A DNA stretch of 63,955 nucleotides, the filler included. It is 12 parts of 12 records of this genome, joined end to end, with 100 filler letters (N's around TTAATTAATTAA, not from the genome) between each part and the next. Parts side by side here need not be neighbours in the genome. Positions count along the whole stretch, not along the records: positions 54,438 to 56,552 come from SRR11831586_1274; positions 56,653 to 58,982 come from SRR11831586_1295; positions 59,083 to 61,082 come from SRR11831586_1297; 9 more parts are not named here. One strand, given 5' to 3'. Every line of letters begins with the position of its first letter. The stretch's first letter is position 1. Below the pieces are notes generated by a model that did not search any database, was not told the origin of the DNA, and saw only the letters and a program-made list of their open reading frames with translations. This document shows, piece after piece, positions 1 through 63,955 of this stretch. Position numbers and translations under genes: made by a program.

Positions 1-694
1 ACTTTTTGGTTCAGTTCGTCAGGCATTGCAACTAGTACAAAATGAATTGCCTGGTTCAGGTTTTGAACCCGCGAGCAGTGAACGTGTATTTCATCTTTGT
101 GTTTGCAGCCCGTTAGACAGCATTCTGACCTCGCAGATTTATAATCACATTGAGCAGATTGCGCCAAATATACATGTTATGTTCAAGTCTTCATTAAATC
201 AGAACACTGAACATCAGCTGCGTTATCAGGAAACGGAGTTTGTGATTAGTTATGAAGACTTCCATCGTCCTGAATTTACCAGCGTACCATTATTTAAAGA
301 TGAAATGGTGCTGGTAGCCAGCAAAAATCATCCAACAATTAAGGGCCCGTTACTGAAACATGATGTTTATAACGAACAACATGCGGCGGTTTCGCTCGAT
401 CGTTTCGCGTCATTTAGTCAACCTTGGTATGACACGGTAGATAAGCAAGCCAGTATCGCGTATCAGGGCATGGCAATGATGAGCGTACTTAGCGTGGTGT
501 CGCAAACGCATTTGGTCGCTATTGCGCCGCGTTGGCTGGCTGAAGAGTTCGCTGAATCCTTAGAATTACAGGTATTACCGCTGCCGTTAAAACAAAACAG
601 CAGAACCTGTTATCTCTCCTGGCATGAAGCTGCCGGGCGCGATAAAGGCCATCAGTGGATGGAAGAGCAATTAGTCTCAATTTGCAAACGCTAA
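1..694 (+). CDS. leuO: LysR-family regulator LeuO, 5'-truncated by window start
   Basis: Open frame from base 2 to TAA 692-694; LysR substrate-binding domain; lies upstream of ilvIH as in E. coli. Confidence 0.95.
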
Positions 695-699
695 CTGAT

Positions 700-745
700 T
701 GCAGAATAGGTCAGACATGAATGTCTGGTTTATTCTGCATTTTTT
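700..745 (+). terminator. Inverted repeat plus T-run after leuO
   Basis: TGCAGAATA..AGACAT-GA-ATGTCT..TATTCTGCA followed by TTTTTT. Confidence 0.6.
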
Positions 746-753
746 ATTGAATG

Positions 754-768
754 TAGAATTTTATTCTG
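754..768. promoter_or_regulatory. Lrp-binding site in the ilvIH upstream region
   Basis: TAGAATTTTATTCTG matches the Lrp consensus YAGHAWATTWTDCTR; ilvIH is a known Lrp target. Confidence 0.7.
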
Positions 769-1011
769 AATGTGTGGGCTCTCTATTTTAGGATTAATTA
801 AAAAAATAGAGAAATTGCTGTAAGTTGTGGGATTCAGCCGATTTATTATCAATTTAATCCTCTGTAATGGAGGATTTTATCGTTTCTTTTCACCTTTCCT
901 CCTGTTTATTCTTATTACCCCGTGTTTATGTCTCTGGCTGCCAATTGCTTAAGCAAGATCGGACGGTTAATGTGTTTTACACATTTTTTCCGTCAAACAG
1001 TGAGGCAGGCC

Positions 1012-2736
1012 ATGGAGATGTTGTCTGGAGCCGAGATGGTCGTCCGATCGCTTATCGATCAGGGCGTTAAACAAGTATTCGGTTATCCCGGAGGCGCAGT
1101 CCTTGATATTTATGATGCATTGCATACCGTGGGTGGTATTGATCATGTATTAGTTCGTCATGAGCAGGCGGCGGTGCATATGGCCGATGGCCTGGCGCGC
1201 GCGACCGGGGAAGTCGGCGTCGTGCTGGTAACGTCGGGTCCAGGGGCGACCAATGCGATTACTGGCATCGCCACCGCTTATATGGATTCCATTCCATTAG
1301 TTGTCCTTTCCGGGCAGGTAGCGACCTCGTTGATAGGTTACGATGCCTTTCAGGAGTGCGACATGGTGGGGATTTCGCGACCGGTGGTTAAACACAGTTT
1401 TCTGGTTAAGCAAACGGAAGACATTCCGCAGGTGCTGAAAAAGGCTTTCTGGCTGGCGGCAAGTGGTCGCCCAGGACCAGTAGTCGTTGATTTACCGAAA
1501 GATATTCTTAATCCGGCGAACAAATTACCCTATGTCTGGCCGGAGTCGGTCAGTATGCGTTCTTACAATCCCACTACTACCGGACATAAAGGGCAAATTA
1601 AGCGTGCTCTGCAAACGCTGGTAGCGGCAAAAAAACCGGTTGTCTACGTAGGCGGTGGGGCAATCACGGCGGGCTGCCATCAGCAGTTGAAAGAAACGGT
1701 GGAGGCGTTGAATCTGCCCGTTGTTTGCTCATTGATGGGGCTGGGGGCGTTTCCGGCAACGCATCGTCAGGCACTGGGCATGCTGGGAATGCACGGTACC
1801 TACGAAGCCAATATGACGATGCATAACGCGGATGTGATTTTCGCCGTCGGGGTACGATTTGATGACCGAACGACGAACAATCTGGCAAAGTACTGCCCAA
1901 ATGCCACTGTTCTGCATATCGATATTGATCCTACTTCCATTTCTAAAACCGTGACTGCGGATATCCCGATTGTGGGGGATGCTCGCCAGGTCCTCGAACA
2001 AATGCTTGAACTCTTGTCGCAAGAATCCGCCCATCAACCACTGGATGAGATCCGCGACTGGTGGCAGCAAATTGAACAGTGGCGCGCTCGTCAGTGCCTG
2101 AAATATGACACTCACAGTGAAAAGATTAAACCGCAGGCGGTGATCGAGACTCTTTGGCGGTTGACGAAGGGAGACGCTTACGTGACGTCCGATGTCGGGC
2201 AGCACCAGATGTTTGCTGCACTTTATTATCCATTCGACAAACCGCGTCGCTGGATCAATTCCGGTGGCCTCGGCACGATGGGTTTTGGTTTACCTGCGGC
2301 ACTGGGCGTCAAAATGGCGTTGCCAGAAGAAACCGTGGTTTGCGTCACTGGCGACGGCAGTATTCAGATGAACATCCAGGAACTGTCTACCGCGTTGCAA
2401 TACGAGTTGCCCGTACTGGTGGTGAATCTCAATAACCGCTATCTGGGGATGGTGAAGCAGTGGCAGGACATGATCTATTCCGGCCGTCATTCACAATCTT
2501 ATATGCAATCGCTACCCGATTTCGTCCGTCTGGCGGAAGCCTATGGGCATGTCGGGATCCAGATTTCTCATCCGCATGAGCTGGAAAGCAAACTTAGCGA
2601 GGCGCTGGAACAGGTGCGCAATAATCGCCTGGTGTTTGTTGATGTTACCGTCGATGGCAGCGAGCACGTCTACCCGATGCAGATTCGCGGGGGCGGAATG
2701 GATGAAATGTGGTTAAGCAAAACGGAGAGAACCTGA
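1012..2736 (+). CDS. ilvI: Acetolactate synthase III large subunit
   Basis: 574 aa from [13 protein letters not shown] motif and GDGSIQMN thiamine diphosphate motif. Confidence 0.97.
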
Positions 2737-2738
2737 TT

Positions 2739-3230
2739 ATGCGCCGGATATTATCAGTCTTACTCGAAAATGAATCAGGCGCGTTATCCCGCGTGATTGG
2801 CCTTTTTTCCCAGCGTGGCTACAACATTGAAAGCCTGACCGTTGCGCCAACCGACGATCCGACATTATCGCGTATGACCATCCAGACCGTGGGCGATGAA
2901 AAAGTACTTGAGCAGATCGAAAAGCAATTACACAAACTGGTCGATGTCTTGCGCGTGAGTGAGTTGGGGCAGGGCGCGCATGTTGAGCGGGAAATCATGC
3001 TGGTGAAAATTCAGGCCAGCGGTTACGGGCGTGACGAAGTGAAACGTAATACGGAAATATTCCGTGGGCAAATTATCGATGTCACACCCTCGCTTTATAC
3101 CGTTCAATTAGCAGGCACCAGCGGTAAGCTTGATGCATTTTTAGCATCGATTCGCGATGTGGCGAAAATTGTGGAGGTTGCTCGCTCTGGTGTGGTCGGA
3201 CTTTCGCGCGGCGATAAAATAATGCGTTGA
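2739..3230 (+). CDS. ilvH: Acetolactate synthase III small (regulatory) subunit
   Basis: 163 aa starting [22 protein letters not shown] domain. Confidence 0.97.
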
Positions 3231-3254
3231 GAATGATCTCAATGCGCAATTTAC

Positions 3255-3283
3255 AGCCCAACATGTCACGTTGGGCTTTTTTT
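3255..3283 (+). terminator. Intrinsic terminator of ilvIH
   Basis: AGCCCAAC-loop-GTTGGGCT followed by a T-run. Confidence 0.85.
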
Positions 3284-3409
3284 GCGAAATCAGTGGGAAC
3301 CTGGAATAAAAGCAGTTGCCGCAGTTAATTTTCTGCGCTTAGATGTTAATGAATTTAACCCATACCAGTACAATGGCTATGGTTTTTACATTTTACGCAA
3401 GGGGCAATT

Positions 3410-4414
3410 GTGAAACTGGATGAAATCGCTCGGCTGGCGGGAGTGTCGCGGACCACTGCAAGCTATGTTATTAACGGCAAAGCGAAGCAATACCGTGTGA
3501 GCGACAAAACCGTTGAAAAAGTCATGGCTGTGGTGCGTGAGCACAATTACCACCCGAACGCCGTGGCAGCTGGGCTTCGTGCTGGACGCACACGTTCTAT
3601 TGGTCTTGTGATCCCCGATCTGGAGAACACCAGCTATACCCGCATCGCTAACTATCTTGAACGCCAGGCGCGGCAACGGGGTTATCAACTGCTGATTGCC
3701 TGCTCAGAAGATCAGCCAGACAACGAAATGCGGTGCATTGAGCACCTTTTACAGCGTCAGGTTGATGCCATTATTGTTTCGACGTCGTTGCCTCCTGAGC
3801 ATCCTTTTTATCAACGCTGGGCTAACGACCCGTTCCCGATTGTCGCGCTGGACCGCGCCCTCGATCGTGAACACTTCACCAGCGTGGTTGGTGCCGATCA
3901 GGATGATGCCGAAATGCTGGCGGAAGAGTTACGTAAGTTTCCCGCCGAGACGATGCTTTATCTTGGTGCGCTACCGGAGCTTTCTGTCAGCTTCCTGCGT
4001 GAACAAGGTTTCCGTACTGCCTGGAAAGATGATCCGCGCGAAGTGCATTTCCTGTATGCCAACAGCTATGAGCGGGAGGCGGCTGCCCAGTTATTCGAAA
4101 AATGGCTGGAAACGCATCCGATGCCGCAGGCGCTGTTCACAACGTCGTTTGCGTTGTTGCAAGGAGTGATGGATGTCACGCTGCGTCGCGACGGCAAACT
4201 GCCTTCTGACCTGGCAATTGCCACCTTTGGCGATAACGAACTGCTCGACTTCTTACAGTGTCCGGTGCTGGCAGTGGCTCAACGTCACCGCGATGTCGCA
4301 GAGCGTGTGCTGGAGATTGTCCTGGCAAGCCTGGACGAACCGCGTAAGCCAAAACCTGGTTTAACGCGCATTAAACGTAATCTCTATCGCCGCGGCGTGC
4401 TCAGCCGTAGCTAA
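3410..4414 (+). CDS. cra: Catabolite repressor/activator Cra (FruR), LacI family
   Basis: GTG start; 334 aa; [26 protein letters not shown]. Confidence 0.97.
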
Positions 4415-4428
4415 GCCGCGAACAAAAA

Positions 4429-4460
4429 TACGCGCCAGGTGAATTTCCCTCTGGCGCGTA
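4429..4460. terminator. Hairpin after cra
   Basis: TACGCGCCAG...CTGGCGCGTA inverted repeat; no + strand U-tract. Confidence 0.55.
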
Positions 4461-4934
4461 GAGTACGGGACTGGACATCAATATGCTTAAAGTAAATAAG
4501 ACTATTCCTGACTATTATTGATAAATGCTTTTAAACCCGCCCGTTAATTAACTCACCAGCTGAAATTCACAATAATTAAGTGATATCGACAGCGCGTTTT
4601 TGCATTATTTTGTTACATGCGGCGATGAATTGCCGATTTAACAAACACTTTTCTTTGCTTTTGCGCAAACCCGCTGGCATCAAGCGCCACACAGACGTAA
4701 CAAGGACTGTTAACCGGGGAAGATATGTCCTAAAATGCCGCTCGCGTCGCAAACTGACACTTTATATTTGCTGTGGAAAATAGTGAGTCATTTTAAAACG
4801 GTGATGACGATGAGGGATTTTTTCTTACAGCTATTCATAACGTTAATTTGCTTCGCACGTTGGACGTAAAATAAACAACGCTGATATTAGCCGTAAACAT
4901 CGGGTTTTTTACCTCGGTATGCCTTGTGACTGGC

Positions 4935-4964
4935 TTGACAAGCTTTTCCTCAGCTCCGTAAACT
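4935..4964 (+). promoter_or_regulatory. Sigma70 promoter of the dcw cluster (Pmra)
   Basis: TTGACA (4935-4940), 18 bp spacer, TAAACT (4959-4964). Confidence 0.75.
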
Positions 4965-4971
4965 CCTTTCA

Positions 4972-4997
4972 GTGGGAAATTGTGGGGCAAAGTGGGA
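4972..4997 (+). promoter_or_regulatory. MraZ operator: three GTGGG direct repeats at 10-bp spacing
   Basis: GTGGG at 4972, 4982 and 4992, just upstream of mraZ. Confidence 0.85.
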
Positions 4998-5015
4998 ATA
5001 AGGGGTGAGGCTGGC

Positions 5016-5474
5016 ATGTTCCGGGGAGCAACGTTAGTCAATCTCGACAGCAAAGGGCGCTTATCAGTGCCTACCCGTTATCGGGAACAGCTGCTTGAGA
5101 ACGCTGCCGGTCAAATGGTTTGCACCATTGACATTTATCACCCGTGCCTGCTGCTTTACCCCCTGCCTGAATGGGAAATTATCGAGCAAAAATTATCGCG
5201 TCTGTCGAGCATGAACCCGGTTGAGCGCCGTGTGCAGCGCCTACTGTTAGGTCATGCCAGCGAATGTCAGATGGATGGCGCAGGTCGATTGTTAATCGCG
5301 CCAGTACTGCGGCAACATGCCGGGCTGACAAAAGAAGTGATGCTGGTTGGACAGTTCAACAAGTTTGAGCTGTGGGATGAAACAACCTGGCATCAACAGG
5401 TCAAGGAAGATATCGACGCAGAGCAGTTGGCTACCGGAGACTTATCGGAGCGACTGCAGGACTTGTCTCTATAA
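5016..5474 (+). CDS. mraZ: Transcriptional repressor MraZ
   Basis: 152 aa; DSKGRL and DGAGRL motifs. Confidence 0.97.
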
Positions 5475-5475
5475 A

Positions 5476-6417
5476 ATGATGGAAAACTATAAACATACTA
5501 CGGTGCTGCTGGATGAAGCCGTTAATGGCCTCAATATCCGTCCTGATGGCATCTACATTGATGGGACTTTTGGTCGCGGTGGTCACTCACGTCTGATCCT
5601 CTCGCAGCTTGGCGAAGAGGGGCGTTTGCTGGCGATCGATCGCGACCCGCAGGCTATCGCCGTTGCGAAGACTATTGATGATCCGCGCTTCTCCATCATC
5701 CACGGACCTTTCTCCGCGCTGGGCGAATACGTTGCCGAGCGCGATCTTATCGGCAAGATCGACGGCATTCTCCTCGATCTTGGCGTCTCTTCACCGCAAC
5801 TTGATGATGCTGAACGTGGCTTTTCCTTTATGCGCGATGGTCCGCTGGACATGCGTATGGACCCAACCCGTGGGCAGTCAGCCGCTGAATGGCTACAAAC
5901 CGCAGAAGAAGCCGATATCGCCTGGGTATTGAAAACCTATGGTGAAGAGCGTTTTGCCAAACGCATTGCCCGCGCCATTGTCGAGCGTAACCGCGAACAG
6001 CCGATGACCCGCACCAAAGAACTGGCGGAAGTCGTGGCTGCTGCAACGCCGGTGAAAGATAAGTTTAAACATCCCGCGACCCGTACCTTCCAGGCGGTGC
6101 GCATTTGGGTAAACAGTGAACTGGAGGAGATAGAGCAGGCGCTAAAAAGCTCGCTCAACGTGCTGGCCCCGGGTGGGCGGCTTTCGATCATCAGCTTCCA
6201 CTCGCTGGAAGACCGTATTGTGAAACGTTTTATGCGTGAAAACAGCCGCGGTCCGCAAGTTCCGGCAGGGTTACCGATGACTGAAGAGCAGCTCAAAAAA
6301 CTGGGTGGCCGTCAGCTGCGAGCACTAGGCAAGTTAATGCCGGGCGAAGAAGAGGTGGCTGAGAACCCTCGTGCCCGTAGTTCAGTTCTGCGTATTGCAG
6401 AGAGGACGAATGCATGA
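5476..6417 (+). CDS. rsmH: 16S rRNA m4C1402 methyltransferase
   Basis: 313 aa; [20 protein letters not shown] and NPRARS motifs. Confidence 0.97.
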
Positions 6418-6779
6418 TCAGCAGAGTGACAGAAGCTCTAAGCAAAGTTAAAGGATCGATGGGAAGCCACGAGCGCCATGCATTGCCTGGTGTTATCGGT
6501 GACGATCTTTTGCGATTTGGGAAGCTGCCACTCTGCCTGTTCATTTGCATTATTTTGACGGCGGTGACTGTGGTAACCACGGCGCACCATACCCGTTTAC
6601 TGACCGCTCAGCGCGAACAACTGGTGCTGGAGCGAGATGCTTTAGACATTGAATGGCGCAACCTGATCCTTGAAGAGAATGCGCTCGGCGACCATAGCCG
6701 GGTGGAAAGGATCGCCACGGAAAAGCTGCAAATGCAGCATGTTGATCCGTCACAAGAAAATATCGTAGTGCAAAAATAA
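6414..6779 (+). CDS. ftsL: Cell division protein FtsL
   Basis: 121 aa; one TM helix plus coiled coil; dcw gene order. Confidence 0.96.
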
Positions 6780-6794
6780 GGATAAACGCGACGC

Positions 6795-8561
6795 ATGAAA
6801 GCAGCGGCGAAAACGCAGAAACCAAAACGTCAGGAAGAACATGCCAACTTTATCAGTTGGCGTTTTGCGTTGTTATGCGGCTGTATTCTCCTGGCGCTGG
6901 CTTTTCTGCTCGGACGCGTAGCGTGGTTACAAGTTATCTCCCCGGATATGCTGGTGAAAGAGGGCGACATGCGTTCTCTTCGCGTTCAGCAAGTTTCCAC
7001 CTCCCGCGGCATGATTACTGACCGTTCTGGTCGCCCGTTAGCGGTGAGCGTGCCGGTAAAAGCGATTTGGGCTGACCCGAAAGAAGTGCATGACGCTGGC
7101 GGTATCAGCGTCGGTGACCGCTGGAAGGCGCTGGCTAACGCGCTCAATATTCCGCTGGATCAGCTTTCAGCCCGCATTAACGCCAACCCGAAAGGGCGCT
7201 TTATTTATCTGGCGCGTCAGGTGAACCCTGACATGGCGGACTACATCAAAAAACTGAAACTGCCGGGGATTCATCTGCGTGAAGAGTCTCGCCGTTACTA
7301 TCCGTCCGGCGAAGTGACTGCTCACCTCATCGGCTTTACTAACGTCGATAGTCAAGGGATTGAGGGCGTTGAGAAGAGTTTCGATAAATGGCTTACCGGG
7401 CAGCCGGGTGAGCGCATTGTGCGTAAAGACCGCTATGGTCGCGTAATTGAAGATATTTCTTCTACTGACAGCCAGGCAGCGCACAACCTGGCGCTGAGTA
7501 TTGATGAACGCCTGCAGGCGCTGGTTTATCGCGAACTGAACAACGCGGTGGCCTTTAACAAGGCTGAATCTGGTAGCGCCGTGCTGGTGGATGTCAACAC
7601 CGGTGAAGTGCTGGCGATGGCTAACAGCCCGTCATACAACCCTAACAATCTGAGCGGCACGCCGAAAGAGGCGATGCGTAACCGTACCATCACCGACGTG
7701 TTTGAACCGGGCTCAACGGTTAAACCGATGGTGGTAATGACCGCGTTGCAACGTGGCGTGGTGCGGGAAAACTCGGTACTCAATACCATTCCTTATCGAA
7801 TTAACGGCCACGAAATCAAAGACGTGGCACGCTACAGCGAATTAACCCTGACCGGGGTATTACAGAAGTCGAGTAACGTCGGTGTTTCCAAGCTGGCGTT
7901 AGCGATGCCGTCCTCAGCGTTAGTAGATACTTACTCACGTTTTGGACTGGGAAAAGCGACCAATTTGGGGTTGGTCGGAGAACGCAGTGGCTTATATCCT
8001 CAAAAACAACGGTGGTCTGACATAGAGAGGGCCACCTTCTCTTTCGGCTACGGGCTAATGGTAACACCATTACAGTTAGCGCGAGTCTACGCAACTATCG
8101 GCAGCTACGGCATTTATCGCCCACTGTCGATTACCAAAGTTGACCCCCCGGTTCCCGGTGAACGTGTCTTCCCGGAATCCATTGTCCGCACTGTGGTGCA
8201 TATGATGGAAAGCGTGGCGCTACCAGGCGGCGGCGGCGTGAAGGCGGCGATTAAAGGCTATCGTATCGCCATTAAAACCGGTACCGCGAAAAAGGTCGGG
8301 CCGGACGGTCGCTACATCAATAAATATATTGCTTATACCGCAGGCGTTGCGCCTGCGAGTCAGCCGCGCTTCGCGCTGGTTGTTGTTATCAACGATCCGC
8401 AGGCGGGTAAATACTACGGCGGCGCCGTTTCCGCGCCGGTCTTTGGTGCCATCATGGGCGGCGTATTGCGTACCATGAACATCGAGCCGGATGCGCTGAC
8501 AACGGGCGATAAAAATGAATTTGTGATTAATCAAGGCGAGGGGACAGGTGGCAGATCGTAA
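6795..8561 (+). CDS. ftsI: Peptidoglycan DD-transpeptidase PBP3
   Basis: 588 aa; STVK, SSN and KTG motifs; no YRIN/YRIK insertion. Confidence 0.98.
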
Positions 8562-10035
8562 TTTGCGCGACCTTCTTGCTCCGTGGGTGCCAGACGCACC
8601 TTCGCGAGCACTGCGAGAGATGACACTCGACAGCCGTGTGGCTGCGGCGGGCGATCTCTTTGTAGCTGTAGTAGGTCATCAGGCGGACGGGCGTCGATAT
8701 ATCCCGCAGGCGATAGCGCAAGGTGTGGCTGCCATTATTGCAGAGGCGAAAGATGAGGCGACCGATGGTGAAATCCGTGAAATGCACGGCGTACCGGTCA
8801 TCTATCTCAGCCAGCTCAACGAGCGTTTATCTGCACTGGCGGGCCGCTTTTACCATGAACCCTCTGACAATTTACGTCTCGTGGGCGTAACGGGCACCAA
8901 CGGCAAAACCACGACTACCCAGCTGTTGGCGCAGTGGAGCCAACTGCTTGGCGAAATCAGCGCGGTAATGGGCACCGTTGGTAACGGCCTGCTGGGGAAA
9001 GTGATCCCGACAGAAAATACAACCGGTTCGGCAGTCGATGTTCAGCATGAGCTGGCGGGGCTGGTGGATCAGGGCGCGACGTTTTGCGCAATGGAAGTTT
9101 CCTCCCACGGGCTGGTACAGCACCGTGTGGCGGCATTGAAATTTGCGGCGTCGGTCTTTACCAACTTAAGCCGCGATCACCTTGATTATCATGGTGATAT
9201 GGAACACTACGAAGCCGCGAAATGGCTGCTTTATTCTGAGCATCATTGCGGTCAGGCGATTATTAACGCCGACGATGAAGTGGGCCGCCGCTGGCTGGCA
9301 AAACTGCCGGACGCGGTTGCGGTATCAATGGAAGATCATATTAATCCGAACTGTCACGGACGCTGGTTGAAAGCGACCGAAGTGAACTATCACGACAGCG
9401 GTGCGACGATTCGCTTTAGCTCAAGTTGGGGCGATGGCGAAATTGAAAGCCATCTGATGGGCGCTTTTAACGTCAGCAACCTGCTGCTCGCGCTGGCGAC
9501 ACTGTTGGCACTCGGCTATCCACTGGCTGATCTGCTGAAAACCGCCGCGCGTCTGCAACCGGTTTGCGGACGTATGGAAGTGTTCACTGCGCCAGGCAAA
9601 CCGACGGTGGTGGTGGATTACGCGCATACGCCGGATGCACTGGAAAAAGCCTTACAGGCGGCGCGTCTGCACTGTGCGGGCAAGCTGTGGTGTGTCTTTG
9701 GCTGTGGTGGCGATCGCGATAAAGGTAAGCGTCCACTGATGGGCGCAATTGCCGAAGAGTTTGCTGACGTGGCGGTGGTGACGGACGATAACCCGCGTAC
9801 CGAAGAACCGCGTGCCATCATCAACGATATTCTGGCGGGAATGTTAGATGCCGGACATGCCAAAGTGATGGAAGGCCGTGCTGAAGCGGTGACTTGCGCC
9901 GTTATGCAGGCTAAAGAGAATGATGTGGTACTGGTCGCGGGCAAAGGCCATGAAGATTACCAGATTGTTGGCAATCAGCGTCTGGACTACTCCGATCGCG
10001 TCACGGTGGCGCGTCTGCTGGGGGTGATTGCATGA
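8548..10035 (+). CDS. murE: UDP-MurNAc-dipeptide:meso-DAP ligase
   Basis: 495 aa; GTNGKTT and DNPR motifs. Confidence 0.97.
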
Positions 10036-11390
10036 TTAGCGTAACCCTTAGCCAACTTACCGACATTCTCAACGGTGAACTGCAAGGTGCAGATATCACC
10101 CTTGATGCTGTAACCACTGATACCCGAAAACTGACGCCGGGCTGCCTGTTTGTTGCCCTGAAAGGCGAACGTTTTGATGCCCACGATTTTGCCGACCAGG
10201 CGAAAGCTGGCGGCGCAGGCGCACTACTGGTTAGCCGTCCGCTGGACATCGACCTGCCGCAGTTAATCGTCAAGGATACGCGTCTGGCGTTTGGTGAACT
10301 GGCTGCATGGGTTCGCCAGCAAGTTCCGGCGCGCGTGGTTGCTCTGACGGGGTCCTCCGGCAAAACCTCCGTTAAAGAGATGACGGCGGCGATTTTAAGC
10401 CAGTGCGGCAACACGCTTTATACGGCAGGCAATCTCAACAACGACATCGGTGTACCGATGACGCTGTTGCGCTTAACGCCGGAATACGATTACGCAGTTA
10501 TTGAACTTGGCGCGAACCATCAGGGCGAAATAGCCTGGACTGTGAGTCTGACTCGCCCGGAAGCTGCGCTGGTCAACAACCTGGCAGCGGCGCATCTGGA
10601 AGGTTTTGGCTCGCTTGCGGGTGTCGCGAAAGCGAAAGGTGAAATCTTTAGCGGCCTGCCGGAAAACGGTATCGCCATTATGAACGCCGACAACAACGAC
10701 TGGCTGAACTGGCAGAGCGTAATTGGCTCACGCAAAGTGTGGCGTTTCTCACCCAATGCCGCCAACAGCGATTTCACCGCCACCAATATCCATGTGACCT
10801 CGCACGGTACGGAATTTACCCTACAAACCCCAACCGGTAGCGTCGATGTTCTGCTGCCGTTGCCGGGGCGTCACAATATTGCGAATGCGCTGGCAGCCGC
10901 TGCGCTCTCCATGTCCGTGGGCGCAACGCTTGATGCTATCAAAGCGGGGCTGGCAAATCTGAAAGCTGTTCCAGGCCGTCTGTTCCCCATCCAACTGGCA
11001 GAAAACCAGTTGCTGCTCGACGACTCCTACAACGCCAATGTCGGTTCAATGACTGCAGCAGTCCAGGTACTGGCTGAAATGCCGGGCTACCGCGTGCTGG
11101 TGGTGGGCGATATGGCGGAACTGGGCGCTGAAAGCGAAGCCTGCCATGTACAGGTGGGCGAGGCGGCAAAAGCTGCTGGTATTGACCGCGTGTTAAGCGT
11201 GGGTAAACAAAGCCATGCTATCAGCACCGCCAGCGGCGTTGGCGAACATTTTGCTGATAAAACTGCGTTAATTACGCGTCTTAAATTACTGATTGCTGAG
11301 CAACAGGTAATTACGATTTTAGTTAAGGGTTCACGTAGTGCCGCCATGGAAGAGGTAGTACGCGCTTTACAGGAGAATGGGACATGTTAG
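10032..11390 (+). CDS. murF: UDP-MurNAc-tripeptide:D-Ala-D-Ala ligase
   Basis: 452 aa; GSSGKTS and DDSYNAN motifs. Confidence 0.97.
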
Positions 11391-12466
11391 TTTGGCTGGC
11401 CGAACATTTGGTCAAATATTATTCCGGCTTTAACGTCTTTTCCTATCTGACGTTTCGCGCCATCGTCAGCCTGCTGACCGCGCTGTTCATCTCATTGTGG
11501 ATGGGCCCGCGTATGATTGCTCATTTGCAAAAACTTTCCTTTGGTCAGGTGGTGCGTAACGACGGTCCTGAATCACACTTCAGCAAGCGCGGTACGCCGA
11601 CCATGGGCGGGATTATGATCCTGACGGCGATTGTGATCTCCGTACTGCTGTGGGCTTACCCGTCCAATCCGTACGTCTGGTGCGTGTTGGTGGTGCTGGT
11701 AGGTTACGGTGTTATTGGCTTTGTTGATGATTATCGCAAAGTGGTGCGTAAAGACACCAAAGGGTTGATCGCTCGTTGGAAGTATTTCTGGATGTCGGTC
11801 ATTGCGCTGGGTGTCGCCTTCGCCCTGTACCTTGCCGGCAAAGACACGCCCGCAACGCAGCTGGTGGTCCCATTCTTTAAAGATGTGATGCCGCAGCTGG
11901 GGCTGTTCTACATTCTGCTGGCTTACTTCGTCATTGTGGGTACTGGCAACGCGGTAAACCTGACCGATGGTCTCGACGGCCTGGCAATTATGCCGACCGT
12001 ATTTGTCGCCGGTGGTTTTGCGCTGGTGGCGTGGGCGACCGGCAATATGAACTTTGCCAGCTACTTGCATATACCGTATCTGCGACACGCCGGGGAACTG
12101 GTTATTGTCTGTACCGCGATAGTCGGGGCAGGACTGGGCTTCCTGTGGTTTAACACCTATCCGGCGCAGGTCTTTATGGGCGATGTAGGTTCGCTGGCGT
12201 TAGGTGGTGCGTTAGGCATTATCGCCGTACTGCTACGTCAGGAATTCCTGCTGGTGATTATGGGGGGCGTGTTCGTGGTAGAAACGCTTTCTGTCATCCT
12301 GCAGGTCGGCTCCTTTAAACTGCGCGGACAACGTATTTTCCGCATGGCACCGATTCATCACCACTATGAACTGAAAGGCTGGCCGGAACCGCGCGTCATT
12401 GTGCGTTTCTGGATTATTTCGCTGATGCTGGTTCTGATTGGTCTGGCAACGCTGAAGGTACGTTAA
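11384..12466 (+). CDS. mraY: Phospho-MurNAc-pentapeptide transferase
   Basis: 360 aa; [16 protein letters not shown] and PIHHHYE motifs. Confidence 0.97.
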
Positions 12467-12468
12467 TC

Positions 12469-13785
12469 ATGGCTGATTATCAGGGTAAAAATGTCGTCAT
12501 TATCGGCCTGGGCCTCACCGGGCTTTCCTGCGTGGACTTTTTCCTCGCTCGCGGTGTGACGCCGCGCGTTATGGATACGCGTATGACACCGCCTGGCCTG
12601 GATAAATTACCCGAAGCCGTAGAACGCCACACGGGCAGTCTGAATGATGAATGGCTGATGGCGGCAGATCTGATTGTCGCCAGTCCCGGTATTGCACTGG
12701 CGCATCCATCCTTAAGCGCTGCCGCTGATGCCGGAATCGAAATCGTTGGCGATATCGAGCTGTTCTGTCGCGAAGCACAAGCACCGATTGTGGCGATTAC
12801 CGGTTCTAACGGCAAAAGCACGGTCACCACGCTAGTGGGTGAAATGGCGAAAGCGGCGGGGGTTAACGTTGGTGTGGGTGGCAATATTGGCCTGCCTGCG
12901 TTGATGCTACTGGATGATGAGTGTGAACTGTACGTGCTGGAACTGTCGAGCTTCCAGCTGGAAACCACCTCCAGCTTACAGGCGGTAGCAGCGACCATTC
13001 TGAACGTGACTGAAGATCATATGGATCGCTATCCGTTTGGTTTACAACAGTATCGTGCAGCAAAACTGCGCATTTACGAAAACGCGAAAGTTTGCGTGGT
13101 TAATGCTGATGATGCCTTAACAATGCCGATTCGCGGTGCGGATGAACGCTGCGTCAGCTTTGGCGTCAACATGGGTGACTATCACCTGAATCATCAGCAG
13201 GGCGAAACCTGGCTGCGGGTTAAAGGCGAGAAAGTGCTGAATGTGAAAGAGATGAAACTTTCCGGGCAGCATAACTACACCAATGCGCTGGCGGCGCTGG
13301 CGCTGGCAGATGCTGCAGGGTTACCGCGTGCCAGCAGCCTGAAAGCGTTAACCACATTCACTGGTCTGCCGCATCGCTTTGAAGTTGTGCTGGAGCATAA
13401 CGGCGTACGTTGGATTAACGATTCGAAAGCGACCAACGTCGGCAGTACGGAAGCGGCGCTGAATGGCCTGCACGTAGACGGCACACTGCATTTGTTGCTG
13501 GGTGGCGATGGTAAATCGGCGGACTTTAGCCCACTGGCGCGTTACCTGAATGGCGATAACGTACGTCTGTATTGTTTCGGTCGTGACGGCGCGCAGCTGG
13601 CGGCGCTACGCCCGGAAGTGGCAGAACAAACCGAAACTATGGAACAGGCGATGCGCTTGCTGGCTCCGCGTGTTCAGCCGGGCGATATGGTTCTGCTCTC
13701 CCCAGCCTGTGCCAGCCTTGATCAGTTCAAGAACTTTGAACAACGAGGCAATGAGTTTGCCCGTCTGGCGAAGGAGTTAGGTTGA
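12469..13785 (+). CDS. murD: UDP-MurNAc-L-Ala:D-Glu ligase
   Basis: 438 aa; GSNGKST and DSKATN motifs. Confidence 0.97.
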
Positions 13786-15030
13786 TGCGTTTATCTCTCC
13801 CTCGCCTGAAAATGCCGCGCCTGCCAGGATTCAGTATCCTGGTCTGGATCTCCACGGCGCTAAAGGGCTGGGTGATGGGCTCGCGGGAAAAAGATACCGA
13901 CAGCCTGATCATGTACGATCGCACCTTACTGTGGCTGACCTTCGGCCTCGCGGCGATTGGCTTTATCATGGTGACCTCGGCGTCAATGCCCATAGGGCAA
14001 CGCTTAACCAACGATCCGTTCTTCTTCGCGAAGCGTGATGGTGTCTATCTGATTTTGGCGTTTATTCTGGCGATCATTACGCTGCGTCTGCCGATGGAGT
14101 TCTGGCAACGCTACAGTGCCACGATGCTGCTCGGATCTATCATCCTGCTGATGATCGTCCTGGTAGTGGGTAGCTCGGTTAAAGGGGCATCGCGTTGGAT
14201 CGATCTCGGTTTGCTGCGTATCCAGCCTGCGGAGCTGACAAAACTGTCGCTGTTTTGCTATATCGCCAACTATCTGGTGCGTAAAGGCGACGAAGTACGT
14301 AATAACCTGCGCGGCTTCCTGAAACCGATGGGCGTGATTCTGGTGTTGGCAGTGTTACTGCTGGCACAGCCAGACCTTGGTACGGTGGTGGTGTTGTTTG
14401 TGACTACGCTGGCGATGTTGTTCCTGGCGGGAGCGAAATTGTGGCAGTTCATTGCCATTATCGGTATGGGCATTTCAGCGGTTGTGTTGCTGATACTCGC
14501 CGAACCGTACCGTATCCGCCGTGTTACCGCATTCTGGAACCCGTGGGAAGATCCCTTTGGCAGCGGCTATCAGTTAACGCAATCGCTGATGGCGTTTGGT
14601 CGCGGCGAACTTTGGGGGCAAGGTTTAGGTAACTCGGTACAAAAACTGGAGTATCTGCCGGAAGCGCACACTGACTTTATTTTCGCCATTATCGGCGAAG
14701 AACTGGGGTATGTCGGTGTGGTGCTGGCACTTTTAATGGTATTCTTCGTCGCTTTTCGCGCGATGTCGATTGGCCGTAAAGCATTAGAAATTGACCACCG
14801 TTTTTCCGGTTTTCTCGCCTGTTCTATTGGCATCTGGTTTAGCTTCCAGGCGCTGGTTAACGTAGGCGCGGCGGCGGGGATGTTACCGACCAAAGGTCTG
14901 ACATTGCCGCTGATCAGTTACGGTGGTTCGAGCTTACTGATTATGTCGACAGCCATCATGATGCTGTTGCGTATTGATTATGAAACGCGTCTGGAGAAAG
15001 CGCAGGTCGTTTGTACGAGGTTCACGATGA
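13785..15030 (+). CDS. ftsW: SEDS peptidoglycan polymerase FtsW; an apparent +1 insertion near the 3' end fuses its frame to murG
   Basis: [15 protein letters not shown] and SYGGSS motifs; ATG 13785 to the expected TGA at 15028-15030 is 1246 bp, not a multiple of 3. Confidence 0.93.
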
Positions 15031-15110
15031 GTGGTCAAGGAAAGCGATTAATGGTGATGGCAGGCGGAACCGGTGGACATGTATTCCCGGGACTGGCGGT
15101 TGCGCACCAT
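15027..15110 (+). CDS. murG: MurG glycosyltransferase, N-terminal fragment (contig end)
   Basis: [28 protein letters not shown]. Confidence 0.93.
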
Positions 15111-15210
15111 NNNNNNNNNNNNNNNNNNNNNNNNNNNNNNNNNNNNNNNNNNNNTTAATTAATTAANNNNNNNNNNNNNNNNNNNNNNNNNNNNNNNNNN
15201 NNNNNNNNNN
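15111..15210. other. Artificial contig linker (first of 11)
   Basis: 44N-TTAATTAATTAA-44N, with stops in all six frames. Also at 22656, 27572, 31328, 37841, 41136, 43874, 54338, 56553, 58983 and 61083, each 100 bp. Confidence 0.99.
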
Positions 15211-16083
15211 AAAAGGCGAAAGTACCGCGCTGTGCGTTGCAGTGAGCTTTCCGGCCAGCGCTCGCTCGAGTAGCGGCAGCAAATCATCATGCAGCCAAAG
15301 ATTGCCCAATTTTTCAACATGCACAGCAATGATTTGCTGCTGTTCAGCCCTCGCTTCGCGCCACGCCGCCAGTGCCGGACGTTTCAGCCGATAGTAATCT
15401 GCCAGCCACTGTTCGCGGAATATTCCCAGGCTACGCGCACTGTTATCCAGCATGATGATTTCTGCTTCTGTTTGCGAAACGAGATCGCGCTCATCATCCC
15501 AGTCAGGCATGACACGGTGGGTTAAATCATAAACGCGCTGGAAGTTGCGCCGTTCAATCACCATCACCTTTCCGGCAGTAAATAAACCTTCCAGATGCCG
15601 TTTATGCGGCTTCCATTCCCACCAGCCGCTTGCACCTTTACGAGGATGCTCAAAATCGGCTGAACGTACCGGCCCCTTATCATGAATATGCTGAATTAAC
15701 TGTGCAATTTCCGCCTCATGTTCCTGCATCCAGGCGTCTTTGTATTTCCAGCCCATTTTTTCAGGTGCCAGCATGCGGTGGCGAATAAGACGAAAGTCGC
15801 TACGCGGCATAAAGCAGGCTTCATGCGCCCAGTATTCCATTAATTCGCCACGCGCCAGAGACTCATCCAGCCACTGGGCAGGATAATTTCCCAGACGACT
15901 GAAAAGCACCAGATATGGACTACGGGCAACAATATTGATGGTATCGATTTGCAGCAAGGACATGCGGGAGATCGTTGCCGGAATATCCTCCAACGACGCT
16001 CGACGGCGGGGTTTGTTTAACAGGCCTTGTGCGGCAAGGTGAAGATTACGCGCATCAGCAAGGGAGAGGTGCGGCAGCGACAT
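15211..16083 (-). CDS. ycaQ: Interstrand crosslink repair DNA glycosylase YcaQ, 3'-truncated
   Basis: Starts MSLPHLSLADARNL; LLQIDTI motif; downstream of lpxK. Confidence 0.92.
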
Positions 16084-16119
16084 TCATGACTCCATCAATC
16101 GAACGCTGCCGCGGCGTAA

Positions 16120-17106
16120 CTAGTTGCCAGAAGCCAGCAAGGTTAGTTGCGTAAGCAGTTTCGCTGGTTCATCACCTGAAAGCTGTGCGTCTACAGGCAA
16201 ATACCACCAATTTTCTTCTGCAAAGGCCCGGCATTTCACCGCATCTTTTTCAGTCATTACCAGCGTTTGCCCGGCGCTTACCAACGCACTGACATCCGCA
16301 TGGTTCAAAGACTGATGATCGGCCAGCGGTACACATTTTTCCGGTTGTACGCCACACATCTTCAGCGTGGCAAAAAAGCGCGGCGGATGCCCAATCCCCG
16401 CCATCGCCACTACATGTTCAAGCTGAGCAACGTCACAACGCGTACCGGTACGTAAATTCACCGCCTGACCCGGCAGCAGATGCATGGGGATTTCACCGCT
16501 GCGAGGGACACCGCCGTTGACGATTACCGCATCAACCGACTTTAAGCGCCCCGCTCGCTCACGCATTGGCCCCGCCGGCAACCACCAGCCATTGCCAAAG
16601 CGACGCACACCATCAATAACGACAATTTCCACATCACGCGCCAGACGGTAATGCTGTAAACCGTCGTCGGTTACGATGATCTGCACATCAGGGTGTTGCG
16701 CCAGAATGGCTTTTACCGCATCAGAACGAACGGGAGAAACCGCAACAGGCGCATCAGTGCGTTGATAAATCAACACAGGTTCATCACCCGCCTGTGCTGT
16801 TGTGGTATCTGCCGACAATAACAGCGGATAAGATTCAGCCTTACCACCATATCCCCGCGATACGACCCCCACGCGAATACCGCGCTGTTGCAACTGTTCC
16901 ACCAGCCAGACAACGACCGGGGTTTTTCCGTTGCCGCCTGCGGTGAGATTACCAACCACGACAACCGGTACGGGGGCACGCCAGGCGCGCTTCAGTTTTA
17001 GTTTATAGCAAAGACGGATCGCGCCACTCACCAGGCCATACAACCAGGAGAGTGGCAGCAATAGCCGCCACAAAGGGGATTCACCAGACCAGATTTTTTC
17101 GATCAT
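16120..17106 (-). CDS. lpxK: Tetraacyldisaccharide 4'-kinase
   Basis: 328 aa; [12 protein letters not shown] and DDGLQH motifs. Confidence 0.97.
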
Positions 17107-18851
17107 TGGCCAAACTGCATTTTGTGAAGTTGCGCGTAAACGCCGCGGTGCTCAAGCAAATCGTTATGCGTACCGCGTTCCACAATGACACCATCCTCGA
17201 CGACCACGATTTCGTCTGCCTTTTCAATGGTAGACAAGCGGTGGGCAATCACCAGAGAGGTACGGTTTTTCTGCAACTCATCCAGTGCCGCCTGAATCGC
17301 ACGTTCGGATTCGGTATCCAGAGCCGAGGTAGCTTCGTCCAGAATCAGAATCGGGCTATCACGCAACAAGGCTCGAGCGATAGCAATACGCTGACGCTGA
17401 CCGCCAGAGAGCAGCACGCCGTTTTCACCAATCACTGTATCGAGACCGTTATCCATCTTATTGATGAAGTCCATGGCGTAGGCCATACGCGCCGCTTCTT
17501 CAATTTGCTCACGGCTGTACTGTTCAGTCCGTGCGTAAGCAATGTTGTTAGCAACCGTATCGTTAAACAGATGGACATTCTGCGACACCAGAGCAACCTG
17601 GTTACGTAACGACGCCAGGGTATACTCGCGCAGATCGTGACCATCCATCAGGATTTCGCCTTCATCAATATCGTAAAAACGCGTGATCAGGCTGGCGATG
17701 GTTGATTTACCCGAACCAGAGCGTCCAACCAGAGCAACCGTCTTCCCTGCCGGAATTTTCAGGTTGATGTTACGCAATGCAGGTACGTCACGTCCCGGAT
17801 AAGTAAAGGTGACATTGCGGAATTCCACGTCGCCAGTCGCACGCTCGATCACGCGCTTACCTTCATCTTTCTCCTGCTCACTGTCCAGAATGGTAAACAG
17901 CGTCTGACAAGCCGCCATACCGCGCTGGAACTGGGCGTTAACGTTGGTCAGCGATTTCAGCGGACGCATCAGTGCAATCATTGAAGAGAAAACAACGGTA
18001 ATCGTACCGGCAGTCAGGCTATCCATGACACTTGGGAAGCTCGCCGCATACAGAACAAACGCCAGCGCCAAAGAGGCGATCAGCTGAATGATCGGATCAG
18101 AGATGGAAGAGGCTGAAACCATTTTCATCCCCTGAAGACGCATTCGGTTGCTGACTTTATCAAAGCGTTTCGTTTCCACTTCCTGACCACCGAAAATCAA
18201 TACTTCTTTGTGGCCCTTCAGCATTTGTTCTGCGCTGGTGGTCACCTGCCCCATGGTGTTCTGCATGTTTTTACTGATGTTGCGAAAACGCTTCGATACA
18301 ACGCGAATCGCAATCGAAACAATCGGTGCCAGCACAATCAAAATGATCGACAGTTGCCAACTGTAATAGAACATCATGATGAACAGGCCGATGATCGACG
18401 CACCTTCACGCACAACAGTAATCAGTGCGCCGGAAGAAGAAGAAGCAACCTGTTCGGAATCGTAGGTAATACGTGACAACAGCGTACCCGTTGACTGTTT
18501 GTCAAAGAATGAAACTGGCATTCCCATCATGTGACCAAACAGGCGGCGACGCATGGTCATTACCACCTTTCCTGATACCCAGGAGATACAGTAGCTGGAG
18601 ACATAGCTGGTGATACCACGTAAAATCATCAGCCCGATCACCACCAGCGGCATCCACACCAGCACGGAGCGATCTGTTTTACCAAAGCCATCATCAAGAA
18701 GTGGCTTAAGGAGCGATAACATGAAGGTATCGCTGGCTGCGTTGAGGATTAACGCTACGCCCGCCACGATCAGACCCGCTTTGAAAGGCGCAATGGTTGG
18801 CCACAGTCGGCGGAATGTCTGCCACGTAGAGAGATCTTTGTCGTTATGCAT
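17103..18851 (-). CDS. msbA: Lipid A-core flippase ABC transporter
   Basis: 582 aa; [14 protein letters not shown] and DEATSALD motifs. Confidence 0.98.
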
Positions 18852-18887
18852 TCAAAAAACCAGCATTTGTTGAAATAGCCGCATATT

Positions 18888-21152
18888 CTACCCGTTATCC
18901 ACTGGCACGCCAAACCACTGATGATACCAACGAGGTAAAATTTGCTCCCTGAGGCTGCTAATCCGCCAGCCTTGCGCTGAAAAATTGACCGTTGTTTGAC
19001 CTTGATGTGGAGTATCAATCCATTGATATCCTTGCAGTTGATAGCGATGCTTAACTTTGTTAGAGGGCAGTCGCCATGCGTTATAGCGCGATGCCGATGC
19101 GAGTGCCACTTTTCCATTCACTCGCTGAATTAATGGCAACGATGATGAGGTATTACTGCCATGGTGAGGTACCTGAAGCAATGTTGCCTGCACTTGCTGC
19201 CAGTAACGGCTTAGCATCTTTTGTTCAGCTGGGGCTTCAATATCACCGGTTAGAAGAATGCTATTCGTCCCGTCATCAACCTTAACCACACAGGAATGGT
19301 TATTTCCTTTATCGTTGCTACCTTGTAAAGGCCAGTGCGCGCTGAAACGCAATCCTTGCCATTGCCACGCTTCGCCACGCACACAGGGCTGATGATGTTC
19401 CCAGTTTAACGGACTTCTGATCCATAACATCGGCCATATATGCAATATTGAATCCAGCCCTCCCCGGTGATCCAGATGTTCATGGCTCAGAATAACGCCT
19501 TCCGGTTCAAGATTATGCCAGTGGAGCCAGGGGATAATCAGTTGTTGCCCACTATCCCCTTCAGGCCAGGCCAGTCCTGTGTCATAGAGAATCGCTTTGC
19601 CGTTTCTGGCTATCACCATTGCCAGCCCTTGCCCGACATCAAGCATGTACAGCTGCCACTCGTCAGGTCGAGGTTTTTGCCACAGCGGCCAGCACATCAG
19701 CAAGCCTCCAGCCACACACATTGCTGGCAACGTTCGCCAGGCGTTTAATCGCCATACCACCAGTAAGAACCATGGGGAAAATGATAGCCATTGCCAACAT
19801 TCAGCAATGTTGATCCACCCTTCCGGCAAACTCTTTAACCCCCAGAAAAGTAAAGCCAAAGACCGGTCGGCAAGAAACCATAACCCTTGCTCCAGGATTA
19901 ACGGCCCGCTTAAATGCACAACCATCGCGGCGAGGATCAACGGAACCGTGATAAATGTCACCAAGGGAATTGCTAATAGATTTGCAATAAACGAGGTCAG
20001 ACTAATGCCATGAAATATGACGATTTGCACGGGCATAAGCAGAAGTGTGATTCCCAGTTGCAGATGGATGAGGGAAACAACTGCACGCAATACCGGCGGC
20101 AGTTGCCACTCAGGACAGGGAAACCACTGATACCAAAATATCAATGCCGCGACCGCAGCGGCAGAGAGCCATAAACTTTGCGAGAGAATGGCAACAGGAT
20201 CCATCAGCAAAATTGCCGCCAGACAACATATCCATACATCCCAGCCACTCCACTGTCGCCCACTTAACTTAAGCATTCCCCACGTAGCAAGCGCCACCAT
20301 GGTACGCAATGCAGGAGGTTGCATTCCCGTCAACCAGGCATAAAAAGCAGCACAGCAGATTCCGCCAATTAATGGTATTTGCCAGTGGATCCAGCGCCCA
20401 GGCAGAAAAATTTGTCCACTGCGAATGAGTCCGGCAGCCAGCAACGCCGCAAAAGCGATGTGCAATCCCGATATCGCCATTAAATGCGCCGTTCCAGTAT
20501 CGCGCATGATATTTTTGATTTCTTTGGGGACGGATAACCGTTCCCCCATACCTAAACCAAGAATAACCGCATTCCACGGATAGGGTTGCAGCGTTGTTTG
20601 TAGTGACGCCAGATACTGTGCACGCAGGCTACAATTCGGTTCAATGACACTTGCCTGCAGAAAACGGCCGGTGAGCGGCTGATGCTGGGCAATGGCATAA
20701 CGCTGGCTATCAAAGCCGCCATCATTAAGTTGGCCATGAACTGCACGAACTTTGAGTTTCATTGACCATTGTTGTCCAGCACAAACCGCTTGCGGAAGAT
20801 ATTCGCCATACATCACGAGACCTGACGCAGGGAATATACGTCGACCTTGTAGATGAGTAATTTGACCGTAATGAGTGGTCATGCCGTCAGTTGCAGTGAT
20901 CTCAACAATTGCATCCTGCGTCGCGCCAGTTAAGGTTTCTCCTGCCCACAAAATTTGCTTTGCTGATAATATGCCCCAAACGAAAAACAGCAACGTCAGC
21001 GCGATATAACGGACGGTTTTAACAGGGATAAATGCCAGTACGCAGGCGAAGAGAGTCAGAAACGCAAGGGTTAATGTCCCAGGCAATTGGGGCAAAATCA
21101 GCAACGGAAAAATTCCGCTAATTATGCATACACCGACTGTCGTTATTTTCAT
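18888..21152 (-). CDS. ycaI: ComEC/Rec2-family membrane protein
   Basis: 754 aa from MKITTVG; HLMAISGLH motif, DVGQG and HxHxDH metallo-beta-lactamase fold. Confidence 0.94.
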   Translation of the reverse strand: MKITTVGVCIISGIFPLLILPQLPGTLTLAFLTLFACVLAFIPVKTVRYIALTLLFFVWGILSAKQILWAGETLTGATQDAIVEITATDGMTTHYGQITHLQGRRIFPASGLVMYGEYLPQAVCAGQQWSMKLKVRAVHGQLNDGGFDSQRYAIAQHQPLTGRFLQASVIEPNCSLRAQYLASLQTTLQPYPWNAVILGLGMGERLSVPKEIKNIMRDTGTAHLMAISGLHIAFAALLAAGLIRSGQIFLPGRWIHWQIPLIGGICCAAFYAWLTGMQPPALRTMVALATWGMLKLSGRQWSGWDVWICCLAAILLMDPVAILSQSLWLSAAAVAALIFWYQWFPCPEWQLPPVLRAVVSLIHLQLGITLLLMPVQIVIFHGISLTSFIANLLAIPLVTFITVPLILAAMVVHLSGPLILEQGLWFLADRSLALLFWGLKSLPEGWINIAECWQWLSFSPWFLLVVWRLNAWRTLPAMCVAGGLLMCWPLWQKPRPDEWQLYMLDVGQGLAMVIARNGKAILYDTGLAWPEGDSGQQLIIPWLHWHNLEPEGVILSHEHLDHRGGLDSILHIWPMLWIRSPLNWEHHQPCVRGEAWQWQGLRFSAHWPLQGSNDKGNNHSCVVKVDDGTNSILLTGDIEAPAEQKMLSRYWQQVQATLLQVPHHGSNTSSSLPLIQRVNGKVALASASRYNAWRLPSNKVKHRYQLQGYQWIDTPHQGQTTVNFSAQGWRISSLREQILPRWYHQWFGVPVDNG

Positions 21153-21273
21153 GCACCCCTCCCTGTTTATGGAAAGTGTGCAACTTTGTTGAGCGGTTGT
21201 CTGGTGGGAATTTTGCGTTCCCCGAGGCATATTCAGAAGAATTTAACGAAAGGGTGAAAACTGTTCAAAACTC

Positions 21274-21289
21274 TGCGAGGCAGCTTCCA
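21274..21289. promoter_or_regulatory. Possible CRP-S (Sxy-dependent) site upstream of ycaI
   Basis: TGCGA-N6-TTCCA versus consensus TGCGA-N6-TCGCA; competence gene homologues are CRP-S regulated. Confidence 0.45.
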
Positions 21290-21310
21290 GTTCCAGATTA
21301 GAGAAATGAA

Positions 21311-21333
21311 AAAAGCACCCGACAGGTGCTTTT
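21311..21333 (-). terminator. Intrinsic terminator after ihfB
   Basis: AAAAGCACC-CGACA-GGTGCTTTT flanked by A/T runs. Confidence 0.8.
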
Positions 21334-21359
21334 CTCTCGTTCAAGTTTGAGTAAAAAAC

Positions 21360-21644
21360 TTAACCGTAAATATTGGCGCGATCGCGCAGTTCTTTACCAG
21401 GTTTAAAGTGAGGAACGTATTTTCCTTCCAGTTCTACTTTATCGCCAGTCTTCGGATTACGTCCGGTACGTGGTGCGCGGTAGTGCAAAGAGAAACTGCC
21501 GAAACCGCGGATTTCAATACGCTCGCCCTGCGCAAGAGTCGAGGCCATATGCTCCAGCATCTCTTTTACTGCATCTTCAACCGTCTTGGCGGGAATGTGC
21601 GATTGCTGGGTGGCAAGTCTTTCTATCAATTCTGACTTGGTCAT
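21360..21644 (-). CDS. ihfB: Integration host factor beta subunit
   Basis: 94 aa; [10 protein letters not shown] and GRNPKTG motifs. Confidence 0.98.
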
Positions 21645-21803
21645 GATTCCTCCGGTTCCTTAAAGGCAAATTAAGCGGCTGCTGTTGCTGCATTGATTAA
21701 GGGCGGCCGTAGCCGCCCTTAGTGCTTGATTACAGGACGAAACCTGCAATCTGTCAAGTAAACTCAACAAACTTCGGAATAAAAATCCCGAAGAGTCAGA
21801 GAA

Positions 21804-22655
21804 TTACTCGCCTTTAGCTGCTTTGAAAGCTTCAGCCATTGCGTTGTTGGAGAAGTTTGCATCTTCCTGTTTGTTAACAGTTGCGATTGCATCTTTCTCG
21901 TCAGCTTCGTCTTTCGCACGAACAGACAGGCTGATTGCGCGGTTTTTACGATCAACGCCGGTGAATTTAGCTTCAACTTCGTCGCCAACGCTCAGAACCA
22001 GGGTAGCGTCTTCAACGCGGTCACGGGATGCTTCAGAAGCACGCAGGTAACCTTCAACGCCGTCAGCCAGTTCTACGGTTGCGCCTTTAGCGTCAACTGC
22101 AGTTACTTTACCGGTTACGATAGCGCCTTTCTTGTTCAGAGCAACCCAGTTGTTGAACGGATCTTCTGCGAGCTGTTTAACGCCCAGGGAGATACGTTCA
22201 CGTTCTGCGTCAACCTGCAGAACAACTGCAGCGATTTCGTCGCCTTTTTTGTATTCACGAACTGCTTCTTCGCCTGCAACGTTCCAGGAGATGTCAGACA
22301 GGTGAACCAGGCCGTCGATGCCGCCGTCCAAGCCGATGAAGATACCGAAGTCAGTGATAGACTTGATTTTACCTTCAACACGGTCGCCCTTGTTGTGGGT
22401 TTCCGCGAACTGCTGCCACGGGTTAGCTTTGCACTGTTTCAGACCCAGGGAGATACGACGACGTTCTTCGTCGATATCCAGAACCATAACTTCCACTACA
22501 TCGCCAACGTTAACAACTTTGGACGGGTGGATGTTTTTGTTGGTCCAGTCCATTTCGGAAACGTGTACCAGGCCTTCAACGCCTTCTTCGATTTCAACGA
22601 AGCAGCCGTAGTCGGTCAGGTTGGTCACGCGACCAGTCAGTTTGGTACCTTCCGG
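21804..22655 (-). CDS. rpsA: 30S ribosomal protein S1, 5'-truncated
   Basis: S1 repeats; C-terminus [12 protein letters not shown]. Confidence 0.97.
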
Positions 22656-22755
22656 NNNNNNNNNNNNNNNNNNNNNNNNNNNNNNNNNNNNNNNNNNNNT
22701 TAATTAATTAANNNNNNNNNNNNNNNNNNNNNNNNNNNNNNNNNNNNNNNNNNNN

Positions 22756-22786
22756 GTCAGTCCTTGCGGGGAGCGGGCTTTCGTAG
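22756..22786 (+). mobile_element. 3' tail of an H-repeat (ISAs1/ISEc1-family) transposase remnant, yafF-like
   Basis: Translates SVLAGSGLS*, the C-terminus I recall for E. coli H-repeat transposases; position next to yafV fits K-12. Confidence 0.6.
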
Positions 22787-22826
22787 TAATACCCCGACTC
22801 TCCCCGTCCTTAAACACAACCCCCAC

Positions 22827-23597
22827 TCACCACAACCTAAACTCATCCGCATCCTGCCATGCCGGAAACTTTTCTCTATATTCCCGCAATGCTGCCATCG
22901 ACAGCTCCGCATCAATGCGCGTTGCCTGATGCGCGTCGGCAGTAGCGATAATCTCTCCTTGCGGATTAATCACCCGGCTGTCACCGCGATAATGGCAGCC
23001 GTTGCCATCGCTGCCGACGCGATTGCATCCCGCCACATACGCCTGATTCTCAATCGCGCGGGCCGTCAGCAATGCCTGCCAGTGCAGAGAGCGCGGAGCA
23101 GGCCAGTTGGCGACGTACAGGGCGAGGTCATAATCGTTGAGATTGCGCGACCACACAGGAAAACGTAAGTCGTAGCACACCAGCGGCAAAATACGCCAGC
23201 CGCGCCATTCCACAATCACTCGCGCATTGCCCGCTTTATAATGTAGATGCTCATCTGCCATGCGGAACAGATGACGCTTATCATAAAAATGTACCGTGCC
23301 GCCCGGCTCAACCAGCAAAAAGCGGTTAACCGAACCAGACTCCGTTTGTAATGCAACACTGCCTGCAATCAGCGCATTGCACTGCTGCGCCTTAGCTGTC
23401 ATCCAGTTCACTACGTCATCTTGTGCTAGCGACGAAGCTGCCGCTTCCATGGCAAAGCCGCTGGTAAACATCTCCGGTAGAACGATCACATCGCGCCCGG
23501 TAATACCTTCCAGTTGACGATCAAAATGACGCAGGTTGGCAGGACCATCCATCCACACCAGTGGTTGCTGCAAAAGCGTAATCTTCAAACCAGGCAC
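22827..23597 (-). CDS. yafV: Omega-amidase, nitrilase family
   Basis: GTG start; 256 aa; LPEMF, YDKRHLF and VCYDLRFP motifs. Confidence 0.95.
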   Translation of the reverse strand: MPGLKITLLQQPLVWMDGPANLRHFDRQLEGITGRDVIVLPEMFTSGFAMEAAASSLAQDDVVNWMTAKAQQCNALIAGSVALQTESGSVNRFLLVEPGGTVHFYDKRHLFRMADEHLHYKAGNARVIVEWRGWRILPLVCYDLRFPVWSRNLNDYDLALYVANWPAPRSLHWQALLTARAIENQAYVAGCNRVGSDGNGCHYRGDSRVINPQGEIIATADAHQATRIDAELSMAALREYREKFPAWQDADEFRLW

Positions 23598-23750
23598 GGT
23601 GTACAACTCCTTTATGCGAAGGGTTTTATAACTTTAACACCTTATCAGGCAGTTGCCTTAGCGCAGAATAAATTGATAACAAATGCTGATATTGGAAATA
23701 TCTGATTTGCAAATTATCGTGTTATCGCCAGGCTTTAGGAGGTTAATAAC

Positions 23751-24224
23751 ATGGGCAGGATAAGCTCGGGAGGAATGATGTTTAAGGCAATAACGACAGT
23801 CGCCGCTCTGGTCATCGCCACCAGTGCAATGGCGCAGGATGATTTAACCATTAGCAGCCTTGCAAAGGGCGAAACCACCAAAGCTGCATTTAATCAGATG
23901 GTACAAGGGCATAAGCTGCCTGCCTGGGTGATGAAAGGCGGTACTTATACTCCCGCACAAACCGTAACGTTGGGAGATGAGACGTATCAGGTGATGAGCG
24001 CGTGCAAACCGCATGACTGTGGCTCGCAACGTATCGCTGTGATGTGGTCCGAGAAATCTAATCAGATGACGGGGCTGTTCTCGACTATTGATGAGAAAAC
24101 GTCGCAAGAGAAACTCACCTGGCTGAATGTGAACGATGCGCTTTCGATTGATGGTAAAACGGTGTTGTTCGCGGCGTTGACCGGCAGCCTGGAAAACCAT
24201 CCGGATGGCTTTAATTTTAAATAA
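23751..24224 (+). CDS. ivy: Periplasmic inhibitor of vertebrate lysozyme
   Basis: 157 aa; signal peptide; CKPHDC loop. Confidence 0.97.
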   Translation: MGRISSGGMMFKAITTVAALVIATSAMAQDDLTISSLAKGETTKAAFNQMVQGHKLPAWVMKGGTYTPAQTVTLGDETYQVMSACKPHDCGSQRIAVMWSEKSNQMTGLFSTIDEKTSQEKLTWLNVNDALSIDGKTVLFAALTGSLENHPDGFNFK

Positions 24225-24235
24225 TTAGCGGATAA

Positions 24236-24262
24236 AGAAACGGAGCCTTTCGGCTCCGTTAT
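24236..24262. terminator. Bidirectional hairpin between convergent ivy and fadE
   Basis: AACGGAGCC-TTTC-GGCTCCGTT. Confidence 0.8.
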
Positions 24263-24266
24263 TCAT

Positions 24267-26711
24267 TTACGCGGCTTCAACTTTCCGCACTTTCTCCGGC
24301 AACTTTACCGGCTTCGTCGCCAGCTCTTCCGGATCAAAGTCATCAACGTTAATACTGCGCAGACGGCTTTCTTCAGCTTTCACCAGAATAGCGGCTTCAT
24401 CTTTATCAATCAGCCCCTTCACCAGCGCGTTGTGCGCCAGTTCATCCAGACGGGTAAACGGCAGGTTTTTACCCAGCTCTTTACAGATCCGCTGATGAAT
24501 TGGGTCGGCGGCAATCACATCCACCAGCGCCTCTTCCAGCAAGCCAACCGGATTATGCTCGCTCGGCGTCAGGTACTGACCGCGACCAATGCGGGAACGG
24601 GTGGCGTTCGGCACTTGTAAAATCTTCGCCACTTTATGATCCAGCTTGTCAGAAGGTGCCAGATAATGACGTCCGGTCGGGAAGATCACCACATTCAGCA
24701 GCCCGGCAACCACGCGGTTCGGGAAGTTTTGCAGTAAATCATCCATCGCCTGTTCAGCCTGATACAGCGCATCTTGTACGCCCCAGTGCACCAGCGGCAG
24801 GTCGGCTTCATTACGGCCTTCGTCGTCATAACGCTTCAGCACGGCAGAGGCGAGGTAGAGCTGGCTTAAAATATCCCCCAGACGGGCCGAGATGCGCTCG
24901 CGACGTTTCAGGCTGCCGCCCAGCACTGCCATCGAGACATCAGAAAGCAGGGCGAGGTTGGCGCTCAGGCGGTTCAGGTGCTGATAGTAGCGTTTAGTGG
25001 CATCGCCGGTTGGCGTGCTGCTGGTTAAACCGCGCGTCAGGCCCAGCCAGAAGCTGCGAACTTTGTTGCTACCGACGTGACCGATATGTTTGAACAACAG
25101 TTTATCGAACGCGTTGACGTCATTGTTCTTCGCCGCTTCCATCTCTTCCAGCACGTACGGATGGCAACGAATCGCTCCTTGTCCGAAGATCATCATGCTG
25201 CGGGTCAGAATGTTAGCCCCTTCAACGGTGATGGCAATCGGTGCGCCCTGGTAAGCACGCGCCAGGAAGTTGCTTTGCCCGAGCATAATGCCTTTACCGC
25301 CGGTAATATCCATCGCATCAATAATCGACTGCTGCCCGCGGTGGGTACAGTGATACTTAACGATAGCCGACAGCACGGCAGGTTTTTCGCCGAGCATAAT
25401 GCCGTAGGTAATCAGCGATGCCGCAGCATCCATCACGTAGGCATTACCGGCAATACGCGCCAGCGGCTCTTCAATCCCTTCCATCTTACCAATAGAGATT
25501 TTGAACTGACGGCGAATGTGAGCATACGCGCCGGTTGCCAGCGCTACCGATTTCACGCCGCCGGTTGAGTTGGAAGGCAGGGTGATGCCGCGGCCTACCG
25601 AGAGGCACTCCACCAGCATCCGCCAGCCTTGCCCGGCCATTTTCGGCCCGCCGATGATGTAATCGATCGGCACGAAGACATCTTTACCGCGCGTCGGTCC
25701 GTTCTGGAACGGTACGTTCAGCGGGAAGTGGCGACGACCAATTTCCACGCCCGGCGTGGTGGTTGGGATCAGCGCACAGGTAATGCCTAAATCTTCTGCA
25801 CCGCCGAGTAATTTTTCCGGGTCGGAGAGTTTAAACGCCAGCCCAAGCACGGTCGCAATCGGTGCCAGCGTAATGTAGCGTTTGTTCCAGGTCAGACGCA
25901 TCCCCAGCACCTGCTGGCCCTGCCATTCGCCCATGCAGACAATCCCGGTGTCCGGAATCGCGCCCGCATCGGAACCCGCTTCCGGGCTGGTCAGTGCAAA
26001 GCAGGGGATCTCCTGACCACGCGCCAGACGCGGCAGATAGTGATCTTTCTGCTCGTCAGTGCCGTAATGTTGCAACAGTTCGCCCGGGCCTAATGAGTTT
26101 GGCACGCCGACGGTAATCGCCAGGATCCCGCTCACGCCGGAGAGTTTTTGCAGCACGCGAGACTGGGCATAAGCCGAGAACTCCAGCCCGCCGTACTCTT
26201 TTTTGATGATCATCGCGAAGAAACGATGCTCTTTAAGGTACGCCCACAACTCCGGCGGCAGATCCGCCAGCTCATGGGTGATCTGGAAATCATTCGCCAT
26301 CCGGCAGGCTTCTTCTACCGGGCCGTCGAGAAACGCTTGCTCTTCGGCGGTCAGGCGCGGCTGCGGATAGTTATGCAGCTTTTTCCAGTCCGGCTTGCCC
26401 TGGAACAAGTCGCCCTCCCACCAGGTGGTGCCCGCATCAATCGCTTCTTTCTCAGTGCGCGACATCGGCGGCATCACCTTACGGAAACCGCGAAATACCG
26501 GCGCGGAAATCATCGACTTACGCATAGGCGCAAAGTTAAATGGCACGAGGATAATGGCCAGAGGCACCAGTACCCACGCCGACCACAGACCAGCAACGCC
26601 GAGGGCGGCTGTCCAGGCGAGCAAAATCAGACTGCTGATAAATAAGCTCACGCGGTGATAGAACAACGCGCCGAGCAGGACAACCGTAGCGAGAATACTC
26701 AAAATCATCAT
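24267..26711 (-). CDS. fadE: Acyl-CoA dehydrogenase
   Basis: 814 aa from [24 protein letters not shown] motif. Confidence 0.96.
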
Positions 26712-26732
26712 AACGAAAAGCCCCTTACTTGT

Positions 26733-26749
26733 AGGAGGTCTGACCACTT
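26733..26749 (-). promoter_or_regulatory. FadR operator
   Basis: AAGTGGTCAGACCTCCT on the minus strand matches the 17-bp FadR palindrome TGGTCNGACCA. Confidence 0.85.
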
Positions 26750-26950
26750 GTGATGATATGGTTGTAGTGGATGTAAAAACATTTAGCAATATGTTTACAA
26801 TATAATTACAACAAAGCTCACATTGTTGCTGTTTTTATCCGCACTTCAGGTCAAAAAGTCCTGGTCATAGCACCTGCCCGTACTTCTCGCTTTTGGCGGT
26901 ATCCGGTACACTGCATTTTGTCTATTACATTTATGCTGAAGGATATCCTC

Positions 26951-27529
26951 ATGTACCAGGATCTTATTCGTAACGAACTGAACGAAGCGGCGGAAACGCT
27001 GGCTAACTTTTTAAAAGATGACGCCAATATTCACGCCATTCAGCGCGCGGCGGTCCTGTTAGCAGACAGCTTTAAAGCCGGTGGCAAAGTGCTTTCCTGC
27101 GGCAACGGCGGTTCCCATTGCGACGCTATGCACTTTGCCGAAGAGTTGACCGGTCGCTACCGTGAAAACCGTCCGGGCTACCCGGCGATTGCTATTTCTG
27201 ACGTTAGTCATATTTCCTGCGTCGGTAATGATTTCGGTTTCAATGATATTTTCTCCCGCTACGTTGAAGCGGTAGGTCGCGAAGGCGATGTACTGCTGGG
27301 GATCTCCACCTCCGGTAACTCTGCAAACGTGATCAAAGCGATCGCAGCGGCGCGTGAGAAGGGAATGAAAGTGATCACCCTGACCGGTAAAGACGGCGGC
27401 AAAATGGCTGGCACGGCGGATATCGAAATTCGCGTACCGCACTTTGGTTATGCCGACCGCATTCAGGAGATTCACATTAAAGTGATCCATATCCTGATCC
27501 AGTTGATTGAAAAAGAGATGGTTAAGTAA
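26951..27529 (+). CDS. gmhA: Sedoheptulose-7-phosphate isomerase
   Basis: 192 aa; CGNGGS and STSGNS motifs. Confidence 0.97.
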
Positions 27530-27536
27530 GTCTGGC

Positions 27537-27571
27537 GTAGGCCGGATAAGACGTTTACGCCGCATCCGGCA
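27537..27571. repeat. REP (PU) element at contig end
   Basis: GTAGGCCGGATAAGACGTTTACGCCGCATCCGGCA. Confidence 0.9.
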
Positions 27572-27671
27572 NNNNNNNNNNNNNNNNNNNNNNNNNNNNN
27601 NNNNNNNNNNNNNNNTTAATTAATTAANNNNNNNNNNNNNNNNNNNNNNNNNNNNNNNNNNNNNNNNNNNN

Positions 27672-28319
27672 GCACAGGGAACGGCGAAAAAGGATGAGAA
27701 GCAGGTAAATGGGGCGTTCTATCACGTTCACTGGTACAAATACCCGCTGACGTACTGGCTGAACATCATCACATCGCTGGGCTGTCTGGAAGGTGGTGAC
27801 ATGGATATCGCTTATCTTTCTGAAATCGACCCCACCTGGACGGACAGCAGCCTGACCACCATTCTCAATCCGGAAGCTGTCATCTTTGCCAATCCGATAG
27901 CACAGGGAGCCTGCGCAGCAGATGCGATTGCCAGCGCCTTTAATATGCCTCTCGATGTTCTGTTCTGGTGTGCCGGTTCGCAGGGAAGTATGTACCCGTT
28001 CAATGGCTGGGTGAGTAATGAGTCCAGTCCGTTGCAGTCCTCCCTGCTGGTCAGTGAACGCATGGCGTTCAAGCTGCACCGTCAGGGCATGATTATGGAA
28101 ACCATCGGGAAAAATAACGCCGTCTGTAATGAATATCCGTCCCCAATCCTGCCCAAAGAACGCTGGCGTTACCAGATGGTGAATATGTATCCGGACAGCG
28201 GGCAGTGCCACCCGTTCGGGCGCAGCGTGACCCGCTGGGAAACCGGGAAAAATCCGCCCAACACAAAGAAAAACTTCGGCTACCTGATGTGGCGTAAACG
28301 TAACTGTGTCTTCCTGTGA
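27672..28319 (+). CDS. traU: Pilus assembly protein TraU, 5'-truncated
   Basis: FYHVHWYKYP, AYLSEIDPTW and C-terminal WRKRNCVFL. Confidence 0.93.
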   Translation, partial: AQGTAKKDEKQVNGAFYHVHWYKYPLTYWLNIITSLGCLEGGDMDIAYLSEIDPTWTDSSLTTILNPEAVIFANPIAQGACAADAIASAFNMPLDVLFWCAGSQGSMYPFNGWVSNESSPLQSSLLVSERMAFKLHRQGMIMETIGKNNAVCNEYPSPILPKERWRYQMVNMYPDSGQCHPFGRSVTRWETGKNPPNTKKNFGYLMWRKRNCVFL

Positions 28320-28327
28320 GGTGAATG

Positions 28328-28966
28328 ATGAAGCTGAGTATGAAATCTCTGGCAGCACTGCTGATGATGCTGAACGGGGCGGTTATGGCGTCAGAAAACG
28401 TGAACACTCCTGAAAACCGCCAGTTCCTGAAGCAGCAGGAAAATTTAAGCAGACAACTGCGTGAAAAACCTGACCATCAGCTGAAAGCCTGGGCGGAGAA
28501 ACAGGTGCTGGAAAACCCCCTTCAGCGTTCAGATAACCATTTCCTGGATGAGCTGGTTCGTAAACAGCAGGCTTCGCAGGACGGGAAACCCCGGCAGGGT
28601 GCTCTGTATTTTGTGTCGTTTTCCATTCCCGAAGAGGGGCTGAAACGAATGCTGGGCGAAACCCGGCACTTCGGTATTCCGGCCACACTGCGGGGCATGG
28701 TGAACAATGACCTGAAGACCACCGCTGAAGCTGTGTTGTCCCTGGTGAAAGACGGCGCGACTGATGGTGTTCAGATCGACCCGACGCTGTTTTCACAGTA
28801 CGGCATTCGCACTGTACCGGCACTGGTGGTGTTCTGCAGTCAGGGATACGACATCATCCGGGGAAACCTGCGGGTCGGCCAGGCGCTGGAGAAAGTGGCC
28901 GCCACGGGTGACTGCCGGCAGGTGGCTCATGATTTACTGGCAGGGAAAGGAGATTCCGGGAAATGA
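28328..28966 (+). CDS. trbC: F-type pilus assembly protein TrbC
   Basis: 212 aa; FVSFSIP and QIDPTLF motifs. Confidence 0.93.
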   Translation: MKLSMKSLAALLMMLNGAVMASENVNTPENRQFLKQQENLSRQLREKPDHQLKAWAEKQVLENPLQRSDNHFLDELVRKQQASQDGKPRQGALYFVSFSIPEEGLKRMLGETRHFGIPATLRGMVNNDLKTTAEAVLSLVKDGATDGVQIDPTLFSQYGIRTVPALVVFCSQGYDIIRGNLRVGQALEKVAATGDCRQVAHDLLAGKGDSGK

Positions 28967-30771
28967 AACGTATTTTACCTCTGATACTGGCTCTGGTTGC
29001 CGGCATGGCACAGGCTGACAGCAACAGTGATTACCGGGCCGGCTCTGATTTTGCTCACCAGATCAAAGGACAGGGAAGCAGCAGTATTCAGGGCTTTAAG
29101 CCACAGGAGAGTATCCCCGGCTATAACGCGAATCCGGACGAGACAAAATACTACGGTGGCGTGACTGCCGGCGGGGATGGCGGCCTGAAAAATGACGGCA
29201 CCACGGAATGGGCGACCGGTGAAACCGGAAAAACCATCACAGAGTCCTTCATGAACAAGCCGAAAGACATTCTTTCACCGGATGCACCGTTTATCCAGAC
29301 CGGCAGGGATGTGGTGAACCGGGCTGACAGCATTGTGGGAAACACCGGGCAGCAGTGCAGTGCGCAGGAGATTAGCCGGAGTGAATACACGAATTACACC
29401 TGTGAGCGGGATTTACAGGTGGAGCAGTACTGCACACGAACTGCCCGTATGGAGCTGCAGGGGAGTACCACATGGGAAACCCGGACGCTGGAGTATGAAA
29501 TGAGTCAGCTACCTGCACGTGAAGTGAATGGTCAGTATGTTGTCTCCATTACCTCTCCCGTTACCGGTGAAATTGTCGATGCGCATTACAGCTGGAGTCG
29601 TACTTACCTGCAGAAGAGTGTACCTATGACAATTACAGTACTGGGAACCCCACTGAGCTGGAATGCCAAATACTCAGCAGATGCCTCATTTACACCAGTA
29701 CAGAAAACACTGACGGCCGGTGTTGCTTTTACGTCATCTCACCCCGTCCGGGTCGGGAATACAAAATTCAAACGTCATACGGCAATGAAGCTGCGTCTGG
29801 TTGTCAGGGTAAAAAAAGCCTCGTACACCCCGTATGTTGTCTGGTCTGAAAGCTGCCCGTTCAGCAAGGAGCTGGGGAAACTGACAAAAACAGAATGTAC
29901 GGAGGCTGGCGGGAACAGGACGCTGGTGAAAGACGGTCAGTCATACAGCATGTACCAGAGCTGCTGGGCATACCGGGACACGTATGTCACACAGTCAGCA
30001 GACAAGGGAACCTGTCAGACCTACACCGACAATCCTGCCTGTACCCTGGTGTCACACCAGTGCGCCTTTTACTCCGAAGAAGGTGCCTGTCTGCATGAAT
30101 ATGCCACGTACTCCTGTGAGTCAAAAACATCCGGGAAAGTGATGGTCTGTGGGGGAGACGTCTTCTGTCTCGATGGCGAATGCGATAAGGCTCAGAGCGG
30201 GAAGAGTAATGATTTTGCCGAAGCCGTTTCTCAGCTGGCGGCACTGGCCGCAGCAGGTAAGGATGTTGCGGCGCTGAACGGGGTGGATGTCCGTGCTTTC
30301 ACCGGTCAGGCGAAATTTTGTAAGAAGGCTGCAGCCGGATACAGCAACTGCTGTAAGGACAGCGGCTGGGGACAGGATATCGGGCTGGCCAAATGCAGCA
30401 GTGATGAAAAAGCCCTGGCTAAAGCAAAATCAAACAAACTGACCGTCAGCGTCGGGGAGTTCTGTTCGAAGAAAGTGCTGGGTGTCTGTCTGGAGAAAAA
30501 ACGCAGCTACTGTCAGTTTGATTCGAAGCTGGCGCAGATAGTCCAGCAGCAGGGGCGCAACGGTCAGTTGCGTATCAGTTTTGGTAGTGCGAAGCATCCT
30601 GACTGTCGGGGGATTACGGTTGATGAGCTGCAGAAAATTCAGTTCAACAGACTGGATTTCACTAACTTCTACGAAGACCTGATGAATAACCAGAAAATCC
30701 CGGACAGTGGCGTTCTGACGCAGAAAGTGAAAGAGCAGATTGCTGACCAGCTGAAACAGGCAGGACAGTAA
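28963..30771 (+). CDS. traN: Mating-pair stabilisation protein TraN
   Basis: 602 aa; signal peptide; Cys-rich; YCQFDSKLAQIVQQQGR. Confidence 0.96.
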   Translation: MKRILPLILALVAGMAQADSNSDYRAGSDFAHQIKGQGSSSIQGFKPQESIPGYNANPDETKYYGGVTAGGDGGLKNDGTTEWATGETGKTITESFMNKPKDILSPDAPFIQTGRDVVNRADSIVGNTGQQCSAQEISRSEYTNYTCERDLQVEQYCTRTARMELQGSTTWETRTLEYEMSQLPAREVNGQYVVSITSPVTGEIVDAHYSWSRTYLQKSVPMTITVLGTPLSWNAKYSADASFTPVQKTLTAGVAFTSSHPVRVGNTKFKRHTAMKLRLVVRVKKASYTPYVVWSESCPFSKELGKLTKTECTEAGGNRTLVKDGQSYSMYQSCWAYRDTYVTQSADKGTCQTYTDNPACTLVSHQCAFYSEEGACLHEYATYSCESKTSGKVMVCGGDVFCLDGECDKAQSGKSNDFAEAVSQLAALAAAGKDVAALNGVDVRAFTGQAKFCKKAAAGYSNCCKDSGWGQDIGLAKCSSDEKALAKAKSNKLTVSVGEFCSKKVLGVCLEKKRSYCQFDSKLAQIVQQQGRNGQLRISFGSAKHPDCRGITVDELQKIQFNRLDFTNFYEDLMNNQKIPDSGVLTQKVKEQIADQLKQAGQ

Positions 30772-30797
30772 GGTATGGGAAATAACCGGGGGAAATG

Positions 30798-31055
30798 ATG
30801 AAAGTCATATTCACGTCGAACCGTTTTATTGATTTTCTTATCCGGCTTTTGATTACAGCGATTGTCATTTCTCCGGTAATTATCTGGTCGTGGGATACGG
30901 TAAAAGAAACCACGGCAGACGGGATGCTTGCCGCTGCTTTCGTTATCCTTTACTCCGGTGTGCTCCTGTTTATTCTGTATTTTTGTTTTTCTGCCCTGAC
31001 TGACCTGCAGAAACCTGATGAAAGAAAAAGTGATGAAAGGAATGAAGATGAATAA
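30798..31055 (+). CDS. trbE: Inner membrane protein TrbE
   Basis: 85 aa; two TM segments; between traN and traF. Confidence 0.88.
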   Translation: MKVIFTSNRFIDFLIRLLITAIVISPVIIWSWDTVKETTADGMLAAAFVILYSGVLLFILYFCFSALTDLQKPDERKSDERNEDE

Positions 31056-31327
31056 AGCATTACTGCCACTGTTACTCTGCTGCTTTATTTTTCCGGCGTC
31101 AGGAAAAGATGCAGGCTGGCAGTGGTATAACGAGAAAATAAATCCGAAGGAAAAAGAAAATAAACCTGTACCTGCAGCCCCCCGTCAGGAACCGGATATT
31201 ATGCAGAAACTGGCCGCACTGCAGACGGCAACAAAGCGGGCGCTGTACGAAGCCATTCTGTATCCCGGCGTGGATAATTTTGTGAAATATTTCCGGCTGC
31301 AAAATTACTGGGCTCAGCAGGCCGGGC
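31048..31327 (+). CDS. traF: Pilus assembly protein TraF, 3'-truncated
   Basis: [10 protein letters not shown]...GWQWYNE. Confidence 0.92.
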
Positions 31328-31427
31328 NNNNNNNNNNNNNNNNNNNNNNNNNNNNNNNNNNNNNNNNNNNNTTAATTAATTAANNNNNNNNNNNNNNNNN
31401 NNNNNNNNNNNNNNNNNNNNNNNNNNN

Positions 31428-32750
31428 AATGAAGCGCGCAGTCCATTACTGCCACAGCTAGGTTTAGGTGCAGATTACACCTATAGCAACGGCTACCGCG
31501 ACGCGAACGGCATCAACTCTAACGCGACCAGTGCGTCCTTGCAGTTAACTCAATCCATTTTTGATATGTCGAAATGGCGTGCGTTAACGCTGCAGGAAAA
31601 AGCAGCAGGGATTCAGGACGTCACGTATCAGACCGATCAGCAAACCTTGATCCTCAACACCGCGACCGCTTATTTCAACGTGTTGAATGCTATTGACGTT
31701 CTTTCCTATACACAGGCACAAAAAGAAGCGATCTACCGTCAATTAGATCAAACCACCCAACGTTTTAACGTGGGCCTGGTAGCGATCACCGACGTGCAGA
31801 ACGCCCGCGCACAGTACGATACCGTGCTGGCGAACGAAGTGACCGCACGTAATAACCTTGATAACGCGGTAGAGCAGCTGCGCCAGATCACCGGTAACTA
31901 CTATCCGGAACTGGCTGCGCTGAATGTCGAAAACTTTAAAACCGACAAACCACAGCCGGTTAACGCGCTGCTGAAAGAAGCCGAAAAACGCAACCTGTCG
32001 CTGTTACAGGCACGCTTGAGCCAGGACCTGGCGCGCGAGCAAATTCGCCAGGCGCAGGATGGTCACTTACCGACTCTGGATTTAACGGCTTCTACCGGGA
32101 TTTCTGACACCTCTTATAGCGGTTCGAAAACCCGTGGTGCCGCTGGTACCCAGTATGACGATAGCAATATGGGCCAGAACAAAGTTGGCCTGAGCTTCTC
32201 GCTGCCGATTTATCAGGGCGGAATGGTTAACTCGCAGGTGAAACAGGCACAGTACAACTTTGTCGGTGCCAGCGAGCAACTGGAAAGTGCCCATCGTAGC
32301 GTCGTGCAGACCGTGCGTTCCTCCTTCAACAACATTAATGCATCTATCAGTAGCATTAACGCCTACAAACAAGCCGTAGTTTCCGCTCAAAGCTCATTAG
32401 ACGCGATGGAAGCGGGCTACTCGGTCGGTACGCGTACCATTGTTGATGTGTTGGATGCGACCACCACGTTGTACAACGCCAAGCAAGAGCTGGCGAATGC
32501 GCGTTATAACTACCTGATTAATCAGCTGAATATTAAATCAGCTCTGGGTACGTTGAACGAGCAGGATCTGCTGGCACTGAACAATGCGCTGAGCAAACCG
32601 GTTTCCACTAATCCGGAAAACGTTGCACCGCAAACGCCGGAACAGAATGCTATTGCTGATGGTTATGCGCCTGATAGCCCGGCACCAGTCGTTCAGCAAA
32701 CATCCGCACGCACTACCACCAGTAACGGTCATAACCCTTTCCGTAACTGA
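31428..32750 (+). CDS. tolC: Outer membrane channel TolC, 5'-truncated
   Basis: Frame open from contig start (NEARSPLLPQLG); ends NGHNPFRN. Confidence 0.97.
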   Translation, partial: NEARSPLLPQLGLGADYTYSNGYRDANGINSNATSASLQLTQSIFDMSKWRALTLQEKAAGIQDVTYQTDQQTLILNTATAYFNVLNAIDVLSYTQAQKEAIYRQLDQTTQRFNVGLVAITDVQNARAQYDTVLANEVTARNNLDNAVEQLRQITGNYYPELAALNVENFKTDKPQPVNALLKEAEKRNLSLLQARLSQDLAREQIRQAQDGHLPTLDLTASTGISDTSYSGSKTRGAAGTQYDDSNMGQNKVGLSFSLPIYQGGMVNSQVKQAQYNFVGASEQLESAHRSVVQTVRSSFNNINASISSINAYKQAVVSAQSSLDAMEAGYSVGTRTIVDVLDATTTLYNAKQELANARYNYLINQLNIKSALGTLNEQDLLALNNALSKPVSTNPENVAPQTPEQNAIADGYAPDSPAPVVQQTSARTTTSNGHNPFRN

Positions 32751-32757
32751 TGACGAC

Positions 32758-32777
32758 GACGGGGCTTCGGCCCCGTC
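32758..32777. terminator. Stable hairpin after tolC (CUUCGG loop, no U-tract)
   Basis: GACGGGG-CTTCGG-CCCCGTC. Confidence 0.5.
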
Positions 32778-32897
32778 TGAACGTAAGGCAACGTAAAGAT
32801 ACGGGTTATCTGCCGCATTCTTCCCCCTTCTCGCTTCAATTTCGACCAGCCATCCTCTATTCTGATGGGTATTTACCACTGGTCCCGGAAGACAAAA

Positions 32898-33569
32898 ATG
32901 AAACGGACAAAATCCATACGCCACGCATCGTTCCGCAAAAACTGGAGCGCACGCCATCTGACACCAGTCGCTCTCGCGGTTGCCACTGTTTTTATGCTGG
33001 CTGGCTGTGAAAAGAGTGATGAAACAGTGTCTCTCTATCAAAATGCTGACGACTGTTCAGCTGCAAACCCAGGCAAAAGCGCCGAATGTACCACCGCGTA
33101 CAACAATGCGCTGAAAGAAGCCGAACGTACTGCGCCGAAATACGCCACCCGTGAAGACTGTGTTGCTGAATTTGGTGAAGGTCAGTGCCAGCAGGCACCA
33201 GCCCAGGCTGGCATGGCACCAGAAAACCAGGCGCAGGCCCAGCAATCCAGCGGGAGTTTCTGGATGCCGCTGATGGCCGGTTACATGATGGGGCGTCTGA
33301 TGGGCGGCGGCGCGGGATTTGCACAGCAGCCGCTGTTCTCCTCGAAAAACCCAGCCAGTCCGGCTTACGGTAAATATACCGACGCGACGGGTAAAAACTA
33401 TGGCGCAGCCCAGCCAGGCCGCACCATGACCGTACCGAAGACGGCAATGGCACCAAAACCGGCGACCACCACTACCGTTACCCGTGGCGGTTTTGGTGAA
33501 TCTGTTGCCAAACAAAGCACTATGCAGCGTAGTGCAACCGGTACCTCTTCTCGTTCAATGGGTGGCTGA
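32898..33569 (+). CDS. ygiB: DUF1190 protein YgiB
   Basis: 223 aa; lipobox-like LAGC; TRGGFG motif. Confidence 0.92.
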
Positions 33570-33574
33570 TACCG

Positions 33575-34735
33575 ATGGAAAGAGTCAGTATTACCGAGCG
33601 CCCGGACTGGCGTGAGAAAGCCCACGAATACGGTTTCAATTTTCACACCATGTACGGCGAGCCGTACTGGTGTGAAGATGCTTACTACAAGTTGACCCTC
33701 GCCCAGGTTGAAAAGCTGGAAGAAGTCACCGCCGAACTGCACCAGATGTGCCTGAAAGTGGTGGAAAAAGTGATCGCCAGCGATGAGCTGATGACCAAAT
33801 TCCGCATTCCAAAACACACCTGGAGTTTTGTGCGCCAGTCATGGCTGACGCACCAGCCATCGCTTTATTCGCGTCTTGATCTGGCGTGGGATGGCACTGG
33901 TGAACCTAAACTTCTGGAAAATAACGCCGATACGCCAACGTCACTATACGAGGCGGCGTTCTTTCAGTGGATCTGGCTGGAAGATCAGCTTAACGCCGGT
34001 AACTTGCCGGAGGGCAGCGACCAGTTTAACAGTCTGCAAGAAAAACTGATCGATCGCTTCGTTGAGCTGCGTGAACAGTATGGCTTCCAGTTGCTGCATC
34101 TCACCTGCTGTCGCGACACGGTGGAAGATCGCGGAACCATTCAGTATTTGCAGGACTGCGCAACGGAAGCTGAAATTGCTACTGAGTTCCTCTACATCGA
34201 TGATATCGGGTTAGGTGAAAAAGGTCAGTTCACGGATTTACAGGATCAGGTAATTTCCAACCTGTTCAAACTGTATCCGTGGGAATTTATGTTGCGTGAG
34301 ATGTTCTCAACCAAGCTGGAGGATGCAGGCGTACGCTGGCTGGAACCGGCGTGGAAGAGCATTATCTCCAACAAGGCACTTCTACCGCTACTGTGGGAGA
34401 TGTTCCCGAATCACCCGAACCTGCTGCCCGCTTATTTTGCGGAAGATGATCATCCGCAAATGGAAAAATATGTGGTTAAACCGATCTTCTCCCGTGAAGG
34501 CGCAAACGTGTCGATCATTGAGAACGGCAAAACCATTGAAGCAGCGGAAGGTCCGTATGGCGAAGAAGGGATGATTGTTCAGCAATTCCACCCGTTACCG
34601 AAATTCGGCGACAGCTATATGCTGATTGGTAGCTGGCTGGTGAACGATCAACCCGCCGGAATTGGCATTCGTGAAGACCGTGCATTGATCACCCAGGATA
34701 TGTCTCGGTTTTATCCACATATTTTTGTTGAATAA
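33575..34735 (+). CDS. ygiC: Glutathionylspermidine synthase-like ATP-grasp ligase
   Basis: 386 aa; ENNADTP and KPIFSREG motifs. Confidence 0.94.
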
Positions 34736-34772
34736 GCCACGATACCGGATGGCACTCGCCATCCGGTAATTG

Positions 34773-35588
34773 TTAGCCTATCTGCACCGACAGCATACTC
34801 AGGCTGCCCATTTCTATACCCTCAACCGGAATGGTAATTGGCTCCTGCCCATCCCACGCACCTAACACATACAACAACGGCAAATAATGCTCTGGCGTTG
34901 GGTTCGATAACGTGCCACCTTCATGGTCGAGGTAATTCACCAGAGGATGTTGTTCCACTGGCCCTTGCCACGTCAGATTCGCTTTCACATACTCATTAAA
35001 CGACGTCGCCCACGGATACGGTGAACTATCACCGTGCCACTTCACTGTGCGCAGGTTATGCACCACGTTACCGCTGGCGACCAACATTATTCCTTCATCT
35101 CGCAGCGCTGCCAGTTTGCGCCCCATTTCGAAATGCCAGGCGGCAGGTTTGCTACTGTCGATACTCAACTGCACCATCGGGATATCAGCGTCAGGATACA
35201 TCTTAATCAGCACGCCCCACGAGCCGTGGTCAAAGCCCCAGGCTTCTTTATCCAGCGTCACCGGGATCGGCGCTAACAGCTCAACCAGACGCTGTGCCAG
35301 CGCAGGCGAACCCGGAGCAGGATAATGCGTATCGTACAGCGCCTGCGGGAAGCCACCAAAGTCATGAATCGTGGGCGGCGTCTCCATCGCGGTCACTCCT
35401 GTTCCACGGGTAAACCAGTGAGCCGAAACCACCACAATCGCTTGCGGGCGTGGCAATGTCATCCCCAACTTCTGCCAGCTGCGGGTATACAAATTATCTT
35501 CCAGCACGTTCATCGGACTACCGTGACCTAAAAACAATGCTGGCATACGTGTTGAAGACATGATGATATCCTTAACTAAAGGTGTCAT
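34773..35588 (-). CDS. ygiD: 4,5-DOPA extradiol dioxygenase (alternative start 35561)
   Basis: HGSPM, SAHW, DHG and SGNVVHNL motifs. Confidence 0.93.
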   Translation of the reverse strand: MTPLVKDIIMSSTRMPALFLGHGSPMNVLEDNLYTRSWQKLGMTLPRPQAIVVVSAHWFTRGTGVTAMETPPTIHDFGGFPQALYDTHYPAPGSPALAQRLVELLAPIPVTLDKEAWGFDHGSWGVLIKMYPDADIPMVQLSIDSSKPAAWHFEMGRKLAALRDEGIMLVASGNVVHNLRTVKWHGDSSPYPWATSFNEYVKANLTWQGPVEQHPLVNYLDHEGGTLSNPTPEHYLPLLYVLGAWDGQEPITIPVEGIEMGSLSMLSVQIG

Positions 35589-35703
35589 TTTGATATCCTC
35601 ACAATACGCTTGTTCGGCGGAGTAAGAACCCGGATAACAATGATGATGATCATCAGTTATTTTGACGATCTGCCTGAAGGTGAAGATTTATAAGGAGTTG
35701 TCG

Positions 35704-36477
35704 ATGTCAGTACCTCTCATTCTGACCATACTGGCGGGGGCAGCCACGTTTATTGGCGCGTTTCTCGGCGTTCTCGGGCAAAAACCCTCGAACCGCTTAC
35801 TGGCGTTTTCGCTAGGTTTTGCGGCGGGGATCATGTTGCTCATCTCATTAATGGAAATGCTTCCTGCCGCACTAGCAGCTGAAGGAATGTCGCCTGTGTT
35901 GGGTTATGGAATGTTTATCTTCGGTCTGCTTGGCTATTTTGGCCTGGACCGCATGTTGCCACATGCTCATCCGCAGGATTTAATGCAAAAATCGGTGCAG
36001 CCGTTGCCAAAATCGATCAAGCGCACAGCCATTCTGCTCACTCTCGGCATCAGTCTGCATAACTTCCCGGAAGGGATTGCCACCTTTGTCACGGCGAGCA
36101 GCAACCTGGAGCTGGGATTTGGCATCGCACTGGCCGTCGCGTTGCACAATATCCCTGAAGGTCTGGCAGTGGCAGGCCCGGTTTATGCGGCAACGGGGTC
36201 TAAACGCACCGCGATTCTGTGGGCGGGGATTTCTGGACTAGCAGAAATTCTTGGTGGTGTGCTGGCGTGGTTAATCCTCGGTAGCATGATTTCCCCGGTG
36301 GTCATGGCGGCAATCATGGCGGCGGTTGCAGGAATTATGGTGGCGCTCTCGGTTGATGAATTAATGCCGCTCGCCAAAGAGATTGACCCTAATAATAACC
36401 CCAGCTATGGCGTACTATGTGGAATGTCAGTGATGGGATTCAGTTTAGTGCTGCTACAAACGGCGGGAATTGGTTAA
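35704..36477 (+). CDS. zupT: ZIP-family metal transporter
   Basis: 257 aa; HNFPEG and HNIPEG motifs. Confidence 0.96.
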
Positions 36478-36534
36478 AAACAACATCAGAAGTTGTCCAG
36501 CGCATGGACAACTTCTGCCAGCTTCACGAAAGCC

Positions 36535-36705
36535 TTATTCTACCTTTTCGGCTGTCTCTTCTCTCGTACTGTTTAAGTATTTGTTCCGCGCTTCAAGCAG
36601 TGCGTCTCTGTCCTGGCGAAACGCCCGACAATAACGTTTCAAATGCAGGAAATAACCCACCACAACCAGAGCAATCAATACAATCCAGTACCAGGCGATA
36701 AACAT
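36535..36705 (-). CDS. Small single-TM protein (56 aa), probably YqiD/DUF4051
   Basis: MFIAWYWIVLIALVVVGYF plus a charged tail; between zupT and ribB. Confidence 0.7.
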   Translation of the reverse strand: MFIAWYWIVLIALVVVGYFLHLKRYCRAFRQDRDALLEARNKYLNSTREETAEKVE

Positions 36706-36966
36706 CCTTTTACCCTTAATATTTAACAATACTAAACATTTAGCGTATAAATTTCACATATCCTTTTTCGGATATATTCATATGGTCGCATAATAACGGA
36801 ACAATTATATGATTTTGATCATAATGAAAAAGAATGCCTGATATTAATGAAATTTTCTCATAGAAAGAGAAGCGGAATTAACATCTTGCATAGCAGGGAA
36901 AAATAAAAACCGAAGCCTGCTACAACTTCGGTTTCTTGATTAAGGCAGTAAATTAAGCAGCGGTTT

Positions 36967-37620
36967 TCAGCTGGCTTTACGCTCATGTGCCTGACGGTAT
37001 GCCACCAGGTCTTCAATAGTCACGAGCGCCATATTGTGTTTATTGGCAAACTCAATACACTCTGGTGCACGCGCCATCGTGCCATCGTCATTAGTCAGCT
37101 CACACAGTACACCAGCCGGTTTAAAGCCTGCCAGCGTCATCAGATCAATAGTTGCTTCAGTATGACCGCCACGCGTCAGTACACCACCTGCCTGAGCGCG
37201 AAGTGGGAAAACGTGGCCAGGACGATTCAGATCTGACGGTTTTGCGCCATCGGCAATCGCTGCGCGAACGGTCGTAATACGGTCAGCGGCAGAAACACCG
37301 GTAGTCACACCTTCAGCTGCTTCAATGGTCACGGTAAAACCGGTGCCATAGGCGCTGGTGTTATTTTCTACCATCATTGGCAGATCGAGTTGTTTACGGC
37401 GATCTTCAGTAATGCACAGGCAAACAATACCGCTACCGTGGCGAATGGTCAGCGCCATCTGCTCAACAGTCATGGTTTCTGCCGGGAAGATCATATCACC
37501 TTCGTTTTCACGGTCTTCATCATCAAGCACCATTACACCGCGTCCTTCACGCAGCGCAGCCAGTGCATTTTCAACACGTTCGAAAGGCGTACCAAAAGAG
37601 GAAAGTAGCGTCTGATTCAT
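36967..37620 (-). CDS. ribB: 3,4-dihydroxy-2-butanone-4-phosphate synthase
   Basis: 217 aa; [10 protein letters not shown] and RGGHTEA motifs. Confidence 0.97.
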
Positions 37621-37723
37621 GGTAAAAAAACCTCACTAAAATTATGGTTACCAGAATCAGGGCAGTCTTAGGAGTGGCGGCATATAGCCAAAATAACGTG
37701 AGCGGGTCCATGCCCGACAGAAT

Positions 37724-37840
37724 CGTTACTCTCTCCCATCCGGACTCTAACCGTCGGCCCCGGAATTACACCGGATCTGCTGTCCTTTGAGTTCGCACCC
37801 AAAGCGCTCGCGGGCTTTCAACTGAGTTGATTTACCGCCG
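37724..37840 (-). ncRNA. sroG: FMN riboswitch (RFN, sroG), 5'-truncated by contig end
   Basis: Minus strand CGGCGGT...AGCCCGCGAGCG...GCAGATCCGGTGTAATTCCGGGGCCGACGGTTAGAGTCCGGATGGGAGA in the ribB leader. Confidence 0.93.
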
Positions 37841-38075
37841 NNNNNNNNNNNNNNNNNNNNNNNNNNNNNNNNNNNNNNNNNNNNTTAATTAATTAANNNN
37901 NNNNNNNNNNNNNNNNNNNNNNNNNNNNNNNNNNNNNNNNTTTTTATCGACCAGATAATCTGTTCTCTAATGTTAACTCCCCCTAACCTGTTGCTTTAGT
38001 TATTCATTTCCTGTCTCACTTTGCCTTAATACCCTACGTTAAATGTTACTAATTTGTTGCTTTTGATCACAATAA

Positions 38076-39167
<1,092 letters not shown>

Positions 39168-39186
39168 GCGCAAAGGAATTGAGCGG

Positions 39187-40455
39187 ATGTATGATTTTGT
39201 GATTATTGGCGGCGGCATCATCGGCATGTCGACCGCCATGCAACTGATTGATGTCTATCCGGACGCCCGCATTGCGTTGCTGGAAAAAGAGTCCGCCCCG
39301 GCCTGTCACCAGACGGGCCACAACAGCGGCGTGATCCATGCCGGGGTCTATTACACGCCCGGCAGCCTGAAGGCGCAGTTTTGCCTGGCGGGAAACCGCG
39401 CCACCAAAGCCTTTTGCGATCAAAACGGCATTCGCTACGACAACTGCGGCAAGATGCTGGTTGCCACGTCCGATCTCGAAATGGAACGGATGCGCGCCTT
39501 ATGGGAACGCACAGCGGCGAACGGTATCGAGCGCGAATGGCTTAACGCCGACGAACTGCGCGAGCGCGAACCGAATATCACCGGGCTCGGCGGCATTTTT
39601 GTGCCGTCCAGCGGCATTGTCAGCTACCGCGACGTGACGGCGGCGATGGCAAAAATCTTCCAGTCCAGAGGCGGTGAAATTATCTATAACGCCGAAGTCA
39701 GCGGGCTTAATGAGCATAAAAACGGCGTGGTGATACGTACCCGTCAGGGCGGCGAATATGAAGCATCAACGCTGATTAGCTGTTCCGGGCTGATGGCTGA
39801 CCGGCTGGTGAAAATGCTCGGACTCGAACCGGGCTTTATCATCTGCCCGTTCCGTGGCGAGTATTTCCGCCTTGCGCCGGAGCATAACCAGATTGTTAAC
39901 CACCTGATTTACCCCATTCCCGACCCGGCAATGCCGTTTTTGGGCGTTCATCTCACCCGCATGATCGACGGCAGCGTGACCGTCGGGCCAAACGCGGTGC
40001 TGGCTTTCAAACGCGAAGGCTATCGCAAGCGCGACTTCTCATTTAGCGACACGCTGGAGATTTTGGGCTCGTCGGGGATTCGCCGGGTGCTGCAAAACCA
40101 TCTACGCTCAGGACTGGGCGAGATGAAAAACTCGCTGTGCAAAAGCGGCTATCTGCGGCTGGTGCAAAAGTATTGTCCCCGGCTTTCGTTAAGCGATCTC
40201 CAGCCCTGGCCCGCCGGTGTGCGGGCGCAGGCGGTATCGCCGGACGGCAAGCTGATTGACGATTTTCTGTTTGTCACCACCCCGCGCACGATCCACACCT
40301 GCAATGCGCCCTCCCCGGCAGCGACATCAGCAATTCCTATTGGTGCGCATATTGTCAGCAAGGTACAAACGCTGTTGGCAAGCCAGAGTAACCCCGGACG
40401 CACGCTGCGAGCGGCACGTAGTGTGGATGCCTTACACGCCGCATTTAATCAATAA
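39187..40455 (+). CDS. lhgO: L-2-hydroxyglutarate dehydrogenase
   Basis: 422 aa; GGGIIG FAD motif, HNSGVIHAG and PSPAATS. Confidence 0.95.
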   Translation: MYDFVIIGGGIIGMSTAMQLIDVYPDARIALLEKESAPACHQTGHNSGVIHAGVYYTPGSLKAQFCLAGNRATKAFCDQNGIRYDNCGKMLVATSDLEMERMRALWERTAANGIEREWLNADELREREPNITGLGGIFVPSSGIVSYRDVTAAMAKIFQSRGGEIIYNAEVSGLNEHKNGVVIRTRQGGEYEASTLISCSGLMADRLVKMLGLEPGFIICPFRGEYFRLAPEHNQIVNHLIYPIPDPAMPFLGVHLTRMIDGSVTVGPNAVLAFKREGYRKRDFSFSDTLEILGSSGIRRVLQNHLRSGLGEMKNSLCKSGYLRLVQKYCPRLSLSDLQPWPAGVRAQAVSPDGKLIDDFLFVTTPRTIHTCNAPSPAATSAIPIGAHIVSKVQTLLASQSNPGRTLRAARSVDALHAAFNQ

Positions 40456-40477
40456 CCTTTGAAAACAGGATGTAGCG

Positions 40478-41135
40478 ATGAAACTTAACGACAGTAACTT
40501 ATTCCGCCAGCAGGCGTTGATTAACGGGGAATGGCTGGACGCCAACAATGGTGAAGCCATCGACGTCACCAATCCGGCGAACGGCGACAAGCTGGGTAGC
40601 GTGCCGAAAATGGGCGCGGATGAAACCCGCGCCGCTATCGACGCCGCCAACCGCGCCCTGCCCGCCTGGCGCGCGCTCACCGCCAAAGAACGCGCCACCA
40701 TTCTGCGCAACTGGTTCAATTTGATGATGGAGCATCAGGACGATTTAGCGCGCCTGATGACCCTCGAACAGGGTAAACCACTGGCCGAAGCGAAAGGCGA
40801 AATCAGCTACGCCGCCTCCTTTATTGAGTGGTTTGCCGAAGAAGGCAAACGCATTTATGGCGACACCATTCCTGGTCATCAGGCCGATAAACGCCTGATT
40901 GTTATCAAGCAGCCGATTGGCGTCACCGCGGCTATCACGCCGTGGAACTTCCCGGCGGCGATGATTACCCGCAAAGCCGGTCCGGCGCTGGCAGCAGGCT
41001 GCACCATGGTGCTGAAGCCCGCCAGTCAGACGCCGTTCTCTGCGCTGGCGCTGGCGGAGCTGGCGATCCGCGCGGGCGTTCCGGCTGGGGTATTTAACGT
41101 GGTCACCGGTTCGGCGGGCGCGGTCGGTAACGAAC
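40478..41135 (+). CDS. gabD: NADP+ succinate-semialdehyde dehydrogenase, 3'-truncated
   Basis: Starts MKLNDSNLFRQQ; ITPWNFP motif. Confidence 0.95.
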
Positions 41136-41235
41136 NNNNNNNNNNNNNNNNNNNNNNNNNNNNNNNNNNNNNNNNNNNNTTAATTAATTAANNNNNNNNN
41201 NNNNNNNNNNNNNNNNNNNNNNNNNNNNNNNNNNN

Positions 41236-41367
41236 TTTTCGCGTGCAATTATATCTTTTTACTTCCGGTATCGCTGTTTTTTACCGGTTTCGATATTTAG
41301 CCCGGAATATGCATTTTTAATCGTCTGTCCGTTTATTTTGCGAAAAGCGTTAAATATTACGAGGTAA
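41236..41367 (+). CDS. wcaD: Colanic acid polymerase WcaD, 3' tail (low-quality contig start)
   Basis: Ends ...[21 protein letters not shown] immediately before wcaE. Confidence 0.75.
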
Positions 41368-41377
41368 GAATAAGAAC

Positions 41378-42124
41378 ATGTTGCTTAGCATAATCACTGT
41401 CGCGTTTCGTAACCTCGAAGGGATAGTCAAAACACATGCCTCGCTGGCGCATCTGGCGCAGGTGGAAGATATCAGCTTCGAATGGATTGTTGTCGATGGC
41501 GGTTCCAACGACGGCACCCGTGAGTATCTGGAAAATCTCAATGGTATCTTTAACCTACGCTTTGTCAGCGAGCCAGATAACGGTATCTACGACGCCATGA
41601 ACAAAGGCATTGCGATGGCACAAGGCAAGTTCGCGTTGTTTCTCAATTCGGGCGATATTTTTCATCAGAATGCCGCAAATTTTGTCCGTAAGTTAAAAAT
41701 GCAAAAAGATAACGTGATGATCACCGGCGATGCGCTGCTGGATTTTGGCGACGGGCATAAAATTAAACGTAGCGCCAAACCGGGCTGGTATATTTATCAC
41801 AGCCTGCCCGCCAGTCATCAGGCGATATTTTTCCCTGTATCCGGCTTGAAAAAATGGCGTTATGACCTGGAATATAAAGTTTCTTCCGACTACGCGCTGG
41901 CAGCCAAAATGTATAAAGCCGGTTATGCATTTAAAAAACTCAATGGCCTGGTGTCTGAATTTTCCATGGGTGGGGTATCTACCACCAATAATATGGAATT
42001 GTGTGCTGACGCGAAAAAAGTCCAACGACAAATATTACATGTGCCTGGCTTTTGGGCTGAATTATCCTGGCATTTACGCCAACGTACTACCTCAAAGACG
42101 AAAGCCTTATATAACAAAGTCTGA
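41378..42124 (+). CDS. wcaE: Colanic acid glycosyltransferase (GT2)
   Basis: 248 aa; DGGSNDGT and GIYDAMNKG motifs. Confidence 0.95.
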
Positions 42125-42139
42125 ATATAAGGAAAACCA

Positions 42140-42687
42140 ATGCAAGATTTAAGCGGTTTCTCGGTGCCGAAAGGGTTCCGGGGCGGCAACGCTATTAAAG
42201 TGCAATTATGGTGGGCAGTACAGGCAACAATATTTGCCTGGTCGCCACAAGTATTGTATCGCTGGCGGGCTTTTTTATTACGTTTATTCGGAGCAAAAAT
42301 AGGAAAAAACGTAGTTATTCGTCCGTCAGTAAAATTACCTATCCGTGGAAATTAACCTTAGGTGATTACGCGTGGGTCGGCGATGACGTCAATTTATATA
42401 CCCTCGGTGAAATAACCATTGGCGCACATTCGGTGATATCGCAAAAAAGTTATTTATGCACCGGTAGCCACGACCATGCAAGTCAACATTTCACCATTAA
42501 CGCCACGCCTATTGTGATTGGCGAGAAATGCTGGCTGGCAACCGATGTCTTTGTTGCCCCAGGCGTCACAATCGGCGACGGCACCGTCGTGGGTGCACGA
42601 AGCAGTGTTTTTAAATCGCTTCCGGCAAATGTGGTTTGCCGGGGGAATCCCGCAGTGGTGATACGCGAACGCGTTGAAACTGAATAA
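42140..42687 (+). pseudogene. wcaF: Colanic acid acetyltransferase WcaF, -1 frameshift in an A-run (probably a sequencing error)
   Basis: N-half (..VIRPSVK) and C-half (ITYPWKL..RERVETE) are in different frames; span is 548 bp; A4 at 42331-42334 where A5 restores the frame. Confidence 0.88.
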
Positions 42688-42712
42688 ATTCAAAAATACA
42701 GAGGAATAATAC

Positions 42713-43834
42713 ATGTCAAAAGTCGCTCTCATCACCGGTGTAACCGGACAAGACGGTTCTTACCTGGCAGAGTTTCTGCTGGAAAAAGGTTACGAGGTGC
42801 ATGGTATTAAGCGTCGCGCATCGTCATTCAACACCGAGCGCGTGGATCACATTTATCAGGATCCGCACACCTGCAACCCGAAATTCCATCTGCATTATGG
42901 CGACCTGAGTGATACCTCTAACCTGACGCGCATTTTGCGTGAAGTACAGCCGGATGAAGTGTACAACCTGGGCGCAATGAGCCACGTTGCGGTCTCTTTT
43001 GAGTCACCAGAATATACCGCTGACGTCGACGCGATGGGTACGCTGCGCCTGCTGGAGGCGATCCGCTTCCTCGGTCTGGAAAAGAAAACTCGTTTCTATC
43101 AGGCTTCCACCTCTGAACTGTATGGTCTGGTGCAGGAAATTCCGCAGAAAGAGACCACGCCGTTCTACCCGCGATCTCCGTATGCGGTCGCCAAACTGTA
43201 CGCCTACTGGATCACCGTTAACTACCGTGAATCCTACGGCATGTACGCCTGTAACGGAATTCTCTTCAACCATGAATCCCCGCGCCGCGGCGAAACCTTC
43301 GTTACCCGCAAAATCACCCGCGCAATCGCCAACATCGCCCAGGGGCTGGAGTCGTGCCTGTACCTCGGCAATATGGATTCCCTGCGTGACTGGGGCCACG
43401 CCAAAGACTACGTAAAAATGCAGTGGATGATGCTGCAGCAGGAACAGCCGGAAGATTTCGTTATCGCGACCGGCGTTCAGTACTCCGTGCGTCAGTTCGT
43501 GGAAATGGCGGCAGCACAGCTGGGCATCAAACTGCGCTTTGAAGGCACGGGCGTTGAAGAGAAGGGCATTGTGGTTTCCGTCACCGGGCATGACGCGCCG
43601 GGCGTTAAACCGGGTGATGTGATTATCGCTGTTGACCCGCGTTACTTCCGTCCGGCTGAAGTTGAAACGCTGCTCGGCGACCCGACCAAAGCGCACGAAA
43701 AACTGGGCTGGAAACCGGAAATCACCCTCAGAGAGATGGTGTCTGAAATGGTGGCTAATGACCTCGAAGCGGCGAAAAAACACTCTCTGCTGAAATCTCA
43801 CGGCTACGACGTGGCGATCGCGCTGGAGTCATAA
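42713..43834 (+). CDS. gmd: GDP-mannose 4,6-dehydratase
   Basis: 373 aa; GVTGQDG and YAVAK motifs. Confidence 0.97.
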
Positions 43835-43836
43835 GC

Positions 43837-43873
43837 ATGAGTAAACAACGAGTTTTTATTGCTGGTCATCGCG
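43837..43873 (+). CDS. fcl: GDP-L-fucose synthase, N-terminal fragment
   Basis: MSKQRVFIAGHR directly after gmd. Confidence 0.85.
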
Positions 43874-43973
43874 NNNNNNNNNNNNNNNNNNNNNNNNNNN
43901 NNNNNNNNNNNNNNNNNTTAATTAATTAANNNNNNNNNNNNNNNNNNNNNNNNNNNNNNNNNNNNNNNNNNNN

Positions 43974-44691
43974 AGTTCTTTTCTGGATTTTCCGTTTTAT
44001 CGACCAGACCACCAACCGCTTCAATTCCGCCATAGGCAAAAATGGCAAATACCACAAACGATAGCATTGCCAGACCGGACTGATAACCCGGGTTCGGTGA
44101 TGCAAGGAAATTAATATCCTGCGCGAAATGCCCACCATTTAATAACAAAATAGTAATGCTTACTAACAGCAATACTAAATTCAGACACATTACTGCAATA
44201 CCGCCCACCGCAGTAATGCGGGCAATTTTATTAATCCCCTTAGAAGCAACGACGGTGACCAGAATCATCCATGCCACAGCCAGCAGACCAACCACCTGCG
44301 TAGGCTCCAGTCCGGCAATACGCCAGTGCTGGGTCATGTCGCTACCATAGAGGAATGTTGAGAACGGTACCCAAACTTTCGCGGAGGTACTCACCATCCA
44401 GATGATATAAGAGGAAAACCACATAAACGTACCAATGAAGGCAAAACGTGGTCCGACACTATTATTCATCCAGGAATAGATACCGCCTTCTTCTTTGCGA
44501 TAAGCAGCTCCCATTTCAGCCATCATTAAGGCGAATGGAATAAAGAATAACAATGCAGAAAATATATAAAAGGGAATCGCACTATAACCCATTAAGTAAT
44601 AAGCCGATGGGCTATTGGCAAATCCAAATACGGAAGTAAAGATCATCAATATGAGTCCTATCAGACTCATCTTTTTTATCGTGTGAGGCAT
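43974..44691 (-). CDS. yjeM: APC-family transporter YjeM, 3'-truncated
   Basis: Starts MPHTIKKMSL; EGGIYSW motif; downstream of epmA. Confidence 0.9.
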
Positions 44692-44856
44692 GAAACCATC
44701 CTTCATTTCAGCGCGTGTATAACACGTGCCCACTGAACTGCACTGCGCAACATTGAGCAGGCAGCGTAAAAACCAATACAGAATTGATACCTGGATGATA
44801 TCAAATATCCAGTCTTAAATTGTGGCCTTTAACGGAAAAATGAAAACATATGCTAC

Positions 44857-44881
44857 AGAATGGCGCTTATCACGCCATTCT
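44857..44881. terminator. Hairpin after epmA
   Basis: AGAATGGCG-CTTATCA-CGCCATTCT. Confidence 0.55.
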
Positions 44882-44909
44882 TCGCTGTTAATTCAGTAAT
44901 TTTTCAGAA

Positions 44910-45887
44910 TTATGCCCGGTCAACGCTAAAGGCGATGACTTCAGCCAGTGTCTCCGCGCCCAGCGCCAACATCACCAGACGATCAACACCTAATGCCACG
45001 CCGGAACAGTCAGGCATACCGACTTTCAAGGCTTCAATCAGATTCTGGTCAATGGGGTGCTGCGGCAAACCGCGCGCCGCGCGCTTACGGTTATCTTGTT
45101 CAAAGCGTTGTTGCTGCTCACGGGCATCCGTCAATTCATGGAAACCATTCGCCAGCTCAATACCTTTATAATAAACCTCAAAGCGTTCAGCGACCCGATG
45201 ATCTTCGGTACTGATTTGCGCCAGTGATGCCTGGCTGGCTGGAAAGTGGTACACAAAGGTCGGTTTTTCTTTGCCAATATTTGGCTCTACGCCAAAGGTA
45301 AACAGCAATTGTAGCAGCGTGTCGCGGTCTTCTTCGGTATCAGCAACATTGCTCAAATCCAGTTTCGCTGCGACTTCCCGCAGTTGCGTTTTGTCGGCAG
45401 AGAGCGGGTCAATTTCCAGATAACGCAAGAAAGCTTGTTGATAAGAAAGGCTTTCTGCTGCCGGGCAGTCCAGCACCTGTTGTAAGAGATCGTCCACCTC
45501 GTTCATCAACCGGTACATATCATAGTGCGGTCGATACCACTCCAGCATAGTGAACTCAGGGTTGTGATAACGCCCCATCTCTTCATTACGGAAGCTGCGG
45601 CACAGCTGGAATACCGGCCCACAACCGGCAACCAGCAGGCGTTTCATATGGTATTCCGGGCTGGTCATTAACCAGAGATTCATCCCCTGCGAATGCCCGG
45701 GGCCAACGAAACGTGTCTCAAACGGGACCAAATGAATATCGGTTACCGTCGCCTGGCTCATACAAGGCGTCTCCACCTCCAGCACTCCACGATCGGCAAA
45801 GAAACGACGGATCTCCGCCATAATCGCCGCGCGTTTTAATAAGTTAGGAATGGATGCGCTCGGCTGCCAGGATGCCGTTTCGCTCAT
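44910..45887 (-). CDS. epmA: EF-P (R)-beta-lysine ligase
   Basis: 325 aa LysRS paralogue; [10 protein letters not shown] and GVALGVDRL motifs. Confidence 0.96.
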
Positions 45888-46211
45888 AGTTAAATCTCCA
45901 GTTTTTGACAAGGGCACGAAGTCTACTCGCAACGCGACGGCGAGACAAATTTTACGCAGGAATCAAACAGCGGTGGGCAGTGACTAAAAAAAGCACGATC
46001 TGATGGTTTAGTAATTAAATTAATCATCTTCAGTGATAATTTAGCCCTCTTGCGCACTAAAAAAATCGATCTCGTCAAATTTCAGACTTATCCATCAGAC
46101 TATACTGTTGTACCTATAAAGGAGCAGTGGAATAGCGTTCGCAGACCGTAACTTTCAGGTACTTACCCTGAAGTACGTGGCTGTGGGATAAAAACAATCT
46201 GGAGGAATGTC

Positions 46212-48012
46212 GTGCAAACCTTTCAAGCCGATCTTGCCATTGTAGGCGCCGGTGGCGCGGGATTACGTGCTGCAATTGCTGCCGCGCAGGCAAATCCGAA
46301 TGCAAAAATCGCACTAATCTCAAAAGTATACCCGATGCGTAGCCATACCGTTGCTGCAGAAGGGGGCTCCGCCGCTGTCGCGCAGGATCATGACAGCTTC
46401 GAATATCACTTTCACGATACAGTAGCGGGTGGCGACTGGTTGTGTGAGCAGGATGTCGTGGATTATTTCGTCCACCACTGCCCAACCGAAATGACCCAAC
46501 TGGAACTGTGGGGATGCCCATGGAGCCGTCGCCCGGATGGTAGCGTCAACGTACGTCGCTTCGGCGGCATGAAAATCGAGCGCACCTGGTTCGCCGCCGA
46601 TAAGACCGGCTTCCATATGCTGCACACGCTGTTCCAGACCTCTCTGCAATTCCCGCAGATCCAGCGTTTTGACGAACATTTCGTGCTGGATATTCTGGTT
46701 GATGATGGTCATGTTCGCGGCCTGGTAGCAATGAACATGATGGAAGGCACGCTGGTGCAGATCCGTGCTAACGCGGTCGTTATGGCTACTGGCGGTGCGG
46801 GTCGCGTTTATCGTTACAACACCAACGGCGGCATCGTTACCGGTGACGGTATGGGTATGGCGCTAAGCCACGGCGTTCCGCTGCGTGACATGGAATTCGT
46901 TCAGTATCACCCAACCGGTCTGCCAGGTTCCGGTATCCTGATGACCGAAGGTTGCCGCGGTGAAGGCGGTATTCTGGTCAACAAAAATGGCTACCGTTAT
47001 CTGCAAGATTACGGCATGGGCCCGGAAACTCCGCTGGGCGAGCCGAAAAACAAATATATGGAACTGGGTCCACGCGACAAAGTCTCTCAGGCCTTCTGGC
47101 ACGAATGGCGTAAAGGCAACACCATCTCCACGCCGCGTGGCGATGTGGTTTATCTCGACTTGCGTCACCTCGGCGAGAAAAAACTGCATGAACGTCTGCC
47201 GTTCATCTGCGAACTGGCGAAAGCGTACGTTGGCGTCGATCCGGTTAAAGAACCGATTCCGGTACGTCCGACCGCACACTACACCATGGGCGGTATCGAA
47301 ACCGATCAGAACTGTGAAACCCGCATTAAAGGTCTGTTCGCCGTGGGTGAATGTTCCTCTGTTGGTCTGCACGGTGCAAACCGTCTGGGTTCTAACTCCC
47401 TGGCGGAACTGGTGGTCTTCGGCCGTCTGGCCGGTGAACAAGCGACAGAGCGTGCAGCAACTGCCGGTAATGGCAACGAAGCGGCAATTGAAGCGCAGGC
47501 AGCTGGCGTTGAACAACGTCTGAAAGATCTGGTTAACCAGGATGGCGGCGAAAACTGGGCGAAGATCCGCGACGAAATGGGCCTGGCTATGGAAGAAGGC
47601 TGCGGTATCTACCGTACGCCGGAACTGATGCAGAAAACCATCGACAAGCTGGCAGAGCTGCAGGAACGCTTCAAGCGCGTGCGCATCACCGACACTTCCA
47701 GCGTGTTCAACACCGACCTGCTCTACACCATTGAACTGGGCCACGGTCTGAACGTTGCTGAATGTATGGCGCACTCCGCAATGGCACGTAAAGAGTCCCG
47801 CGGCGCGCACCAGCGTCTGGACGAAGGTTGCACCGAGCGTGACGACGTCAACTTCCTCAAACACACCCTCGCCTTCCGCGATGCTGATGGCACGACTCGC
47901 CTGGAGTACAGCGACGTGAAGATTACTACGCTGCCGCCAGCTAAACGCGTTTACGGTGGCGAAGCGGATGCAGCCGATAAGGCGGAAGCAGCCAATAAGA
48001 AGGAGAAGGCGA

Positions 48013-48020
<8 letters not shown>
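46212..48020 (+). CDS. frdA: Fumarate reductase flavoprotein
   Basis: GTG start; 602 aa; [10 protein letters not shown] and HGANRLG motifs. Confidence 0.98.
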
Positions 48021-49153
<1,133 letters not shown>

Positions 49154-49163
49154 GGAGCCTGAG

Positions 49164-50719
<1,556 letters not shown>

Positions 50720-50807
50720 AATTCCATCGGGTCCGAATTTTCGGACCTTTTCTCCGCTTTTCCTTGCTGTCATCTACACTTAGAAAAAAACCAGTAAGGA
50801 AACATTT

Positions 50808-51341
50808 ATGCGCCTGCTCCCTCTCGTTGCCGCAGCGACAGCTGCATTTCTGGTCGTTGCCTGCAGTTCTCCTACGCCGCCGCGTGGCGTGACCGTAGTA
50901 AATAATTTCGACGCCAAACGTTATCTCGGTACCTGGTATGAGATTGCCCGTTTTGATCACCGCTTTGAACGTGGACTGGAAAAAGTCACCGCAACATACA
51001 GCCTGCGTGATGACGGCGGCCTGAATGTCATTAATAAAGGCTATAACCCTGACAGAGGAATGTGGCAGCAGAGTGAAGGGAAAGCGTACTTTACCGGCGC
51101 ACCAACTCGCGCTGCGCTGAAAGTGTCATTCTTTGGTCCTTTCTATGGCGGTTATAACGTTATTGCACTCGATCGGGAATACCGCCATGCGCTGGTTTGC
51201 GGCCCGGACCGCGACTACCTGTGGATACTCTCCCGCACGCCAACCATTTCTGACGAAGTGAAACAGGAGATGCTGGCAGTCGCGACCCGGGAAGGGTTTG
51301 ATGTCAGTAAATTTATTTGGGTACAGCAGCCTGGTAGTTAG
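50808..51341 (+). CDS. blc: Outer membrane lipocalin
   Basis: 177 aa; VVAC lipobox; [10 protein letters not shown] motif. Confidence 0.96.
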
Positions 51342-51655
51342 TGAGTGCTGAGTTTCAGACCAATAATCCCCAATACGATTAACGCCAGACTCGCCAGGCG
51401 CATCGGGTTAGCGGACTCACCGAGCAGCACAATGCCGGTTATGGCCGCGCCGACTGCGCCAATACCCGTCCACACGGCATAAGCCGTCCCTACTGGTAAC
51501 GATTTCATCGCCCAGGCAAGTAGCGCCATACTGACAATCATCGCCGTCACAGTAATAACACTCGGCGTCAAACGACTAAAGCCGTGGGTATATTTCAGGC
51601 CAACGGCCCATACCACTTCCAGCAGACCAGCAATAACTAAGATAATCCAGGACAT
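51338..51655 (-). CDS. gdx: SMR-family guanidinium exporter (SugE)
   Basis: 105 aa; GLLEVVWA and [11 protein letters not shown] motifs. Confidence 0.96.
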
Positions 51656-51671
51656 ATCAGGCTCCGGAGAA

Positions 51672-51720
51672 TTGGGGCCGTCCCCGGTGAAAAGAGGCGT
51701 TTGCAGGTCGTCCTGCAAAG
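51672..51720 (-). ncRNA. Guanidine-II (mini-ykkC) riboswitch
   Basis: Two hairpins with ACGR loops, TTTGCAGG-ACGA-CCTGCAAA and GGGG-ACGG-CCCC, just before the gdx RBS. Confidence 0.92.
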
Positions 51721-51829
51721 CTGATGGTTGAACGGATATTTTGCCAGGTGGCAGGGGAATTTCAACTATTACCTTTGTGACTATCGCAGAAAAACAAACG
51801 GCACGACACAGCTGTCGTACCGTTATTGC

Positions 51830-51976
51830 TTATTGCTGCGCTTTCGTTGCTGCGCCAGAAATCGCGTTACCGCCATCAGAAATGTCTTCACCAACGCCAC
51901 GCGTGGTGTTGCAGGCAGTTAATACTGTTGAAAGCACCAGAACAGAAAAGATCGCTGCAATTGTCTTCTTCACCAT
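51830..51976 (-). CDS. ecnB: Entericidin B lipoprotein (missed by ORF track)
   Basis: [48 protein letters not shown], 48 aa. Confidence 0.93.
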
Positions 51977-52086
51977 AACGTCTTCCTTTTAGGTAATGTT
52001 ATTTATGTTTGCCTATAGCAAATTAATAATAGACAACATCGCCAAAAATGATGGGAATCTGATGATTTTTCGGAAGAGAAGAAAAA

Positions 52087-52212
52087 TTAGCTGGCAGCGC
52101 GAGAGATGGAGTTGCCGAGATGTTTGATGTCTTCGCCGAAACCGCGAGCGGTGTTACAGCCCGTGAGCAGCGTGCTGGCAAGCAAAACAAGAACGATAAG
52201 GCGTTTCATCAT
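52087..52212 (-). CDS. ecnA: Entericidin A lipoprotein (missed by ORF track)
   Basis: [41 protein letters not shown], 41 aa. Confidence 0.93.
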
Positions 52213-52263
52213 CTCTGACCTGAATAAGTGATGGTGCAGCCTGCAGGCCGCACCACAACCGCA

Positions 52264-52830
52264 TTACTTCACGCGAGAGACGTATTCACCAGAGCGGGTA
52301 TCCACTTTGATGACTTCGCCGATTTGTACAAACAGCGGAACTTTAACCACAGCGCCAGTAGACAGGGTAGCCGGTTTGCCACCAGTACCTGCGGTATCAC
52401 CTTTCAGGCCCGGATCGGTATCAACGATTTCCAGTTCAACGAAGTTCGGCGGAGTAACGGAGATCGGCTGACCATTCCACAGAGTTACGATACACTCTGC
52501 CTGATCCAGCAGCCATTTAGCGTTGTCACCAATTGCTTTTGCATCAGCAGACAGCTGCTCGAAAGTTTCGTTGTTCATGAAGTGCCAGAACTCACCGTCG
52601 TTGTACAGGTAAGTCAGGTTCATATCGACAACATCAGCGCCTTCAGCGGAATCAGTAGATTTGAAGGTTTTTTCTACGCGAGTACCGGTCAGCAGACGAC
52701 GCAGTTTAACGCGAGCAAATGCCTGGCCTTTACCCGGTTTTACGAATTCACTCGCTTCAACCGCGTAAGGTTCGCCGTCTAACATGATTTTAAGACCAGC
52801 ACGAAAATCGTTGCTATAGTACGTTGCCAT
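52264..52830 (-). CDS. efp: Elongation factor P
   Basis: 188 aa; KPGKG motif. Confidence 0.98.
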
Positions 52831-52871
52831 AAGGCCCTCTGAAATTTGTTAATTGGTAGCTAAGCCACAAA

Positions 52872-53900
52872 ATGGCGCATATTGTAACCCTAAATACCCC
52901 ATCCAGAGAAGATTGGTTAACGCAACTTGCCGATGTTGTGACCGATCCTGATGAACTTCTGCGTCTTTTGAATATAGACGCGGAGGAAAAACTGTTAGCC
53001 GGACGCAGCGCCAAAAAGCTTTTTGCCCTGCGTGTGCCCCGCTCATTTATCGATCGCATGGAGAAAGGCAATCCGGACGATCCTCTTTTGCGTCAGGTAC
53101 TTACCTCGCAAGATGAGTTTGTCATCGCGCCCGGATTCTCCACCGACCCACTGGAAGAACAGCACAGCGTAGTGCCTGGTTTGTTGCATAAATACCACAA
53201 CCGGGCGCTTTTGCTGGTCAAAGGCGGCTGCGCGGTAAATTGCCGCTATTGCTTCCGTCGTCACTTCCCCTATGCCGAAAATCAGGGCAACAAGCGTAAC
53301 TGGCAAACTGCACTTGAGTATGTTGCTGCGCATCCGGAACTGGACGAGATGATTTTCTCCGGCGGCGATCCGCTGATGGCGAAAGATCACGAGCTGGACT
53401 GGTTGCTCACACAACTGGAAGCCATCCCGCATATAAAACGTCTGCGGATTCACAGCCGTCTGCCGATTGTGATCCCGGCACGTATCACCGAGGCGCTGGT
53501 TGAATGCTTTGCCCGTTCTACGCTGCAAATCTTGCTGGTGAATCACATCAACCATGCCAATGAGGTAGATGAAACATTCCGTCAGGCGATGGCTAAGTTG
53601 CGCCGGGTAGGCGTTACTTTGCTGAACCAGAGCGTTCTGTTACGTGATGTGAACGATAACGCACAAACGCTGGCAAACCTGAGTAATGCGTTGTTCGATG
53701 CCGGCGTAATGCCGTATTACCTGCATGTGCTCGATAAAGTACAGGGCGCGGCGCATTTTATGGTGAGTGATGACGAAGCACGGCAGATTATGCGTGAGTT
53801 GCTGACACTGGTGTCGGGATATCTGGTGCCGAAACTGGCGCGAGAAATTGGCGGCGAACCCAGCAAAACGCCGCTGGATCTCCAGCTACGCCAGCAGTAA
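52872..53900 (+). CDS. epmB: Lysine 2,3-aminomutase for EF-P modification
   Basis: 342 aa; CAVNCRYC radical SAM motif. Confidence 0.97.
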   Translation: MAHIVTLNTPSREDWLTQLADVVTDPDELLRLLNIDAEEKLLAGRSAKKLFALRVPRSFIDRMEKGNPDDPLLRQVLTSQDEFVIAPGFSTDPLEEQHSVVPGLLHKYHNRALLLVKGGCAVNCRYCFRRHFPYAENQGNKRNWQTALEYVAAHPELDEMIFSGGDPLMAKDHELDWLLTQLEAIPHIKRLRIHSRLPIVIPARITEALVECFARSTLQILLVNHINHANEVDETFRQAMAKLRRVGVTLLNQSVLLRDVNDNAQTLANLSNALFDAGVMPYYLHVLDKVQGAAHFMVSDDEARQIMRELLTLVSGYLVPKLAREIGGEPSKTPLDLQLRQQ

Positions 53901-53931
53901 CTGATTAAACAGGGAAGTTAAACATTAAAAT

Positions 53932-54032
53932 TGCCTGATTCGCTACGCTTATCAGGCCTACATCGTGCATTGAAATTGAATGGATTTGCAATGAACTGTA
54001 GGCCGGATAAGGCGTTTACGCTGCATCCGGCA
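53932..54032. repeat. Inverted REP pair (BIME-like)
   Basis: REPs at 53932-53962 and 53997-54032 around an AT-rich linker. Confidence 0.88.
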
Positions 54033-54294
54033 AGAGCAACAAACGCAAGTACAGCAACCTGTCATTAAACTGGGAAGTTTAATCTTTGCCCGTTGCATAA
54101 CCTTTAATTATTCATATGCATTGCTGTTGTTACTTTTTATATAGCTAACACCAATAATTAACCTTTCTTTTCTGTTTATATAGAGTGAGTACGGCTATTT
54201 ATGTTATTTTAACAACTATTACTACCAAGCCCATTTATCTGGCTTATAAATTAAAATTAATTATTTAATTGAGAAATGGTTAGGGAGAACCTAC

Positions 54295-54337
54295 ATGGCC
54301 ATAAGCATCAAGGGTGTTAATACCGGTGTTATTCGCA
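54295..54337 (+). CDS. yjeJ: YjeJ N-terminal fragment
   Basis: MAISIKGVNTGVIR after a GGGAGA RBS; position after epmB fits K-12. Confidence 0.7.
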
Positions 54338-54453
54338 NNNNNNNNNNNNNNNNNNNNNNNNNNNNNNNNNNNNNNNNNNNNTTAATTAATTAANNNNNNN
54401 NNNNNNNNNNNNNNNNNNNNNNNNNNNNNNNNNNNNNGTCCCCGCACACGCAG

Positions 54454-54624
54454 GTCTTCATCGACCGCAACACCAACCTGTCCAAGTGCTTCGGCTTTGT
54501 GTCGTACGACAACGCGGCCAATGCCCAAGTGGCGATTCAGAGCATGAACGGCTTCCAGATCGCGGGACGCCGGCTCAAGGTCCAGGAGAAGCGTGCAGGC
54601 GACGGTGGGCCCCGGCCTTATTAA
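54454..54624 (+). CDS. Eukaryotic CELF/Bruno/CUGBP RNA-binding protein, terminal exon (RRM3)
   Basis: cgcag| [59 protein letters not shown]1 KCFGFVSY and terminal PY are typical of CELF. Confidence 0.9.
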
Positions 54625-54898
54625 ACATCTCGCGAGTGGTTCTGGTTGGTGGAGTAACTGCAGAGACGGGTGTGCACACGCACATGGCATCCGATGGGAT
54701 GAGCGAAACGCAGGAGTCCTGTTTTTGAGAAGTTGGACACAAGGACTGCAGTGGGAGGGAGCGTGAAAGCTTTATAGAGAAGAGCAAGATAAATAACCGC
54801 TACACCACAATCGTACTTGGCTCCTTTGCCACGCGCAGGAAACGATACCACTACACTAGCTGATGTTTGCGCAGAAGAGGGTAAGTGTGAGTGCCCAT

Positions 54899-55457
54899 CT
54901 AAGCTGTGCTGTCTGCCTTTGGTTTATACATCCATGCTGGCAGGATGCCTGCAAGTCCTCGTCTGCGTCATCAAGAAACGGTGTGAGATGAGCACAAAAG
55001 CGAGTGAGGTAGACAGCTTCAACCAACACATTCGTACATACACAACACGTACCCGCTCTTCATTTCGTAATTAACCTTGCGCCATAGTTGAATTTGTTGC
55101 ACAGTTTCATTCGATGCGTGGCACGCAAGCAACAAGTAATTGCGTGGCTGCACCATCCAAGCAAAACGCATGAACAGACCGGAGTACACACAAAGGGCTG
55201 CACAGTTACATATTGGTAAGCACTAAACGGTATCAACGTAATAGCGCATACCTGAAGTCATCGGAGCGGAAATGATCTCTGGACTCTTTTGCATATCGGC
55301 CAATCCGGCAATAACAAATCCCCAATTTGCTATGGGACCCCAGAAATGGGCTACATTCGGAAGCAAATAGTAAGAGACATACGATGCGAATTCATTACCG
55401 CATACTCGTCTTCGGCCCAGTTGGACTGTTCCAGAACCTCGCAAAAGAGGAGGCCAT
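54899..55457 (-). CDS. MPC1: Eukaryotic mitochondrial pyruvate carrier 1, 4 exons, 119 aa
   Basis: Exons 55457-55406, 55350-55252, 55197-55053 and 54962-54899, all GT-AG and in phase; [15 protein letters not shown] and [19 protein letters not shown] motifs. The last exon is less certain. Confidence 0.9.
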
Positions 55458-55650
55458 GATCAATATTATATCAGTGCTACAATCGGCCAAAGAATACTGT
55501 GCAGTGAGCACATGCGGCTGCGCTCTTTCAGTCTTTCAATGTGTCCGCACGCCCCTCCACACTGCACAGGCTGGCTGGTGTGCGCTAATCGCGAAGCAAT
55601 TTTCAAGTGTATGTTTTCATGTTTATGCCTTTGCGTTGTTGTGTGTAGCG

Positions 55651-56036
55651 ATGAACGACACGTTCTCTCCACATAAAAGACTCCGAGGTATGCGAACACT
55701 GCGTATGAATTGTGAGGTTTGAGCTCTACAACAGATGAAGGCGATGTGGACGGAGGAGTCTCGCTCTCCAAGGCACTGGGGACTGTAATGGAGTTCATCA
55801 ACGTCCACGAGCAGTATAATCACGACGAGGTACCACTTTTGGAACGCCGATGAAGATGCCATCTGCCGTGCTTGTCGCTAACGCAGTGCGTGTCTGTGTT
55901 GCTGTAGCAGGGAATTTCGGCGGATCTGAACGATGTTTTGATGCAGTTGCTTCTGCTTGACCATATGATCAACAGCAAAATTATCGCTGAGCTGAGTGGC
56001 GAGCATCACACGGACGGCAGCCCCACAGAGCTGTGA
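55651..56036 (+). CDS. Putative small eukaryotic orphan protein, 3 exons, about 86 aa
   Basis: Exons 55651-55687, 55735-55829 and 55908-56036 join in phase through GT-AG introns; CTAAC branch site at 55878; no recognised homology. Confidence 0.5.
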
Positions 56037-56220
56037 CTCGCAGCGCGACACACAAGGACCAGCGCAGAACGAGCGGTCGATGAGCAATAGTATATGATGA
56101 TAATTCTTTTTGGATGCACAGAAACCACAAAACCGAATGGAACCAAATACACTGAATATAAACGCCAGGGCAGAGAGAAATACGAAGTGCAACGGTGTTT
56201 ATTCTAAGCGGTGTGTGACT

Positions 56221-56519
56221 TTAAGCGGTCGAGGGAGCTTCACCTGCAGCAGCGCACTGTACGTTAGATACACTGCAACACGCAGAGACACAGACACACA
56301 CGAACACGGACAGACACCGCATACATTGTGGAAACACACAGATACACGTAGCAGGACGCGGGCGTACCCTTGGACTTCTTCGCCTTGCCCTTCTTGACAG
56401 ACGTCTTGAGGAGAGCAACAATCTCGGCATCCTGCACCGTCTTCTCGCTCTACACACAATGATACAAACATGCAAATCAGGCACACAGACAGGAACAACG
56501 TACGCGAGAGGGTTCCACG
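56221..56519 (-). CDS. 3' exons of a eukaryotic gene, probably the C-terminus of the BTB-BACK gene
   Basis: Exons 56519-56504, 56449-56368 and 56243-56221 give VEPSRSEKTVQDAEIVALLKTSVKKGKAKKSKGEAPSTA*; GTACG donors; CTAAC before the last acceptor. Confidence 0.6.
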
Positions 56520-56526
56520 CTAAGTT

Positions 56527-56552
56527 ACACACACACACACACACACACACAC
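56527..56552. repeat. (AC)13 microsatellite at contig end
   Basis: Directly visible. Confidence 0.97.
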
Positions 56553-56652
56553 NNNNNNNNNNNNNNNNNNNNNNNNNNNNNNNNNNNNNNNNNNNNTTAA
56601 TTAATTAANNNNNNNNNNNNNNNNNNNNNNNNNNNNNNNNNNNNNNNNNNNN

Positions 56653-58982
56653 TTTGCCGATGGTCACGGACAGGTGATGCATAGCAACCGCGACTGGGAG
56701 GACAGCTATCGCCAGCGTTGGCAGTTCGACAAAATCGTGCGTTCCACCCACGGTGTTAACTGTACAGGCTCCTGTAGCTGGAAAATCTACGTTAAAAATG
56801 GTCTGGTGACCTGGGAAATCCAACAGACCGACTACCCGCGCACTCGCCCTGACCTGCCCAATCATGAACCTCGCGGCTGCCCGCGTGGCGCAAGTTACTC
56901 CTGGTATCTTTACAGCGCTAACCGCCTGAAATACCCGCTCATTCGTAAACGACTGATTGAACTGTGGCGCGAAGCCCTCAAGCAACACAGCGATCCGGTA
57001 CTGGCGTGGGCATCGATTATGAACGATCCGCAAAAGTGCCTGAGCTACAAACAAGTGCGTGGGCGCGGCGGGTTTATCCGCTCCAACTGGCAGGAACTAA
57101 ACCAGCTGATTGCCGCCGCTAACGTCTGGACCATCAAAACCTACGGCCCGGATCGCGTTGCCGGTTTCTCGCCGATCCCGGCGATGTCGATGGTTTCTTA
57201 CGCCGCCGGAACGCGTTATCTGTCGCTGCTTGGCGGCACCTGTTTAAGTTTCTACGACTGGTATTGCGACCTGCCGCCCGCCTCGCCGATGACCTGGGGC
57301 GAGCAAACCGACGTACCGGAATCTGCCGACTGGTATAACTCCAGCTACATCATCGCCTGGGGGTCTAACGTACCGCAGACACGTACGCCGGACGCCCACT
57401 TCTTTACCGAAGTACGCTACAAAGGCACTAAAACCATCGCCATTACCCCTGACTACTCTGAAGTGGCCAAATTGTGCGACCAGTGGCTGGCACCGAAACA
57501 AGGCACTGATAGCGCCCTGGCGATGGCAATGGGCCATGTGATTTTAAAAGAGTTTCATCTCGATAATCCCAGCGACTACTTTATCAACTACTGCCGCCGC
57601 TACAGCGACATGCCGATGCTGGTAATGCTGGAGCCTCGCGACGATGGTAGCTACGTTCCCGGGCGCATGATCCGCGCATCTGACCTGGTGGATGGACTGG
57701 GCGAAAGCAACAATCCGCAGTGGAAAACCGTAGCAGTTAATACCGCAGGTGAATTGGTAGTGCCGAACGGTTCGATTGGTTTCCGCTGGGGAGAAAAAGG
57801 CAAATGGAATCTGGAATCCATTGCCGCCGGTACGGAAACCGAATTGTCGTTAACCCTGCTCGGTCAACATGACGCTGTTGCAGGCGTGGCCTTCCCCTAC
57901 TTTGGCGGCATTGAAAATCCGCATTTTCGCAGCGTAAAACACAATCCGGTGCTGGTGCGCCAATTGCCCGTTAAAAACCTGACGTTAGTCGATGGCAACA
58001 CCTGTCCGGTGGTCAGCGTTTATGATTTGGTACTGGCGAATTACGGCCTCGATCGCGGGCTGGAAGATGAAAACAGTGCGAAAGATTACGCTGAAATCAA
58101 ACCGTACACCCCAGCCTGGGGTGAGCAAATTACCGGCGTGCCGCGCCAGTATATTGAAACCATCGCCCGTGAATTTGCCGATACCGCCCATAAAACGCAT
58201 GGGCGCTCGATGATTATCCTCGGCGCAGGTGTTAACCACTGGTATCACATGGACATGAACTACCGCGGGATGATCAATATGCTGATCTTCTGCGGTTGTG
58301 TCGGGCAAAGCGGTGGCGGCTGGGCACACTATGTCGGCCAGGAAAAACTGCGCCCACAAACCGGCTGGTTGCCACTGGCCTTTGCGCTCGACTGGAACCG
58401 ACCACCGCGCCAAATGAACAGCACCTCGTTTTTCTACAATCATTCCAGCCAATGGCGCTATGAAAAAGTCTCTGCTCAGGAGTTACTTTCACCGCTCGCC
58501 GATGCCAGTAAGTACAGCGGTCATCTGATTGATTTCAACGTTCGCGCCGAACGTATGGGCTGGCTACCTTCTGCGCCGCAGCTGGGGCGTAACCCGCTCG
58601 GGATTAAAGCTGAAGCCGACAAGGCCGGATTATCCCCCACAGAATTTACCGCCCAGGCGCTGAAATCGGGCGATTTACGTATGGCCTGCGAACAACCAGA
58701 TAGCAGCAGCAATCATCCGCGTAATTTGTTTGTCTGGCGCTCTAACCTGCTTGGCTCCTCCGGCAAAGGCCACGAGTATATGCAGAAGTATCTGCTGGGG
58801 ACCGAAAGCGGGATTCAGGGCGAGGAACTCGGTGCCAGCGACGGGATCAAACCGGAAGAAGTCGAGTGGCAAACTGCAGCGATTGAAGGCAAGCTCGACC
58901 TGCTGGTGACGCTCGACTTCCGCATGTCCAGTACCTGCCTGTTCTCCGATATCGTTCTGCCCACCGCCACCTGGTACGAAAA
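56653..58982 (+). CDS. narZ: Nitrate reductase Z alpha subunit, internal fragment
   Basis: FADGHGQVMHSNRDWEDSYRQRWQFDK (NarZ-type rather than NarG); HGVNCTGSC motif. Confidence 0.93.
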
Positions 58983-59082
58983 NNNNNNNNNNNNNNNNNN
59001 NNNNNNNNNNNNNNNNNNNNNNNNNNTTAATTAATTAANNNNNNNNNNNNNNNNNNNNNNNNNNNNNNNNNNNNNNNNNNNN

Positions 59083-59100
59083 ACACACACACACACACAC
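59083..59100. repeat. (AC)9 microsatellite at contig start
   Basis: Directly visible. Confidence 0.97.
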
Positions 59101-59257
59101 GCGTTTCTAGATATGGAACTATTAATACACAGCGACACAAGAGAAAGAATGTGGACGAGCGCACACCGCATGCGGAAACATCCCACATCTGATAATGATA
59201 ATTGCATCTATGCCATCACTGCAAACACAATCCGCAACAAAACATGTGCAGACGTAC

Positions 59258-60743
59258 ACACGCGGGATCTTCTTGCACGCATCCAGGAGCCCGACCCGCT
59301 CAAACATCCCTGACACGGCCGACCCGTAACAAAACTGCGCCACAAGCGGGTGATCGAGGACCTTATCGATGTACTCGCCGGTGATATCGCGGAAGGATAC
59401 CACTTGAAGCAGATCGGCGATTTGATCGTTGGTGAGAGGCTCTTCCTCCGCACTCTGATAGAGACGGACACACAGACACACACATACACACGAAAACATC
59501 CAATACACAAACACACACATACACGAGAGGAAAGACACATACGCAGGATCAGCATCGAAAAGAGGTCAACGCGCCACGAAAAACACACGTTTCAACCATT
59601 CACCATAAGGCCATTTCGGTGCTACTGTTCTCTAGATGATGGTTGAATTCGAGCGAAGAGGAGGAGCAGGAACGGCAAGTATATAAACACATAGAAAAGA
59701 AAAGGTATGTGTGTTTGGGGGGATTTCGCATGAAACACATACCCGCCGCGCGATGTACTCTGCCACGGCATCAAACAGAACAAACTCGGTCGCAATGCAC
59801 AGACGTTCTGACTTGATCACGCGCTCGAAAAAGTAGCAGGGCAGGTCCAGGATGCTTTCCCTCATGACCGCAAAGTTCTCCGCAAGCAGCCCACAGCACA
59901 CCACCACCACATCCTCTGTACACGGAGAGACACAAGCACACACACAAGCACACGCCACATGGAAAACGTTAAAACCACGATGGGAGCGTGAAGAATATCA
60001 GTGCCGTCTGGAGCGCAGTGCTATATCATGGCCTTCTCTTAAAGCAACACAGCGCAAATCGTACATTGCGGGATTACATAGAAGACGTGTTGTTACGTAT
60101 ACGGGACCAGCACACATATCGACGAACAGCGTCGAAATATAGTGCGCACAGATACGAACGCACCACCAACGCACGCAAGAAAAACAAAAGCACAGCGACC
60201 GAGCAGGTACCTGATTCTGGATATTGCAGCGCATTCTGCATGATATCAAACGCGTTCTCCACGGTCACAATCGTGCGCAGCTGCGAGGTGAGTAGGTCCT
60301 TCAAAGACTTGATCTGCATCTGCTCGGATAACGCGAGTACAGCAGGGATGTGCTCAAACGGAACTTGAATTTTGTTGGTATAGAGATATTGCAGCACCGA
60401 AGGGAACACGTTCAGTGGATCGGGGAAGTGAAACACCATTTCGCTGTGGCCGATCTCAGACCAAGATCCGCTCATCATCACTCCGAAGAAGTCGCACATA
60501 GATGAGAGAATCAACCTACAAAGGACCGCAGGCACTGAGCCGCACGCTCACTCTGACGATCGATGCAGAATCGTACTTGTGCACGTTGTAGCGTTTGTCC
60601 CCCACAATCAATGTGAAGTCGGAGAACTGACCGGACTCGAGCGCAGCAGAAAAGTCATACTCTACTAAATCTACCGACACGGGAGGAATGACGCGTATCG
60701 GCTTCGGCGTCTCATCTGCCGTAGTTGGTGCTACCTCCGCCAT
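59258..60743 (-). CDS. Eukaryotic BTB/POZ-BACK domain protein, exons 1-4
   Basis: Exons 60743-60577, 60515-60211, 59915-59743 and 59454-59258 join in phase; BTB motifs SDFTLIVG..HKLILS..CDFF and VLQYLYT; BACK motifs ENF..DLP..EFVLFDAV..LLQVVSF. Confidence 0.85.
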
Positions 60744-61182
60744 AGCGTTCGCAAACCACACTCGCAGAAGATATCAAGAACACAGCACGCCACGCACGGT
60801 ACTTGCCTTCAGGGAGTTTTCTGGCCTTCGGCCAACGAAGTCAGACTTTGTCTGACAGCCCCTATCGAGTCTGTTGAGGATTAAAACTCCTCTAGAAAAC
60901 CGATGTGAGTGGCTGCCGCGGAATCGTGAACACCACTCGCCCGACGCGTCCCGAACAATGACGATGAGATACCGAATCAACCTGTAGTCGAAAGCTGCTC
61001 TACACAGTCGTAAATCGCATGACAGAGGTCAATCCGGCGGACTTGGCGGCGTTTGAAGAAGTGAAGGTTATTACAGTTGACCNNNNNNNNNNNNNNNNNN
61101 NNNNNNNNNNNNNNNNNNNNNNNNNNTTAATTAATTAANNNNNNNNNNNNNNNNNNNNNNNNNNNNNNNNNNNNNNNNNNNN

Positions 61183-61942
61183 CCCGCAAAGCCGCATGGA
61201 TGGCGAATGGGATGAGCGCGATATGGTGGGCTTTGCCCGCCTGATGGCGGCGCATCGTCATGAAATCGCGGCGGTGATCATTGAGCCGATTGTCCAGGGC
61301 GCAGGCGGGATGCGCATGTACCATCCGGAATGGTTAAAACGAATCCGCAAAATATGCGATCGCGAAGGTATCTTGCTGATTGCCGACGAGATCGCCACTG
61401 GATTTGGTCGTACCGGGAAACTGTTTGCCTGTGAACATGCAGAAATCGCGCCGGACATTTTGTGCCTCGGTAAAGCCTTAACCGGCGGCACAATGACCCT
61501 TTCCGCCACACTCACCACGCGCGAGGTTGCAGAAACCATCAGTAACGGTGAAGCCGGTTGCTTTATGCATGGGCCAACTTTTATGGGCAATCCGCTGGCC
61601 TGCGCGGCAGCAAACGCCAGCCTGGCGATTCTCGAATCTGGCGACTGGCAGCAACAGGTGGCGGATATTGAAGTACAGCTGCGCGAGCAACTTGCCCCCG
61701 CCCGTGATGCCGAAATGGTTGCCGATGTGCGCGTACTGGGGGCCATTGGCGTGGTCGAAACCACTCATCCGGTGAATATGGCGGCGCTGCAAAAATTCTT
61801 TGTCGAACAGGGTGTCTGGATCCGGCCTTTTGGCAAACTGATTTACCTGATGCCGCCCTATATTATTCTCCCGCAACAGTTGCAGCGTCTGACCGCAGCG
61901 GTTAACCGCGCGGTACAGGATGAAACATTTTTTTGCCAATAA
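61183..61942 (+). CDS. bioA: DAPA aminotransferase, 5'-truncated
   Basis: [21 protein letters not shown] and HGPTFMGNP motifs. Confidence 0.96.
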
Positions 61943-62000
61943 CGAGAAGTCCGCGTGAGGGTTTCTGGCTACACTTTCTGCAAACAAGAAAGGAGGGTTC

Positions 62001-62477
62001 ATGAAACTCATCAGTAACGATCTGCGCGATGGCGATAAATTGCCGCATCGTCATGTCTTTAACGGCATGGGTTACGATGGCGATAATATTTCACCGCATC
62101 TGGCGTGGGATGATGTTCCTGCGGGAACGAAAAGTTTTGTTGTCACCTGCTACGACCCGGATGCGCCAACCGGCTCCGGCTGGTGGCACTGGGTAGTTGT
62201 TAACTTACCCGCTGATACCCGCGTATTACCGCAAGGGTTTGGCTCTGGTCTGGTAGCAATGCCAGACGGCGTTTTGCAGACGCGTACCGACTTTGGTAAA
62301 ACCGGGTACGATGGCGCAGCACCGCCGAAAGGCGAAACTCATCGCTACATTTTTACCGTTCACGCGCTGGATATAGAACGTATTGATGTCGATGAAGGTG
62401 CCAGCGGCGCGATGGTCGGGTTTAACGTTCATTTCCACTCTCTGGCAAGCGCCTCGATTACTGCGATGTTTAGTTAA
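62001..62477 (+). CDS. ybhB: PEBP/RKIP-family protein
   Basis: 158 aa; DPDAPTGSGWWHW motif. Confidence 0.95.
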   Translation: MKLISNDLRDGDKLPHRHVFNGMGYDGDNISPHLAWDDVPAGTKSFVVTCYDPDAPTGSGWWHWVVVNLPADTRVLPQGFGSGLVAMPDGVLQTRTDFGKTGYDGAAPPKGETHRYIFTVHALDIERIDVDEGASGAMVGFNVHFHSLASASITAMFS

Positions 62478-62562
62478 TCACTCTGCCAGATGGCGCAATG
62501 CCATCTGGTATCACTTAAAGGTATTAAAAACAACTTTTTGTCTTTTTACCTTCCCGTTTCGC

Positions 62563-62587
62563 TCAAGTTAGTATAAAAAAGCAGGCT
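62563..62587 (-). other. Phage lambda attB, unoccupied
   Basis: Minus strand AGCCTGCTTTTTTATACTAACTTGA with the 15-bp core at 62568-62582, between ybhB and ybhC. Confidence 0.95.
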
Positions 62588-62628
62588 TCAACGGATTCAT
62601 TTTTCTATTTCATAGCCCGGAGCAACCT

Positions 62629-63912
62629 GTGAACACATTTTCAGTTTCCCGTCTGGCGCTGGCATTGGCTTTTGGCGTGACGCTGACCGCCTGTAGCTCA
62701 ACCCCGCCCGATCAACGTCCTTCTGATCAAACCGCGCCTGGTACCTCTTCTCGCCCGATTCTGTCGGCAAAAGAAGCGCAGAATTTCGATGCTCAACACT
62801 ATTTTGCATCCCTGACACCAGGTGCTGCAGCGTGGAATCCTTCCCCGATTACCCTGCCTGCGCAACCTGACTTTGTTGTCGGCCCGGCGGGCACTCAAGG
62901 TGTAACGCATACCACGATTCAGGCGGCGGTAGATGCGGCAATTATCAAGCGTACCAACAAGCGCCAGTATATTGCCGTGATGCCTGGTGAGTATCAGGGA
63001 ACGGTATATGTCCCTGCCGCTCCGGGTGGAATTACTCTGTACGGTACAGGTGAAAAACCGATTGATGTGAAGATTGGGCTTTCCCTTGATGGTGGCATGA
63101 GCCCTGCCGACTGGCGTCACGACGTCAACCCGCGCGGCAAATATATGCCAGGTAAACCAGCGTGGTATATGTACGATAGCTGCCAGAGCAAACGCAGCGA
63201 CAGTATCGGTGTTCTCTGCTCTGCGGTCTTCTGGTCACAAAACAATGGCCTGCAACTGCAAAATCTGACCATCGAAAACACGCTGGGCGATAGCGTAGAT
63301 GCAGGTAACCATCCGGCGGTGGCACTGCGTACTGATGGTGACCAGGTACAGATTAACAACGTTAACATTCTCGGTCGTCAGAACACCTTCTTTGTCACCA
63401 ACAGCGGTGTGCAGAACCGTCTGGAAACGAATCGTCAGCCGCGTACGCTGGTGACCAACAGCTACATTGAAGGGGATGTGGATATCGTTTCTGGTCGCGG
63501 CGCAGTGGTGTTCGATAACACCGAATTCCGCGTGGTGAACTCACGTACTCAGCAAGAAGCGTATGTGTTTGCACCGGCTACGCTGTCCAACATTTACTAC
63601 GGTTTCCTCGCCGTAAACAGCCGTTTCAATGCTTTCGGTGATGGTGTGGCGCAACTGGGCCGCTCGCTGGATGTTGATGCCAATACCAACGGTCAGGTGG
63701 TGATCCGTGATAGCGCCATCAACGAAGGTTTTAACACGGCTAAACCGTGGGCCGATGCGGTGATCTCTAATCGTCCGTTTGCGGGTAATACCGGCAGCGT
63801 AGATGATAACGACGAAATACAGCGCAATCTGAATGACACTAACTACAACCGCATGTGGGAATACAATAACCGCGGCGTGGGTAGTAAAGTGGTTGCAGAG
63901 GCGAAGAAGTAA
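62629..63912 (+). CDS. ybhC: Outer membrane lipoprotein with pectinesterase-like fold
   Basis: GTG start; 427 aa; LTAC lipobox; EGDVDIVSG motif. Confidence 0.95.
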   Translation: MNTFSVSRLALALAFGVTLTACSSTPPDQRPSDQTAPGTSSRPILSAKEAQNFDAQHYFASLTPGAAAWNPSPITLPAQPDFVVGPAGTQGVTHTTIQAAVDAAIIKRTNKRQYIAVMPGEYQGTVYVPAAPGGITLYGTGEKPIDVKIGLSLDGGMSPADWRHDVNPRGKYMPGKPAWYMYDSCQSKRSDSIGVLCSAVFWSQNNGLQLQNLTIENTLGDSVDAGNHPAVALRTDGDQVQINNVNILGRQNTFFVTNSGVQNRLETNRQPRTLVTNSYIEGDVDIVSGRGAVVFDNTEFRVVNSRTQQEAYVFAPATLSNIYYGFLAVNSRFNAFGDGVAQLGRSLDVDANTNGQVVIRDSAINEGFNTAKPWADAVISNRPFAGNTGSVDDNDEIQRNLNDTNYNRMWEYNNRGVGSKVVAEAKK

Positions 63913-63927
63913 GAGCAATTAACTATT

Positions 63928-63955
63928 TGCCGGATGCGGCGTAAACGCCTTATCC
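63928..63955. repeat. REP element, truncated at window end
   Basis: TGCCGGATGCGGCGTAAACGCCTTATCC. Confidence 0.88.

What the first reader, a model, noticed from the sequence alone, without database searches (positions are those of the whole stretch)
54438..61082. Two contigs of eukaryotic nuclear DNA hidden among E. coli contigs
Seen: 54438-56552 and 59083-61082 lack long ORFs but contain coding blocks separated by GT..AG introns that join in phase. Donors include GTATGC, GTACGT and GTATGT; some introns have a CTAAC branch site. Known: the products belong to eukaryote-specific families (CELF, MPC1, BTB-BACK). Inference: the assembly mixes a gene-dense microbial eukaryote with laboratory E. 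coli (food, cloning host or contaminant). I cannot name the organism.
Basis: partly seen in the sequence, partly recalled or inferred. Interest (0 to 1): 0.7.

Follow-up and report, generated by a model that had tools for sequence, protein, structure and literature searches.

The report
Eukaryote contigs inside E. coli assembly
Two short contigs in this E. coli K-12 assembly are real intron-containing nuclear DNA from an unidentified, gene-dense eukaryote, so this is a mixed or contaminated assembly and not new bacterial biology.

Summary
The window is 12 contigs joined by artificial N44-TTAATTAATTAA-N44 linkers.

**Bacterial contigs.** All ten other contigs match E. coli. Those compared with the E. 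coli collection are 100% identical to K-12 laboratory strains, and one is F-plasmid tra DNA.

**The two flagged contigs.** Contigs 54438-56552 and 59083-61082 match nothing in 5,426 E. coli genomes, the nearest held genome or 72,556 plasmids.
- They resemble each other in tetranucleotide use (r 0.78) but not E. coli (r about 0.2), and lack long ORFs.
- They carry a CELF-type RRM3 last exon, an MPC1 gene of at least three exons, and a BTB(-BACK)-SPRY-family gene of at least four exons.
- Removing five GT..AG introns (54-295 nt) gives gap-free alignments to full-length homologues. Relatives have introns at the same sites.

**Open points.** The organism could not be named: best matches are anonymous (MPC1 exon 91%, BTB exon 79%) and the MPC1 tree is unresolved. 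How the two DNAs came together (food bacterium, cross-contamination, mis-binning or cloned insert) cannot be told without reads. Interest is low.

The parts
54438..56552 (.). Contig A: eukaryotic nuclear DNA, GC 0.505, with parts of four genes
   Evidence: No match in the E. coli collection, the nearest genome G001 or plasmids. Tetranucleotide r is 0.78 against contig B and 0.21 against the E. coli contigs.
54454..54624 (+). Last exon of a CELF/Bruno-type RNA-binding protein. It holds the C-terminal part of RRM3 and ends in PY plus a TAA stop. It is preceded by a CAG acceptor at 54451-54453.
   Evidence: Pfam RRM_1 at 38.8 bits. There were 5,384 hits; the named ones among the 120 listed are CELF-type proteins at 68-75% identity, nearly all over the whole exon. 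The best solved structures are CELF1 and CELF2 RRM3, E about 2e-19.
55406..55457 (-). MPC1 exon 1 (ATG at 55457)
   Evidence: tblastn of intron-less MPC1 homologues finds the N-terminus here in a different frame from exon 2. Gene model.
55351..55405 (-). MPC1 intron 1: 55 nt, GTATGC..TAG, phase 1
   Evidence: It is the only in-phase GT..AG pair within +-15 nt.
55252..55350 (-). MPC1 exon 2
   Evidence: Pfam MPC profile positions 5-49, 47.4 bits.
55198..55251 (-). MPC1 intron 2: 54 nt, GTATGC..CAG, phase 1, with an in-frame stop
   Evidence: All 7 intron-less homologues tested show an 18-residue gap exactly here. The relative P0001 reads through a longer intron at the same site. It is the only in-phase GT..AG pair within +-15 nt.
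55053..55197 (-). MPC1 exon 3. It is followed by a GTACGT donor at 55052-55047. Whether a third intron is used, or the frame simply runs on to the stop after 55022, is unresolved.
   Evidence: Pfam MPC profile positions 46-95, 50.1 bits. There were 395 MPC hits. The best solved structures are MPC1. Candidate last exons are listed.
55651..56036 (+). Tentative three-exon small ORF 'A3' (about 86 aa; exons 55651-55687, 55735-55829, 55908-56036), with no recognisable family
   Evidence: Model. Several alternative in-phase GT..AG joins exist. No Pfam or PDB match for the pieces tested.
56368..56449 (-). Tentative internal exon of a fourth gene 'A4' (Lys-rich), with a TAG acceptor upstream and a GTACGC donor downstream. 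The gene runs off the contig.
   Evidence: No Pfam match.
56527..56552 (.). (AC)13 microsatellite at the contig end
59083..61082 (.). Contig B: eukaryotic nuclear DNA, GC 0.506. It starts with (AC)9 at 59083-59100.
   Evidence: No match in the E. coli collection, G001 or plasmids. Composition. Repeats.
60577..60743 (-). BTB-family gene exon 1 (ATG at 60743)
   Evidence: It aligns to P0242 residues 21-48.
60516..60576 (-). BTB intron 1: 61 nt, GTACGA..TAG, phase 2
   Evidence: It is the only in-phase GT..AG pair within +-15 nt.
60211..60515 (-). BTB exon 2 (most of the BTB domain)
   Evidence: Pfam BTB at 38.1 bits, profile positions 25-107. P0241 is 79% identical and P0242 55% identical over all 101 residues tested.
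59916..60210 (-). BTB intron 2: 295 nt, GTACCT..CAG, phase 1, TG-rich on the sense strand
   Evidence: The relative P0241 reads into an intron at the same site.
59743..59915 (-). BTB exon 3 (BACK-like region)
   Evidence: It aligns to P0242 residues 153-209. Pfam BACK scores only 14.1 bits, below the cut-off.
59455..59742 (-). BTB intron 3: 288 nt, GTATGT..CAG, phase 0. The boundaries are ambiguous by a few codons.
   Evidence: There are 7 in-phase GT..AG pairs within +-15 nt.
59258..59454 (-). BTB exon 4. Homology runs to 59263 and a possible GTACGT donor starts at 59257. The SPRY-coding part expected from relatives lies beyond the contig end.
   Evidence: It aligns to P0242 residues 211-272. 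Sequence shown.
61019..61081 (+). Start of a further open frame, divergent from the BTB gene and about 275 nt from its ATG. It runs off the contig. Tentative.
   Evidence: No Pfam match.

Best explanation
Contigs 54438-56552 and 59083-61082 are nuclear genomic DNA of one unidentified eukaryote. It is gene-dense, about 50% GC, and has short GT-AG introns and many CA/TG repeats. This DNA was sequenced and assembled, or binned, together with an E. coli K-12 strain carrying F-plasmid DNA.

The two contigs are not part of the bacterial genome, and nothing in them functions in E. coli. In their own organism they encode:
- the end of a CELF-type RNA-binding protein;
- mitochondrial pyruvate carrier subunit 1;
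- a BTB(-BACK)-SPRY protein, by family analogy probably a substrate adaptor for a cullin-3 ubiquitin ligase;
- two or three small unassigned genes.

Shown here: the foreign origin, the gene families, and the intron-exon structure by homology.

Inferred: that both contigs come from the same organism, what that organism broadly is, and how the mixture arose.
For: 1. **Layout.** The window is 12 contigs joined by artificial linkers.

2. **A and B are not E. coli.**
- No megablast match in 20,395 E. coli records.
- No blastn match in 72,556 plasmids.
- No match in the nearest genome G001, while the flanking contigs do match.

3. **All 10 other contigs match E. coli or G001**.
- The 10.4-kb and 3.2-kb contigs are 100% identical to DH5alpha, NEB 5-alpha and K-12.
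- One contig is F tra DNA, 100% identical to F' plasmids of K-12 strains.

4. **Composition.**
- Tetranucleotide r between A and B is 0.78.
- Each against E. coli gives about 0.2.
- The E. coli contigs give 0.56-0.95 among themselves.

5. **Families.**
- The Pfam MPC and BTB profiles are each split co-linearly over two frames.
- The MPC1 exon has 395 hits, and every named one is a eukaryotic MPC1.
- The CELF exon is 68-75% identical to animal CELF1-4, including the terminal PY.
- The best PDB matches are CELF1/2 RRM3 and MPC1.

6. **Introns.**
- Intron-less homologues align in separate blocks, with gaps exactly at the proposed introns.
- After removal of the five introns, the BTB model aligns to P0242 over 265 residues (E 3e-79), with its only gap away from the junctions.
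- The MPC1 model aligns gap-free over 94-95 residues at 75-80% identity.
- Relatives P0001 and P0241 read through introns at the same positions.

7. **Coding signal.** Exons have GC1/GC2/GC3 of 0.56/0.37/0.66. Introns are T-rich and A-poor on the sense strand.
Against: - No RNA data, so splicing is inferred only from homology.
- No read depth, and the rest of the assembly is not held. The abundance of the eukaryote, and whether rRNA or mitochondrial contigs exist, are therefore unknown.
- Two gene models (A3, A4) and the ORF at 61019 have no homologue and could be wrong.
- That A and B come from one organism rests only on composition and shared intron style.
Confidence: 0.9

Rival explanations
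1. The eukaryotic DNA is a set of cloned inserts (genomic library, fosmid or plasmid) carried by the K-12 strain as a cloning host. It would then be physically inside the bacterial cells, not a separate organism in the sample.
For: The E. coli contigs are 100% identical to classical cloning-strain lineages (DH5alpha, DH1, NEB 5-alpha), and F DNA is present.
Against: - None of the four contig ends carries vector sequence. Two ends are (AC)n microsatellites and two lie inside genes or introns.
- Neither contig matches any of 72,556 plasmid records.
- The F contig is tra DNA. By my own knowledge this is absent from F-derived BAC and fosmid vectors, so it points to a real F or F' plasmid.
- The two loci are unlinked.
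Confidence: 0.07
2. The eukaryotic genes were horizontally transferred and are integrated in the E. coli chromosome or a plasmid.
For: Only that the contigs sit in an assembly otherwise made of E. coli.
Against: - No bacterial sequence lies on either contig.
- The genes are broken by spliceosomal-type introns that a bacterium cannot remove.
- Composition is unlike E. coli.
- Neither contig matches any of the 5,426 E. coli genomes searched.
Confidence: 0.01
3. The contigs come from a giant virus, a nucleomorph or an organelle and not from a nucleus.
For: High gene density and short introns.
Against: - By established knowledge, MPC1, CELF and BTB-SPRY are ordinary nuclear genes.
- Introns of 54-295 nt and about 50% GC do not fit nucleomorphs, which by my own knowledge have tiny, AT-rich introns.
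- No tRNA or Rfam RNA family was found.
- Relatives keep the same intron positions.
Confidence: 0.01

Closest known systems
Cross-kingdom contamination of public genome assemblies (Conterminator, PMC7218494; NCBI FCS-GX, PMC10246020). For both papers I saw only the search listing and the start of the abstract.
   Same: Short contigs of a second organism, from another kingdom, sit among correctly labelled contigs and have no physical link to them.
   Different: Here the foreign DNA matches no named organism in the collections I could search, so a screen based on identity to reference genomes might miss it.
Mitochondrial pyruvate carrier 1 (Pfam PF03650; human MPC1 structures 9mnw and 8yw6; plant MPC1 such as the Nelumbo protein P0012)
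   Same: The spliced model aligns over 88-95 residues at 75-81% identity to plant, algal and protist MPC1. Its best solved relatives are MPC1 and MPC1-like.
   Different: - The gene is split by two, possibly three, short introns.
- The C-terminal tail is unresolved.
- The sequence falls outside the land-plant cluster in an unresolved tree.
CELF/Bruno family (CUGBP Elav-like family; CELF1 RRM3 2cpz, CELF2 RRM3 2my7)
   Same: The last exon is 68-75% identical to animal CELF1-4 RRM3 and, like many listed hits, ends in PY.
   Different: Only 56 residues lie on the contig. RRM1, RRM2 and the linker cannot be seen.
BTB-BACK-SPRY proteins P0242 and P0245 (470 aa each, unnamed sources), and more distantly BTB-BACK proteins such as the KLHL and BTBD9 families
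   Same: The order BTB then BACK-like region is co-linear with P0242 over 265 residues at 41% identity. P0242 and P0245 carry BTB and SPRY, and P0245 also BACK, by Pfam.
   Different: - The family is rare: only 6 of 1.84 billion cluster representatives score E <= 1e-10.
- In the relatives the C-terminal domain is SPRY and not Kelch. In the window it lies beyond the contig end.

Membership tests
Spliceosomal (U2-type GT-AG) introns of a nuclear gene | GT at the 5' end and AG at the 3' end, interrupting the reading frame | tested here: met
   5 of 5 homology-anchored introns. The chosen pair is the only in-phase pair within +-15 nt for 3 of the 5.
Spliceosomal (U2-type GT-AG) introns of a nuclear gene | Removal restores a continuous protein that is co-linear with intron-less homologues | tested here: met
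   Alignments are gap-free across all 5 junctions. Before removal, the gaps sit exactly at those sites.
Spliceosomal (U2-type GT-AG) introns of a nuclear gene | Spliced RNA observed | not testable with these tools
Mitochondrial pyruvate carrier, subunit 1 (PF03650) | Match to the MPC profile above Pfam's cut-off | tested here: met
   47.4 and 50.1 bits for the two exon pieces, against a cut-off of 27.
Mitochondrial pyruvate carrier, subunit 1 (PF03650) | Closer to MPC1 than to MPC2 | tested here: met
   All 4 PDB matches at E <= 1e-3 are MPC1 or MPC1-like, with no MPC2. Nearly all named homologues are called mitochondrial pyruvate carrier, many of them MPC1, or hypothetical protein.
Mitochondrial pyruvate carrier, subunit 1 (PF03650) | Pyruvate transport as a heterodimer with MPC2 | not testable with these tools
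CELF/Bruno RNA-binding proteins | C-terminal RRM3 closer to CELF than to other RRM families | tested here: met
   CELF1/2 RRM3 score E 2e-19 to 6e-19. The best match not named as CELF or Bruno-like is nucleolin at 7e-12. The named proteins among the 120 best hits are CELF-type or unnamed.
CELF/Bruno RNA-binding proteins | Two N-terminal RRMs, a divergent linker and a third RRM | not testable with these tools
   Only the last exon is on the contig.
BTB-BACK(-SPRY) proteins | BTB/POZ domain | tested here: met
   38.1 bits against a cut-off of 20.5, profile positions 25-107. Exon 1 supplies positions 3-27.
BTB-BACK(-SPRY) proteins | BACK domain after BTB | tested here: inconclusive
   14.1 bits against a cut-off of 20.9 in the window. 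BACK passes in relatives P0245 and P0247 but is not listed for the closest full-length relative P0242.
BTB-BACK(-SPRY) proteins | C-terminal SPRY domain | not testable with these tools
   It lies beyond the contig end. It is present in P0242 and P0245.
E. coli K-12 (the host assembly) | Contigs identical to K-12 derivatives | tested here: met
   100% identity over the full length to MG1655, C600, DH5alpha, DH1 and NEB 5-alpha. Some non-K-12 strains are also 100% identical for the shorter contigs.

The most novel reading that the evidence does not exclude
The two contigs come from a eukaryote, probably a heterotrophic or algal protist, that has no public genome or proteome.
- In collections of about 15 billion proteins, the nearest MPC1 and BTB relatives are anonymous short contigs at 91% and 79% identity (one exon each).
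- The BTB-BACK-SPRY family has only six clear relatives.

On this reading the contaminated E. coli assembly is an accidental first glimpse of an unsampled lineage with a compact genome, short GTAY-type introns and TG-rich intron tails.
Probability: 0.3. Interest if true: 0.35.

Novelty: new member of a known kind. Interest (0 to 1): 0.2.

Why it matters
The main value is data hygiene.
- An assembly that is otherwise E. coli carries eukaryotic genes (MPC1, CELF, BTB-SPRY).
- If these are taken at face value, they would appear as false bacterial proteins or false horizontal transfers in pan-genome and protein-family databases.
- The foreign DNA matches no named reference that I could search, so identity-based contamination screens may not flag it.

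A secondary point is that the contigs are a small sample of a compact eukaryotic genome that seems not to be publicly represented. The source laboratory could identify it at once from its own records.

Tried and rejected
- **Public sequencing runs.** For contig B, none was listed and no RNA holder was listed. This says nothing about expression.
- **Whole assembly.** It is not held, so I could not look for 18S rRNA, mitochondrial contigs or further eukaryotic contigs.
- **Word-based homologue search with BTB exon 2.** No hit. The exhaustive HMMER search then found 65.
- **Names for the anonymous relatives.** The sources of P0001, P0241 and P0242 therefore stay unknown.
- **Related DNA in JGI metagenomes.** None found with the exon or with alignment A1.
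- **Related DNA in GTDB genomes.** None for BTB. For MPC1 (alignment A2) there was one 15-residue match in an Acidimicrobiia MAG, which I take as chance.
- **MPC1 tree (45 rows).** The window's protein lies outside the land-plant rows in an open polytomy with algae and protists. No starred clade holds it, so there is no placement.
- **TSA prefix of the EukProt hit P0005.** Not found in the paper library.
- **Earlier notes of this scan.** Nothing by place, sequence or words.
- **Other searches on A to B.** Rfam and tRNA scans found nothing. The last exon of A3 has no PDB match even at E <= 10.
- **A and B as neighbours joined at their (AC)n ends.** Considered and rejected. The BTB gene would need about 200 more codons, for the SPRY domain, downstream of 59083. 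On that arrangement the space is taken by gene A4.
- **Candidate taxa from memory.** Fungi, animals, land plants, Capsaspora, Acanthamoeba and others. None could be tested beyond noting that named MPC1 hits are plants, a cryptophyte, Nannochloropsis, Plasmodiophora and a green alga, while named CELF hits are animals. These two signals conflict and are probably database-driven.
Full report
**Layout of the window**

The window is not one molecule. It is 12 stretches joined by an artificial linker, N44 + TTAATTAATTAA + N44 (linker word confirmed). The finding concerns two of them:
- A = 54438-56552 (2115 nt);
- B = 59083-61082 (2000 nt).

The stretch between them (56653-58982) is a fragment of E. 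coli narZ at 100% identity.

**The surrounding contigs are E. coli K-12 plus F**

All ten other stretches match E. coli or the nearest held genome G001.
- 1-15110.
- 15211-22655 is 100% identical to MG1655, C600 and J53.
- 22756-27571 and 31428-37840.
- 27672-31327 is F-plasmid traN/traU/trbC/traF. It is 100% identical to F' plasmids of K-12 strains, and 3,137 of its 3,174 matching places are on plasmids.
- 37941-41135 is 100% identical to DH5alpha, NEB 5-alpha and K-12.
- 41236-43873.
- 43974-54337 is 100% identical to DH5alpha, NEB 5-alpha, ER1821R and DH1. Only 812 of 5,431 matching records reach 99% or more.
- 61183-63955.

The bacterial part is therefore a K-12 laboratory lineage with F DNA.

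One further point is an inference. Several bacterial contigs are only 2-3 kb long and end inside unique genes; one, for example, lies wholly inside narZ. This suggests that the E. coli was itself assembled at low coverage. That fits a mixed sample better than a clean isolate.

**A and B are foreign to E. coli**
- Neither has a megablast match in 20,395 E. coli records from 5,426 genomes.
- Neither has a blastn match in 72,556 plasmids.
- Neither has a match in G001, although the flanking contigs in the same query do.
- Tetranucleotide correlation is 0.78 between A and B. It is 0.20-0.21 between each of them and the pooled E. coli contigs. The E. coli contigs give 0.56-0.95 with one another and 0.08-0.27 with A and B.
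- The longest stop-free frames are 135 and 157 aa, against 374-855 aa in the bacterial contigs.
- Both contigs have about 50.5% GC, close to E. coli, so GC alone would not separate them.

**Genes on contig A**

*CELF-type last exon, 54454-54624(+).*
- It is preceded by a CAG acceptor. It encodes the second half of an RRM and ends in PY plus a stop.
- Pfam RRM_1 scores 38.8 bits.
- Among 5,384 hits, the named ones in the 120 listed are CELF-type proteins of animals. They are 68-75% identical, nearly all over the whole exon.
- Several fetched hits end the same way.
- The best solved structures are CELF1 and CELF2 RRM3 (E about 2e-19). The next family is far behind, at 7e-12.

*MPC1, minus strand.*
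- Exons are 55457-55406, 55350-55252 and 55197-55053.
- Introns are 55 and 54 nt. Both are GTATGC..AG and phase 1.
- The Pfam MPC profile is split co-linearly over two frames: positions 5-49 and 46-95, at 47.4 and 50.1 bits against a cut-off of 27.
- All seven intron-less homologues tested by tblastn show an 18-residue gap, containing a stop, exactly at intron 2. Six of the seven find the N-terminus in another frame upstream of intron 1.
- The spliced model aligns gap-free over 94-95 residues at 75-80% identity.
- It is 74-84% identical to the 45 best of the 120 fetched MPC1 proteins.
- Solved relatives are MPC1 and MPC1-like, with no MPC2.
- The closest protein, P0001, is anonymous and 91% identical over exon 3. 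It is a read-through of a related gene with a longer intron at the same site. It also continues past the same point where the window has a GTACGT donor after exon 3.
- Whether that third donor is used is open. Candidate last exons give different short tails. Without splicing, the frame simply ends 10 codons later.

*Two further models without homologues.*
- A 3-exon small ORF lies at 55651-56036(+). A Lys-rich exon lies at 56368-56449(-). Neither matches Pfam or PDB.
- They are tentative, because in-phase GT..AG pairs are easy to find by chance (10 and 4 alternatives).

**Gene on contig B**
- A minus-strand gene starts at 60743. Its exons are 60743-60577, 60515-60211, 59915-59743 and 59454 to about 59258.
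- Its introns are 61, 295 and 288 nt. The donors are GTACGA, GTACCT and GTATGT, and the phases are 2, 1 and 0.
- Pfam BTB is split between exon 1 (profile positions 3-27) and exon 2 (positions 25-107, 38.1 bits). BACK reaches only 14.1 bits in exon 3.
- An exhaustive HMMER search of 1.84 billion cluster representatives with exon 2 gave 65 hits, of which only 6 have E <= 1e-10.
  - P0241 is 79% identical. It is a read-through into a TG/CA-rich intron at the site of intron 2.
  - P0242 is 55% identical and 470 aa long.
- P0242 aligns to contig B in four co-linear blocks.
- P0242 aligns to the spliced model over 265 residues (41% identity, E 3e-79). The only gap is near the N-terminus, so all three junctions are gap-free.
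- P0242 and P0245 carry BTB and a C-terminal SPRY domain, and P0245 also passes BACK.
- The family is therefore BTB(-BACK)-SPRY. The SPRY part of the window's gene lies beyond 59083.
- A divergent open frame starts at 61019(+).

**Strength of the intron evidence**
- For 3 of the 5 homology-anchored introns, the chosen GT..AG pair is the only in-phase pair within +-15 nt. The other two have 2 and 7.
- All five donors begin GTAY.
- Exons show codon-position structure: GC1/GC2/GC3 are 0.56/0.37/0.66 over 1,566 nt. The five introns are T-rich (0.36) and A-poor (0.17) on the sense strand, with TG-rich tails.
- An exact CTAAC occurs only in the two tentative models. The anchored introns have at best CTTAC or GTAAC.
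- (AC)n runs end contig A and begin contig B, and imperfect AC-rich arrays sit in introns. This probably explains why the assembly broke there.

**Which organism?** This is unresolved.
- No protein of the window has a near-identical match in the protein collections searched, so no annotated public proteome of this species was found there.
- Named MPC1 hits are land plants, a cryptophyte, Nannochloropsis, Plasmodiophora and a green alga. Named CELF hits are animals. I take both patterns as conserved ancestral sequence plus database bias.
- The MPC1 tree puts the window outside the land-plant rows in an unsupported polytomy.
- The gene density (parts of four genes in 2.1 kb), the 54-61 nt introns and the rarity of the BTB-SPRY family argue against an animal or a land plant and for a microbial eukaryote. 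This is inference.
Metagenome, GTDB-genome and sequencing-run look-ups gave nothing.

**How the mixture arose** cannot be decided here.
- Candidates are K-12 as food or companion in a protist culture, carry-over between libraries, or mis-binning of contigs with similar GC.
- Cloned inserts are less likely. No contig end carries vector, no plasmid record matches, and the F contig is tra DNA.
- Integration into the bacterial genome has no support at all.

**Comparison and verdict**
- The phenomenon, contigs from another kingdom in a public assembly, is well known. See PMC7218494 and PMC10246020, for which I saw the search listing and the start of the abstract only.
- The genes are ordinary members of known families.
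- The finding matters for database hygiene. It also gives a small, anonymous sample of a compact eukaryotic genome.
- It is not a discovery about bacteria.

Noticed in passing
window 15111-15210 and the ten other linkers (for example 54338-54437, 56553-56652): Every contig junction is N44 + TTAATTAATTAA + N44. This 12-mer has stops in all six frames, so it is an artificial concatenation linker and not biology.
   Followed up: yes
window 27672-31327: F-plasmid transfer genes (traN, traU, trbC, traF, trbE), 100% identical to the F' plasmids of K-12 laboratory strains. The K-12 strain in this assembly therefore carries F or an F'.
   Followed up: partly
window 56653-58982 and other 2-3 kb bacterial contigs: The bacterial contigs are short and end inside unique genes; one lies wholly inside narZ. 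This suggests the E. coli itself was assembled at low coverage, as expected for a minor component of a mixed sample.
   Followed up: no
window 15385-19652, 61183-63955 and parts of 43974-54337, against G001: Several contigs that are 100% identical to K-12 match the nearest held genome G001 at only 75-88%, while others match it at 100%. G001 therefore seems mosaic or unusually divergent from K-12 in these regions. I did not pursue this.
   Followed up: no
P0243 and P0244 (relatives of the BTB exon, and alignment A1): Both relatives break off into what looks like read-through of a GT.TG-type donor right after a conserved SLK motif. The window's gene has no intron there, so intron positions differ within this small family.
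   Followed up: no
window 59455-59742, 59916-60210 and 56250-56367 (minus-strand sense): The introns carry long imperfect (TG)n/(TGTC)n tracts on the sense strand upstream of the 3' splice site. The relative P0241 shows the same at its intron start. This may be a lineage mark that could help to identify the organism.
   Followed up: partly
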